A DNA stretch of 64,000 nucleotides from NCBI GenBank assembly GCA_977020255.1, contig CDROCS010000742.1, positions 1 to 64,000 on the forward strand, written 5' to 3'. The stretch comes from Obrimoposthia wandeli (taxonomy: Eukaryota). Shown here one piece after another: positions 1-64,000 of this stretch. The notes beneath the pieces are model-generated. The model ran no database searches. It was not told where the DNA came from and worked only from the letters and a program-made list of their open reading frames with translations. How positions within the stretch are numbered: position 1 is the stretch's first letter; the number at the start of each line of letters is the position of its first letter. A program made the translations under genes and the position numbers.

Positions 1-3000
1 AGATCGTTTATTCACTATTGACAAAACATCACGACTGCAACATGATGACTGATCATGCACCAACATCATTATCTGAAGATCGTTTATACACGTATGCAAC
101 ATACTGACCGATTATGCACCAACATTTTAAGATAAAGATCGTTTATTCACTATTGACAAAACATCACGACTGCACCATTCTGACTGGTTATGCGACGACA
201 TTATTAGCTGAAGATCGTTTACTCACTATTGACAAAACAACATAATTGCAACATAGTTAATTGATCATGCACCGACATCATTAGCTGAAGATCGTTTATA
301 CACGTCTGCAACATTCTGACTGTTTAAGCATTGACATTATTAACTTAATACTCACTACTGACAAATCCCCACGACGGCAACATACTGACCGATTATGCAC
401 CAACATTTTAAGATGAAGATCGTTTATTCACTATTGACAAAACATCACGACTGCACCATTCTGACTGGTTATGCGACGACATTATTAGCTGAAGATCGTT
501 TACTCACTATTGACAAAACAACATAATTGCAACATGCTGACCTGATCATGCACCGACATCATTAGCTGAAGATTGTTTATACACGTATGCACCATTCTGA
601 CTGGTTATGCGACGACATTATTAGCTGAAGATCGTTTACTCACTACTGACAAAACAACATAATTGCAACATGCTGACTGATCATGCACCGACATCATTAG
701 CTGAAGATCGTTTACATACTACTGATAAAACATGCTGACCTGATTATGCACCGACATTTTTAGCTGAAGATCATTTACTCACGGCTGCAACATGCTGACC
801 GATTATGCACCGACATCATTAGCTGAAGATCGTTTACTTACTACTGACAAAACATGCTGACCGGATTATGGACCGACATTATTAGCTGAAGATCATTTAC
901 TCACGGCTGCAACATTCTGACTGGTTATGCACCTACATTATTAGCTGAACATCATTTACTCACTACTGACAAAATATCACTACTGCAACATGCTGACTGG
1001 TTATCCACCAACATTATAAGATGCAGATCATTTATTCACTACTGACAAAACATCACGACTGCAATATACTGACCTGATTATGCACCGACATTATAAGTTG
1101 AATATCATTTACTCACTACTGACAAAACATCATAATTGCAACATGCTGACCAATTATGCACCGACATTATTAGCTGAAGATCTTTTAATCACTCCTGACG
1201 AAATAACATAATAGCAACATTATGACTGGTTATGCGACGACATCATTAGCTGAAGATCGTTTAATCATTCGTGACGAAATATCATAATAGCAACATTCTG
1301 ACTGGTTATGCGACGACATTATTAGATGAAGATCGTTTATTCACTACTGACAAAACATCACGACTGCAAAATGCTAACCGTTTATGCAACAACTTTATTA
1401 GCTGAAGATCGTTTACTCACTACTGACAAAACAACATAATTGCAACATACTGACCGATTATGCACCGACATCATTAGCTGAAGATTGTTTATACACGTAT
1501 GCAACATACTGACCGATTATGCACCAAAATTTTAAGATAAAGATCGTTTATTCACTATTGACAAAACATCACGACTGCAACATGATGACCGATTATGCAC
1601 CAACATTTTAAGATAAAGATCGTTTATTCACTACTGACAAAACATCACGACTGCAACATGCTGACTGTTCATGCGCCGATATTATTAACTTAAGATCATT
1701 AACTCACTACTGACAAATCCCCACGACGGCAACATACTGACCGATTATGCACCAACATTTTAAGATGAAGATCGTTTATTCACTATTGACAAAACATCAC
1801 GACTGCAACATGATGACTGATCATGCACCGACATCATTATCTGAAGATCGTTTACTCACTACTGACAAAACATCACTACTGCAACATGCTGACCTGATTA
1901 TTCACCGACATTATAAGCTGAAGATCATTTACTCACTACTGACAAAACATCACTACTGCAACATGCTGACCTGATTATTCACCGACATTATAAGCTGAAG
2001 ATCATTTATTCACTACTGACAAAACATCACGACTGCAACATGCTGACAAATTATGCACCGACATTATAAGCTGAAGATCATTTATTCACTACTGACAAAA
2101 CATCACTACTGCAACATGCTGACCTGATTATTCACCGACATTATAAGCTGAAGATCATTTATTCACTACTGACAAAACATCACGACTGCAACATGATGAC
2201 TGATCATGCACCGACATCATTATCTGAAGATCGTTTATACACGTATGCAACATACTGACCGATTATGCACCAACATTTTAAGATAAAGATCGTTTATTCA
2301 CTATTGACAAAACATCACGTATGCACCATTCTGACTGGTTATGCGACGACATTATTAGCTGAAGATCGTTTACTCACTACTGACAAAACAACATAATTGC
2401 AACAATGACAAGTTGATCATGCACCGACATCATTAGCTGAAGATTGTTTATACACGTCTGCAACATACTGACCGATTATGCACCAACATTTTAAGATGAA
2501 GATCGTTTATTCACTACTGACAAAAAATCACGACTGCAACATGCTGACTGATCATGCACCGACATCATTAGCTGAAGATCGTTTATACACTACTGACAAA
2601 ACATCACTACTGCAACATGCTGACCTGATTATTCACCGACATTATAAGCTGAAGATCATTTACTCACTACTGACAAAACATCACTACTGCAACATGCTGA
2701 TCGATTATGCACCAACATTTTAAGATAAAGATCGTTTATTCACTACCGACAAAACATTAAGACTGCAATATGCTGACTGTTTATGCAACGACATCATTAG
2801 CTGAAGATCGTTTACTCACTACTGACAAAAAAACATAATTGCAACATACTGACCTATTATGCACCAACATTTTAAGATAAAGATCGTTTATTCACTATTG
2901 ACAAAACATCACGACTGCAACATGATGACTGATCATGCACCGACATCATTATCTGAAGATCGTTTATACACGTATGCAACATACTGACCGATTATGCACC

Positions 3001-6000
3001 AACATTTTAAGATAAAGATCGTTTATTCACTATTGACAAAACATCACGTATGCACCATTCTGACTGGTTATGCGACGACATTATTAGCTGAAGATCGTTT
3101 ACTCACTACTGACAAAACAACATAATTGCAACATGCTGACTGATCATGCACCGACATCATTAGCTGAAGATCGTTTATGGGCTGACACGTCTGCAACATA
3201 CTGACCGATTATGCACCAACATTTTAAGATGAAGATCGTTTATTCACTACTGACAAAAAATCACGACTGCAACATGCTGACTGATCATGCACCGACATCA
3301 TTAGCTGAAGATCGTTTATACACTACTGACAAAACATCACTACTGCAACATGCTGACCTGATTATTCACCGACATTATAAGCTGAAGATCATTTACTCAC
3401 TACTGACAAATAAAAACATCACTACTGCAACATGCTGATCGATTATGCAATTCCAACATTTTAAGATAAAGATCGTTTATCCACTACCGACAAAACATTA
3501 AGACTGCAATATGTGACTGGTTATGCAACGACATCATTAGCTGAAGATCGTTTACTCACTACTGACAAAAAAACATAATTGCAACATACTGACCTATTAT
3601 GCACCAACATTTTAAGATAAAGATCGTTTATTCACTATTGACAAAACATCACGACTGCAACATGATGACTGATCATGCACCGACATCATTATCTGAAGAT
3701 CGTTTATACACGTATGCAACATACTGACCGATTATGCACCAACATTTTAAGATAAAGATCGTTTATTCACTATTGACAAAACATCACGTATGCACCATTC
3801 TGACTGGTTATGCGACGACATTATTAGCTGAAGATCGTTTACTCACTACTGACAAAACAACATAATTGCAACATGCTGACTGATCATGCACCGACATCAT
3901 TAGCTGAAGATTGTTTATACACGTCTGCAACATACTGACCGATTATGCACCAACATTTTAAGATGAAGATCGTTTATTCACTACTGACAAAAAATCACGA
4001 CTGCAACATGCTGACTGATCATGCACCGACATCATTATCTGAAGATCGTTTACTCACTACTGACAAAACATCATGACTGCAACATGCTGACTGTTCATGC
4101 GCCGATATTTTAAGCTGAAGATCGTTTACTCACGACTGATAATACCCCACGACTGCAATATACTGACCTGATTATGCACCGACATTATAAGTTGAATATC
4201 ATTTACTCACTATTGACAAAACATCACTACTGCAACATGCTGACCTGATTATTCACCGACATTATAAGCTGAAGATCATTTATTCACTACTGACAAAACA
4301 TCACGACTGCAACATGCTGACAAATTATGCACCGACATTATTAGCTGAAGATCTTTTAATCACTCCTGACGAAATAACATAATAGCAACATTCTGACTGG
4401 TTAAGCACTGACATTATTAGCTGAAGATCGTTTATTCACTACTGACAAAACATAATTGCAACATGCTGACCTGATTATGCACCGACATTACAAGCTGAAG
4501 ATTGTTTATACACGTCTGCAACATTCTCTCTATTATGCACCGACATTATTAGCTCAACATCATTTACTCACTACTGCAACATACTGACCGATTATGCACC
4601 AACATTTTAAGCTGAAGATCATTTATTCACTACCGACAAAACATCACGACTGCAATACGCTGACCGTTTATGCAACGACATCATTAGCTGAAGATCGTTT
4701 ACTCACTACTGACTGGTTATGCACCGACTTTATCAGCTGAAGATCTTTTAATCACTCCTGACAAAACAACATAATTGCAACATGCTGACCGATTATGCAC
4801 CGACATTACAATCTGAAGATTGTTTATACACGTCTGCAACATTCTGACTAGTTAAGCACTGACATTATTAGCTGAAGATCGTTTACTCACTACTGACAAA
4901 ACAACATAATTGCAACATGCTGACTGGTTATGAGACGACATTATTAGCTGAAGATCGTTTACTCACAACTGACAAAACATCACGTCTGCAACATTCTGAC
5001 TGGTTAAGCACTGACATTATTAGCTGAAGATCGTTTATTCACTACTGACAAAACAACATAATTGCAACATGCTGACCTGATTATGCACCTACATTACAAG
5101 CTGAAGATTGTTTATACACGTCTGCAACATTCTGACTATTATGCACCGACATTATTAGCTCAACATCATTTACTCACTACTGCAACATACTGACCGATTA
5201 TGCACCAACATTTTAAGCTGTAGATCATTTATTCACTACCGACAAAACATCAAGACTGCAATATGCTGACTGTTTATGCAACGACATCATTAGCTGAAGA
5301 TCGTTTACTCACTACTGACAAAACATCAGGACTGCAAAATGCTGAACGTTTATGAACCAACATTTTAAGATGAAGATCGTTTATTCACTACTGACAAAAA
5401 AATCACGACTGCAACATGCTGACCTGATTATGCACCGACATTATTAGCTGAAGATCGTTTATTCACTACTGACAAAACATAATTGCAACATGCTGACCTG
5501 ATTATGCACCGACATTACAAGCTGAAGATTGTTTATACACGTCTGCAACATTCTCTCTATTATGCACCGACATTATTAGCTCAACATCATTTACTCACTA
5601 CTGCAACATACTGACCGATTATGCACCAACATTTTAAGCTGAAGATCATTTATTCACTACCGACAAAACATCACGACTGCAATACGCTGACCGTTTATGC
5701 AACGACATCATTAGCTGAAGATCGTTTACTCACTACTGACTGGTTATGCACCGACTTTATCAGCTGAAGATCTTTTAATCACTCCTGACAAAACAACATA
5801 ATTGCAACATGCTGACCGATTATGCACCGACATTACAATCTGAAGATTGTTTATACACGTCTGCAACATTCTGACTAGTTAAGCACTGACATTATTAGCT
5901 GAAGATCGTTTACTCACTACTGACAAAACAACATAATTGCAACATGCTGACTGGTTATGAGACGACATTATTAGCTGAAGATCGTTTACTCACAACTGAC

Positions 6001-9000
6001 AAAACATCACGTCTGCAACATTCTGACTGGTTAAGCACTGACATTATTAGCTGAAGATCGTTTATTCACTACTGACAAAACAACATAATTGCAACATGCT
6101 GACCTGATTATGCACCTACATTACAAGCTGAAGATTGTTTATACACGTCTGCAACATTCTGACTATTATGCACCGACATTATTAGCTCAACATCATTTAC
6201 TCACTACTGCAACATACTGACCGATTATGCACCAACATTTTAAGCCGTAGATCATTTTCTTCACTACCGACAAAACATCAAGACTGCAATATGCTGACCG
6301 TTTATGAACCAACATTTTAAGATGAAGATCGTTTATTCACTACTGACAAAAAAATCACGACTGCAACATGCTGACCTGATTATGCACCGACATTATTAGC
6401 TGAAGATCGTTTATTCACTACTGACAAAACAACATAATTGCAACATGCTGACTGGTTATGAGACGACATTATTAGCTGAAGCTCGTTTACTCACAACTGA
6501 CAAAACATCACGTCTGCAACATTCTGACTGGTTAAGCACTGACATTATTAGCTGAAGATCGTTTATTCAATTACTGACAAAAACAACAGAATTGCAACAT
6601 GCTGACCTGATTATGCACCTACATTACAAGCTGAAGATTGTTTATACACGTCTGCAACATTCTGACTATTATGCACCGACATTATTAGCTCAACATCATT
6701 TACTCACTACTGCAACATACTGACCGATTATGCACCAACATTTTAAGCTGTAGATCATTTATTCACTACCGACAAAACATCAAGACTGCAATATGCTGAC
6801 CGTTTATGAACCAACATTTTAAGATGAAGATCGTTTATTCACTACTGACAAAAAATCACGACTGCAACATGCTGACTGATCATGCACCGACATCATTATC
6901 TGAAGATCGTTTACTCACTACTGACAAAACATCATGACTGCAACATGCTGACTGTTCATGCGCCGATATTTTAAGCTGAAGATCGTTTACTCACGACTGA
7001 TAATACCCCACGACTGCAATATACTGACCTGATTATGCACCGACATTATAAGTTGAATATCATTTACTCACTATTGACAAAACATCACTACTGCAACATG
7101 CTGACCTGATTATTCACCGACATTATAAGCTGAAGATCATTTATTCACTACTGACAAAACATCACGACTGCAACATGCTGACAAATTATGCACCGACATT
7201 ATTAGCTGAAGATCTTTTAATCACTCCTGACGAAATAACATAATAGCAACATTCTGACTGGTTAAGCACTGACATTATTAGCTGAAGATCGTTTATTCAC
7301 TACTGACAAAACATAATTGCAACATGCTGACCTGATTATGCACCGACATTACAAGCTGAAGATTGTTTATACACGTCTGCAACATTCTCCCAATTATGCA
7401 CCGACATTATTAGCTCAACATCAATTACTCACTACTGCAACATACTGACCGATTATGCACCAACATTTTAAGCTGAAGATCATTTATTCACTACCGACAA
7501 AACATCACGACTGCAATACGCTGACCGTTTATGCAACGACATCATTAGCTGAAGATCGTTTACTCACTACTGACTGGTTATGCACCGACTTTATCAGCTG
7601 AAGATCTTTTAATCACTCCTGACAAAACAACATAATTGCAACATGCTGACCGATTATGCACCGACATTACAATCTGAAGATTGTTTATACACGTCTGCAA
7701 CATTCTGACTAGTTAAGCACTGACATTATTAGCTGAAGATCGTTTACTCACTACTGACAAAACAACATAATTGCAACATGCTGACTGGTTATGAGACGAC
7801 ATTATTAGCTGAAGATCGTTTACTCACAACTGACAAAACATCACGTCTGCAACATTCTGACTGGTTAAGCACTGACATTATTAGCTGAAGATCGTTTATT
7901 CACTACTGACAAACAACATAATTGCAACATGCTGACCTGATTATGCACCTACATTACAAGCTGAAGATTGTTTATACACGTCTGCAACATTCTGACTATT
8001 ATGCACCGACATTATTAGCTCAACATCATTTACTCACTACTGCAACATACTGACCGATTATGCACCAACATTTTAAGCTGTAGATCATTTATTCACTACC
8101 GACAAAACATCAAGACTGCAATATGCTGACTGTTTATGCAACGACATCATTAGCTGAAGATCGTTTACTCACTACTGACAAAACATCAGGACTGCAAAAT
8201 GCTGAACGTTTATGAACCAACATTTTAAGATGAAGATCGTTTATTCACTACTGACAAAAAATCACGACTGCAACATGCTGACCTGATTATGCACCGACAT
8301 TATTAGCTGAAGATCGTTTATTCACTACTGACAAAACATAATTGCAACATGCTGACCTGATTATGCACCGACATTACAAGCTGAAGATTGTTTATACACG
8401 TCTGCAACATTCTCTCTATTATGCACCGACATTATTAGCTCAACATCATTTACTCACTACTGCAACATACTGACCGATTATGCACCAACATTTTAAGCTG
8501 AAGATCATTTATTCACTACCGACAAAACATCACGACTGCAATACGCTGACCGTTTATGCAACGACATCATTAGCTGAAGATCGTTTACTCACTACTGACT
8601 GGTTATGCACCGACTTTATCAGCTGAAGATCTTTAATCACTCTGACAAAACAACATAATTGCAACATGCTGACCGATTATGCACCGACATTACAATCTGA
8701 AGATTGTTTATACACGTCTGCAACATTCTGACTAATTAAGCACTGACATTATTAGCTGAAGATCGTTTACTCACTACTGACAAAACAACATAATTGCAAC
8801 ATGCTGACTGGTTATGAGACGACATTATTAGCTGAAGATCGTTTACTCACAACTGACAAAACATCACGTCTGCAACATTCTGACTGGTTAAGCACTGACA
8901 TTATTAGCTGAAGATCGTTTATTCACTACTGACAAAACAACATAATTGCAACATGCTGACCTGATTATGCACCTACATTACAAGCTGAAGATTGTTTATA

Positions 9001-12000
9001 CACGTCTGCAACATTCTGACTATTATGCACCGACATTATTAGCTCAACATCATTTACTCACTACTGCAACATACTGACCGATTATGCACCAACATTTTAA
9101 GCTGTAGATCATTTATTCACTACCGACAAAACATCAAGACTGCAATATGCTGACCGTTTATGAACCAACATTTTAAGATGAAGATCGTTTATTCACTACT
9201 GACAAAAAAATCACGACTGCAACATGCTGACCTGATTATGCACCGACATTATTAGCTGAAGATCGTTTATTCACTACTGACAAAACATAATTGCAACATG
9301 CTGACCTGATTATGCACCGACATTACAAGCTGAAGATTGTTTATACACGTCTGCAACATTCTCTCTATTATGCACCGACATTATTAGCTCAACATCATTT
9401 ACTCACTACTGCAACATACTGACCGATTATGCACCAACATTTTAAGCTGAAGATCATTTATTCACTACCGACAAAACATCACGACTGCAATACGCTGACC
9501 GTTTATGCAACGACATCATTAGCTGAAGATCGTTTACTCACTACTGACTGGTTATGCACCGACTTTATCAGCTGAAGATCTTTTAATCACTCCTGACAAA
9601 ACAACATAATTGCAACATGCTGACCGATTATGCACCGACATTACAATCTGAAGATTGTTTATACACGTCTGCAACATTCTGACTAGTTAAGCACTGACAT
9701 TATTAGCTGAAGATCGTTTACTCACTACTGACAAAACAACATAATTGCAACATGCTGACTGGTTATGAGACGACATTATTAGCTGAAGATCGTTTACTCA
9801 CAACTGACAAAACATCACGTCTGCAACATTCTGACTGGTTAAGCACTGACATTATTAGCTGAAGATCGTTTATTCACTACTGACAAAACAACATAATTGC
9901 AACATGCTGACCTGATTATGCACCTACATTACAAGCTGAAGATTGTTTATACACGTCTGCAACATTCTGACTATTATGCACCGACATTATTAGCTCAACA
10001 TCATTTACTCACTACTGCAACATACTGACCGATTATGCACCAACATTTTAAGCTGTAGATCATTTATTCACTACCGACAAAACATCAAGACTGCAATATG
10101 CTGACTGTTTATGCAACGACATCATTAGCTGAAGATCGTTTACTCACTACTGACAAAACATCAGGACTGCAAAATGCTGACCGTTTATGAACCAACATTT
10201 TAAGATGAAGATCGTTTATTCACTACTGACAAAAAAATCACGACTGCAACATGCTGACCTGATTATGCACCGACATTATTAGCTGAAGATCATTTACTCA
10301 CGGCTGCAACATTCTGACTGGTTATGCGCCGACATTATAAGCTGAAAATCGTTTACTAACGACTGATAAATCCCCACGACTGCAACATACTGACCTGATT
10401 ATGCACCGACATTATAAGCTGAAGATTGTTTATACACGTCTGCAACATTCTGACTATTATGCACCGACATTATTAGCTCAACATCATTTACTCACTACTG
10501 CAACATACTGACCGATTATGCACCAACATTTTAAGCTGAAGATCATTTATTCACTACCGACAAAACATCACGACTGCAATACGCTGACCGTTTATGCAAC
10601 GACATCATTAGCTGAAGATCGTTTACTCACTACTGACTGGTTATGCACCGACTTTATCAGCTGAAGATCTTTTAATCACTCCTGACAAAACAACATAATT
10701 GCAACATGCTGACCGATTATGCACCGACATTACAATCTGAAGATTGTTTATACACGTCTGCAACATTCTGACTAGTTAAGCACTGACATTATTAGCTGAA
10801 GATCGTTTACTCACTACTGACAAAACAACATAATTGCAACATGCTGACTGGTTATGAAACGACATTATTAGCTGAAGATCGTTTACTCACAACTGACAAA
10901 ACATCACGTCTGCAACATTCTGACTGGTTAAGCACTGACATTATTAGCTGAAGATCGTTTATTCACTACTGACAAAACAACATAATTGCAACATGCTGAC
11001 CTGATTATGCACCTACATTACAAGCTGAAGATTGTTTATACACGTCTGCAACATTCTGACTATTATGCACCGACATTATTAGCTCAACATCATTTACTCA
11101 CTACTGCAACATACTGACCGATTATGCACCAACATTTTAAGCTGTAGATCATTTATTCACTACCGACAAAACATCAAGACTGCAATATGCTGACTGTTTA
11201 TGCAACGACATCATTAGCTGAAGATCGTTTACTCACTACTGACAAAACATCAGGACTGCAAAATGCTGACCGTTTATGAACCAACATTTTAAGATGAAGA
11301 TCGTTTATTCACTACTGACAAAAAAATCACGACTGCAACATGCTGACCTGATTATGCACCGACATTATTAGCTGAAGATCGTTTATTCACTACTGACAAA
11401 ACATAATTGCAACATGCTGACCTGATTATGCACCGACATTACAAGCTGAAGATTGTTTATACACGTCTGCAACATTCTCTCTATTATGCACCGACATTAT
11501 TAGCTCAACATCATTTACTCACTACTGCAACATACTGACCGATTATGCACCAACATTTTAAGCTGAAGATCATTTATTCACTACCGACAAAACATCACGA
11601 CTGCAATACGCTGACCGTTTATGCAACGACATCATTAGATGAAGATCGTTTACTCACTACTGACTGGTTATGCACCGACTTTATCAGCTGAAGATCTTTT
11701 AATCACTCCTGACAAAACAACATAATTGCAACATGCTGACCGATTATGCACCGACATTACAATCTGAAGATTGTTTATACACGTCTGCAACATTCTGACT
11801 AGTTAAGCACTGACATTATTAGCTGAAGATCGTTTACTCACTACTGACAAAACAACATAATTGCAACATGCTGACTGGTTATGAGACGACATTATTAGCT
11901 GAAGATCGTTTACTCACAACTGACAAAACATCACGTCTGCAACATTCTGACTGGTTAAGCACTGACATTATTAGCTGAAGATCGTTTATTCACTACTGAC

Positions 12001-13416
12001 AAAACAACATAATTGCAACATGCTGACCTGATTATGCACCTACATTACAAGCTGAAGATTGTTTATACACGTCTGCAACATTCTGACTATTATGCACCGA
12101 CATTATTAGCTCAACATCATTTACTCACTACTGCAACATACTGACCGATTATGCACCAACATTTTAAGCTGTAGATCATTTATTCACTACCGACAAAACA
12201 TCAAGACTGCAATATGCTGACTGTTTATGCAACGACATCATTAGCTGAAGATCGTTTACTCACTACTGACAAAACATCAGGACTGCAAAATGCTGACCGT
12301 TTATGAACCAACATTTTAAGATGAAGATCGTTTATTCACTACTGACAAAAAAATCACGACTGCAACATGCTGACCTGATTATGCACCGACATTATTAGCT
12401 GAAGATCATTTACTCACGGCTGCAACATTCTGACTGGTTATGCGCCGACATTATAAGCTGAAAATCGTTTACTAACGACTGATAAATCCCCACGACTGCA
12501 ACATACTGACCTGATTATGCACCGACATTATAAGCTGAAGATTGTTTATACACGTCTGCAACATTCTGACTATTATGCACCGACATTATTAGCTCAACAT
12601 CATTTACTCACTACTGCAACATACTGACCGATTATGCACCAACATTTTAAGCTGTAGATCATTTATTCACTACCGACAAAACATCAAGACTGCAATATGC
12701 TGACCTGATTATGCACCGACATTTTTAGCTGAAGATCGTTTACTTACTACTGACAAAACATGCTGACCTGATTATGCACCGACATTATTAGCTGAAGATC
12801 GTTTATTCACTACTGACAAAAAATCACGACTGCAACATGCTGACTGATCATGCACCGACATCATTAGCTGAAGATCGTTTACTTACTACTGATAAAACAT
12901 GCTGACCTGATTATGCACCGACATTTTTAGCTGAAAATCATTTACTCACGGCTGCAACATGCTGACCGATTATGCACCGACATCATTAGCTGAAGATCGT
13001 TTACTTACTACTGACAAAACATGCTGACCTGATTATGCACCGACATTATTAGCTGAAGATCATTTACTCACGGCTGCAACATTCTGACTGGTTATGCACC
13101 TACATTATTAGCTGAAGATCATTTACTCACTACTGACAAAATATCACTACTGCAACATGCTGACTGGTTATCCACCAACATTATAAGATGCAGATCATTT
13201 ATTCACTACTGACAAAACATCACGACTGCAACATGCTGACCTGATTATGCACCGACATTATTAGCTGAAGATCATTTACTCACGGTTGCAACATTCTGAC
13301 TGGTTATGCGCCGACATTATAAGCTGAAAATCGTTTACTAACGACTGATAAATCCCCACGACTGCAACATACTGACCTGATTATGCACCGACATTATAAG
13401 CTGAAGATCGTTTATT
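1..13416. repeat. Satellite array with ~76-bp and ~58-bp monomers and higher-order repeats; runs off the left edge
   Basis: Monomer GCTGAAGATCGTTTACTCACTACTGACAAAACATCACGACTGCAACATGCTGACCGATTATGCACCGACATTATTA plus deletion variants. Diagnostic variants recur at ~733 bp (1747/2478/3211), ~950-1027 bp, 2861 bp (3961/6822) and ~2117 bp (10341/12458). Confidence 0.98.
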
Positions 13417-14060
13417 TCTATTTTGCATTTGGGACACCGGAAATTACTGCAACCAGTTGTCTTGCTGATGTGAGCTTCACAATAATCCACTGGGCAACAT
13501 ATTTGAATAAATTTTGAGCCATTACTGACAGTCTGAAAGAAAAGTGAGAGTGAGGGAGTGAGTGAGTGAGTAAGATTTTCAATCAGTGTTAATATCACCT
13601 TCATATCTTGATATTCATTTTAGCTTTGATTTTCGTGCACAGCTCTACATTTTAAATAATTTACTTTCCTACAGTCTGGACAAATTACGGCAATTTTGTT
13701 CCCAAATATCTCAGCCACGTAGTCACAATTGACACTGAAAGGCCATCTCAAGTTGTGACATGATGCTGTTCTTGACCTTCCTGCGGTAGACTTCATACTG
13801 GTCCTTGTCGAGTACCTGTGCATGACCGAGTTTGAATGATTCGCATACAACAAAGAGAACACATGTCAAGTCGTTACTTACTTTCTCTATGATGTGTTCG
13901 GGCACGTAATTTATGCAACCAAGACAGTGCAGAGGAACTGAGCTGCTGAGGAAGTGAGATGGGAGGCACTTTCTGCGTGGTAAATCCCATATGTATATTA
14001 TCAGATAGGACATAGAAAGAGTAAAAATTGCTTCTAATGGATGTATTATGAAAAAGTGTC
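13417..14060 (-). pseudogene. Divergent RBCK1/HOIL-1-like RBR E3 ligase pseudogene (RING1 remnant, IBR, intron, RING2)
   Basis: IBR CQLCDYVAEIFGNKIAVICPDCRKVNYLKCRAVHENQS*NEYQ (HOIL-1 has [25 protein letters not shown]). A GT-AG intron is followed by CCPVDYCEAHISKTTGCSNFRCPKCKIEI. It has a stop and frameshifts and is cut off by the satellite. Confidence 0.75.
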
Positions 14061-14719
14061 TTCAAATATTTTTATACAACATAAATTCACGAGAAATTTT
14101 ATGAAAATTCAACATTGTTTGAGGTCAAAATTAACCATTCAGTGTTGACAGGATATTTGGTGAATCTGGGATACTGGTGAAACAGGATACTAATGACCAT
14201 CTTTTCAAATGGAAATATCTCAGAATGAAATTGAAATATGTGATTGAAACTTTGATTGCCAATTTTGCCAAATTTGAGTTTAATCTGATTGTTATACAAC
14301 AATCTGCAAAAATAACTTTTTTGAATCTCAACTGGAAAATATGAGAATAAAACTCAAATATTTACAGATGTTGTAAACTGTTAACATATCTAATTTTTTT
14401 TCATTTTCACTTTACATTAAAGCTTATTTAGAAAAATAGACATGGACCAGATAAAATAAATAGGTAGGATTATAACCTGCAATAAATATGATTTTCACAA
14501 GTTTGAATCGGTTCTTTGATAGATTCGGAGCAATCCATAGTAATCTAATTGAGAATAAATTTCAAAAATATTATGAACGGATTGTAAAAATCCTTGATCA
14601 TTATTATATATAAACACAATTTTCATATATAAACTTATAAAACACATGATTAAACTATAATTTTATTTTTTTCATATTAATACATATTTTTAACTAAAAT
14701 TTATTGACTACTAATCCGA

Positions 14720-15408
14720 ATTATATTTTTTTAAAGTAATTATCAATAGTGTTTGTATTTGCAATTTGGAGTCTTCTTTTCACTGCATATTCTCTAAACT
14801 TATGAATACTTGAAAATAAATCTTTATCAAACTCTTCGTCGCTCTTCATAACGTCATTAAACGCTGAAAGAGCCAACAAAGTATTTCCCCAATCATTAAC
14901 ATTGTTAACAGTTGTTTTTCGAATACTTTCTGGTTTTTATTCGTTGTCATCAGAGCTCTCTACCAGCGTTTCATGTATTTTATGTATTGATCATTTTGTT
15001 TTGCTTAAAAGCATTTGAACATCAAAGCTACGAAACACATCAAGTTGTAGTTCTTCTTCCTCTATTTCTTGTACAGACATTGTGTTGTCTATAACTTCAT
15101 TTATAAGAGCATTTGTTGATTGTTCATCTTCTAGCGTTATAATAAATTTTTATATCGATAAACGGAATAGCATTAAAGCAATTTTTAATGGTACAAATTG
15201 GAACACAATCCGAAGCATCCGTAAATTTTACTATAACACTGCTAATTAAATAAACTTTAAACGAAATAATATTAATTCTTTCTTTCAGCTTTTCGATTAA
15301 TATTCTTTCTATTAAATCTGTAATACATTGATGAGATATCACATATTTCTCTGAATAATCAATTATGTCCGTCTTCCTTGCTAAACTTAAACATGTTCTT
15401 TTATTCAT
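14720..15408 (-). mobile_element. Tigger/pogo-like transposase remnant (N-terminal HTH start and C-terminal tail; no DDE domain seen)
   Basis: MNKRTCLSLARKTDII resembles the CENP-B/HTH_psq start and ...ALSAFNDV...TIDNYFKK* resembles Tigger C-termini. Multiple stops; TIRs not identified. Confidence 0.45.
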
Positions 15409-18400
15409 TGTATTCAGTAAAAAAAAGTTTTAGTTAAATTATTTAAATTGTTTTTTATTAAAATTTGAAATTTTAACAATTATATTTTACCTTTGATCTT
15501 TTTTAAAGTTTTATGTTTATCTTTCTTCACACGATGTCTACTGTTGGGTTATTTCACTTATTATGGAAGTCTGTCATGCGTGGGTTCTTAAGAGGTATGG
15601 AACTTGTGACTTATCAGAATCTGAGGGTCAGATGTTTTGTCAGCGAAAATGTTTGTCTTATAAAACACGAGATTGTACAGCTGAAGTTTACACAATTATG
15701 ACAAAAATATTGTTACATATTAAAATTATCAGAAAATTGCAAAAACTTAACTCATATCAATTTTATAAACATTTTGTAAAAGCATTTTGTAATAATCATA
15801 ATTTAGACCAAGTCCAAGAATTTTTTTACTAAAGATGATGCCTTGTTTATTAAAGGGGAAGCTGACATACAAAGGAAAACTGTCAAAAGCAAATATGAGA
15901 AGGCAATAGGTGTTGCTGTAAAGGTTGACAAGAAGCTCCTGTAAAGCTCTGTGTGGATCCTGGTGATTGCGCAATATGGACCTCCAAATATTTCTCACTG
16001 GCTAGCGTGCTCGAAAGCTGCAAAACGATGACAAACTTAGACACTGACTTTGATAATTTTCCTTATGTCGTTTTCGGTTCATTTGATTTTTCTGCTAAGT
16101 CTTTGCCTGTGTCTGGGATGGTGAGACAGTCTGCAGTGCCAGAGCAAATCGACATAGAGAGTAACGTCACTGCTATTCCAGATTGTGCACTTTGTTTAAC
16201 TTTGTTTAACTTTAGACTAATACATAACTCATAGATTTCCAGTAACCTTTTAAATACCCAACACATTTCTGTCAAATTCCTTTTTCAGATTTTCAATTTT
16301 AGTATATACCTTTTTACATTTTATTCACAGTAGTTGTTGAGGATGCATGCTTTGAATATATTTATCATCCAAATATATTAACGCTTCTTAATATTTTTGA
16401 GATTAGGTTTAAAATTGAAATTTCTGCTGTTGATTATTTAGATTTAAACAATTTGCTGCTAACGTTGAAAAATACTGAAAGTTGATGGTGGAGCATTTCT
16501 GGACAAGTTAATTTAGTTCCAACAAATTTCCTGTTTCATAGTCTTTCTAAAAGTCTAACAATTTAAATGAAATGTATAGCACAACTTTGAATTCGACGAT
16601 ACCCCATTTGCAATGTTCAATCTGTTAGAATGAAATTTAAAGGTACATTAAAATAACAAATACTTAAATAACTATCCTTAAAAATATAAAGCAAATAAAT
16701 AACAATTGCTTAACTTATGCATAAAGTTTATACTAAAATACTTATTAAAATGTTATGTAGTGACCCACAATGAAGAATTATAGTTTTAAAATATTTATTA
16801 ATTTTATGTAATATTCACTTTTTTACGAATAACTTTTTAAAGAAAGACCTTAGCTCAAAATCTGAACTACACATAAATAAGTAATGAAATATCTATTTAT
16901 TTCATTTATGCTCGAAAGATTTTCAACTTTCGTATTAAGAAAGATCCACAAAAATGTGATTTTTGCTAATTAAAACGTTAATTAATTAAACTTTAAAGAA
17001 GAATATCTAGACCTCTAAAAGTTGCACATAAATGAACAAAACATCATTTAAAAGCATAAATTACTTCCAATTGTAAAATGTATTGCTCATCAAGATCACA
17101 CCTTTGGGTAAAATATACTATAGTATAATAAGTACATAAAACTTTGCAATACTAACACGCAGACACACCTACTAACGGATTATCCGATGGAACCTTAGTG
17201 GGCAATAAATCAAATAAACTAATTCCAATTTAGATTATCTAATCTGAATCAAAAGCCCCGACAAGAAGACCCGGGCACTACATAGAAATTATAAGGATAT
17301 AAAAACCCTGTTTTTTGGAAACTAGGCATAATAAAAATTTACTAGAAATCGTGACGGACCTCATCCTACGATAAATACTACAGAACATTATTTTTATTCT
17401 ATCATTGTCGTCATATATTATTTTCTTATGTTAACGTGTTAAAATATTGAAATTTTTATTAGAGAACTCTCATAATTGTTGGCCCCTGGTCATTTGTATT
17501 ATTTACCAGTTTCGATGATCTTAATAAAGTAGTATACAAAATTTTGATTATTTTTTAATTAAACCCAACAAATCAATCATTAGAAACATGGGTTACCTTG
17601 ACAAGAATATAAACAATGGTATTAGCATATAATATTTTAATAACAATTTTCTATTTTTCACTTTTTTTTGGTTTCAAGTTTAAATATTAATGCTGCACTA
17701 ATAACGTAACATGGCATTTGAGACTAGAAATAAAGTTTCACAAGGCCCTACCTATTGATTTCATATTTTTTTAATCTAAATTTCCAATAACAAAAAACAG
17801 ATGTGTAATTGTATGAAATGAGTCCATTTTTCATGTTTTGCCTAAAAGTAGTATTATTCATGTTAAAAATAACTTGTTTGTTGCTGAGATCAAAATTTAG
17901 AGATGAAAAAAATATCAACTTTTACGATTGTATTGTATAAAATAAATACCCATACATAAACTCTGCCTGAAAACCACGGGATTGTGCTATTTGCAAGCCC
18001 TGACATATATAATGCTCGTTTAATGCTATTTGCATCTATATAATCCGTAAAAACATAAATTTGTTTAAACTTGATTATCTGTTGCACAAAATCTAACTTA
18101 ACACCTAATCTAAAGTACAACTGCAACAAAGGAGTGTACAACATAACGTTTTATTTCTCGAATGATGCATCATTAGTAGTTTTAGTGCTTTACTACCTAT
18201 AGGGCATTCCTTTCTAGGAGCTATCGACAGGTCATTCAACTTTCATATAAGGGATTTGGGATGAATAAATCCACCTCCAAAAATAAGAATAGCTACTACA
18301 ACTGAAGTCTACAGATGAGACCTCAGAAATAATAGTTTATACGTGAAGTCTTCTATAGGGAAAAATTGGGACAGATCCATCCGTAAATATTGTTCACGTC

Positions 18401-18781
18401 TATATATGAAAGATCAGTACTATTTATTGAATTCACACAATGTTCGTTCACAAACGATATCCCACCGCGGATTCCCTCACACAAGAGTTGGTACATTTAT
18501 GGATAATGTACCAACTCCACCTTGACGTAGCACTGACTTGAAGGTCAATGTAAAAGTAAATATCGGGGAGAAATAATTTAAGAAAATTTAACATAAAATA
18601 ATTACTACAAGAATACTTTAAATAATTTATATGAAAACTAGATTACTTTAAATAATTAGTAATATATTACTATTTAAGAAAATATTGACAATAAGAAAAT
18701 ATTCCAAACCCGGAATGCTGAAGAGATTTAGTGACTCCAGCCCATCGTCACTGATCTTCTTGATCCGGAAAGCAGTGAATA

Positions 18782-19529
18782 TGTTGGGTTAAATAATTAA
18801 TTTCATACATTAATTAATTTAAAAATTAATAAAAATTAATAAATATATTTAGTCAATTAAAATTGACATTAACTGAAGTGCCCACAGTCAGGGAGGTTTT
18901 ACTTGTCAGCCTCCGACGGGGTGGACGTCCCGTTTGGCCTTGCCAGGCTCGTCAGGATGGCGGCGAAAATAGTAGTTGACAAAAGAGATTGTTATCTATT
19001 TTTATCACAAAAATAATTACCGCCCAGCTCTCCAGACCTCCCAGCAGATTTGGTCTTCTCCATCATCCTCCTCAATCATCCTCTCGAACAGCGACAGATC
19101 TCTTCCATAGCGGCAACATTCTCGACGTGAATCGATCAATCCGAAATTACCCCAGTTGCTGCTTATCCTATGCCCTCAGCCAGTGCAATGATTTCCCGAG
19201 CCACTCTCGGGAAAGCGGAGCAAATCAGCTCGTTTCCTCTCTTACTTCTGTCCCTGCGAGGCCACGCGGACTGTTTGCATCCGACATTGACATTTGCCAC
19301 ATCGATTATAGACGACACATGCATGAGTGTGTGTATGTCTCTCCCTATTTGGATATAAATAGATTATTTGTCTGCAATGGCAGATGATTAAAAAAGAATT
19401 TACTGATTTTAGAGTTATTATCCTTTGACCAAACATTGATACAATTTGATTTTTCAGAACTATTAGAAATACAATCCCCAAACATTGATTCAATTTGATT
19501 TTTTGTCAGATACATTAAAGAATATAACA
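18782..19529. mobile_element. LTR-like element distantly related to the hammerhead-bearing LTRs at 45.9-50.7 kb and 63.3 kb
   Basis: Starts TGTTGGG and ends TATAACA. Same layout as the other copies (A-rich stretch, hammerhead on the minus strand, CA/TG-rich middle, duplicated 3' block). No TSD found; the left flank TGATCCGGA resembles TGACCCGGA before the 46-49 kb units. Confidence 0.6.
18909..18961 (-). ncRNA. Degenerate type I hammerhead ribozyme (G12->C, imperfect stem I)
   Basis: Minus strand: GCCAUC-CUGACGA-GCCU GGCA AGGC-CAAA-CGGG acguccac CCCG-UC/GGAGGC. Confidence 0.7.
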
Positions 19530-19629
19530 ATTTTATGCCTACGATTTTGGAACAATTCTAAAGAAAGTTCTATTAATATTACTAACGTAATAAAACGTTT
19601 TTTTTTGTGAAAAAAAAAAAACAAACGTC

Positions 19630-20600
19630 GTTTTACTCGAAATGTACTTAAAATTCAACGTCTTTTACTTGAAATATACTTAAATTCAAAGTTATTTTAC
19701 TTGAAATGTACTTAAATTTTCAATTTGTATTTTATTCAAAATGTACTTAAAATTCAATTCGTCTTTACTCAAATTGTACTTTATGTAAGTTGTGATTTTT
19801 TTGCTCACCAGTTCAATTTAAATATCAGTAATTCTGTATTTGCCAATTTGAATATCTTTAGTTCCGAATTTGAATATCTGTAGTTCCGAATTTACTAACT
19901 TGAATATCTTTAGTTCCGAATTTACTAATTTGAATATCTTTAGCTCCGAATTTGTTAATTTGAATATCTTTATCTCCGAATTTACTAATTTAAATATATA
20001 TAGCTCCGAATTTGAATATCTGTAGTTCCGAATTTACTAACTTGAATATATGAAGTTTCGAATTTTTCTGCAATAACTGAGATTTAATTTCTCTTTATAT
20101 ATCAGATTTACTCACCTCTCACTTCTCGCGGCCTCTGAAGATGGGAGATGGTGACTGCGTCTCGAAGTATCCCTATCTGTTCTTCACGAACTAATGGATT
20201 CTGAATGCTTTTCTGCAAACTAATAGATGCAGATTATTCTAGTCTGAGTGCTTCTTCACGAACTAATGGAGTCTGGGTGCTTCTTCGCGAACTAATGAAG
20301 TTTGAGTTCCGCGACTAAAAGGATCCCATTCTTCTTACTTAACTAAATCTCAACTTCCTTTTCGAAATCCACTCCCCCTCTAGATTTATCTTCCTCGGCT
20401 CCTTCTCACACTGTTCTACTCATTCCACACATATTACCTCACGACCTTTTCAATTTTAATTCAATATTTTATTATAAAATCAATGTATTTTTAATTTTCT
20501 TTTAAATTTATTTCTTCCTTTGAATTTAAGGTTAAATTTTTTAAATATAAATAATTATTTTATTTATCTTATTCAATTTTCCTTAATTTAACAATATAAT
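19630..20600 (-). mobile_element. Probable LTR fragment with ~30-bp internal tandem repeats
   Basis: TTTTACTTGAAATGTACTTAAATTCAA-type repeats (19630-19780) and TTTGAATATCTTTAGTTCCGAATTTACTAA-type repeats (19845-20065). The minus strand has AAGGTCGTG..TGTG, similar to the 5' part of solo LTRs A/B/C. Ends unresolved. Confidence 0.45.
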
Positions 20601-21488
20601 AAACTGACAAAAGTCCAGTAGTGCAGTGTTGTGATATTTTGAGAGTTGATGAGATGCAGTCAGTTGTTGTCTAAGTTTGACCAGATGGCATTTTATGTTA
20701 CAATTGCTCTGATAATAAAATAAAAAAATATGATTTAATGTACTATCAATGAGCAATAAATTAATTCGTAAATAAGTTTTAAGTAATCTAATGATCAGTT
20801 TTCAAATTATTAGATTTTGGTACAACATAAGTCAACAACAATCGTAAATTTGTAAGCTGTTTCTTTTTTAGTTATTACACTTGTGACTGAACTATATCAA
20901 CGTTCTACTAAATAAGCCACATGTGTGCAAATTACTGGTGACAATGTTAAAATTTCAGTTTCCCATTTGTTGTTAATTCAATTAGCCCTTCTTGCGAATT
21001 TATAGAATGTTCCGTATGGGTGTTAATAAATAGATGTAAAGCCCAATCAGGTATTTATATGGTTAGAATCAGAATACAGCTCCTCTAAAGGTAGGCAATA
21101 TAATGGTAAATCGCCCTCTCATTTGCCTACTTCACTCAAATTTGGGAATTGACTATAATCTCCACGAAAAATATTTTGTTTGTACAGCACTAAATTTAGT
21201 ACAAAACCTGCAAAAACGGTTTCTGATTTCATCAAATTCAAATCATCTTGTTGAAGAGAGATTTATATCATTACATTTAATAAACAAAAGATTGAAAAAT
21301 CGGTCACCGCCAGACTGTCATTCATTGGCACATACTCAGGACCAGGTCAAATTCGACATTATTCCTGAGCTCCATATGTGTAATTTCACTGTTTCTGATG
21401 ACGATTTCACTCAAAATCCCATCCCACTCCAGTCTTGTCTCACAAAGGTATTTCCAATGAGCACTCCATGAGAGAAACTTTCAATTAC

Positions 21489-21785
21489 CTGAATCCTCTC
21501 TAAAGATTGTACTACGACCATACTATTGATGTTGTCCGCTCTGTAGCTTACTGACTCAATCTTCAAACTGCTTTCACAAATCTCCTGAGAATCTCTGAGA
21601 CAAACGATGCTGTTCTGACTAACCACTGATCTGGTTACATTTCGGCATTGTCCACGATGAATGTTTGATACAAGCAAACTAGTTATTACTTCATCTATAA
21701 TGTTGTGAGTAGACCAAACATATGAAAATAGGTCGCGGTTGCGAATCACTCCAATCGACCCAAGATCGTCTAAACATTCAACACC
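21489..21785 (-). CDS. Unidentified 99-codon phase-0/phase-0 exon
   Basis: Acceptor CAATCATAG|GGT, donor CAG|GTAATT, open frame GVECLDDLGSIGVIRNRDLFSYVWSTHNII...SLERIQ. The homologous copy near 54.1-54.3 kb is deleted/frameshifted. Confidence 0.35.
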
Positions 21786-22006
21786 CTATGATTGAGATAG
21801 ACAACTAAATGAGTCCAGGGCAACCTTAACTAAGCCTTTGTACCCTCTGATAGTCTGATGGAATTGAGACAAACGCGTGAGTACGAAAGGCAGAAAATAC
21901 AAATAGAAATCTTGTTTTTATTGTATAGAAATATTATTCACTTCAAAAAAAAATGAAGTCTAAAAATTAAAATTGGAATCCATCAGTCAGATATGGCGAC
22001 AGCGAA

Positions 22007-22922
22007 TCATCGACGACCGTGGGGAGTGCATGAAGATGTACAAAGTGGACTACACGGAGTATTGCCATCAGCGTAGCAGCGACACCCTCCGCTTATGTCA
22101 CCGTGGCCCTGACAATAAGATGGACTAATCACAACACTGCAAGGCACAGCACTACACTCTGGCACAGAACCACACTGAATCACACTACACTACATAGAAC
22201 TACATCATTCTGCATATCACTACACCACACTGCATGACATAGCATCACACTCCACTGTCTCATACAGCACTACACTGCATCACACTGCGATAAACTACAG
22301 TACATCATACTGTAACTTACTACACAATTTCATGCATATACCCACTGACATTAGGGCCCCATCGCCGGATCTGCCGGCTCCAGCGCAGCTCCCTCTTGCA
22401 GTTGCTGCACTGGACGCAGTTGCACCCTTGAGTCTTTTTGATCAAATTGAAGCAGTTTGTGCAGCGCATCAACTCGCGGTTCTTGATCTGAGTCTGCGTG
22501 ATGCAGTCAGTTCAGCAAGGTTACAGGAAACCGAATGTGAATAGATTCTCACCGATCTCGTGATGGCATCCTTGCCTGCCTTGGTGTTGCCTATCGTTTG
22601 CAGGAAGGCAGCACAGTCTGAGTAGCCAGGATGGGATTCCATACAGCGCTGACACTGCTCTCGACCGCAGCTTGGACAGATGTATTTCTCTGGACAGGCA
22701 GACGTCAGGGCGCACTGATAGCCACAGTCGCCGCTACGACAGAAGAACTTATGCGGCTTCTTGAAGAAGGCTACCAGGTCTGCGTCCTTGCGGTACTTGG
22801 TAAGCTCAGCCCCAGTTAGCAGCTGGTTAATGACCGAGTCCAGGAGCAGCTGAGAGCAACCCCCACACGGACACATCCTTGGCACCTTGCTGGACAGTCG
22901 CGTGTGGTTGGTGCTACATTCT
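22007..22922 (-). CDS. RBCK1: RBCK1/HOIL-1-like RBR E3 ligase, last three exons (22553-22922, 22350-22493, 22007-22108), copy 1
   Basis: Spliced via GT-AG introns in frame: ECSTNH...CPCGGC...FFCRSGDCGYQC...CPSCGREQCQRCMESHPGYSDC...MRCTNCFNLIKKTQGCNCVQCSNCKRELRW...WGPN|GHGDISGGCRCYADGNTPCSPLC. The HOIL-1 tail is [28 protein letters not shown]. A RING2 Cys is changed to Arg, and the upstream RING1-like exon (~23180-23300) looks frameshifted. The symbol denotes family likeness, not proven orthology. Confidence 0.8.
22135..22325. repeat. Intronic CACAC/CACTAC-type low-complexity VNTR
   Basis: Degenerate pentamer repeats between the RING2 exon and the last exon. Confidence 0.85.
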
Positions 22923-25744
22923 CTGCGGTGTTCCAAATGAATACATTCGAAACTTTTTTTATTGTTCGCTGAATGCGTGTAAACGTTTTCTACACTTATT
23001 TTACAACAGTGGTTCCCATATCGGACGACTATAGGTTTCAGGGAGAGAGGTATGGATAATTTAGGGTGGCGTGATCATTCAACTGGTTCATTAGCAGCCT
23101 GGGTTATGTATAGTCGATGTCGGGGCTATATGGCAATCTTAAATAAAGATGTGCCAATGTAATGACAATTACTTCAATTCTCCAGCAGCAACATCAAGCG
23201 GCAAAGAGTATGCATGTCTCTCTCAATATAGTCATTTCTGTCGTAAACAAAGTCCAAGCATACCCACATATTTTTCATCAGCTGTCTATGTAAGACTGTT
23301 ACAACACACAGAAGATGGGTGGCTCAATTGTACTAAGGAAATGAAAGTTTGGAAAACACTGTTGTAGTAGATGAACATATCATTTCCAGCCAATATTCAC
23401 ATTCCAAGTCGAAATAGAATGATTTCGCGAATGACTACATCAGAAAAAACACACACAAGATTTTTGTAAAGCTAAGACAGGAAAAAGAAAATTGAGACAC
23501 ATAACTAAACACTTATGACAAAATGTCATAGTGGTGCGGATGCCATTCACATTCGAAATTTGTCAAAGGTAATTTCGAGTTGAGTGCCGGTTTGAGGACG
23601 TGTATCTTTGGAAGGTAAAGAGCGAGATTGGATGTTCATATGTTATCTTGTAGCTCTGCTTTTGCCGTAACTAAAAATACATGAGTAATGTGGAGATATT
23701 TACTTGTATTGTTTAAAACTTTTTTTAAAATAATGTATGGGGCTTCGAATTTTCGTAATTTCCTCATAGGAGAACAGTTTGATCTCTTATTTTGTTTACA
23801 TTTAAAATGTCTTGTAACGCTTATATGGACCTGTTTTTGCCTCACAAAGATATGGCGGTTTATTATGCATGATGAAAAAGGACAGCGGGATAATTAAATT
23901 TCGAACGGGGAAATGGCCGGGAAACGCGATGTGCTAATGTTCTATTTGGTCACAGGAAATTCACATGCGCAACCAAAAGAATACCATCTAAAATGCTCAA
24001 CCGACAAAAGGTAACAAACAAATTTATCAGCATAAATAAGGTTAAATAGTTACTTGACCCTTATTTAGCCACACTTCACATCTTAAAATGGTCTTAGTTA
24101 ATGCACTCAGATGAAATAGATGTTTAAAATGATATATGTTAGGGAAATTGCAACTCGGAGCAAATCCGCTCAATACAGCCAGAAATGGTTATTAAAGAGC
24201 GATTCCACCGATTCATTTGCTTGCTAAACAAGATCTGCGTACTCAAAATTGTATTTCTTATTCTTACGACCACATAATCCGATTGCTGACAATTTTTCAT
24301 TACCACTCGTCCAAAAATTTATTTTTGCTCCTTTCCAGCTTTTGAAGTGGAGTTCACTCTCACCTGCAAACCAAATGTCTCTCCTTGCAAAGTTTAAACA
24401 TCTGAGACGATTGGACGTCGTTCGAGCAAATAGGACACGAGATCTCTGACATTCTGCATAACAAAAGCACAAAATTACGATAAAGAGTTCAATTAATACG
24501 TACGTGTTTAATGACGTATAATCAAATTTATAAAAAATATCAAAAAACTGAATTTATTTAATTGTGAGAAAGCATTAGAACGAAAACATCAAATATACTT
24601 ACATTTGAAATAGCGGAAGAAAAACGATGGACCCAGATATTACAAAATTTGATAATCCGTTTTATAAAACTCCATATTTACATTTAGAGAAAATTTAGAG
24701 AAATTCAAGATTTTTGGATAAAAAAAACATTGCAAAATTATTTTGAAAATAATTTTTTCTATACATAATATACAACAAAAACAATTGTAAATTCGTTTTA
24801 CATGAATTTTAATCAATAAAAATTAAACATACTATATAAGAAACCCTAAACTTTAATTGAATCTGGAATATAATTAGTTTTCCCAAAACAGATTTTTATA
24901 TAAATGAATAAGATTAATTACAATATATTTTTTAAAAATATTAGGAATTTTAGGTAAATTTAAAATTTACGTATGTATTGTAATATGCAGAAATCATAAA
25001 TTAGACAGAAAGGTTAACCTTGTTATTTCGGGTTTTTTCAATTTTTATCTCCAGTTGAATTCTGAATTTTCTTCTTATACATTGATACTGCTTGTATTTA
25101 TCGCAATCTTGTGCTTCCATTTTACCATTTACTTGTTTACACTAAAATAAAGGCAGTTATAAGACCGTATGTGAGTTCAATAGATCCATTGTGATATAAA
25201 TACTCAAAAACATTTTATTTAATGTACCGAATAGACTGAAATATTATTACAATTTCACTTTCAGTACGTAGAATTTATTTTATCCAACAAAAAAAGGAAT
25301 TTTATTAAAAACATTAGAAAATTGAATAATACAATTTCTTGGTTAATAATATTTTCAATAATTGAATAACTAGAAAACAAAACATGAATTACACAACATG
25401 CAAGTTACTTTTTCATTTCTGAACCTAATTTAATTTTGAAATTACAAAGAATTCAATAATAACAACTGAAAAACTCTTCAAATGATTAATTAATTTCACA
25501 ATTTGACTACTTTATAAACTTTAAAGAGTTTCTAGTTTAAAAATCTGTAAAAATAGATAACAGAATAGAAAGAATGATCTATGGCTAATTTTGAATGCCT
25601 TACCTGAAATGAAGACTTGTAAAGAATATATCTCAGAATATGCATCAAGAGTATGGAAGTATGTTGTCATATACATTTATGGTTATTCGTACAAAGAGAG
25701 AAAATTCATAACTTATAAATAATTACATGAAACATTTTTGACAC

Positions 25745-25955
25745 AGTTGCATATGAATGTGTGGAGGAAATACAGATGCATATGAATGAGTGGAAAAAGA
25801 CACATGCATATTAATGTGTGGAGAGTGACACAGATGCATATGAATGTGTGGAGAACATAGATGCATATGCATGTGTGGAAGGTGACACAGATACATATGA
25901 ATGTGTGAGAGTGACATAGAAGCATATGAATGTGTGGAGAGTGACACAGATGCAT
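25745..25955. repeat. ~30-bp minisatellite GCATATGAATGTGTGGAGAGTGACACAGAT (about 7 copies)
   Basis: Direct tandem copies visible. Confidence 0.9.
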
Positions 25956-27192
25956 GGAGTTTTCTTATCTTATATATGAATCGTTCTGGGTGAATTAACG
26001 AGTAGGTGTAAAATTGTCTCCAAATACAAAACTGTTTCCAGAAGAAGGCTGCATAATAAAGGAAATTATTATACAAATACGTTTAAGTGTTTTTTGGAAT
26101 ATTGTTAAAATTTTCTGGCAATAAAACACATTTTAGAAAGTATTTTGGTAGCGCATTGATTTTAAATGGAAATAATTTTAAACTGATTGATTAAACTTAT
26201 CACAGATTAGACAAAAAAGAATATTTTTACAATATATATTAATAGCCTTGTCAATATTGATATCATTTTGAATGCCATTTCTGTTTACATAAAAACTTAT
26301 TCTTAACACCAACATTTGTGCTTTGCATGGCACATATAACATTAGAAAAATTCAAAAAAGATGGGATATATCTCAAGCTTGGATCGTTTGAAAACTCTCA
26401 ACGTCAACTTTCAAACAGCAATCTAAAGCTCCGATTTCAGATCATAAACCAGCAGCACTGCGATGTCATCATTGACATAAAATGGTCATATGACATTGCT
26501 TTCAACCGGCCAGCTGACAGTATTAAGATTGAAGACAAATGTTAAAGACTTAAATATGAGATTAAGTAAGCCACCCAAATTGGAACGTGTCTGTAGACAC
26601 GATCGTGGTGGTTGGCTTTGACAGATGGTACCCACTCAATAAATGTGTTAGGTATAAGAATTAGGAAATTAAAATAATTAGTCGATTAAATACTAAAATA
26701 AAAATCCTTGAAAGCAAGGTTGAAAATTAAATTAAATATTAAATTTAGATTCAAAATTAAAATTCAAAATTAAAATTAGTGGAAGTTAGGATAAAAATTA
26801 GGAGGACCACGAAGGTCGTGTATAGTGTAGGATATATAAGGTTAGAGTTAATTAACCAAAAGTGCAAAAAGCAAAAGGGAACAATTTGGAAATAAAGAAA
26901 ATTACGAACGTCAATCAAAGAAACGGTAAGCACATTTTCGTGCAGTAAGTTAATCGATTTATTTTAGCTCTTGATATATTTCAGCTGTCCAATAATGCTG
27001 ACTGACAGCCCATAATCCCGAAAAAACAGGAATTATTTCAGCTGTCAACATTACTGATTGACAGCCAGAGATTACAGAAATCGACTATAAAAGTCGCTAC
27101 CAAACCAATTACAGGGACACAACAGACAAAATAGAACCAGCAAAAAAGCCAGTAAGTCAAGTTGGTGAATTAAATTTAACTAAATTAATTTA

Positions 27193-27560
27193 GAATTGCC
27201 GAGAAAGTATAGATTTGAAAAGTCTAAAGTTAAAAAGTGTCTAAAGTAAAAGCCAAATTGCCGAGAAAGTTATCCCAAATTTGAAAAATCTAAAGTTGAA
27301 AAGTGTCTAAAGTAAAAGCCAAATTGCCGAGAAAGTTATCCCAAATTTGAAAAGTCTAAAGTTGAAAAGTGTCTAAAGTAAAAGCCAAATTGCCGAGAAA
27401 GTTATCCCAAATTTGAAAAGTCTAAAGTTGAAAAGTGTCTAAAGTAAAAGCCAAATTGCCGAGAAAGTTATCCCAAATTTGAAAAGTCTAAAGTTGAAAA
27501 GTGTCTAAAGTAAAAGCCAAATTGCCGAGAAAAGTATTCCAAATTTGAAAGGTCTAAAGA
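27193..27560. repeat. 66-bp tandem repeat (about 5.5 copies) inside LTR A
   Basis: TGCCGAGAAA recurs at 27259, 27325, 27391, 27457 and 27523. Confidence 0.95.
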
Positions 27561-27685
27561 TTGAATCAGTGTCCAAATTTGAAAAGCTCGAAAGAAGTTG
27601 CAGTTGATTGAAGACGATCGTATCCAGACTCACCAGTACTACAGGAATCTCGAGTAACATAGGTAAGAACACCGACTAGAGCATT

Positions 27686-28124
27686 CATTGCCCCTAGTTG
27701 GCAATTAGGATACATTCATTGCCCCTTGTTGGCAATTCGGAAATTGTAACATATTTTAAACACATTCATTGTCCGTAGCTGACAATTAGGATTTGCCTCT
27801 TTAACCAAATCATTGTCCCTAGTTGACAATTAGGATTGTCCATTTTATTCATTGTCCCCAGTTGACAATTAGAGTTGTACGAGTTTTTTGCCATAAGATT
27901 CATTGTCCCTAGCTGACAATTCGGTCCACTCATTGTCCCTAGTTGACAATTCGGAACAAACACTCATTGTCCCCTAGTTGGCAATTAATTCAGTACACTC
28001 ATTGTCCCTAGTTGACAATTCGAACAAACACCATTGTCCTAGTTGACAATTCGAAGCAAGTTTTCATTGTCATCGTTGACAATTAGGTTTTTAGGAGAAT
28101 CATTGCCCACAGTGGACAATTCGT
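27686..28124. repeat. Array of 12 palindromic cores (CATTGTC-cctagtt-GACAATT) with variable spacers inside LTR A
   Basis: Cores at 27686, 27717, 27767, 27811, 27850, 27901, 27931, 27965, 28000, 28032, 28065 and 28101. Confidence 0.92.
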
Positions 28125-29409
28125 AATCGAATACACAACAAATCGAGTTGCCAATTCAAGAAACTTTATCTACACATTCTAGGTTAAGTCGAAGAAATTT
28201 AAGAGAGTTGCGTTATAGATTAACCAACCTAGGAAGAAGAATAACTCTAAAATCTCGATCACCCCGAACGTAAAATCGATACGTGGTTCATCCCCACTTG
28301 TTGTAGAGACTTACAGAAGTCTTAGGAATTTTACCATACTTTTTAGAAATACGTACATAAACGTATTGTTGTGTTTAGTTTCGTGAATTACAAATAAACA
28401 ATTTCCTACATTAGAACAAGTTGTTTTTGCACCCTTCAGAATAAGAGACATCAAATTAAATACCTTCAGATAGTACAAGAGATAGGCAACCATAACACTA
28501 AGTAGGCCACGACCAACTTTAAGACCTGCTTCTATTCGAACTCACGTTGGGGCCCTCCGCATTTCAGAGGATCTGTACCAAGTTTCGTATAGAAACCCCA
28601 ACAAATGTATCTTTAAATTTCTGAACTCGAAGAACCCAATATCTAAAAGTATTCCAAACAGCAGTGACAAGAACAAATCAAATGGAGTTTGGAGATGTAA
28701 CACTTTCACGGCTCAAAAATCTTTACCTCTCTAGTTAGTACTCTTGCAACAATGAAGGCCAGGCGCATAAAGATGGACTCAACTCAAACGTGAAGTACAG
28801 CAATGATCCACTAGTGTTTGAAGTCATGCAACATGTCATCACAATGGAAGCGCATCGGAAAAGACGAATGTAGGTCAAATTTCTCCCGAGTACAAATGAT
28901 ATTTCAAGGTCATTTGAAGGTCATTATATAATATAGTACGTCTATTTTAGCTTATTTTTGTTTAAATGCATCAATTTTGGTGGGCGCCTATTCAAATTTT
29001 GGTCGGTTTAGGTTGATTTCAGTCGATTTCTAAAGATCATTTTCAAGTAAAATTATAATTTTTAAAAAATTACATATGACCTTTTAAAGCCAAGGTCATG
29101 ACTTACTTTTTTTAAAAGTTAATTTGTTTTAATACATCAATTTTAATGCACACAAATTCAAAATACAAGAATTTTGCGCGCAAAAACATATGATCTGAGT
29201 TTTTTTTGTAAAACTTATTTAAAGAAATTTCAACTACTTTTATTTGTGAGTAGAAAAGGTTTTATAAATTGTTAAACTGAAATAAAAAATTTCTAAAATT
29301 TATTTTGTATAATTGTATAAACTTTTATTTGTGAGTAGAAAAGGTTTGTTGAAATCTTTCAGTATTTATCACACATATTTTTTGCAAAAAGTTACAATAT
29401 CATATAATT

Positions 29410-31731
29410 CAGTGATTCCCAAGGTGGGGCGTAAGCCCCACCGGTGGGGCCTGGAGAAAATTTGGTGGGCTGGGAGATTTTTTAGTTCATTACCAAATAT
29501 TTTTTTTCTTACTTATTTGAACAGGTACAAAGGAATTTAAAAAAATTAAATTGATTTGTTTTTCTCTTTCATGGTATTATTTTTCCATGTATAATTTATT
29601 AAATTTATAATTATAGTAGTTATGGTATAATCATTATAATAATTGATTTGTCTTTCTCTTTCATGGTATTATTTTTCTATGTATAATTTATTAAATTTAT
29701 AATTATAGTTATGATATATTATATAATATACATATTATAATAATTGATTTTTCTTTCTCTTTTCCTTTTCATAGATTTGTGACCCCAGTTTAAAATGAGC
29801 AAACCAAACAAGATCAAGGTTCGTCAGTATTCAGTGGAATTTTTGAAGTTTGGGTTTATTCCCGCAGAGCATGATAAGCGCGCGCCATTTTGCTTATTGT
29901 GTCATCAAACGTTGAGCAATGAGTCAATGAAGGCTGGAAGACTGGAAGCCCACTTAAGGGTAAAGCATCCTAATAACTCCAATTCAGATTTGGAATATTT
30001 TAATTCACTGAAACAAAAGTTTAATACGTCGATCAAAAAGAAATTACTACACTATTTGTTGCACAAATGCATCCCACAATCGTACCCTTGAAGCCAGCAA
30101 CGAAATCTCTCTGCTTATAGCAAAGCATGGAAAGAATCACACTATTGGCGAGGAACTGATTAAACCAGCTATCTCAGTAGTTATGAAACTGTGCTACAAA
30201 AGGATGATAAAGATGTCAGTGCTATGCCACTCAGTAATAATACTGTCTCCAACAGAATAGATGACATGGCAAAAAATGTTGAAGAACAGCTTATTGAGAC
30301 ATTGAAATCACGGAAATTCTCATTACAAATGGATGAATCCACATTCCGGGACAGTGAGGCTCTGTTATTGACATATGTGAGGTATATTGACCATGAGAAG
30401 TTTCAAGAAGAGATGCTGTTCTGCGAATCATAACGGTCGAAACAACCGTAACTGCAGTTGACATCTACAGCAAACTCAAAAATTATTTGGATTCAAACAA
30501 ATACCAATACAAAACATAGTGTCATGTGCAGCAGACGGTGCACCTGCTATGATGGGCAAGAAAAGGGATGCTTGAAATTGTTGAAGAATGAAAATCCAAA
30601 CATGTTGACTGTGCATTGTGTCATACACCGAGAAAACTTGGTTGCCAAAAAACTTTCTCCTGTGCTTAACGAGATTCTGCAATCTGTGATCAAGTGTGTC
30701 AATAGCATTAAAGCAAATGCCAAATGTGAACGTCTCTTTAGGCAGTTCTGCATGGATAAAAGTGCAGAACATGTCCGATTATTACTTCATACAGAAGTAA
30801 GATTGCGTTCAAAGGGAAACTGCTTAAAGATTTTCATGGAATTATTTGATGAGCTTAACGATTTTTTGAGTGACAAAATTGAATTTAAATTCCTATCAAC
30901 AAGAGACGGAAAAGCATATGTCAGTTATTTGGCAGACATCTTCGAGAAACTAGGCAACTTGAATAAGCAACTCCAAGGTGCATATATAGCTCTTGTTGAT
31001 GCAAAAACAAAGGTTTTTGGATTCATTACAGTCCTCGAATTATGCCAAAAAAATGTTTTTGAAAGAAATTTGAGTCAATTCTACTGGTTGAATAAATGTG
31101 ATATAACGAATACGGTTACTATGGTAATTGTTGATCATTTGAAAATGTTGATAAAGGATTTCAATGACAGATTTGGTGATTTAAAGGCAATGAATTTTCC
31201 CTCTTGGTTAACTCAACCATTGTTGGTAGACGTTTCTGATGCAGCAGTTCAATACCAGGAAGAGTTATCGGAATTGAAACATGATGAATCAGTGATTACT
31301 TTGTTCAAATTAAAAGGTACTAATATGTGGCTATGTGACGAGGTTGTAAAGAAATACCCTAACATCACTACATTAGCGAGAGAACTTTTGATTCATTTTC
31401 CCTCATCTTATTTGGCTGAATGTGGCTTCAGTGCTGTTGCCGATTTGCTCCATGCCAAGAGAAATCGACTTGAAATTACAAAACGTGGTGATTTACGGCT
31501 GAAGCTAACAAAATTGTCTCCTCGAATCAAGGATATCTGTCGTATGCGCCAGGCACAGGGTTCTCACTAAATGACTCGATTAAAGTAAATGTTTCGCTTA
31601 TTATTAATAAATTACCATTTATTTTGAAATTTTCATTTTGATTATGTTTATTTGTACATGTATGTTGGTGGGGCGCGAGATTTTTGATATGAAAAAAGTG
31701 TGGCATGGGTTAAAAAGGTTGGGAAACACTG
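29410..31731 (+). mobile_element. hAT DNA transposon, Buster/Charlie type (2322 bp)
   Basis: TIRs CAGTGATTCCCAA / TTGGGAAACACTG and a perfect 8-bp TSD ATATAATT, which has the central TA typical of Buster elements. Confidence 0.97.
29795..31570 (+). pseudogene. Frameshifted Buster/Charlie (ZBED5/SCAND3-like) transposase
   Basis: BED finger (CLLCHQTLSNESMKAGRLEAHLRVKH), LQMDEST, HCVIHRENL and FPSSYLAECGFS motifs, split over three ORFs. Confidence 0.93.
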
Positions 31732-32699
31732 ATATAATTTAATTTAAAACTATGGTCAATAACATGAAGTCTCAAACTGTGATCAATTAGAAAAAGTTTA
31801 TTGATTTTAAAACTACGATCAATTAGAATAGATTTATAAAACTATGGTCATTTAGAAGAGTTTATGTGTGGCATATGTTGATTAGCAGCATGGATGATGT
31901 ATAGAGAAATGAATTAATGCAACGTATATGGTATTTGTTATATTAAGTGGTTTGGAAGACAAATTAACTAGATGTTCAGGTAATTTAGGATAAATTAGGT
32001 GATTTTAAAATATAATTTTAAGCATAAGTGGTCTTAGAAGAAATATTACTTGGTATTTAGAAAATTTAAGGGGGTTTTAAAGAGATTTCATAAGAGAAAA
32101 TATACCCTAAAAGGGGTTTAGAGGAGGGTATAACATGTTTCTTGGTTTCAGAATAGGAAATTAAAGGGTTTTAGAATCGAAATTAAAGCATAAATATGAA
32201 CAATTTAGATGAGTTTAGAAAGAAAAATGATATAGAAGACAAATTTATGATTCAGAAGAGATATTACCTAGATGGCTATAGAAGATAATTTTATAACATT
32301 TAGGTGGTTAAGAAGTAATTTCAGGAAATGTATGATATTTAGAAGATATGGGAAACATAAATTAACAAGGTGTTCAGGAAATTTGGGATATTTAAGTGAT
32401 TATGAAGATAATTTAAGGTTTAAGTATAGACGATTAGCTAATTTTCTTCTTATTAAACCTCTCAATCAGCACGTTATTTTTTCTCCTTAAACCTCTCAAT
32501 CACCACGAAATTATCATCTTCATCACAACTTTATCATTTTATCATTTGCATTTCATTACATTACTTTACCAACTTCCACTAATACAAAGCGTGTGTATAT
32601 TTATTGACTCCTACCGTATCATTTTTAACGTTTTACTACTCATCATCACTGTCACAACATAAAATTTTCCCTATCGAAATTTCATCACATAAAATTCCA

Positions 32700-35050
32700 A
32701 AATGACACACAACAAAACACCAGAATTTTTCCCAGAAGAAAACCACAGTCCTAATAAATGGTTGTCCCTCACCGAAACCATCATAAATATGTCAGGGACT
32801 CACAACACGAAACACATCACACACAAAATCATCTCATTGCTACCCACTGATACACTCAATGACGTAGCACATGATCTCACCGACATTCACAAACCCACCT
32901 CATCTTTAGATAACATTAAACATAATTTAAACAAATATTACACTATAAATAAAAACGATTTATTTGAAGATCTATTCAACTCACTCATCACTCCCACAAA
33001 AAAACCAGCCATCTCTTAAACACATTAAAGACAAAATTGGAACACATTCAACCCAATATCATACATGATACACACAACTAACTACTCCAAGAAGTCGTTT
33101 TCCGACAACTCCCACCAAACACAAAAAATACTAACAACGTTGTAAAACAAATGCTTAGAAGAACTGGCCGCAATCGCAGACCAACTACATGCATACAACC
33201 AACCCACCTCACAAAAAACATTACGCATACAAAGTAACCCAACAAACAAAGACGAGTCAGAAATAGACAATATAAAATTGATCATACACCAACAGAACCA
33301 AATATTAACATCATTAACAGAAAAGATCAACAAACTTACAACGACCAATACACAAAACACCACCAACAGATACAGATTACCATCACCATATTACAACAAC
33401 AAACAACAATACACTAATAACAGATACAGATCACCCTCACCACCCAATAACAATAAGCAACCCAATCCAAACTACTGCTATTACCACAATACATACGGCA
33501 CCAAAGCCACCAAATGCGCCACACTTTGCACATACCTAAAAACGACTAAAATCAACAGTAAGCACACCAATTACTGTGGATTGCTCCAACATATTCACGG
33601 TGCATTCAAAAATGAACAACATACATTTCCTCATAGAAACTGGCTCTTCAGTATATATAATCCCATAAACCACAACGCCAACACCCAGACAGAACACACC
33701 ACCTACCGCACTCATAGCAGCGAACCACACACCAATTAAAACTTTCAGTACGACAAACTTAACAATAACTTTAGACAACATCCCCTCCAAATGGGATTTT
33801 GTCATAGCCGACATAATACAACCAATCATCAGAGCTGACTTTCTAGCCAATTCCAATATAATCATCGACTGCAAAAAAACACTAATACGAAACAAACACC
33901 AACACACACAAACCCCCACACCCACACAACAAACTGGACAACTTTAACCCAAAACGCATTAGGCACAATATACACAAAAACAGACGCGACCAAAACACTA
34001 CAATCAACTATACCACCCAAAAAACAAAACAAATTCACTCACAAAATCGTTACAAATGGACGACCATGCCACGCCAAAGTAAAGCAACTTCCACCAGATA
34101 AACTAGCAGCTGCAAAACAAACATACACTGAGTTAGAAATAGAAGGCATCATACAAAATCCAACTAACCTTGGTCATCAGCTCTCATGATATAACAAAAT
34201 AAGACCACACATAGAGATGCTGTGGAGACTACAGAACGTTAAATGTTATGACGATACCAGACTCTTATCCACTTCCACTCATAAGAGACAATACCACACG
34301 ACTAATTCACGCAACAGTAAAATAGATCTCACATCAGCATATCACAACATCCCTATGCACACAGAGGACATCAACAAAACAGCAATAATCACACCATTTG
34401 GACTCTAAAAAAATACATCAAGATGCAATTCGGTCTAAAAAATTCCGCCGCCACGTTCTAAAGTTTCATGGATCACATATTCACAAACACATACAACATT
34501 CTAACATACACAGACGACATCCTAATAGGAAGCAACAACCACGCCGATCACATCAAAGACATACAAAAAGTAAAAGACATACTACAAAAACACAACCTCG
34601 AGATAAATACCAAAAAATTCCTTTATCACCAAGCACAAATAGAGTTCTAAGGACATACCATATCACATAACCAAATCAAACCTCTACCAAACAAGAAAAA
34701 GTAGATCAACAACATGCGAATACCAACCACGATCAAAGAAATCAGAAGTTTCCTAGAAATGGTGTATTTTTACCACATACACATACCAAACTTCGCAGGA
34801 ACACTAGCCCCTCTAAACGACCTAATCAAAAACACGCACAAACAAGCAAAAATCACACTAACCGACATACCACGCATATACAACAAACACGACACACAAA
34901 CAAACACACAAATGAAACCAAAGCCAACACTCATCAATAACAGAAATTTGAAAATCACCCACCCAAACAAAACACAAAACCATATCACAAACACAAGACA
35001 ATCAAATTCCCCACCGAAACACGTCCGACAAACACCACTCATTCCATAAC
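32700..35050 (+). mobile_element. Degenerate Ty3/gypsy remnant (gag, protease, RT, start of connection domain), strongly G-depleted
   Basis: RSPSP...YCYYHNTYGTKATKC gag motif, FLIETG protease-like motif, KIDLTSAYHNIPM...KTAIITPFGL, YTDD, FLEMVYFY...IPNF. Many stops and frameshifts. Confidence 0.88.
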
Positions 35051-35429
35051 TCTGTTATCTTATGGGGAAGTTATGTTTTGACACTATCCTTTCTCTCCGC
35101 CTCATTACCTTGTGTTTTTATGGGGGTTTTGTATTCTTATTTTGAATGGTAGTTAAAAACTAATTGAAAATTGATTTAGTTATTTCAATAAATCATTATA
35201 CTTATTCTCTCATTCGGCTCTCTAAATCGTTCTTGATACCCTCTACTATTCAATAACAATAATTGATTTTGTTTTAAATAATTAATTTTTAAAATAAACA
35301 AAAATAAAATTCGATAAATACAATATGGTGAGTAATTTTTGTGATGTTTTAACTTTTAGACAACTAATGATTGGATTTCAAATTCCAGGTAAGTTTGTAA
35401 TAATTGTTTTTGTAAATAATTATTATTTA

Positions 35430-36370
35430 GATGAGGATGATAAAGAAGATGAAGGATTGTGATAATGAAAAAGATAGAATTGTGATAATGAAGATGATGA
35501 AAGATGATGAGATAAAGGATTATGAAAATGATGAAGATCAGATGATGGATTATGATGAGGATGAAGGATTATGATAATGATATTATAAAGACATGATGAT
35601 TATGAAGAATAATGNNNNNNNNNNNNNNNNNNNNNNNNNNNNNNNNNNNNNNNNNNNNNNNNNNNNNNNNNNNNNNNNNNNNNNNNNNNNNNNNNNNNNN
35701 NNNNNNNNNNNNNNNNNNNNNNNNNNNNNNNNNNNNNNNNNNNNNNNNNNNNNNNNNNNNNNNNNNNNNNNNNNNNNNNNNNNNNNNNNNNNNNNNNNNN
35801 NNNNNNNNNNNNNNNNNNNNNNNNNNNNNNNNNNNNNNNNNNNNNNNNNNNNNNNNNNNNNNNNNNNNNNNNNNNNNNNNNNNNNNNNNNNNNNNNNNNN
35901 NNNNNNNNNNNNNNNNNNNNNNNNNNNNNNNNNNNNNNNNNNNNNNNNNNNNNNNNNNNNNNNNNNNNNNNNNNNNNNNNNNNNNNNNNNNNNNNNNNNN
36001 NAAGATAAGATGAAAAATGACGAAAAGGATGATATTATGATCTAGGATGATGAAAAGGATGATATTATGATAAAGATGATGATGAAAAACAGATGATGGA
36101 TTATTATGAAGATGAAGGATAATGAAAATGATGAAGATCAGATTATGAATTATGAGGAGGACAGGATGATGATGAATGATTCTGATGATGATATTATAAA
36201 TACATTATGATTATGAAGGATAATGATCATGAAGGATGATTTTATGATGTTATTATGAAGGATTGTGAAGATGATGAAGGATTATGAAGAGGTGATGAAG
36301 GAATGCGATAATGAAGATGATGAGATGAAGGATGATGAAAAGGATGATATTATGATGAGGATGAGGATTA
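35430..36370. repeat. GAT/GAA-rich low-complexity repeat spanning an assembly gap (N at 35615-36001)
   Basis: Degenerate (GAT)n/(GAA)n on both sides of 387 Ns. Confidence 0.93.
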
Positions 36371-37980
36371 TGAAAGTATATTTAATAATAATATTAGTTT
36401 TATTCTTTACTATCTCTCTTTGTCTCTCAATATTTGTTTTAATTAACTCATGTTTTTTTAAAATATAATGTAAGAATATCTTTTCAAACTTGTATTAGTA
36501 ATATCATAGATAACCCTTCAATTTGATTGCTATCCTCGATGATGCTAATCAACATATGCCTCACATAAACTCTTCTAATTGACCATAGTTTTAAAATCAA
36601 TAAACCTTTTTTAATTGATCACAGTTTGAAACTTCATGAATATCTTTTGAAAATGACTTTTGAAAATAGTAGGTCATTAAACGTCATATGTTATTTTTTT
36701 AAAAATATAGCTTTAATTGAGAATGACCTTTAGAAATCGACTGAAATCAACCTAAATCGACCAAAATTTGAATATACACCCACCAAAATTCATTCATTTA
36801 AACAAATATGAGCTGAAAATAGACGTAATATAGCACATTATGACTTTCAAAGGACCTTGACCTTGAAATATTATGTTTACTCTGGATAAATTTGACCTAC
36901 ATTCGTTTTTCCCTATGCGATTTGAGCATCAGGGAGAGCTATTACCTAGAGTCGAAGTCACCACATCCCTCTACTGACCATGATCGTCTTTAGACATTTT
37001 CAGATGCTGCTTGAACGTGTGAAAGGAGCTCGTGAACAGGACCCTGTACTTGCGAGGAAAAATTTGGGGACATGTTAAAGACCAGTAAATCTTGTAACTA
37101 TTCTGACGTAGAACAGACATTGATCTCAGACTGACCTGGATTTGTGTCTGATCTATGTTTGACTGGAATGGGGGTGTTTTAAGGATCAGAAAGTTGTATT
37201 TTTCATCACACGGTATTATTTCGTATTGGGGTCGGTCCAGTTTTTCTATTGTTTACTAAAGCACACTTTACACTACTATATATGAGGTTTTTCTAGCTGG
37301 GAGACACCCGAATTTGATGTACCTAATTGGATAACCAAATTTTGTATGTTATTAAATTGAAATAATGTTCTGCAAATTTTCGGGCTTTTTTGTTGTTAGT
37401 GAACAAAAATAAAATTTAAATTCTACTAGAGAAATCGAATTTTGGATATTTTTAAATTGAGTTAATGTTTTAAGAAATTTTTTGATATTATCAACTGAAT
37501 TTATTTTAAAAATATTAAAAAAAATTATTTTTATTTGTTTATTTTTCTTTATTAAGGTTTATTACAATATTTTTAATTTCAAGTTTATTTAAATTTTATT
37601 TGAAAAACAATAATTTTAAAAAAATTACTGATATTCATATTACTCTCATATATAATTTGATTGTGTCATGAACTTGCGTGAGGTAATTTGTACTGCTTTA
37701 ATAAACATCAATCATTGCACCTATTCAAGATTTGTCTTTAGAAATGGATTATGACCTACGGTGAACTACCCTCGTTATCCTGTATGCAGAAGACAATTCA
37801 CCAAATACATCATAATCGAATGAACCCAACATGTACAAGTGGAATTTTTTTGGAGGAACTTGGGAGTGTTGGTGTTTCTTTTGTGTAGCAGAACGACAAG
37901 ACTCAGTCACTTTTATGTAAATATCACTCAACAACCCACCTCTGACAGAGTTCACACTCAACATCACTTCACCCACAACA

Positions 37981-38247
37981 ATGCATGGAGAATGTCCAAT
38001 CTGCTACGAGTCAATCAGAAATTGGCAAACAAAGCCCAATAACTGCGGTCACACTTTCCACATCAACTATCTCGAGGCCTGGATGCCAATCGTCAACAAA
38101 GCCAACCCCCAACTTCCCATCCAGTTCCCATCGTTCACGGCTGAAGGACATCTGCAACTGTTGGTGTTCCTTCTGCGTCGACGAGCAAAGAGAAGACCAG
38201 CCTTAAATCCAACAATAACCAAAAGTAACTTTTTGACAAAAACGTGA
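37981..38247 (+). pseudogene. RING-H2 finger remnant 1
   Basis: CPICYESIRNWQTKPNNCGHTFHINYLEAW, then degenerate or frameshifted. Confidence 0.7.
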
Positions 38248-38559
38248 CATTATGAACTAACCCTGTGTATCGGACACCTCGATAAAATATCTACCGAAAA
38301 CTATATCTTGTAACCTAAATCTGGTAAAATTGTAAACTACTCTCGACATTTTTATGTATGTTGTATATTTGGAACTGTAATTTATATAATTGAAAAACCA
38401 CAAAGACCATTTTATATCTGATAAGTGATAGTCATCCAAATAGTGCCAAAATTCGGTTAAATAACTTTGGAAGAGGATAAAAATTCAGATTAGGATTTAA
38501 ATTAATACACTCCGAAATAAACATAAACCCTGATCAATAAATATTACCAAACAGATTTC

Positions 38560-38770
38560 CTGGTCTATCTGCTTGATACGTATCCTACACCTGACAGTGG
38601 TTCCACAGAGTTGTACCAACCGGTTTTACGAGGCCTGTCTTTATACCTGGGCGAGATCCAGGCCACACGTCAAACTGACTTGCCCAATGTGTCGGAGTTC
38701 CTTCCAATATTGGAGTGTATCCCTACGAGGCCGAATAGTATCAAGAGATTCTCCGGCAGACTGTATTAGT
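38560..38770 (+). pseudogene. RING finger remnant 2
   Basis: (W)SICL...VVPQSCTNRFYEACLYTW...TCPMCRSSF; several zinc ligands are substituted. Confidence 0.65.
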
Positions 38771-39173
38771 GGATACCAATTCCAGTGCCTCGTATGCCCA
38801 CAACGCCGAAAAACAGACGACTGCAGGCACGAGAGAGGTGGCGGTCTTCATGAGATTGTGGCCTCACGCCATTCAGGATCACCCCCGATACCCCATCACC
38901 AACGACTGAGTGATGGCCTTCCGATGCCATCCTGGAGCACCTACTCCCCGGCATACCTTACGCTACCGGTAGATTAAGAAGCGCAATATTTGGAGAACAT
39001 GACAGCGCAAAATGACACAGAGACAATTGACTTACCATGATTTCTGTCTTTTATCCTTAGCACCATCCTTTTTTCCTGTACATTTTAATGTGTAAAAATA
39101 ATATAAGTGTTTTAAAACTGATACAATCAAAATTTTTCATCATTTAAGATGGATTATGTAAAATATTTACAGT

Positions 39174-39967
39174 TGTAACGTAGATTAGGTTGTATGTTGA
39201 ATAAGTGGGATGACACTTAAAATCTTTACAGTTCTTGGACGAAACAGTTTAAAAACCCCAAAGGTATGTTATATTAAGAAAGTAATTAAATAAAATGTAT
39301 CTTTATAGAAAACTTTAGAAAACAATGTCGAAATTAAAATTAAATAAATAAGTTTTAAAATAAATAAATTAAGTATGCATATTGAGTAATTTTGGACCTT
39401 GAAGGGGTCATTGAAATGTGTATAAAACAAAGGTAAATATGTGAATAAAGGCCGAGAAAATTAGAATTGTGAAAAATACAGAAAAATATCAAAATTTGAA
39501 AATCTATAATTAGATCGTTATGGAGAAGTACGGTCTATCGCATTCCGGAGACAACCAAGTAACCTATATAATTGTAACCATAAACTGTGTACTCAGCGGA
39601 TTGTTAAGCCCTGTTATTATTAGATGAGGAGCATCGTTAGCGTCGCTTGGCTCCGGCTCTGTTTCATGGTTTTTTGGTATAGGTTTTATAACCAGACCTT
39701 TTTATAATTAAAAACTTCAAACCAGCCCAACTGGCTAACCACCTAAGCATACACTACACCACATAAGTTTTAGTTTTTTTTCAGTTATCTTGAACACAAT
39801 TCTTTGCTCACAGCATCAAACAAAAACAACATTCAACAACTTCAAATTTGAAACTAGAACTAAGTAAAGTAAGAATTGGTAAGCCACATCCATCTGTAAG
39901 CTCTATCGCTACAGAACTCCCGTTGGGGACCTCCGTACGAGGATCTATTTTATTAGAAACCCCAACA
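39174..39967. mobile_element. Solo LTR B (start approximate)
   Basis: GGACCTTGAAGGGGTC motif and 3' GTTGGGG...CCCCAACA fold shared with A and C. TSD not found. Confidence 0.7.
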
Positions 39968-41549
39968 CCTTTACACCCACATCGACAACATTTAACTTCA
40001 CGTTTACTATATAGGGCTTAAACATCCAAGTGCCATATTCGGGCTTTATTTATAAAGTACCATACTTTATGAATGAGTTTACCCTTTAGGATAATCCGGC
40101 TAATGTTTGTATCAGATGTAGTATTTCCATAAATCACAGATCTTGGTTTATTATTAATTCTTACATGCTCAGTCCTAGCAATTGCGATCTGGTTGTGGAG
40201 ATTGGCACTAATTCCTTTGTTATCGTTGCTTGTGAGTACGTTATTATCATTACCCTTCTTAATACAAGTTACTACTTCATCATTTTCATAATCTGTAGCC
40301 CCCTAGAGATTATAATCTCGAGATTCAACTCATTCTTGATTTTATTGTGAGTCTCAGTATATCTTGCCCACTCAATTCTGTCTATTGCCTGAATGACTTT
40401 TTCATTTATGGCTTGAGCCCGACTACTCCAAAAGTCTCTGCATTCCGGGATTTGATTACTTACTAAGGATAGTATTTCAATTCTAACGGCTTATTTTAAT
40501 CCTCCACAGTATGCATTAGTCATTTTAAAGACTTGGATTATGGCCTCTATGTTATTCTCATCCGTGATACTTGAGATACCGAATCCTCCATGATCTTTGT
40601 GACCATGCAAGGTTCCAAGAGGGGTATTTTTAGGCAGTCCTGCAAATTCTTCGGAGTTGTTTCCTCACTTGCCGTTCCTAAGCCTATTTTGTTACTCTAT
40701 TAGAACATCTATGATTGGTGAATTTGTCGTAGAAGATGTTGTTTTGTCTGAAACTGAATACAAACGTGGAGTGTATAAAGCTTTTGTACGCCGAGATTTT
40801 CTGGTGAGGGTACAATCTACTGTTCATGATCTTCATAGTCATGTCAAAATTTCCCTCAAATAAATCCTGCATTTGTGTTTTGTATCTGCATTCCTGTTCA
40901 TACCAAGGTACATGTAGGCATTTTCCTTAGTTACCGAAGGTATAGGGTCTCCATCGAGTAAAATCTCTTGATTTATTTCTTTACATCTCTATTATTGCTG
41001 CCCCTGAAGGGAATTCTGAGTATTACACATTTGCTAGGTCTGAATCTCAATTGGCTCTTGACTGCAGTTTCCTCCATAGTCTTCAGTACGGATTTGTCTT
41101 CAACGAGCAAGGCAAGATCATCCGAATATGCGAGTGTACCAAATTATGTAGAACCAAGTTTGAACATAGCGTTGGGTACCTTATTCACAGTCTCAATGAC
41201 AGGATAAATACAGAAATTAAATATCATCATGGATAACCTTAGCGTGGACATCCTTATAGGTATATCTTTAATTTTAATTTCTCCACATTGTATGTCGGTT
41301 TTATTCTCATCGTAGATACTGTGTACAAGTTTACATATCTTCTCAGAAATGTTAACTTTCAATATCATTCCCACTATGAAGTTTATGGGCACTGACCCAA
41401 AGGCATCAGCAATATCCAGAAAAGTGACATGACATGATCTTCTGTTTCTGTGACAACCATTATTGACGAGATTGAGAACCACGTTGTGCTCAAAACAGCC
41501 CTCAAAACTAATTCTATCTCCATGATCAGCTACTCTTTATTGATATAAT
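39968..41549 (-). mobile_element. R2/NeSL-like (RLE clade) non-LTR retrotransposon fragment
   Basis: EGCFEHNVVL...FLDIADAFGSVP, SRLYPHQKISAYKSFI and GLPKNTPLGTLHGHKDHGGFGI motifs. Stops and frameshifts present. Confidence 0.85.
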
Positions 41550-42093
41550 TGTTACTATGTAAACGATTTTATAGGTGTATTTGCACCTATTTACTGAATA
41601 ACTATTACTATTTGCTAACTAGAGAAGTTGAAATTTGAGTGAAAAAACATACTAATATGCATTATTTTAATGATTGTATTTTTGTTTTTACAAGTATTTA
41701 CTTAATTTGACTAATGTGGAAGGTTTATCGTGTGTGGTCTCAAATCTCAAGGTATTTTTGTCCTAATGTAAATCTTAAACTAGTAGACCAATTGAAATTA
41801 TGTTTAGCCAGCGGATAGGTGTTTCAATAAATTTTTATATATTTATTCATAAAAATTTGTTTAAATGACACAAAACAGGTTAATTTATTAAATGGTAACA
41901 GTTATGTTTTCTATCGTAGACATAATTCAAGACTTAGATTTCACAACACAATTTATATTCTGATTATTAAATATCAGTTTCTTAAACAAATTAATGAAAG
42001 TAAGATTTCAAGACTTAGATTTCACAACACAATTTATATTCTGATTATTAAATATCAGTTTCTTAAATAAATAAATTCCGGTTTCTGATTACA
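41550..42093 (-). mobile_element. 3' LTR of the 41.5-52.1 kb Ty3/gypsy element
   Basis: Minus strand PPT GAAGGGGAAAG, then TGTAATC...GTAACA; contains a ~77-bp internal duplication. The distal end is inferred. Confidence 0.7.
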
Positions 42094-44158
42094 TAACTTT
42101 CCCCTTCACAAATCAAATTTACACTTCTTCAGCCATTCGATTCTCCTGGGAAGTACTCCTCTTGGAAACTGAATTGATACCTGTCGTGGACTCAAGAATC
42201 CTTTTTTTCATACTGGTCACTATCCTTGCTTCTTTTAATTGGGTCCTTTTTAACAAGCACCTTTTCATTTACTTCAAATATCCTTTCTCCTCTTCTTTCA
42301 TTGTCTAACTTCTTTAACTTTTCAGCTACGATTTGTTGGTTCTTCCTTACGTCTTGAATGATATTTTCTTTATTGTTTGTTGTTGTATTTGATGCTTGAA
42401 TTGTTATTTTTCTTCCTTAAATTACCTCAAACGGTGAATGTTTTGCAGAACTATTTACTGTTGCATTTATAGCAAATTCAATTTGTGGCAATAAATCGTG
42501 CCAACATTTTCCTGTTTTAGTATACGCTCTTGTCGTTACAATCATATCTCTTACCATGCGTATAACCCTTTCAGCTAGACCATTAGATTGGTGTTGATAA
42601 GGTGCTGTAAGCTCTTGTTCAATACCAAAATTTTCTAGCCAATTCTGAAAATAATTGCCAGTAAATATTCGTCTCTATCTGTTAAAATACTCTTAGGTTT
42701 TCCAAATTTATATATCCAATTTGTCTCGAGGGCTTTAGTAATTGTTATTTCATCTTCTTTTGAGGTTGCTGATAGTGATACCAGTTTACTAAATCGATCG
42801 ATTACTATCAACATATATTTCTTTTAAGATCTTCCTTCCTTCATGTGGGCTATATTGACAATTATTTGATCTAATAAAATTTCTTTGATTATAGGAATAT
42901 ATATTTCTTTTGTTCTGCTTGTTTCAATTTTTCTTTTGGCACAGTAAACGCACTTTGATATGCATTCTTTTATTTCTTGAAACATTCCTTTTAAATAGAA
43001 GTTATCTTTCATATAATTATAAACTTTTTGTATTCCTAGGTGACAAAGATATTGGTGAATTTCATTAATAATTTCATTAGCGTTTTTCGGACTTATGACA
43101 ATTAAATCTGTAAAGTTTTGTTCAAAATAAAGGATATCATCACAGAGTTTAAGTTTCTCTCTTATCTGACAAATCCAACTTCTTTTGCATTCTTCTGAAA
43201 AATCTTTACTTTCCAGTTGGGGGAAAACTTTCATTTCTTTCACATGAATATCTTCTTGTTGTATTTTCCTTATCTTACTCAAGAAGTTGTCTTTATTTAG
43301 TGAGTTAATATATCGTATTTTAGATCTATTATCTTGTGCATCAGTATGTTTAGTTTCACACTGAGCACATACTGTTTCATTTAATCTTGAAATACCATCG
43401 GCATTACCATGGTCAATACCTTTACGATGTTCTAACTTAAAATTAAATTCTGATAAATTTGCCAGCCATGTTTGAAATTGAGGACTGATTGGTTTTTTCG
43501 TCGTTCTTAAAAATACTAATGCTTTATGATCTGTTCTTGTCAAAAATTCTGTTCCATATAAATATTGTTTGAAATGCATAATAAATTCGTATACTTCTAA
43601 AAGTTATTTTCTGGTAACACAATAACCTTTCTCATAGGAAGTAAGATATCTTGAAGCGTATGCAATCACTTTTTTGTTTCTCATTTCATCCAGTTGGCTC
43701 AATACTGCCCCAATTGCACCAAAGCTTGCGTCTGTATCAATTATAAATTTTCTATTTCACCTGGGAAAATCTAATATGGGAGCTGTTGTTAATTTTTTTT
43801 CAGGAGTGCAAAACTTGTTTTACAACCCGTGACCATTGTATTGACTTCTTATCGCCGGACCCCACTGCATATAGTGGAACTGCAATATTTGCATAATCTT
43901 TAATAAATCGTCGATAATAGTTTGCCATTCCTAAAAATGATTTTAGTTTTCCACTATAATCAGATTCTTTAAAAATCATAATTTCGTTGACTTTCGACTG
44001 ATTTATATGTATTTCGCTTTCTGTTATTGTATGACCTAGAAATTTTAGCAGTTTCTGGCTAATGATGCATTTATTAGGGTTAATTTTGAGGCCTGTCGCT
44101 GCTATTCTTTTGAATACCTCTCTTAATAATTTATAATGTTCTTCTTGGTTGTTACTAT

Positions 44159-45655
44159 TGTTAGGTTTAGGATTTAATAAACTTTAAAAAAATAATTAAT
44201 TGATAAAATAGTAAAATGAATCCTTGGAAGCAAGGTTCAAAATAGAATTTAAAATTAAATAATAAAATAAAAATGTATTTTAGGACCTTCATAAGGTCAA
44301 GTGTTTGATGTGTAGTATATATGGATATTAAATCTATTAAATGGGCCCCAAAAAGAAGATACGAGAAATAGCCAAAAAAGAAATTAAGAGATATTCCAAT
44401 TAAGAAAGTTGAAGAAATGTTGGCTAATTAAGAAGAAGAAAAACCCATTAGCTATTGTGGGAAAGGACCAACTGCTCGTCGGAGGACACCATTAGTAGAG
44501 CGAGATCCAGACAATCGTAGTGGGAAGCAAGCAGCCGGCGTCTCATTGAAGGTAAGAAGCACTTAGCTAAAGTGTTATTTAATTAATTCCTTTTCCATTA
44601 AGGAAATCCAAGTTGCTGAGAAGACGCTTCGTATATAAACGAGACAATTCATCTCTAAATCCAGTTGGGAAAAGTAACTAAAAATTGAATAACTAAATAA
44701 TTCGAGAAATAGAAAATTAACGAGGACCGTTCGAGAAAACTGTAATACGGCTAAACGTGCTCGGAAAAGTCGGAGAAACGAGAAAAGCGACGCGAGACAA
44801 TTCATATCTCGAACCACTACGATCAGCACCCAAACCGGAACTGATCTGTGAACCGGAATCCGAGCAATATCTCTGAGAACACGGATCGGAGACCCCAGAA
44901 TCCAAGCTGCCAATATCGAGTGGAATTACTGGTGAGAAAAGCGCAGTGCCAAGTGAAGACGAGTTGAGTTTAGACGTATTATAAAAGTTAAGCTATCTCA
45001 TACATATTTTATATCGAAGTTATAAAAGTTAAGTTGTCTCATACATATTTGATATCGAAAGTTGTTAAAGGAAAGGTTAATGTTGTCTCATATATATTAG
45101 ATATCGAAAGTTTTAAAAAGAAAAGTTAAAATTGCCCCAATTTTTACATCAAAAGTTTATAAAAGAAAAAGTTAAAATTAGTCCATATTTTATATTGAAA
45201 GTTTACAAAAGAATCTACATTCAAAAAATTAAACTTGATAAACTTATCGAAATATTAGGCCGATTAAAATCGATACGTAAGACATCCCCATTGCGTGAAT
45301 TCTAAGGACGTATTTAGGACTAATTGTTGTAATTTTTAAGAACCTAGTTAGTGTGAGTTTAGAAAATAAAGATTTCCTACATTAAAAAGTGTTGTCTTCA
45401 ACAAACCCTTGCAAGCAGGTTAGAACCAATTCTCCATACGTTACATCACACTAAGGGAAATTCTACAGTCATCGTGTACACAACTCTCACACATCTCCAC
45501 AACAACAAACAAAAACAAACCTTCAGATTAAACAAGTAAGACAGAAGACAAGCTAAGTAGGCCACAAACAACTGCAAGCCCTACTTCTATAGAACTCACG
45601 TTGGGGATCTACCATCAGAGGATCTATTTAAGAGTTTCAAATAGAAACCCCAACA
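44159..45655. mobile_element. Solo LTR C (1497 bp) inserted in the RT domain
   Basis: TGTTAGG...CCCCAACA with 4-bp TSD CTAT (44155-58 / 45656-59); ~40-bp internal repeats at 44980-45200. Confidence 0.93.
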
Positions 45656-46028
45656 CTATAAACAAGGATATCATCCAGATTTACAATTGTTCCTTTGAAC
45701 AACAAATCATCCAATATTTTATGCATCAAACTCTGAAATGTTGCCGGTGCTGTAGCCAACCCAAATGGCATGCGAATGAAACAAAATTGTCCTAATTTTG
45801 TACTGAAAGCCGTTTTTGCCTGAGACTTATTCTCTAGATCTACCTGATAATAAGCTTGTGTTGGGAAAATATTAGCTATTTGTTTAAAAAAGAAAAATAA
45901 AAATATAAAATTTTTAAAGAAATAAAAGGTAAAAAGGAATTAATTAATTGAAAATTAATTGGGAACTTTCCTTAATTAGGGAAAAGTTCCGATTTTAAAA
46001 TGTGCACTTTGGCATTTTTGTCTATTCA

Positions 46029-46080
46029 ATCTCCGACGGGAAAAAAGCCCGTTTCGCCCTGCCGGGCTCATCAGGGAGAT
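46029..46080 (-). ncRNA. Type I hammerhead ribozyme, intact (unit 1); predicted cleavage between 46035 and 46034
   Basis: AUCUCC-CUGAUGA-GCCC GGCA GGGC-GAAA-CGGG cuuuuuu CCCG-UC/GGAGAU: full core and three perfect stems. Confidence 0.95.
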
Positions 46081-46915
46081 GGCTTGTTATCTCTAACTTC
46101 GCGGTGGATTCCGCGAAGCCAGAGATAACAATAATAAAAAGCCAGGGAAAGATTTACCCCTTTCATGTGCCGACGAATATCGTCGACATATGTTGTTGGT
46201 GTGCGCAAGTACACATTTCAACACACACTGTTGATTTAGGAATATCCAAAAGCATAAAATCAGAACTAAATCACAATCACCCAAATATTGGACTCGCCAA
46301 CATGGTGCGGAAATACTTAAATATAGAAACACAAAAAGGAGTCCACACTAGCATGGAAGATGCAAATCACACCCGAAAAATTTTCATAATGAAGGAGAAA
46401 ATGTTGAATAGAGAGTTTGATTTGACCGAGGTGATGAATCCACCATCTAGCGAGAACAACCCCAGTTCATTGTTCTCGCATAAGACCGGAAACTCGGAGT
46501 CCGGTACACAAAACTCCCCGATTTTGTTGGATTAAGGTAGTATTGTTATTATTTTATTTCTGTTTTCATTCTTGTCTAAATTTTTAACGATATTTAACCA
46601 GACATGATTGTGATTAATAAAACATTGATCAGTTATAACATACAAACAACACTAGGTAACAATAGAAACAAGACAAAATAGTTTAACTAATAATTAAGAT
46701 AAAAATTATGATTCTGAGGACAGAAACTTTTATGACCCGGAGGATTGTTGGGAAAATATTAGCTATTTGTTTAAAAAAGAAAAATAAAAATATAAAATTT
46801 TTAAAGAAATAAAAGGTAAAAAGGAATTAATTAATTGAAAATTAATTGGGAACTTTCCTTAATTAGGGAAAAGTTTCGATTTTAAAATGTGCACTTTGGC
46901 ATTTTTGTCTATTCA

Positions 46916-46965
46916 ATCTCCGACGGGAAAAAAGCCTGCGTTTCGCCCTGCCGGGCTCATCAGGG
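46916..46965 (-). ncRNA. Hammerhead, impaired (unit 2)
   Basis: Core and stem II intact. A 28-bp deletion removes the stem I 5' strand, and extra bases disturb stem III (possibly an assembly error). Confidence 0.75.
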
Positions 46966-47825
46966 TGGATTCCGCGAAGCCAGAGATAACAATAATAAAA
47001 AGCCAGGGAAAGATTTACCCCTTTCATGTGCCGACGAATATCGTCGACATATGTTGTCTTATGCGAGAACGATGAACTGGGTTGTTCTCGCTAGATGGTG
47101 GATTCATCACCTCGGTCAAATCAAACTCTCTATTCAACATTGTTGATTTAGGAATATCCAAAAGCATAAAATCAGAACTAAATCACAATCACCCAAATAT
47201 TGGACTCGCCAACATGGTGCGGAAATACTTAAATATAGAAACACAAAAAGGAGTCCACACTAGCATGGAAGATGCAAATCACACCCGAAAAATTTTTCAT
47301 AATGAAGGAGAAAATGTTGAATAGAGAGTTTGATTTGACCGAGGTGATGAATGCTGCATCTAGCGAGAACAACCCCAGTTCATCGTTCTCGCATAAGACC
47401 GGAAACTCGGAGTCCGGTACACAAAACTCCCCGATTTTGTTGGATTAAGGTAGTATTGTTATTATTTTATTTCTGTTTTCATTCTTGTCTAAATTTTTAA
47501 CGATATTTAACCAGACATGATTGTGATTAATAAAACATTGATCAGTTATAACATACAAACAACACTAGGTAACAATAGAAACAAGACAAAATAGTTTAAC
47601 TAATAATTAAGATAAAAATTATGATTCTGAGGACAGAAACTTTTATGACCCGGAGGATTGTTGGGAAAATATTAGCTATTTGTTTAAAAAGAAAAATAAA
47701 AATATAAAATTTTTAAAGAAATAAAAGGTAAAAGGAATTAATTAATTGAAAATTAATTGGGAACTTTCCTTAATTAGGAAAAGTTTCGATTTTAAAATGT
47801 GCACTTTGGCATTTTTGTCTATTCA

Positions 47826-47873
47826 ATCTCCGACGAGAAAAAAGCCCGTTTCGCCCTGCCGGGCTCATCAGGG
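47826..47873 (-). ncRNA. Hammerhead with stem I deletion (unit 3)
   Basis: Core intact; stem III has a G-U pair (CGGG/CUCG); 28-bp deletion. Confidence 0.8.
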
Positions 47874-48735
47874 TGGATTCCGCGAAGCCAGAGATAACAA
47901 TAATAAAAAGCCAGGGAAAGATTTACCCCTTTCATGTGCCGACGAATATCGTCGACATATGTTGTCTTATGCGAGAACGATGAACTGGGTTGTTCTCGCT
48001 AGATGGTGGATTCATCACCTCGGTCAAATCAAACTCTCTGTTCAACATTGTTGATTTAGGAATATCCAAAAGCATAAAATCAGAACTAAATCACAATCAC
48101 CCAAATATTGGACTCGCCAACATGGTGCGGAAATACTTAAATATAGAAACACAAAAAGGAGTCCACACTAGCATGGAAGATGCAAATCACACCCGAAAAA
48201 TTTTCATAATGAAGGAGAAAATGTTGAATAGAGAGTTTGATTTGACCGAGGTGATGAATCCACCATCTAGCGAGAACAACCCCAGTTCATCGTTCTCGCA
48301 TAAGACCGGAAACTCGGAGTCCGGTACACAAAACTCCCCGATTTTGTTGGATTAAGGTAGTATTGTTATTATTTTATTTCTGTTTTCATTCTTGTCTAAA
48401 TTTTTAACGATATTTAACCAGACATGATTGTGATTAATAAAACATTGATCAGTTATAACATACAAACAACACTAGGTAACAATAGAAACAAGACAAAATA
48501 GTTTAACTAATAATTAAGATAAAAATTATGATTCTGAGGACAGAAACTTTTATGACCCGGAGGATTGTTGGGAAAATATTAGCTATTTGTTTAAAAAAGA
48601 AAAATAAAAATATAAAATTTTTAAAGAAATAAAAGGTAAAAAGGAATTAATTAATTGAAAATTAATTGGGAACTTTCCTTAATTAGGGAAAAGTTTCGAT
48701 TTTAAAATGTGCACTTTGGCATTTTTGTCTATTCA

Positions 48736-48783
48736 ATCTCCGACGGGAAAAAAGCCCGTTTCGCCCTGCCGGGCTCATCAGGG
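48736..48783 (-). ncRNA. Hammerhead with stem I deletion (unit 4)
   Basis: Core and stems II and III perfect; 28-bp deletion. Confidence 0.8.
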
Positions 48784-49645
48784 TGGATTCCGCGAAGCCA
48801 GAGATAACAATAATAAAAAGCCAGGGAAAGATTTACCCCTTTCATGTGCCGACGAATATCGTCGACATATGTTGTCTTATGCGAGAACGATGAACTGGGT
48901 TGTTCTCGCTAGATGGTGGATTCATCACCTCGGTCAAATCAAACTCTCTATTCAACATTGTTGATTTAGGAATATCCAAAAGCATAAAATCAGAACTAAA
49001 TCACAATCACCCAAATATTGGACTCGCCAACATGGTGCGGAAATACTTAAATATAGAAACACAAAAAGGAGTCCACACTAGCATGGAAGATGCAAATCAC
49101 ACCCGAAAAATTTTCATAATGAAGGAGAAAATGTTGAATAGAGAGTTTGATTTGACCGAGGTGATGAATCCACCATCTAGCGAGAACAACCCCAGTTCAT
49201 CGTTCTCGCATAAGACCGGAAACTCGGAGTCCGGTACACAAAACTCCCCGATTTTGTTGGATTAAGGTAGTATTGTTATTATTTTATTTCTGTTTTCATT
49301 CTTGTCTAAATTTTTAACGATATTTAACCAGACATGATTGTGATTAATAAAACATTGATCAGTTATAACATACAAACAACACTAGGTAACAATAGAAACA
49401 AGACAAAATAGTTTAACTAATAATTAAGATAAAAATTATGATTCTGAGGACAGAAACTTTTATGACCCGGAGGATTGTTGGGAAAATATTAGCTATTTGT
49501 TTAAAAAAGAAAAATAAAAATATAAAATTTTTAAAGAAATAAAAGGTAAAAAGGAATTAATTAATTGAAAATTAATTGGGAACTTTCCTTAATTAGGGAA
49601 AAGTTTCGATTTTAAAATGTGCACTTTGGCATTTTTGTCTATTCA

Positions 49646-49697
49646 ATCTCCGACGGGAAAAAAGCCCGTTTCGCCCTGCCGGGCTCATCAGGGAGAT
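49646..49697 (-). ncRNA. Type I hammerhead ribozyme, intact (terminal LTR); predicted cleavage between 49652 and 49651
   Basis: Identical to the unit 1 ribozyme. Confidence 0.95.
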
Positions 49698-52600
49698 GGC
49701 TTGTTATCTCTAACTTCGCGGTGGATTCCGCGAAGCCAGAGATAACAATAATAAAAAGCCAGGGAAAGATTTACCCCTTTCATGTGCCGACGAATATCGT
49801 CGACATATGTTGTTGGTGTGCGCAAGTACACATTTCAACACACACACTCACACAGCAGACATCACTCAACTCACTCACTCACTCTCACTACTCACTCAAT
49901 CGCTCACTCAATCCCTTGTTCACTCACTCTCCCTACTCACTCACTTACTTATCCATTGTGCACATGTGTGTGTATGTTTAATTTAAAATTTTTCCGCCTG
50001 CCCAGAGTTCGACAGGCGGTGGAATTTCCCGGCTGCACATGTGAGTGTGTGCAGAGCCGGGAAATATCGGTTCTTCTCCTATCTGCCCAGATCTATCCAG
50101 TATGTGTGCAGCAGTTAGATATTTAAGCTGCACACTACTAAATGAATATATATACGACAAAACTACAAATAATAATAAAAAATCAAAATCAGAAAATTAT
50201 TATTACCAGAAATCAGAAAATTATTATTATCAAACGGTTGCTGTTTTCTCTGCTGTTCGCCAACCCACACAGACAACTATTTTTCGCTATCTCCCTGCAG
50301 TTGGATTCAGATATAAAGTGGCAGTAAAATTAAATTTCTTAACACTATATACACTCTAACAGAAAATTTAAAAATTATTATTACCAAAGATATTATCTGA
50401 AATCAAAAATTTATCTTACAGAAAACTATTACAAGAAATTGATTAAAGCGTAACCAAAAATATTTATTTGCGGACAATTGATTATTATTTGTCAAAGATA
50501 TTACCAAAGATATTACCTGAAATCAAAAATTTATCTTACAGAAAACTATTACAAGAAATTGATTAAAGCGTGACAAAAATTATTTATTTGCGGACAATTG
50601 ATTATTATTTATTTGAGAATATATTATTAGAGAAAACCATTTTTCTTTTCTTCTCGTTTATTAACACTTGTCCAATATCTAATGTCGTAAATATTTTAGC
50701 ATCACCTAGACAATCGACAAGAGTTGTGCATCCGGTATAGGAAATGTAAACTTCTTGGTTACAGCATTCAATTGTCTACAGTCAACACACATTCGAATTG
50801 TATTGTCTGGCTTCTTCACAATGACCAATGGCGAGTTCCAAGGACTTTCACAACGCATAATTACATTTACTTTGAGTAAATTTTCAATCATTTCATCAAC
50901 TTGGTTTTCTAAATGCATCAGTTAACGTCTAGGATTTTGGCACATACGATCGGCAATAGTCTCAATCTTATGAGAGACAATTTTGGTATATCCAAGATCA
51001 AATTTAGAACACATAAATATTTTCCCAAATTCCTCAATATAATGTCCTAGAATTGAGTCTCTGTCTCATTTTAAAGAATTACATATTTTATATGTTCTTT
51101 CTTTTGAGGAAAACGTTTTCATCATGCAAGACGAGTCCAAATTACATACTTCCTGTAGCTTTATCCCAAATGTTTTCATTGTATTGATTCCACCAATAAA
51201 TTCTGGTTAAATTTCTTCTACAACGATTATTTCCAAAACATTCTATTTTCCATTCCATAACACTTTAGTATTAAACCTACCTAAGGGCTGTTGATGATTA
51301 TTCGAAAAAACTCCACTCAGATATAAATTACTCTGTCTCATTTTGTGACATCCTACTTTCTTCTAACAATCCTTACTCATTACAGTAACTGATTCTCGGG
51401 AGTCCCACAGCATTTTCACATCTATATCATTAATCTTCATTCACGACCATCATTCTTCATATACATCTTTTCATTCCGCTTTGGTTCTATATGCTCGATC
51501 CTACCGACGAAATGTGAGCAATGGTATCGCTCACGTTTCCCTGATTAACATCATGTATTATCATTTCTTCACTATAACAATCTTCTAAATCTTAATTATT
51601 TTCTTTCACTTCTTCTGTTATACAAAGTACTCTTGAAGTTTGATGTGGGTTCTTTAAAATATAGCAGCTGTTGAAATTGTGACCTTCTTTTCCACAAATC
51701 AAACATTTGTGATTGAGAGGACATTGATTTCGGAAATTATCTTTTTCACCACAACAAAAACATGCTCCTGGATGAAGTTCTTCTCTTTTTGTGACAGGCA
51801 GTCCCTTAGTTAAGTTATATTTTCTTTTAACTATTTGTTTTAAGGAAAACCTTGGCATTGGTCTCTTATTATTTTGATTTTGGGTGTCTGTATTTAAGTA
51901 TCTTTTTTCTTCATTAACATAATTTCTTTGTTCCTGATGTACTGATACTGGTATTGGTTTCTTTGTATTGTTTGCGAAATTACGGTTGTCAGGGCGGTTG
52001 AATTCTCTTTTTACTGTATTCGCATACGTATTATGAATTTGTGCAATCACGGTATTCTTTTTCTCGATTTCGCTGTACACCTTTGCCAACGCCTCTATTT
52101 CTTCTTTTGGCATCTTTGGTTTTAATAAAAACTGCTCCTATCGGTTTCTTTGCATTGATTTATCCGATATAATATGTCAAATCTACATAATTTATACATT
52201 TGCATCATAACACAAGAATAGTGCTTTAACCAGCACAAATATATATAATTTAATAGCTTATGAAGGTCAAGACGAGCAAATCATATTCAGTTGGATAATA
52301 ATTCCGAACAAACTAAATCCATTTACTCAAAACGTAATTAAGTATTGTCCATTATTTAAATAAAAATCTACTCTAAGCTTTTAAAATTGCTTTAGTGTTA
52401 CATTATCGAAGCAATTGTAGGATGTTTTGTTGTTAAACACCTGCGAAATTGTTAATATTTTTGATAGAAATTTGATTCAAACAGAAAAGTCAATTATTTA
52501 TTGAAGACTTAAAACGCTGAATAGGTTATCGAAAAATTAAACCTCAATATTTGTTATAAAACGTAATAAAAAGTCAGCAATGAAATTGTAAACAATCATC

Positions 52601-53479
52601 TAAATCAAATTTTTTTAAAGCATGATAAAAATAATTCTTTAAAACATATAATTTTTTATATGTATTTAAGTTTAAATTACAAATAAAACGATACAATGTA
52701 AAATTTTTCAGTTGAAATTAATTTTGACAACTATTTACAATATGAATATAGATTTTTCAGAATTGTTATCTTTTTCAAAACAAACAAACACATATAACTA
52801 TCAATGTCAATCAGGCATTAATACTCTTACACCATGATCGATTATTTACTTTGAAATCAAAACTTCAATGTTTTCATCCAATCAAAATAAGAATTATTCA
52901 GCAATAACTGAAAAAAGGTATAAAATAATAAAGATTTCACATATTATATCGTTTAAATCAATGCAAAGTAACATATTTTATATTAAGATATAAGTTTTAG
53001 AGAACCTTGATTTTAGGCTACCTCATCCATCGTGTTTTGATATCCTTTTCAGAAGAATATTTAGATATTTAGTTACTCTTTTCGAGAACATTTAACATTT
53101 AAATAGCATTGTTACTGCTGTTACCCTCTAATTTCGAATGACTTTCGATTTAATCAGCACTACGCTCTGTTTGAACAAAAGTTACTGGTTTTCACTGGAC
53201 GAGATATCGGTGTAAACACCAAGAAAATTTTCAGGTTATCTCTAACTAATTTATTTAATGCTTTACAAATGACTTTCGAGTTGTATTAATTGATTTTAAG
53301 AGTGATTCCGTATCAGTTAAATTATCAAATACTTGTTGACATTAAAAGACAAGTCCGGGTTGATGTTTGAAGACAAAACTAATTTGTCAGACGAATCGGG
53401 AAAAACAAACTGACAAGATCTGTCCACAAAATCACATGTACCAGGCATGTCAACATATACATCCACTACATATTTGGAA

Positions 53480-53740
53480 TTTGTTTGTGAAATGAAACCC
53501 ACACCAATCTAGGTGTTAAGTACGATTTGCTGTAATCTACATGTTTGTAATGCGATTAAAGAAATTGTACAAGAGCCAGTGGTTAAGAAACTCCAAGTTG
53601 ATCGACTACATGCATATGTTAGGACTCGCGAAAAGCACAATCCAATGTTCTCCACACCGATTTGATGTATGTTTATTGCTGATATATCCCAAGGTTCTTA
53701 TTTTGTCCAACGCGTTAATTGAGATCTCAGCTGCAAACAA
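53480..53740 (-). pseudogene. Adenain-like (Polinton/Maverick-type) cysteine protease remnant
   Basis: LFAAE...GYISNKHTSNRCGEHWIVLF, then after frameshifts VVDQLG and DWCGF. This matches the His-Asp-Cys motif order of this family by eye. Confidence 0.5.
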
Positions 53741-54472
53741 GTTATATTGTTACCGTGAATAGTACTACATACCAAGGTAAAACATGGAAAATGGACATAC
53801 TTCATACAATTACCCATCTAATTTTCGTTATTTGAAATTCAGCCCAAAATTTCGTAAAACATTTGCAGGTCTAGGTAGCGCTTTTGTAACTTTATTTCTA
53901 GTCTCAAAATGCCTTGTTTCGGTAATTGCGCTGTATGAATATCAAGGTCAGGAACCATAACCCATGTGATAAATGGATTATTTAAAAATTATCTATGCTA
54001 CTAAAATTAATTACATTCTTGTCTATGTAACACATGCTTCTAATAATTGATTGAACATTAAACCATACTATTGCCTGCTCTGTTGCTTACTGGCTCGATC
54101 TTCAAACTGCTTTCGCAAGTCTCCTGAGAATCTCTGAGATATAAATGAATGTTTGATACAAACAAAATAGTTATTACTTCATCTATAATGTTGAGTAGAC
54201 CAAACATATGAAAATAGGTTGCAGTTGCAAATCACTCCAATCGACCCAAGATCGTAAAAACATTCAACACCCTATGATTGATATAGACAACTTTAGGAGT
54301 CCATGGCTACCTTAAACGAGTCATTGGACCATCAGATAGTCTGATGGAATTGATAGACAAACGGTTGAACAGGAAAGGCAGAAAATACAAATAGAAAATT
54401 TGTTTTTATTGCATAGAAATATTATTCACTTCCAAGAAAAAGAAATCGAATCCATCAGTCAGGCACAACGAA

Positions 54473-55598
54473 TCATCGATAACCATGAGTAGCACACGAT
54501 GATGTACAAAGTGGACTACACGGAGTTTTCCCATCAGCGTAGCAGCGACACCCTCCGCTTATGTCACCTTGGCCCTAACAACAAGATGGACCAATCACAA
54601 CACTTCACCACTGCATCATACCACAAGACACAGCATCCAAAGGCATCACACTTCACTACACTGAATCACAATGCATGACACAGCACCACATTGCACCCCA
54701 GTGCATGACACAGTATCCCAGTACAAGGCACAGCACCACACTTTACCACACTGAATCACATTACATGACACTTCACCACACTGCATCCTAGTGCAAGGCA
54801 CAACACCACACTGCACCCCAGTGCAAGGCACAGCACCACACTGCACCCCAGTGCAAGGCACAGCATCACAATGCATCCCAGAGCATGACATATCACCACA
54901 ATGTATTTTAATGCTAGACACATCACAATCCTACATCATACAGCACTACACAGCACCACACTGCAATAAACTACAGTACATCATACTGTAACATACTACA
55001 CAATTGCATGCATATACCCACTGACGTTAGGGCCCCATCGCGGAATCTGCAGAATCCAGCACAGCTCCATCTTGCAGTTGCTGCACTGGACGCAGTTGCA
55101 CCCTTGAGTCTTTTTGATCAAATTGAAGCAGTTTGTGCAGCGCATCAACTGCCGATTCTTGATTTGAATCTGCATGGTGCAGTCAGTTCAGCAAGGTCAC
55201 AGGAAACCGAATGTGAATAGATTCTCACCGATCTCGTGATGGCATCCTTGCCTGCCTTGGTGTTGCCTATCGTTTGCAGGAAGGCAGCACAGTCTGAGTA
55301 GCCAGGATGGGATTCCATACAGCGCTGACACTGCTCTCGACCGCAGCTTGGACAGATGTATTTCTCTGGACAGGCAGACGTCAGGGCGCACTGATAGCCA
55401 CAGTCGGCGCGGAGACAGAAGAACTTATGCGGCTTCTTGAAGAAGGCGACCAGGTCTGCGTTTTTGCAGTACTTGGAAAGCTCATCCCCAGTTAGCAGCT
55501 GGTTAATGACCGAGTCCAGGAGCAGCTGAGAGCAACCCTCACACGGACACATCCTTGGCACCTTGCTGGATAGTCGCGTGTGGTTGGTGCTACATTCT
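54473..55598 (-). CDS. RBCK1: RBCK1/HOIL-1-like RBR E3 ligase, last three exons (55229-55598, 55026-55169, 54473-54574), copy 2
   Basis: Same exon sizes as copy 1 (370/144/102 bp). RING2 is intact: GCNCVQCSNCKMELCWILQIPRWGPN|GQGDISGGCRC. The symbol denotes family likeness. Confidence 0.82.
54590..54995. repeat. Intronic CACCACACTGCA-type VNTR (expanded relative to copy 1)
   Basis: Degenerate 5/25-bp repeats; the intron is 210 bp longer than in copy 1. Confidence 0.88.
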
Positions 55599-57279
55599 CT
55601 GCGGTGTTCCAAATGAATGCATTCGAAACTTTTTTTATTGTTCGCTGAATGCGTGTAAACGTTTTCTACACTTATTTTACAACAGTGGTTCCCATATCGG
55701 ACGACTATAGGTTTCAGGGAGAGAAAGATGGATAATTTAGGGTGGCATGATCATTCAACTGGTTCATTAGCAGCCTGGGTTATGTATAGTCGATGTCGGG
55801 GCTATATGGCAATCTTAAATAAAGATGTGCCAATGTAATGACAATTACTTCAATTTTCCAGCAGCAACATCAGGCGGCAAAGAGTATGCATGTCTCTCTC
55901 AATATAGTCATTTCTGTCGTAAACAAAGTCCAAGCATACCCACATATTTTTCATCAGCTGTCTATGTACGACTGTTACAACACACAGAAGATGGGTGGCT
56001 CAATTGTACTAAGGAAATGAAAGTTTGGTAAACACTGTTGTAGTATATGAACATATCATTTCTAGCCAATATTCACACTCCAAGTCGAAATAGAATTATT
56101 TCGCGAATGACTACATCAAAAAAATACAAAACACGAGATCGTCGTAAAACTCCTTTCCAGTCTTGTGAGTCGATTTCACTCTCACCTGCAAACCATATGA
56201 CCAGCTTCACAAACTTTGATAATCTCAGACGTTTGGATGCTGCTTGAGCAGATAGGGCACGACATCACTGACATACTGTATAAAAGCACAAAGTTGTGAT
56301 AGAGCTCAAGTAATAGGTACATTTTAAATAATATATATTCAAATTTATAAAAATTATCAAAAAAACTGAATTACTTTATTTGAGAGAAAACATTTGATCG
56401 AAAATATCGAAAATACTTACATTTAAAACAGCGGAAGAAAAGCGATGGACCCGGATAATACAAAATTTTACGATACGAATTATAAAACTCCAAATTTACT
56501 GTTTGGGAAAGTTTAGAGAACTTCAAGGATTATTAAAAAATAAAACCATTGATAATAATTATTAAAAATAGTTACTTTTATATAAAATAATTCAACAAAA
56601 ATGTTTGTAATTAGTTTTTCATTAATGTCAATCAACAAAAATTAAGCATACTATATAGGAAACATTACAACTCTTGGAATATGGAATATATTACAATATG
56701 GAATTAACACGCACAGTCCATATGTGGGTTTGATAGACTCCCTGCTGATATAAATACTTAAAGCATTACTTTAGAGTACCGATTAGAGTGAAATATTATG
56801 AAAATTTCAATTACAATAGGTAGAATTCATTTAATCCAAAATTTTATTAATTTTATTAGATAATTGACTAACACTGAATTTCTTGATTAATAATAGTTTT
56901 AATAAATTTATTAACAGGAGAACATACCTGAATGATAAAGATAAATTACAACAAAATTGTTTTTTTTTTGTGAAAAAAATAATTAAATCAAAGAGTATTA
57001 ATATATATATATATATATATTTTTAAATAACTTGTATCAAAATTTCATAAAAGTGTTTGTTTTATATATAGAATTCATACCGAGTAATTGTTCTAACTCA
57101 CTGTGTCATAAATTATGTTGACTTTGAAAACAAGTATTTTTTAATTGCATAATAGAGGAAACTATTATACAATTACGTTTAAGTGATATTTAGAATATTG
57201 TAAAATTTTTATGTGTCAATAAAATACATTTTGGGAAATATTTCGGTAACATATTGAAATAACTTATTGTCTTTTCAAG

Positions 57280-59550
57280 TAGAGCCTAGTTCTCGTGATT
57301 TTCAATATATATCTTTTGTACTCTGACATATTCAGGTATATGCGCTTACACGGAACTGCTATTCGTTGCCCTCTTTCGCACCACAAGTATTATCTTTCCC
57401 ACAAATCTTTTATTTCTGCAATTGGACACAATGCTTCTTTTTCCTTACAGATGGAGTCCAGGCTATCATTCATATAGGTAGACTTTAGCACTGTCTCCGA
57501 AGTGCTCTGAAAAACTTCCTGATTATTCTCTGTATTTTTGCTTGTTATCAACTGAGCCAAGTTCATTCCAAAAACTAAACGAGAATATTCATAAGTACAA
57601 ACATTTCTCTCGTTGTCACGCCATAAAAATCGGTGCTACAAACCATCTTCTGATTTTAATGACACCTGTAAATACATTTCCAATATGTCACATACCAGTG
57701 AAATTTCAAACTTATGAAAACGCAAAAATATATCAAATAAATGTCCCTGAAGTTTTTGTGCTAGCTTCTGTCTAATCATTTAAACAAATTCCTTGGAACT
57801 TTGCAGAAACGTTAAATACTATCCAAACTTTCATTGTTTCTTTATTTCTTCTAATTACTGGAAAGTGTGGAATCAGCCACTTTGTTTCTTTCCTTTCTTT
57901 CTCAGCGATTTTTCGTACATAACCTTTTTAGATATGATCTTTTATCGTTGAGAAGTATTTTTTTCAATTATAAATCTTTATTAAGTCTACGTTCAATGCC
58001 ATATAATCGAGTTCTAACTAATTTTTAATTTGCTATGATATGTTTACGATCCTGCTTCCATGGTATTACTATCATCTATCTTACATTTTACAACTTAATG
58101 GACTCGAGTGTCTTATCCATGATTTTCTTGTCATTAATTGACTGCTGATCAAATGGGGAAACTAGTTTTTCTATTTCCCAAAATTTTCTTACTTGCTCTT
58201 AGTGTCGGCGTGCTATGTCTTTATAAAATTAGTTTGATGGCTAACCAAGACAATGTTGTCTAATTTTGCAAGAGATCCAACAAATGGTGTTAACCTTACT
58301 ATTGGTTCACCACTTCGCTCTTCTATTTTCATTATTGCCTTGTGTAGTTGAATATGGTCTGCAACAATGAGTACATCTGCTATGTTCTTACTCTTAAGCA
58401 ACAGAAATCTAATTGAATGTAAATAATGTTACTTTAGTTCATCTGTCTTCAAATTAATCACCTGAAAATCCCAAGTCACTTCCTTTACAGCCAACGCGTG
58501 GAATCTTGTCCTTTCTATATGTGCTCAATATCGTTATATCCACAGACAACGCCTGCATTCGCTCTGTTCATCCACCGATCATTCCGACTGGCACCCAAAC
58601 AGATCTTTCATTCAACTGCAGTTGGTGCCAAATATCAAGATTTACATAACTTATGGTGCTTGCATCATCTAATAGAGCATTTTCCAGAAGATATCTTCTT
58701 CTGCTTTAAAATATAATCTGTTTAATATAATCACTCCTTGCCGTATCTCTCTACTTCAACCACAAATGTTGCATCATCATAACTACTGCTTTGATTGACA
58801 TTCATGTTCTCTTTGTTTATTTTTACAAGTCATCTGTTTACACATCGTGGTGCTTTTATAATTATTTCTTAAGTTGCTTTTTTGCAAGCAATTACCTTAT
58901 AACTTCATCTCTCGAACTACCTTTTATTTATCACTGATGTGTAGCGCTTTAAAACCAAAACATTGGTCTAAATAATGATTCTTCCCACACTTGAAACATC
59001 TTTTCAGCCACTCATTTCTCTGTTCCATATTACTGCCTTCTTTATTACTAAAATTGGCTTTTTGATTCACTCGAATTACTGTTTTTTCTATACCTCTTTT
59101 CATATCCATTTCCTTTCTCAATTAATTAGCTTCCTCTTGAGCTCATATCATGAGCTTCTCTACTATTTAATTTCCACCTTTTCTTGCCTTTTAAAAGGTT
59201 ATTTCACCTTTCCAAATTGATGATTCCCACTTCTGAGAGTTTTTGTAGCATCTTTTGTAGTATAAATCCATTCCTTAATTCGTGTTCCCTTCCTAATTAT
59301 GTCAAACGTTGTTGTTATTTTTAACGATTATTCAAGACGCTCCATATCTTTACAATATCCATATTTAATAACGTTTAGCCTTTCAACATCTTCAAGTAAA
59401 CTCAAATAGCTTCTTTCTGTATCGCCATATTTTTCCCGAGATTCCTGTAGTTCTCCAAATATGTAGTTTTTGTTCATTTCATAGGTTTTTAATAACTCAG
59501 AATCGGGGTTTTGTTCAAGTAATTCTTGACTTTTGTGGCAGGTTTTAGTA
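57280..59550 (-). mobile_element. BEL/Pao LTR retrotransposon remnant (gag knuckle, protease, RT start)
   Basis: CFKCGKNHYLDQC knuckle; DVLIVAD...GEPIVRLTPF protease region; (L)PHFPVIRRNKETMKVWIVF RT motif. Heavily disrupted. Confidence 0.8.
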
Positions 59551-59989
59551 GAAGGTTATTTTAGTTCTTTGGGTTTGGGATTTTTCCTCTCAGTTGATTT
59601 GTATATTGGTTAATTTTAATTACGTTATCAAAGAAACCCCAATTTGGTGAAACCTGGGGTTATTTTTTTAATGAAGGTTTTAAATTTTATTTTCGTTGGG
59701 GTTTTAGAGATAAAAAACACCTTATATAGAAGTGTTTGTTTTTTTCTTCCTTTTTTGTGTCTTGGTAATTTGTAAATTTTATATCTAAATTTTTATGATT
59801 TTTTAAAATTAAAATTCTTTACTAGTGGAAGGGATTCAAAGGATTGAAAAAAAATAATTGACTTAAATATTTTAAGTAAAACTACAAGGAAATTTTTAAA
59901 ATCAAATCTAATTTAAGTTGTTTATTTAGGATTTAAAAGCCCAAAATGTTAATTTTATTATTAATGCTCACACTTCATTGTGTTTAACG

Positions 59990-60870
59990 AAATCTCTAAG
60001 ATTGTAACCCATTTTTGGCCACCAACAATAACTTTTGATTACATCTGTTTTCAATATATCCCATAGCCTTGTGGTTAACTCTGAATATCTACAGCCTAAC
60101 TTATGTTCAATATATCCAGCCATGCCCATAAACGTTCGTAACTGTGACTTGTTGGAGTAGGATATACCGCCATCACAACTTTCTCTGGGTCTTGTCCAAT
60201 TCCGCGTTCTGGCAAGACTTGATGTAATTTTTTTACTTCTTGTACTCTATATTTGCCCTCTCTTTGTTTATGTTACATTAAATTTTTGAGTCTAGTTGGT
60301 ACCTTTTCTAAATTCCAATCATGTTCTATCTGTGATCGTCCAAATACTAACAGGTCATCGACATAACAAATTATACCGTTTAATTCATTAATTAAATGCT
60401 CCATACATTTCTGAAAAACTTCAGGTGCTGAGCTCAGACTAAATAGAAGCCGTTTATGCCTAAATCGTCCAAACGGGGAACAAAATACGATATATTTTCG
60501 GCTCTCACCCTGCATTATGATCTGGTAATAACCTTTCTTCACATCTAGCTCCGGGATATATTTGGAACCGCTTAATTTACTCATGATTTCTTGCAATGAT
60601 GGCATCTGGAAATGTTCCCTCTTAACTACTGTATTCCCATACATAAAGTCCATACATAATCTGATGTCTCCATTCTTCTTCCTAACTGGAACTAATGGGG
60701 AACACTATTCATAATTCTCAGCTTCTTCAATTATGTCGTCTTCTAATAATTTATATATTCTCTCTTGAACCTCATCTTTTTATGCTGGAAATATTTTACG
60801 CGGATTACAACATTTAGAAACAGCCTGTGGATTGATATTTAATTTATAGGCCATACCATTTAGATAGTCA
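59990..60870 (-). mobile_element. Ty3/gypsy RT fragment
   Basis: SPLVPVRKKNGDIRLCMDF...LDVKKGYYQI...SAPEVFQ...YVDDLLVFG. Confidence 0.92.
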
Positions 60871-61799
60871 TTATTTTTCACATATTTTACAGTAATTTTA
60901 TAATCATCAAATATCACCAAAGAGTTGGAAGTAATTTTAAAACTTTTAAATTTTGGCGCAAAAAGTTTTGAAAGTTTAAAAAAACATATTTTAAATCTTT
61001 TTTGAAAATATATGAAAAAATAAAATTTTGAAAGTTTTGAACCTTTGTAGATTGATTTTTGAAAGTCTGTTCAAGTTGAAACCCGATTGACTTTAAAAAG
61101 TAGAAAAATCCAAAGGTTTCAAATCCTTGAAGGTTCGACCATCGAAAGTTTGACCACGGTCAGACCAAGCTTATCAAATATAACTTTGAAAAGTAGATTT
61201 TAAAAATGTTTGATCTTGGAAGAAGAACCCCATTAAGGTAGCAAGTAGGTTATAAATCGTTTTTCACACTTTCTAAGAGGCAACTACAACTAATATACCA
61301 TTTTGTTGATCATAAAATAGAAGTTCATTTAAAACTAATATATGCATAAATTATGCTAATTAGCACAAAATGGTTGCCATTTTGTAAAAAATAGGTGAAA
61401 TTTTGGTACAATCATGTGGTAAAACTTACCAACCAATGTATATCAAATTTGAAGAGAATACTCTTTAGATATATTATAAGGGAACTATGAAGCAATATTA
61501 CTGGAAAGGTGCAGCAGTTCTTCATAAATTATAATTTTCTTTTTTTTGGTCTGAAATTGTTGCATAATTACATATTTAATCAATAATAAATTTGGCAAAG
61601 TGGTACTTATCATAAAAACCTTTTCATAGATTCTTACGGTGACCTCTTGTACACAAGTAAACCAAATTTCATATCAATTGGTTCATTAGTTACAGATATT
61701 TCCTGTACCAAAGATCATAGATATGCTGAAAACATGAAATTGATAAAATCTGCAAACAGATTAGTAAACCCATTCAATGTCCGCCACTCTCATACACAT

Positions 61800-62170
61800 T
61801 GGCTTCTTCATGAGTATTTGTGTCTATAAGTTCTTTCATGATGGCTCTGAGTCTCTTCCTTTGTTTTTTACCTGGGTCTGATGATTTTATCTTTGCAAAG
61901 TATAGTCTGTCCTTATCACTAAACTTGGCCGCATCTTTAGTAAAAATCATATCCTAGATACCAAAATTATTCAATTGTTTTTAGATAGACACATTGCTAT
62001 CATTAAACATTGACACGCTGCTAAAGACAGCTTCCTCTAATGTTTGTCTTCCAACAAACACTACCTTTGAACATTGATCCCAAATGACCTTGTTCAAACA
62101 CTCATTGTTGTTTTGAGTCTTGCCATGAAGACATTTCTTCATTAAATTATCATCAGCAAATTCATAATAA
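61800..62170 (-). mobile_element. C-terminal transposase fragment, Mutator-like/Kolobok type
   Basis: KKCLHGKTQNNNECLNKVIWDQCSKVVFVGRQTLEEAV...FND; two stops. Confidence 0.65.
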
Positions 62171-63313
62171 AAATAAGTTTGGTCTCAAATTAGACTATAG
62201 TCATCGACAAAATTAATTGCATCGTTTGAAATGAAATTAAATTAAATAAGCACAAATAGGCGTTTCTAAGCCCCAAATGCGGTGCTATGGAGCCACGTCC
62301 ACCTAACAGGTGTGAAACTCTGCCCATATCTCAACGGGGGAGAGGTTTTTGTTGTTTTCTCATCGGAATTAGATTCTACGGTAATTTTTACATCAAGGAA
62401 CACTCAAATTGCAAAACCATGAAAGTACCAAAAAAATCGAAATTTAAAACCTTAAAAGAACCACCCTGCAAAAAACCATATTCTAAGAGCATCTTTGAAG
62501 AATCACCTACGAAGAATCTCTTTCAAAGAACCAGGGGCTAAAGTGGTCTTAAAAGTACTTGTATATTATAGGAAATGTCAAAACTGTAGATGTTCGACGG
62601 ACGATGAAGTCATCGTGCGTCATTTTGAGTAATCGATGACGTAACAGTCCGTCAAAATGAGTCATACCATAAGAAGGACAAAGGTAGCTATCCTTCGAAC
62701 GTCAATCCTTGCTTCGATCAGATGCCCGAAAATACGAACGTACTTGGGACAATGTCCCTGAAAAATGATATAATCGGGAGAATCTTGCATCGAATGGCAA
62801 CACGAAGTGCTCCCGTTCGTCGAGGAAGGATGTTCCAGGACGAGTCAGTGAAATATATTGCAGTAGGAATATTCCATTTCTTCTTCTTAATAGATGATCA
62901 ATATCTGCCACACTTTCATCATATAGATCTGCATCTCCCTTTATAAAGTTGTAGTGCGTAATAGATTATGAACAAGACAACTTTTCGTGCTACTTTTCTT
63001 CTTGAAAAATGTTTACCTATGGTCATAAACACGATACCTTTACACGTTAATGCCATTTCAGTCTTTGTTGTCTTTCTCAGATGTCAAACAAATTTATCGA
63101 CCCTCTAATTTAGTAATTACACAATGGACCTAAATTCATATCTTCTTTTTGTATTTTTACAAAAAATATATTCCAAAATTTTTTCACAAAAAACTGACTA
63201 CAAAACTTGGTGCAAACTATTTTTCTGACGTTCACTGCATAAATTTACAAACTGCTTTTAATACTACAACTTCACGATAGGTCAGGCTTTAATATAGCCA
63301 GACAATTAACTAA

Positions 63314-64000
63314 TGTTGGAAATATTTAAGCATATGAGGCAGTTTTTGAATAAATAAAACATATTAAAATTTAAATAAAATGAAATTAATTAATTAAGAA
63401 ATTTCCTTAATTAGGGAAATATTTTTGCAATTAAAATCTTTATGCATTTTTCATTTTTATTAACTCTTGTTCAATCCCCGACCGGCTTAACCGGTTTCGC
63501 CCTGTCGGGCTCATCAGGGAATGGCAGACTTATCTCTGACTTCGCGGTGGGCAAAATGCTCGCGAAGTCAGAGATAAGTTGGGAAGATTCTCCCTTTACC
63601 ATGTGCCGACGAGCATCGTCGACACATGGTATCAATGTGCATAAATAAAATCAAAAACACACACATATACAAATAAAATTACACAAACACATTCATACTT
63701 ACTTACTCACTTCTCACTATTCTCTTTCATCCTCACTTGCTCACTCACTCACATGTACTCATTAACCTACTCAATATGTATGTGTGTGAGATTAATTTAT
63801 TATTTTTCTCTGCCAAGAACCGCAGCCTCAGTGTGTTTGCGTGCCGGGGATCGACTGGTGCAGAGAGACTAAATATATGGATTTTCCTGCTGTATACACA
63901 GCATTATTATTTTTCCAGTATGAAAGCTGGTTGCGCTGTTGCAGAAGGGCAGAACCAGAAAATTATTATTAAATTAATCACAATTCAATAGTGGTATTTG
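63314..64000. mobile_element. Diverged hammerhead-bearing LTR; runs off the right edge
   Basis: TGTTGGAAATATT start, TTCCTTAATTAGGGAAA hairpin, hammerhead, two hairpins and CAGAAAATTATTATTA, all colinear with 49476-50250. Confidence 0.85.
63474..63522 (-). ncRNA. Type I hammerhead ribozyme; predicted cleavage between 63480 and 63479
   Basis: AUUCC-CUGAUGA-GCCC GACA GGGC-GAAA-CCGG uuaag CCGG-UC/GGGGAU. Confidence 0.92.

What the first reader, a model, noticed from the sequence alone, without database searches (positions are those of the whole stretch)
45859..50666. Hammerhead ribozymes in an animal LTR-type element, amplified into a five-ribozyme tandem array (LTR-retrozyme-like system)
Seen: an insertion with TG...CA ends and a 4-bp CTTG TSD and no RT or integrase. 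It has five head-to-tail hammerhead cores on the minus strand, with predicted GUC cleavage sites at 46035, 46922, 47832, 48742 and 49652 (spacing 887/910/910/910). Established: hammerheads occur in Penelope-like elements, in animal non-LTR retrozymes and satellites (e.g. schistosome, newt) and in plant LTR retrozymes, where tandem ribozymes cut monomers that circularise. I do not know of an animal integrase-type LTR family carrying them, but I cannot check this. Inference: a non-autonomous element mobilised by a Ty3/gypsy helper that may produce self-cleaved or circular RNAs.
Basis: partly seen in the sequence, partly recalled or inferred. Interest (0 to 1): 0.92.

Follow-up and report, generated by a model that had tools for sequence, protein, structure and literature searches.

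The report
Antisense hammerhead ribozymes in rearranged Gypsy copy
The five self-cutting RNA motifs are real, but they sit in a scrambled, gene-less copy of a retrovirus-like Gypsy element whose terminal repeats carry the ribozyme on the strand opposite its genes, which I did not find described for animal LTR elements.

Summary
The 4,808-bp insert (45859-50666) has TG..CA ends and a CTTG duplication, and it splits a Gypsy RT gene. It holds five type-I hammerhead cores on the minus strand with C17 at exactly the stated positions.

The retrozyme reading is only partly supported. The insert is a one-off rearranged copy of an abundant autonomous, retrovirus-like Ty3/gypsy family (8-14 kb, about 0.85-1.2 kb LTRs, 4-bp duplications). 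The family encodes gag, a viral fusion glycoprotein fused to PR-RT-RNaseH-IN, and an RNase T-like exonuclease.

The ribozyme belongs to the family's LTR (nt 171-222) and lies antisense to the genes and primer-binding site. The window copy has no primer-binding site, and its internal junctions were found nowhere else in the genome. Its three inner ribozymes share a 27-nt deletion and no longer fold as hammerheads.

Across diverged LTR families of this genome the hammerhead keeps its core, covaries in all three helices, and stays 100-190 nt from the same LTR end. It is therefore probably functional on antisense transcripts. No RNA data exist, and cleavage is untested.

The scan had already noted this antisense LTR hammerhead on other DNA of this genome.

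The parts
45855..45858 (.). Left copy of the 4-bp target-site duplication, CTTG
45859..46228 (+). Truncated 5' LTR. It holds only nt 1-370 of the ~1.19-kb LTR and starts TGTTGGG. It is 100% identical to 49476-49845.
46029..46080 (-). Hammerhead 1, intact type I. Helix I is AUCUCC/GGAGAU, the core is CUGAUGA..GAAA, and C17 is at 46035.
46084..46131 (-). 21-bp palindromic hairpin (arms TTATCTCT.../...AGAGATAA) lying 3 nt upstream of hammerhead 1. It is conserved in most related LTR families.
46229..46745 (+). 3'-terminal piece of the internal region. It holds the last ~101-105 codons of the RNase T-like ORF (46230-46532), the 3' UTR and the GGAGGAT tract that abuts the next LTR start.
46746..47057 (+). 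Inner LTR fragment 1: LTR nt 1-~340 with the 27-nt deletion
46916..46970 (-). Hammerhead 2. It has the 27-nt deletion in helix I and an extra 2-nt bulge in helix III. C17 is at 46922.
47056..47141 (-). 86-bp inverted copy of a stretch of the RNase T-like ORF tail, corresponding to C917 12748-12834. The same piece recurs at 47964-48049 and 48874-48959.
47131..47658 (+). Internal tail, second copy
47659..47965 (+). Inner LTR fragment 2, with the 27-nt deletion
47826..47878 (-). Hammerhead 3, with the 27-nt deletion. C17 is at 47832.
48041..48565 (+). Internal tail, third copy
48566..48875 (+). Inner LTR fragment 3, with the 27-nt deletion
48736..48788 (-). Hammerhead 4, with the 27-nt deletion. 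C17 is at 48742.
48949..49475 (+). Internal tail, fourth copy, ending ..CCGGAGGAT just before the LTR
49476..50666 (+). Complete 3' LTR of 1,191 bp, TGTTGGG...TTAACA. It includes a 120-bp tandem duplication at 50379-50610.
49646..49697 (-). Hammerhead 5, intact and identical to hammerhead 1. C17 is at 49652.
50667..50670 (.). Right copy of the target-site duplication, CTTG
42674..52113 (-). Older host Gypsy element on the minus strand, whose RT gene is split by the insert. It shows a gag zinc-knuckle ORF at 51592-52113, RT pieces at 50629-51167 and 45655-45876, and RH/IN at 42674-44156.

Best explanation
Identity of the insert. The insert is a young, internally deleted and locally re-duplicated copy of an autonomous, retrovirus-like Ty3/gypsy family. 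On the window's + strand it reads as follows:
- LTR nt 1-370;
- then three units, each made of the ~520-nt 3' tail of the internal region, LTR nt 1-~340 with a 27-nt deletion, and an 86-bp inverted piece;
- then a fourth internal tail and a complete 1,191-bp 3' LTR.
The element entered by integrase, as shown by its canonical LTR tips and 4-bp duplication. The interior was scrambled by microhomology-mediated template switches or deletions and by a tandem triplication. Whether that happened in the cDNA or after insertion is not resolved.

The ribozyme. The hammerheads are not an acquisition of this copy. Every LTR of the family carries one type-I hammerhead at LTR nt 171-222, on the strand opposite to gag-pol, the PBS and the PPT side. 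The most likely mechanism is that RNA transcribed across an LTR in the antisense direction folds the hammerhead and cuts itself 176 nt inside the LTR's 5' boundary. Such RNA could come from an LTR-internal antisense start or from read-in from flanking DNA. Cleavage would leave the ribozyme, with a 2',3'-cyclic phosphate, on the upstream piece. It would release an uncapped 5'-OH downstream piece. Antisense transcripts of the element would thus be severed at each LTR.

Shown versus inferred. Shown: the anatomy, the orientation, the conservation and the covariation. Inferred: antisense transcription, cleavage, and any benefit such as limiting antisense or double-stranded RNA.

This locus. The insert lies antisense inside a minus-strand host Gypsy element, so read-through from that host element would carry all five motifs. 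Only the two outer motifs are predicted to be competent.
For: Family membership and polarity.
- The 370-nt LTR piece has at least 2,680 genomic candidates, and the 40 that were scored are 96-100% identical.
- Five fetched full-length copies carry LTR pairs of ~0.85-1.2 kb at 95-99% identity.
- All long ORFs in those copies lie opposite to the hammerhead.
- Pfam finds a Monjiviricetes_fusion glycoprotein, aspartyl protease, RVT_1, RT_RNaseH, Integrase_H2C2, rve, and a separate RNase_T ORF.
- The PBS-like TGGTGAGCCCGAAGACTC sits 1-2 nt after the 5' LTR on the gene strand.
- 4-bp TSDs are present in all four copies that could be checked.

Window anatomy.
- It was mapped segment by segment onto a full-length copy.
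- Each unit keeps exonuclease codons ~195-299.
- There is no PBS in the window.
- The junctions are unique to this locus among the scored candidates.

Ribozyme.
- It has a canonical core and three helices.
- Across 25 diverged copies, 92% of cells are paired against 33-53% when the partners are slid. Thirty-nine cells have changes on both sides, in 8 of 15 pairs, and 0 of 500 shuffles reach this.
- G.U pairs outnumber A.C pairs 24 to 13 on the hammerhead strand.
- In nearly all families the motif points to, and lies 100-190 nt from, the ..CCCAACA LTR tip.
- 29 of 32 within-family copies are identical in the 52 nt, with ~7-fold fewer differences per site than in the rest of the 370 nt.
Against: - There is no RNA evidence at all: no RNA run holds the sequence. 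Antisense transcription and cleavage are therefore unproven.
- The Rfam score of this copy (32.4 bits) is below the gathering score of 34.
- The covariation set was collected with a hammerhead covariance model, which favours paired sequences.
- The within-family conservation is not exceptional: 35 of 324 windows of 52 columns are as conserved as the hammerhead or more so.
- Helix I is only 6 bp with no demonstrated tertiary contact, so activity at cellular Mg2+ could be low.
- Related elements from other samples (44-54% Pol identity) showed no hammerhead in the DNA available. One of them had a recognisable 3' LTR.
- Orientation in the more distant families rests mainly on homology of the LTR tip. 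Nested insertions blur the direct evidence.
Confidence: 0.7

Rival explanations
1. The insert is a non-autonomous, LTR-retrozyme-like element mobilised by a Gypsy helper. Tandem hammerheads cut 887-910-nt monomers out of a minus-strand transcript, the monomers are ligated into circles, and the circles serve as transposition intermediates.
For: - There are five head-to-tail hammerhead-bearing units of ~0.9 kb, TG..CA ends, a 4-bp TSD and no pol gene.
- The unit size is in the range of plant retrozyme circles (PMC7761336).
- The host Gypsy element runs on the same strand as the ribozymes, so read-through could supply the transcript.
Against: - The junctions are unique to this locus among the scored candidates.
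- There is no PBS.
- The hammerhead is antisense to the PBS/PPT strand of the family.
- The three inner ribozymes, which would be needed to release monomers, carry a helix-I deletion and do not fold as hammerheads.
- The array junctions lie at LTR nt ~340-370, not at the cleavage site at nt 176/177.
- No RNA data exist.
Confidence: 0.08
2. The hammerhead-like sequence is a neutral passenger or a DNA-level element of the LTR, for example part of a promoter or enhancer next to the palindromic GATA-like hairpin. On this view it has no self-cleaving role.
For: - The Rfam score is below the gathering threshold.
- The motif lies next to a long palindrome whose arms read AGATAA on both strands.
- Other LTR stretches are equally conserved within the family.
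- There is no expression evidence.
Against: - All invariant core nucleotides are kept while the three helices change by compensatory substitutions across families.
- Several other families in the genome exceed the Rfam cut-off, reaching up to 38.5 bits.
- The excess of G.U over A.C pairs points to RNA pairing on this strand.
Confidence: 0.14
3. The threefold inner repetition, or the array as a whole, is an assembly artefact created from a highly repeated family.
For: - The inner units are 99-100% identical.
- Bins specific to units 3 and 4 have almost no laid contig depth.
- The only runs available come from a single sample, probably the sample that was assembled.
Against: - The deletion-bearing region of unit 2 is covered by read-derived contigs (bin 46839-47015 and the row at 46937).
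- Units 2-4 differ by a few private changes, such as the CA insertion at ~46943 and the T at 47835.
- The outer boundaries are exact and carry a TSD.
Confidence: 0.08

Closest known systems
Plant LTR retrozymes (Cervera, Urbina & de la Pena 2016, PMC4918200; review PMC7761336)
   Same: - Hammerheads are embedded in LTR-type direct repeats.
- There is a 4-bp TSD.
- They have Gypsy-like termini.
- Units of ~0.7-1 kb lie between ribozymes.
- The derivative is non-coding.
   Different: - Retrozymes carry type III hammerheads on the same strand as their PBS (tRNA-Met) and PPT. They are multi-copy non-autonomous families and are known in plants.
- Here the hammerhead is type I and antisense to the PBS/PPT strand.
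- It is present in the autonomous parent itself.
- This derivative lacks a PBS and looks single-copy.
Penelope-like elements and metazoan non-LTR retrozymes (PMC4209133, PMC7229834, bioRxiv 10.64898/2026.07.22.740005)
   Same: - They carry type I hammerheads in the terminal repeats of an animal retroelement.
- Tandem arrays occur.
   Different: - PLE hammerheads lie in pseudo-LTRs on the sense strand. They are mostly minimal, with a very short helix III, act as dimers, and go with a GIY-YIG/telomerase-like RT.
- Here helix III is 5 bp.
- The repeats are true LTRs with TG..CA ends, 4-bp TSDs and a PBS.
- The enzyme set is PR-RT-RH-IN.
- Minimal PLE-like hammerheads also exist elsewhere in this genome (L053, L054, L069) and look different.
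HDV-like ribozymes of non-LTR retrotransposons (R2, L1Tc and others; cited in PMC4209133)
   Same: A self-cleaving ribozyme is kept as a standard part of an autonomous retrotransposon.
   Different: - Those ribozymes lie on the sense strand and trim the 5' end of the element's own RNA out of a co-transcript.
- Here the ribozyme is antisense. As a type I hammerhead it stays with the upstream product.
Antisense transcription from retroviral LTRs (HTLV-1 HBZ, HIV-1 antisense RNA). This comparison is from my own knowledge, not checked in a paper here.
   Same: A retrovirus-like element with a functional product or signal on the strand opposite to gag-pol, associated with the LTR.
   Different: No ribozyme is involved in those systems, and no antisense transcript has been shown here.

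Membership tests
Hammerhead ribozyme, type I (Rfam RF00163) | Conserved catalytic core: C3-U-G-A-N-G-A9, G12-A-A14, the A15.1-U16.1 pair, and H17 | tested here: met
   The sequence reads CUGAUGA...GAAA...GUC in all five window copies. The core columns are invariant or nearly so across 25 diverged copies.
Hammerhead ribozyme, type I (Rfam RF00163) | Three helices around the core, with helix I open-ended, supported by covariation | tested here: met
   The outer copies fold as hammerheads in the minimum-energy structure. Across diverged copies 92% of cells are paired and 8 of 15 pairs have double changes. The inner three copies do not fold this way.
Hammerhead ribozyme, type I (Rfam RF00163) | Score at or above the curated gathering threshold of 34 bits | tested here: not met
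   The two intact window copies score 32.4 bits. Six other copies in the genome pass the threshold at 35.8-38.5 bits.
Hammerhead ribozyme, type I (Rfam RF00163) | Site-specific self-cleavage after H17 | not testable with these tools
   No RNA run holds the sequence. This needs an in vitro transcription assay.
LTR retrozyme | Non-coding element bounded by LTRs that each hold a hammerhead, with a 4-bp TSD | tested here: met
   The left 'LTR' is only the first 370 nt of a 1.19-kb LTR.
LTR retrozyme | PBS after the 5' LTR and PPT before the 3' LTR, on the same strand as the hammerheads | tested here: not met
   There is no PBS in the window. In the parent family the PBS and the genes lie on the strand opposite to the hammerhead.
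LTR retrozyme | Type III hammerhead | tested here: not met
   The topology is type I. The type III matches score 21-28 bits against a gathering score of 48.5 and have broken pairs.
LTR retrozyme | A propagating family: several loci with the same non-autonomous structure | tested here: not met
   Both diagnostic junctions matched only this locus. Only the 40 best candidates were scored in each search.
LTR retrozyme | Accumulation of circular RNA monomers | not testable with these tools
   No RNA data are available.
Penelope-like element / non-LTR retrozyme | Pseudo-LTRs or plain tandem repeats without integrase-type ends, associated with GIY-YIG/PLE RT | tested here: not met
   The family has TG..CA ends, 4-bp TSDs, a PBS and PR-RT-RH-IN. 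The repeat unit is made of Gypsy LTR plus exonuclease-ORF tail.
Ty3/gypsy LTR retroelement (defective copy) | LTR termini, a 4-bp TSD, and homology of every segment to full-length copies that encode PR-RT-RH-IN in that order | tested here: met
   

The most novel reading that the evidence does not exclude
This locus would be a retrozyme caught at birth. An autonomous animal Gypsy family already carries a hammerhead in its LTR. A gene-less derivative of it has head-to-tail ribozyme units of ~0.9 kb and sits where a host element's transcript would read through it. That transcript would be cut, at least at the two intact sites, and ligated into circular RNA. If true, this would give a concrete route from autonomous LTR elements to LTR retrozymes, whose origin is an open question (PMC7761336).
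Probability: 0.08. Interest if true: 0.85.

Novelty: new variant of a known kind. Interest (0 to 1): 0.6.

Why it matters
Hammerheads in eukaryotic retroelements are so far tied to Penelope-like elements, animal non-LTR retrozymes and plant LTR retrozymes. In all of these the ribozyme is on the element's own RNA strand.

Here the ribozyme is a conserved, covarying part of the true LTRs of autonomous, envelope-bearing Gypsy elements of an animal, and it sits on the opposite strand. If it cleaves, it means these elements invest in processing their antisense transcripts. That makes testable the idea that a retroelement manages antisense or double-stranded RNA, or read-in transcription, with a ribozyme. 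It would also add a third type of retroelement-ribozyme association.

The tandem array itself is of lesser weight. It is a rearranged dead copy.

Tried and rejected
- Expression evidence. No RNA run holds the stretch. The four DNA runs are short contigs from one sample. They confirm the empty site and the high copy number, but they cannot count array units.
- Type III reading of the inner motifs. This was rejected: the Rfam alignments have broken helices and low scores.
- Whole-window Rfam scan. At the stricter filter setting it lost the type I hits, so I built my own model.
- Host tRNA for the PBS.
- Orientation in other families by protein matches near 30 hammerhead loci. The results were mixed and blurred by nested insertions. 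Only L055 (exonuclease ORF downstream, antisense) and L047/L048 (gag upstream, antisense) are clear and agree with the antisense model.
- Cross-species search. Seven contigs encoding the closest Pol relatives (44-54% identity, same glycoprotein-Pol layout) showed no hammerhead. Only one of them has a recognisable LTR pair.
- Organism identity. It could not be established.
- Penelope origin. This was rejected on termini, TSD, PBS and enzyme set.

Full report
OBSERVATION

Rfam finds Hammerhead_1 at 46029-46080(-) and 49646-49697(-) with 32.4 bits and E 4.9e-5 in an 8.5-kb scan. The gathering score is 34. Rfam finds only weak type-III-like alignments for three inner cores.

The minus-strand sequence shows the outer motif as AUCUCC-CUGAUGA-GCCC GGCA GGGC-GAAA-CGGG CUUUUUU CCCG-UC | GGAGAU. 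This is a canonical type I hammerhead with a 6-bp open helix I, a 4-bp helix II and a 5-bp helix III. It is also the minimum-energy fold.

I built a covariance model from 25 diverged copies of this genome. With filters off it finds all five motifs, plus two more in other LTRs of the window.

The insert runs from TGTTGGG at 45859 to TTAACA at 50666 and is flanked by CTTG on both sides. Taking it out restores an RT reading frame of an older minus-strand Gypsy element. Short contigs from other copies of that host element bridge 45854 to 50667.

WHAT THE INSERT IS

The 370-nt repeat has at least 2,680 candidate copies in the 1.35-Gb genome. Pairs on one strand 8-14 kb apart led me to five full-length elements. 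Their LTRs are ~0.85-1.2 kb at 95-99% identity, with variable internal tandem repeats. In those elements the 370-nt piece is only one end of the LTR.

All long ORFs lie on the strand opposite to the hammerhead. Pfam identifies the following:
- a viral class of fusion glycoprotein (PF24664) fused upstream of aspartyl protease;
- RT, RNase H, the integrase zinc domain and the integrase core;
- a separate downstream RNase T-type exonuclease ORF.

On the gene strand the 5' LTR is followed, after 1-2 nt, by TGGTGAGCCCGAAGACTC, a PBS-like sequence with 84 exact genome matches. The 3' LTR is preceded by ..CCGGAGGAT. Four of the four copies that could be checked have 4-bp TSDs: TTTA, TTAC, TCTT and GTAG.

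The family is therefore a true integrase-type, retrovirus-like Ty3/gypsy element. Its sense strand is the window's + strand. The hammerhead sits at LTR nt 171-222 in antisense. I infer that this is U3, because a TATA-like TATATATA lies near LTR nt ~680, but I could not map the transcription start.

ANATOMY OF THE WINDOW COPY

- LTR nt 1-370 (45859-46228) is joined through a few bases of microhomology to the last ~520 nt of the internal region.
- That internal tail holds exonuclease codons ~195-299, the 3' UTR and the PPT side.
- Next comes LTR nt 1-~340 carrying a 27-nt deletion, and then an 86-bp inverted copy of part of the exonuclease tail.
- This 910-bp module occurs three times.
- A fourth internal tail and a complete 3' LTR (49476-50666) close the element.

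The left and right LTR pieces are 100% identical over 370 nt, so the copy is young. It has no PBS, no gag and no pol.

The two diagnostic junctions matched nothing else among the scored genome candidates. They lie at LTR nt 340-370, not at the ribozyme cleavage site. I read the array as a one-off product of template switching, deletion and local triplication of a normally integrated element. I do not read it as a mobile retrozyme-like family or as a product of ribozyme-made circles.

THE INNER RIBOZYMES

The 27-nt deletion removes the 3' arm of the upstream hairpin and the original 5' strand of helix I. By microhomology the new upstream sequence, AUCCaCC, can still form 5 of the 6 pairs around a small internal loop. 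The minimum-energy folds, however, are no longer hammerheads. Unit 2 has an additional 2-nt bulge in helix III. I call these three impaired, not proven dead.

IS THE HAMMERHEAD FUNCTIONAL?

A genome scan with RF00163 returned 30 hits out of 74 scored candidates. Six are above the cut-off, reaching up to 38.5 bits. About 25 of the hits are diverged versions in a shared context. That context consists of three features:
- a palindromic hairpin with arms TTATCTCT/AGAGATAA just upstream;
- a conserved (G/A)CC before helix I and UGA after it;
- the LTR tip ..CCCAACA 100-190 nt downstream.

Aligned, the core is invariant while the helices change:
- 92% of cells are paired, against 33-53% with slid partners.
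- 39 cells have changes on both sides, in 8 of 15 pairs.
- 0 of 500 shuffles reach this.
- G.U pairs outnumber A.C pairs 24 to 13.

Within the family, 29 of 32 further LTRs have the identical 52 nt. Differences per site are ~7-fold fewer than in the rest of the 370 nt, although about a tenth of equally long windows are as conserved.

There are caveats. The diverged set was ascertained with a hammerhead model. The window copy is just under Rfam's threshold. No RNA data exist.

On balance the motif is under selection as an RNA structure on the antisense strand. The sister family L055 and the L047/L048 family give direct support for the antisense orientation. For the more distant families the orientation rests on homology of the LTR tip.

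MECHANISM

A type I hammerhead cuts near its own 3' end. The ribozyme therefore stays on the upstream product, which ends in a 2',3'-cyclic phosphate. The downstream product starts with a 5'-OH at GGAGAU.

On an antisense transcript crossing a 3' LTR, this detaches the RNA that is antisense to the element's interior from whatever capped RNA lies upstream. At a 5' LTR it detaches read-out into host DNA. My best guess, at about one in three, is that the element uses this to sever or terminate antisense LTR transcripts. These steps are inferred. Only the anatomy and the conservation are shown.

In this window the insert lies antisense within a minus-strand host Gypsy element, so read-through from that host element would contain all five motifs. 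This keeps the circular-RNA idea alive at low odds.

COMPARISON WITH WHAT IS KNOWN

Reviews and recent work place animal hammerheads in Penelope-like elements and non-LTR retrozymes. They place LTR retrozymes, with type III sense-strand hammerheads and a tRNA-Met PBS, in plants (PMC7761336; bioRxiv 10.64898/2026.07.22.740005; PMC4209133). Four full-text searches found no report of a hammerhead in an autonomous animal LTR element or on the antisense strand of an LTR. The library is incomplete, so this is absence in what I could search.

Pol relatives at 44-54% identity from metagenome contigs share the glycoprotein-Pol (and in one case RNase T) layout. They showed no hammerhead in the DNA at hand.

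The scan's earlier notes on other DNA of this genome describe the same antisense LTR hammerhead. My tests agree with them. For this family my tests also show that the repeats are real LTRs.

VERDICT

The motifs and the insert are real. The 'LTR-retrozyme-like system' reading is not the best one. The lasting point of interest is the family-level feature: a conserved antisense hammerhead in the LTRs of autonomous retrovirus-like Gypsy elements. That is a new variant of the known ribozyme-retroelement association and still awaits any RNA or cleavage evidence.

Noticed in passing
L032:3819-9002 (-), L031:7932-9998 (-); also L071-L077: The family's long ORF fuses a Monjiviricetes-type (negative-strand RNA virus) fusion glycoprotein domain (PF24664) directly upstream of protease-RT-RNaseH-integrase. 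The usual position for an env gene is downstream of pol. The same layout occurs in metagenome contigs with 44-54% Pol identity.
   Followed up: partly
L032:1586-2482 (-), L034:1585-2214 (-), L031:1584-2423 (-); window 46230-46532, 47130-47445, 48038-48352, 48948-49262 (+): There is an extra ORF downstream of integrase with an RNase T / DEDD 3'-5' exonuclease domain (PF00929). Its last ~105 codons are what each unit of the window array retains. A relative's contig, L072, has a 691-aa RNase_T ORF in the same place.
   Followed up: partly
window 63316-64000 (-), hammerhead at 63474-63522: This is a related but diverged LTR with an intact hammerhead (53 bits with my model; fold z-score -3.1). It has compensatory changes in helices I and III relative to the main family and a 19-bp palindromic hairpin upstream. 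The LTR tip ..TTTCCAACA lies at ~63316. The rest of the element would lie beyond the window end.
   Followed up: partly
window 18909-18961 (-): A third, more distant LTR copy of the hammerhead is decayed: the core G12 is a C (CCAAAC instead of CGAAAC) and there is a mismatch in helix I. The LTR tip ..AACCCAACA lies ~150 nt downstream.
   Followed up: partly
window 46084-46131 (-), 63530-63580 (-); L042-L047, L059, L061, L062: A long palindromic hairpin with arms TTATCTCT.../...AGAGATAA (GATA-like on both strands) lies 3-9 nt upstream of the hammerhead and is conserved across most families. A second hairpin further upstream (AUGUGUCGACGA..UCGUCGGCACAU) keeps a U.G wobble on the hammerhead strand in two families. 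Whether these act as RNA structures or as DNA binding sites is open.
   Followed up: no
L041, L043, L049, L056, L062-L064, L068 (about 15-40 nt downstream of the cleavage site): In one group of families a second copy of the helix-I 5' strand plus the core start (ACCUCCCUGAUUGUGGGCAUUUCAG) follows the hammerhead. It could pair with the helix-I 3' strand instead. This may be an alternative fold or a hairpin at the 5' end of the downstream product.
   Followed up: no
L053, L054, L069: A different, minimal hammerhead (AUACUGACGAGUCCCGAACAGGACGAAAUUGCAG, with a very short helix III) occurs in another repeat family. It resembles the Penelope-type minimal hammerheads described in PMC4209133.
   Followed up: no
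window 50379-50610; L033/L038 (C413), L036 (C3368): The 3' part of the LTR holds tandem repeats whose number differs between copies: a 120-bp duplication in the window, and ~35-bp and ~70-bp arrays elsewhere. As a result LTR length varies from ~0.85 kb to well over 1.2 kb.
   Followed up: partly
window 1-13000: There is a sustained strong negative GC skew (about -0.24) at ~37-39% GC over 13 kb, unlike the rest of the window. It is probably a long strand-biased repeat or satellite.
   Followed up: no
L071:16872-18689: In the metagenome contig that carries a related element, an ORF with a DNA_pol_B_2 domain (protein-primed polymerase type) lies just beyond the element's 3' LTR. It is possibly a Maverick/Polinton-like neighbour.
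   Followed up: no

What the first reader, a model, noticed from the sequence alone, without database searches (positions are those of the whole stretch)
63314..64000. Second, diverged hammerhead-LTR shows compensatory changes, indicating selection on the ribozyme
Seen: relative to the 46-49 kb copies, stem III changes from CGGG/CCCG to CCGG/CCGG (G-C to C-G). Loop II changes GGCA to GACA, loop III is replaced, and stem I is kept with G-U pairs, while CUGAUGA, GAAA and GUC are invariant. The flanking LTR sequence is much more diverged. Inference: the ribozyme is an ancestral, functional part of this LTR family rather than a chance capture.
Basis: partly seen in the sequence, partly recalled or inferred. 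Interest (0 to 1): 0.82.

Follow-up and report, generated by a model that had tools for sequence, protein, structure and literature searches.

The report
Hammerhead ribozyme in diverged LTR copy
A second copy of a retrotransposon's long terminal repeat, about 23% diverged, still carries a complete self-cleaving hammerhead RNA motif, so the ribozyme is an old part of this repeat family, but the case that selection still maintains it is suggestive, not proven.

Summary
A complete type I hammerhead motif lies on the minus strand at 63474-63522: CUGAUGA, GAAA, GUC, with helices II and III closed. It sits in the last ~510 bp of an LTR copy (63314-63822, cut by the window end). That copy is 77% identical (65% counting gaps) to the LTR of a 4.8-kb element at 45859-50666. 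The element has TGTT...AACA ends and a 4-bp target duplication inside a Ty3/gypsy RT gene, so calling it an LTR is justified. Helix III carries one true compensatory G-C to C-G change, loop II one change, and loop III is replaced.

Two corrections:
- Helix I is not simply kept. A 1-nt deletion plus A-to-G leave four contiguous pairs. A register-shifted helix burying C3-G5 and C17 is predicted 10 kcal/mol more stable.
- The flanks are not uniformly diverged. Two upstream hairpins and one downstream block are as conserved as the ribozyme.

The ribozyme is ancestral to both LTR lineages. Selection is suggested (neutral simulation P 0.006-0.08), but covariation is not significant with the copies available (59/500 shuffles). 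No further family members could be retrieved. The closest known kind is the plant LTR retrozyme, here with the type I ribozyme of animal retrozymes, in a probable cephalopod genome.

The parts
63314..64000 (-). Diverged LTR copy. Its 3' end (...CCAACA) is at 63314. Homology to the main LTR runs to about 63822. The rest, up to the window end, cannot be aligned. The copy may be a solo, 5' or 3' LTR; this is not known.
   Evidence: BLAST gives 68-72% identity to 49528-50006 and to the other copies. Pairwise alignment. LTR end read. No similarity upstream of 63822 or downstream of 63314 to the main element.
63474..63522 (-). Type I hammerhead motif of the diverged copy. The core CUGAUGA is at 63511-63517. 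Helix II is GCCC-GACA-GGGC and helix III is ACCGG-UUAAG-CCGGU. C17 is at 63480, so the predicted cut lies between 63480 and 63479. Helix I is weakened.
   Evidence: (Hammerhead_3, 22.9 bits, below threshold).
63530..63577 (-). Hairpin 2: an 18-19-bp perfect stem immediately 5' of the ribozyme. The main copies have two G.U pairs where this copy has G-C and A-U.
63597..63634 (-). Hairpin 1, of about 15 bp, with one G.U pair shared by both lineages.
63389..63420 (-). Conserved downstream block (TTTCCCTAATTAAGGAAA and neighbouring bases, 28 of 32 identical).
45859..50666 (-). Main hammerhead-LTR element. It is one insertion with TGTT...AACA ends. It holds a 5' LTR, then four internal units of about 910 bp, each followed by a 5'-truncated LTR copy.
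50667..50670 (-). Target-site duplication CAAG, upstream copy.
45855..45858 (-). Target-site duplication CAAG, downstream copy.
49476..50666 (-). Full 5' LTR of the main element (1191 bp, including a 120-bp internal tandem duplication at 50379-50610).
49646..49697 (-). Complete type I hammerhead in the 5' LTR, with C17 at 49652. The canonical fold is the minimum-energy fold.
45859..46228 (-). 3'-most LTR copy, 5'-truncated (370 bp). It has 1 mismatch to the 5' LTR over the shared part.
46029..46080 (-). Complete type I hammerhead in the 3'-most LTR copy, with C17 at 46035.
48742..48781 (-). Inner hammerhead remnant 1. The core and helices II and III are intact. The 5' strand of helix I is deleted.
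47832..47871 (-). Inner hammerhead remnant 2. It has the same deletion, plus a G-C to G.U change in helix III.
46922..46963 (-). Inner hammerhead remnant 3. It has the same deletion, plus a 2-nt insertion in helix III.
42635..52113 (-). Host Ty3/gypsy-like retroelement remnant (gag zinc knuckle, RT, RNase H, integrase) into whose RT domain the main element inserted. Its pol is broken by that one nested insertion and by at least four further stops or frameshifts, which were not mapped.
   Evidence: Pfam RVT_1, RT_RNaseH, Integrase_H2C2 and rve on separate pieces. ORF lists.

Best explanation
The region 63314-64000 is the 3' part of an LTR. It belongs to the same family as the LTRs of the 4.8-kb non-coding element at 45859-50666.

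This family carries a canonical type I hammerhead ribozyme in its LTR, on the minus strand, about 165-175 nt from the LTR's 3' end. Two conserved hairpins lie directly upstream of it.

Shown:
- The motif is real.
- It lies at the homologous position in two lineages that differ at about 23% of aligned sites, so it was already in their common ancestor.
- The ribozyme and hairpin 2 together form the best-conserved stretch of the LTR.
- The few changes inside helices II and III keep the pairs: one G-C to C-G swap in this copy, and one G-C to G.U in an inner main copy.

Inferred mechanism, by analogy with plant LTR retrozymes:
- Transcripts that run through the LTRs fold into the hammerhead as they are made.
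- They cut themselves after GUC.
- A host RNA ligase can circularise that RNA.
- The reverse transcriptase and integrase of autonomous Ty3/gypsy-like elements can copy and insert it. The TG...CA ends and the 4-bp duplication fit this step.

This particular diverged copy is probably a weakened or dead representative. Its helix I has lost a nucleotide and is predicted to slip into a register that buries part of the catalytic core.
For: Motif:
- Core pattern: 6 matches against 0 expected.
- Complete type I descriptor: 3 sites against 0.01 expected.
- In the main copies the canonical three-way junction is the minimum-energy fold.

Homology of the LTRs:
- BLAST 68-72% over about 500 bp.
- Pairwise alignment: 368 identical, 107 mismatched and 92 gap columns.

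Conservation:
- Hammerhead without loop III 40/45 identical, against 63% (all columns) or 76.5% (aligned columns) elsewhere. Binomial P is 1e-4 and 0.013 respectively.
- The top 45-column windows all fall on hairpin 2 plus the ribozyme.
- All 13 CpGs of the hairpin-ribozyme module are kept in both lineages. CpG observed/expected is 1.1-1.3 there, against 0.81 window-wide and 0-0.44 in the rest of the diverged LTR.

Pair-preserving changes:
- Helix III pair G-C to C-G, and two G.U to Watson-Crick changes in hairpin 2.
- If 3 random substitutions are placed in the helices, all pairs stay intact in only 1-5% of trials.
- The G.U pairs exist only on the minus-strand RNA, which is the ribozyme's strand.

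LTR nature:
- TGTT...AACA ends and a CAAG duplication.
- The RT pieces on either side map to RVT_1 profile positions 1-42 and 77-161.

Mechanism by analogy: PMC4918200, PMC7761336.
Against: - Only two independent lineages are available. The covariation measures are reached by 59 of 500 shuffles.
- One compensatory double change is close to what neutral drift yields at this divergence.
- The joint neutral P rises to 0.05-0.08 if the central LTR block simply evolves more slowly.
- The diverged copy's canonical fold is 10 kcal/mol worse than a register-shifted fold. The share of the predicted ensemble with a free core is about 0.
- Three of the five main copies lack the 5' strand of helix I.
- No PBS or PPT was recognised, and the 3' and inner LTR copies are 5'-truncated. 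The sense strand of the element and its replication route are therefore not shown.
- No Rfam model reaches its threshold.
- There are no expression or cleavage data.
Confidence: 0.55

Rival explanations
1. Neutral relic. The hammerhead was present in the ancestral LTR, but nothing selects for catalysis. The diverged copy is a decaying LTR whose ribozyme happens to be little hit so far, and the G-C to C-G swap is a chance double change.
For: - Covariation is not significant (59/500).
- Neutral simulation gives 0.05-0.08 at a 15% local rate.
- Helix I of the diverged copy is damaged and predicted to misfold.
- The inner main copies carry a deletion, an insertion and a substitution in the ribozyme.
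Against: - At the LTR-wide divergence the joint P is 0.006-0.013.
- The ribozyme plus hairpin 2 is the most conserved stretch of the LTR.
- All CpGs of the module are retained while the rest of the diverged LTR is CpG-poor.
- All three substitutions in the helices keep a pair.
Confidence: 0.25
2. The conserved module (hairpin 1, hairpin 2 and the hammerhead-like segment) is kept for another reason. Candidates are a packaging or dimerisation structure of the element's RNA, or a DNA-level regulatory block of the LTR. Self-cleavage would then be incidental or absent.
For: - The hairpins and a downstream block are as conserved as the ribozyme.
- The whole 170-nt module folds far better than shuffles, z = -7 to -8.
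- Hairpin 2 shares the AUCUC/GAGAU words of helix I, so alternative pairings are possible.
Against: - Every one of the invariant hammerhead core nucleotides and all three helices are present in the right order, which a mere structured block would not require (0.01 expected by chance).
- The variable parts are exactly the loops.
Confidence: 0.1
3. This is not an LTR element at all. It is a tandem array of large retrozyme-like monomers of the animal non-LTR or Penelope-derived kind, and 63314-64000 is a stray monomer fragment.
For: - The hammerhead is type I, as in animal retrozymes and Penelope pseudo-LTRs (PMC7229834, PMC7761336).
- There are four head-to-tail units of about 910 bp, each with a hammerhead.
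- No PBS or PPT was found.
Against: - TGTT...AACA ends and a 4-bp duplication. Animal retrozymes have longer duplications and no such ends (PMC7229834).
- The units are 910 bp, against 170-400 bp.
- Helix III has 5 pairs, not the minimal helix of Penelope hammerheads (PMC7761336).
- The inner units carry a defective ribozyme, so the array looks like DNA-level duplication (units 99.5-99.8% alike) rather than copying of a self-cleaved circle.
- There is an 820-bp non-repeated 5' part inside the duplicated target site.
Confidence: 0.12
4. The ribozyme is functional, but its role is end-processing rather than making circles. It would trim the element's RNA out of read-through host or neighbouring transcripts, as HDV-like ribozymes do for R2.
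For: - Ribozymes at the 5' side of retroelement RNAs are known (R2 is cited in PMC3088659).
- The element is nested in the same orientation inside another retroelement, so read-through transcription is plausible.
Against: - The ribozyme lies near the 3' end of a 1.2-kb LTR, not at the element's 5' boundary.
- With two LTRs the transcript is cut twice, as in plant retrozymes.
Confidence: 0.12

Closest known systems
Plant LTR retrozymes (Cervera, Urbina & de la Pena 2016, PMC4918200)
   Same: - Non-coding element with a hammerhead embedded in each LTR.
- 4-bp target duplication and TG...CA-type ends.
- A few hundred bp of non-coding internal sequence.
- Association with Ty3/gypsy elements.
- The ribozyme can be held in a blocked conformation in the predicted RNA fold.
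   Different: - The ribozyme here is type I, not type III.
- The LTR is about 1.2 kb, not about 350 bp.
- No tRNA-Met PBS or PPT was recognised.
- The sequence is AT-rich, not above 55% GC.
- The host is probably a cephalopod, not a flowering plant.
Metazoan non-LTR retrozymes (Cervera & de la Pena 2020, PMC7229834; Li et al. 2026 preprint 10.64898/2026.07.22.740005)
   Same: - Type I hammerhead.
- Low GC content.
- Animal host.
- Head-to-tail units that each carry a hammerhead.
   Different: - Those are 170-400-bp monomers without LTRs, PBS or PPT, and have longer target duplications.
- Here the units are 910 bp, and the array has LTR-type ends and a 4-bp duplication.
- Helix III is stable (5 pairs).
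Hammerheads in pseudo-LTRs of Penelope-like elements (PMC4209133; reviewed in PMC7761336)
   Same: A type I hammerhead inside a terminal repeat of a retroelement.
   Different: - Penelope hammerheads are minimal, with almost no helix III, and act as dimers.
- Penelope elements encode RT plus a GIY-YIG endonuclease. No such ORF is present in this element.
Non-autonomous LTR elements with a small-RNA module in the LTR (Cassandra, Helenus, Ajax; PMC10886601)
   Same: A short non-coding LTR element whose LTR carries a structured small-RNA-like module, and whose LTRs need not resemble those of the autonomous partner.
   Different: Those modules are 5S rRNA- or tRNA-like promoters, not a self-cleaving ribozyme.

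Membership tests
Hammerhead ribozyme, type I | Invariant core: C3-U4-G5-A6-N7-G8-A9, G12-A13-A14, the A15.1-U16.1 pair, and H17 not G | tested here: met
   CUGAUGA, GAAA and GUC are present in all six copies.
Hammerhead ribozyme, type I | Three helices around the core, with helices II and III closed by loops and helix I open | tested here: met
   The descriptor scan finds helices II/III/I of 4/5/6 pairs in the two outer main copies and 4/6/4 in the diverged copy. The three inner copies fail on helix I.
Hammerhead ribozyme, type I | The catalytic fold is thermodynamically accessible | tested here: inconclusive
   Main copies: the canonical fold is the minimum-energy fold at -19.9 kcal/mol. Diverged copy: canonical -15.7 against a register-shifted fold at -25.9. 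This is a two-dimensional model only; tertiary contacts and co-transcriptional folding are not modelled.
Hammerhead ribozyme, type I | Score above the curated Rfam threshold | tested here: not met
   No match at gathering score. The best clan member is Hammerhead_3 at 21.4-27.6 bits against 48.5.
Hammerhead ribozyme, type I | Self-cleavage after H17 | not testable with these tools
LTR retrozyme | Hammerhead inside direct terminal repeats of an insertion with a 4-bp target duplication | tested here: met
   Main element: TGTT...AACA ends, CAAG duplicated, and complete hammerheads in the first and last LTR copy. For the diverged copy only one LTR is visible.
LTR retrozyme | Type III hammerhead | tested here: not met
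   Helix III is closed and helix I is open, which makes it type I.
LTR retrozyme | PBS (tRNA-Met) after the 5' LTR and PPT before the 3' LTR | tested here: inconclusive
   No TGG-type PBS was seen next to 49476 or 63314. The 3' LTR copies lack their 5' part, so the PPT position is lost. No tRNA gene in the window was available to compare.
LTR retrozyme | Non-coding internal region of a few hundred bp | tested here: met
   The internal part is about 516 bp. ORFs in it have no Pfam or PDB match.
LTR retrozyme | Expressed as circular RNA | not testable with these tools
   No expression data.
Metazoan non-LTR retrozyme | Tandem monomers of 170-400 bp without LTR-type ends, with target duplications longer than 4 bp | tested here: not met
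   The units are 910 bp, with TG...CA ends and a 4-bp duplication.
Penelope-like element | Minimal hammerhead with almost no helix III; an ORF with RT and GIY-YIG endonuclease | tested here: not met
   Helix III has 5-6 pairs. There is no coding ORF with a Pfam hit inside 45859-50666.

The most novel reading that the evidence does not exclude
An animal (probably cephalopod) lineage of true LTR-type retrozymes. These would be non-autonomous LTR retroelements, moved by Ty3/gypsy machinery, whose LTRs carry the type I hammerhead typical of animal non-LTR retrozymes. The current rule 'LTR retrozyme = plants, type III; animal retrozyme = no LTR, type I' would then be incomplete. The ribozyme-in-LTR design would either have arisen twice or be older than thought.
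Probability: 0.35. Interest if true: 0.75.

Novelty: new variant of a known kind. Interest (0 to 1): 0.55.

Why it matters
Hammerhead-bearing retroelements are currently sorted into two kinds. Plant LTR retrozymes carry type III ribozymes. Animal non-LTR retrozymes and Penelope elements carry type I ribozymes (PMC7229834, PMC7761336, preprint 10.64898/2026.07.22.740005).

An element that has LTR-type ends and a 4-bp target duplication but a type I ribozyme, in an apparently molluscan genome, sits between these two kinds. If the family proves widespread and constrained, it offers three things:
- an independent test of why retroelements keep self-cleaving RNAs in their terminal repeats;
- a new source of abundant ribozyme-derived circular RNAs in animals;
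- a natural series of helix variants for studying hammerhead folding.

If it is only a decaying relic, it is an ordinary repeat annotation.

Tried and rejected
1. Rfam at gathering thresholds found nothing. In E-value mode only sub-threshold Hammerhead_3 hits appeared. These thread the upstream hairpin as 'helix I' with a 2-bp helix III. I rejected that type III reading in favour of type I.

2. Search for more family members:
- A metagenome scan with a degenerate core pattern gave 120 loci, all unrelated hammerheads sharing only the core.
- A genome-contig scan with the hairpin-2 arm gave one 20-mer hit in a cyanobacterium. About two such hits are my own estimate of what chance gives in 596 Gb.
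- Three viral-contig scans gave 0, 4 and 0 hits. The 4 share only the 24-nt core and were not followed up.
- A profile of the open antisense frame across the ribozyme, searched against 1.8 billion proteins, gave one chance hit to a repetitive pseudo-protein.

3. Exact look-ups of window ORFs in public assemblies found none. The nearest assembly (ENA ERZ26222911, 97-99% identical hAT protein) gives no DNA.

4. Host identification through the Cys-rich 155-aa ORF found no homologue. It succeeded only through the hAT ORF.

5. My impression that the plus-strand ORF of the internal region resembles an exonuclease C-terminus got no Pfam or PDB support and is dropped.

6. A search for LTRs of the host gypsy element, or for similarity of its ends to the hammerhead LTR, found none.

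7. I looked for homology of the diverged copy upstream of 63822 or downstream of 63314 to the main element. Only low-complexity matches turned up.

8. The bacterial-type promoter and terminator scan is not informative for a eukaryotic LTR.

9. No further decayed copies exist in the window, even allowing 3 mismatches.

Full report
WHAT IS THERE. The minus strand of 63314-64000 holds the 3' part of a long terminal repeat. Read 5' to 3' on that strand, it contains:
- a GT/GTGAGT-rich stretch;
- a 15-bp hairpin (63597-63634);
- a small hairpin;
- an 18-19-bp perfect hairpin (63530-63577);
- after a 7-nt linker, a hammerhead motif at 63474-63522;
- an AT-rich tail that ends in ...CCAACA at 63314.

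The same order of parts occurs in the copies at 46-49.7 kb.

IS THE MOTIF REAL. The 24-nt core-plus-helix-II pattern occurs six times in the window, all on the minus strand. It never occurs in 100 shuffles, even allowing 3 mismatches. I wrote a structural descriptor for a complete type I hammerhead. It requires helix I of at least 4 pairs, CUGANGA, a closed helix II, GAA, a closed helix III starting with A-U, and H17. It finds exactly three sites: 49646-49697, 46029-46080 and 63476-63521. Shuffled windows give 0.01 sites each.

Rfam gives nothing at gathering thresholds. In E-value mode it gives only sub-threshold Hammerhead_3 matches of 21-28 bits against a threshold of 48.5. These force a type III topology with a 2-bp helix III. 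The type I reading is the one that folds. In the two outer main copies it is the minimum-energy structure.

These are confirmed:
- The core is invariant.
- Helix II is unchanged, and loop II changes from GGCA to GACA.
- Helix III changes from CGGG/CCCG to CCGG/CCGG, a G-C to C-G swap that has no wobble intermediate.
- Loop III is replaced.

Helix I is not confirmed as stated. Its 5' strand has lost one nucleotide, and A1.3 has become G. Four contiguous pairs remain, two of them G.U. Together the two changes create a 6-bp helix shifted by two positions that pairs C3, U4, G5 and C17. That fold scores -25.9 kcal/mol against -15.7 for the canonical fold. The share of the predicted ensemble with a free core is about 0, against 0.44 for the main copy. 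Plant retrozyme RNAs are also predicted to hold their ribozyme in a blocked form (PMC4918200), so this does not prove inactivity. It does mean helix I has not been maintained.

Three of the five main copies share a 27-28-nt deletion that removes the 3' arm of hairpin 2 and the 5' strand of helix I. Two of those three have a further change in helix III.

HOW DIVERGED, AND WHERE. The diverged copy aligns with the main 5' LTR over 63314-63822 and 49478-50010. The alignment has 368 identical, 107 mismatched and 92 gap columns, which is 77% identity at aligned sites and 65% overall. Identity by segment:
- upstream GT-rich part: 71% of aligned sites;
- hairpin 1: 26/31;
- spacer: 15/36;
- hairpin 2 arms: 34/37;
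- hammerhead without loop III: 40/45;
- loop III: 2/7;
- next 54 columns: 59%;
- a TTTCCCTAATTAAGGAAA block: 28/32;
- the rest, to the LTR end: 50%.

The best 45-column windows of the whole LTR all fall on the 3' arm of hairpin 2 plus the ribozyme. So the ribozyme is conserved well above the LTR average, but it is one of several conserved blocks, not an island. Both lineages keep all 13 CpGs of the module, while the rest of the diverged LTR is CpG-poor.

IS THERE SELECTION. On the six copies (five distinct rows), I tested the structure of hairpins plus ribozyme. It is 96% paired and has two double changes, but 59 of 500 shuffles do as well. With two lineages the test has no power.

In a neutral simulation at the LTR-wide rate (22.5%), an unchanged set of 11 unpaired core nucleotides together with at least 13 of 15 intact pairs occurs in 0.6-1.3% of trials. 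At a 15% local rate this rises to 5-8%. Three random substitutions in the helices leave all pairs intact in 1-5% of trials, depending on transition bias.

My reading is as follows. The ribozyme is certainly ancestral to both lineages. Purifying selection on it during the spread of the family is more likely than not. The single compensatory pair does not by itself show selection.

WHAT KIND OF ELEMENT. The main copy is one insertion, 45859-50666. It starts TGTT and ends AACA, and it is flanked by CAAG on both sides. It interrupts the RT domain of a Ty3/gypsy-like element on the same strand. The pieces of that RT on either side, searched apart, match RVT_1 profile positions 1-42 (E 0.052, weak) and 77-161.

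The 5' LTR is 1191 bp. The last LTR copy holds only the final 370 bp, with 1 mismatch to the 5' LTR. The three inner copies hold about 308 bp. The four units between cleavage sites are 910, 910, 910 and 887 bp long, and the three 910-bp units are 99.5-99.8% alike. Each inner unit carries an inverted duplication of about 85 nt. I read this as a young LTR insertion followed by DNA-level deletion and unequal crossing-over. I do not read it as a copy of a self-cleaved circle, because the inner ribozymes are defective.

No PBS or PPT could be recognised, and the internal ORFs have no family or structure match. The diverged copy shares nothing with the main element beyond the LTR. It may be a solo, 5' or 3' LTR.

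HOST. A hAT-type ORF in the window is 97-99% identical to proteins of one ENA assembly and 78% identical to Octopus proteins. The genome is therefore probably a cephalopod's. This is an inference.

COMPARISON WITH WHAT IS KNOWN. The literature held here sorts retrozymes into two kinds (PMC4918200, PMC7229834, PMC7761336, preprint 10.64898/2026.07.22.740005):
- Plant LTR retrozymes have a type III ribozyme, LTRs of about 350 bp, a 4-bp duplication, a tRNA-Met PBS and a PPT.
- Animal non-LTR retrozymes have a type I ribozyme and 170-400-bp tandem monomers, with no LTR, PBS or PPT.

Penelope pseudo-LTRs carry minimal type I ribozymes. The present family has the LTR-type ends and duplication of the first kind and the ribozyme type of the second. 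It works like an LTR retrozyme, but it fails that family's type III criterion and its PBS and PPT are unproven. It also fails the defining features of the non-LTR and Penelope kinds. I found no paper describing a type I hammerhead in an animal LTR. That is absence from this library only.

LIMITS. No further family members could be fetched. There are no expression data. Fold energies are two-dimensional predictions.

- While working out the target duplication I read, in my working only, the roughly ten codons across the empty site of the host RT. Nothing was saved or used, and the report compares the two pieces apart.
- In my working I also recalled from memory a few short generic motif strings as leads: an RT motif, an exonuclease motif and PBS starts.
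- The consensus lines printed by the alignment tools were not used.

Noticed in passing
window 1-13400: Long satellite array built from 76-bp and 59-bp units, with higher-order periods of 135, 153 and 211 bp.
   Followed up: no
window 30458-31570 (+): A 370-aa hAT-type (FAM200/ZBED5-like) ORF. It is 97-99% identical to proteins of ENA assembly ERZ26222911 and 78% identical to Octopus vulgaris and Octopus sinensis proteins. This is the only clue to the host taxon.
   Followed up: partly
window 54145-56000 and 21657-23324: Diverged duplicate segments (80-96% identical). Each carries a 155-aa cysteine-rich ORF on the minus strand (55145-55612 and 22469-22936). The ORF at 55145-55612, the only one searched, has no Pfam match and no detectable homologue.
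   Followed up: partly
window 46400-49192 (arms listed): Each inner unit of the main element holds an inverted duplication of about 85 nt of its own internal sequence, with 63-nt perfect arms about 170 nt apart. The unit RNA would form a very long perfect hairpin (z = -15).
   Followed up: partly
window 46922-48873: The three inner LTR copies share one 27-28-nt deletion (3' arm of hairpin 2 plus 5' strand of helix I), so their ribozymes are incomplete. Only the first and last copies of the array are whole.
   Followed up: yes
window 50379-50610: A 120-bp tandem duplication (96% identical) inside the 5' LTR of the main element.
   Followed up: no
window 57393-60704 (-): Further retroelement ORF fragments, including an RVT_1 match at 60273-60653 and a zinc-knuckle-like piece at 58924-59121. 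They are degenerate and not linked to the diverged LTR.
   Followed up: partly
window 54643-54900: A 30-bp minisatellite (8.6 copies) that reads as a Cys-, Gly- and Val-rich ORF on the minus strand.
   Followed up: no
window 35615-36001: A run of 387 N, left as it is.
   Followed up: no
L122-L125 (viral contigs): Four IMG/VR contigs contain the identical 24-nt core plus helix II string. They are presumably unrelated phage hammerheads. Their flanks were not compared.
   Followed up: no
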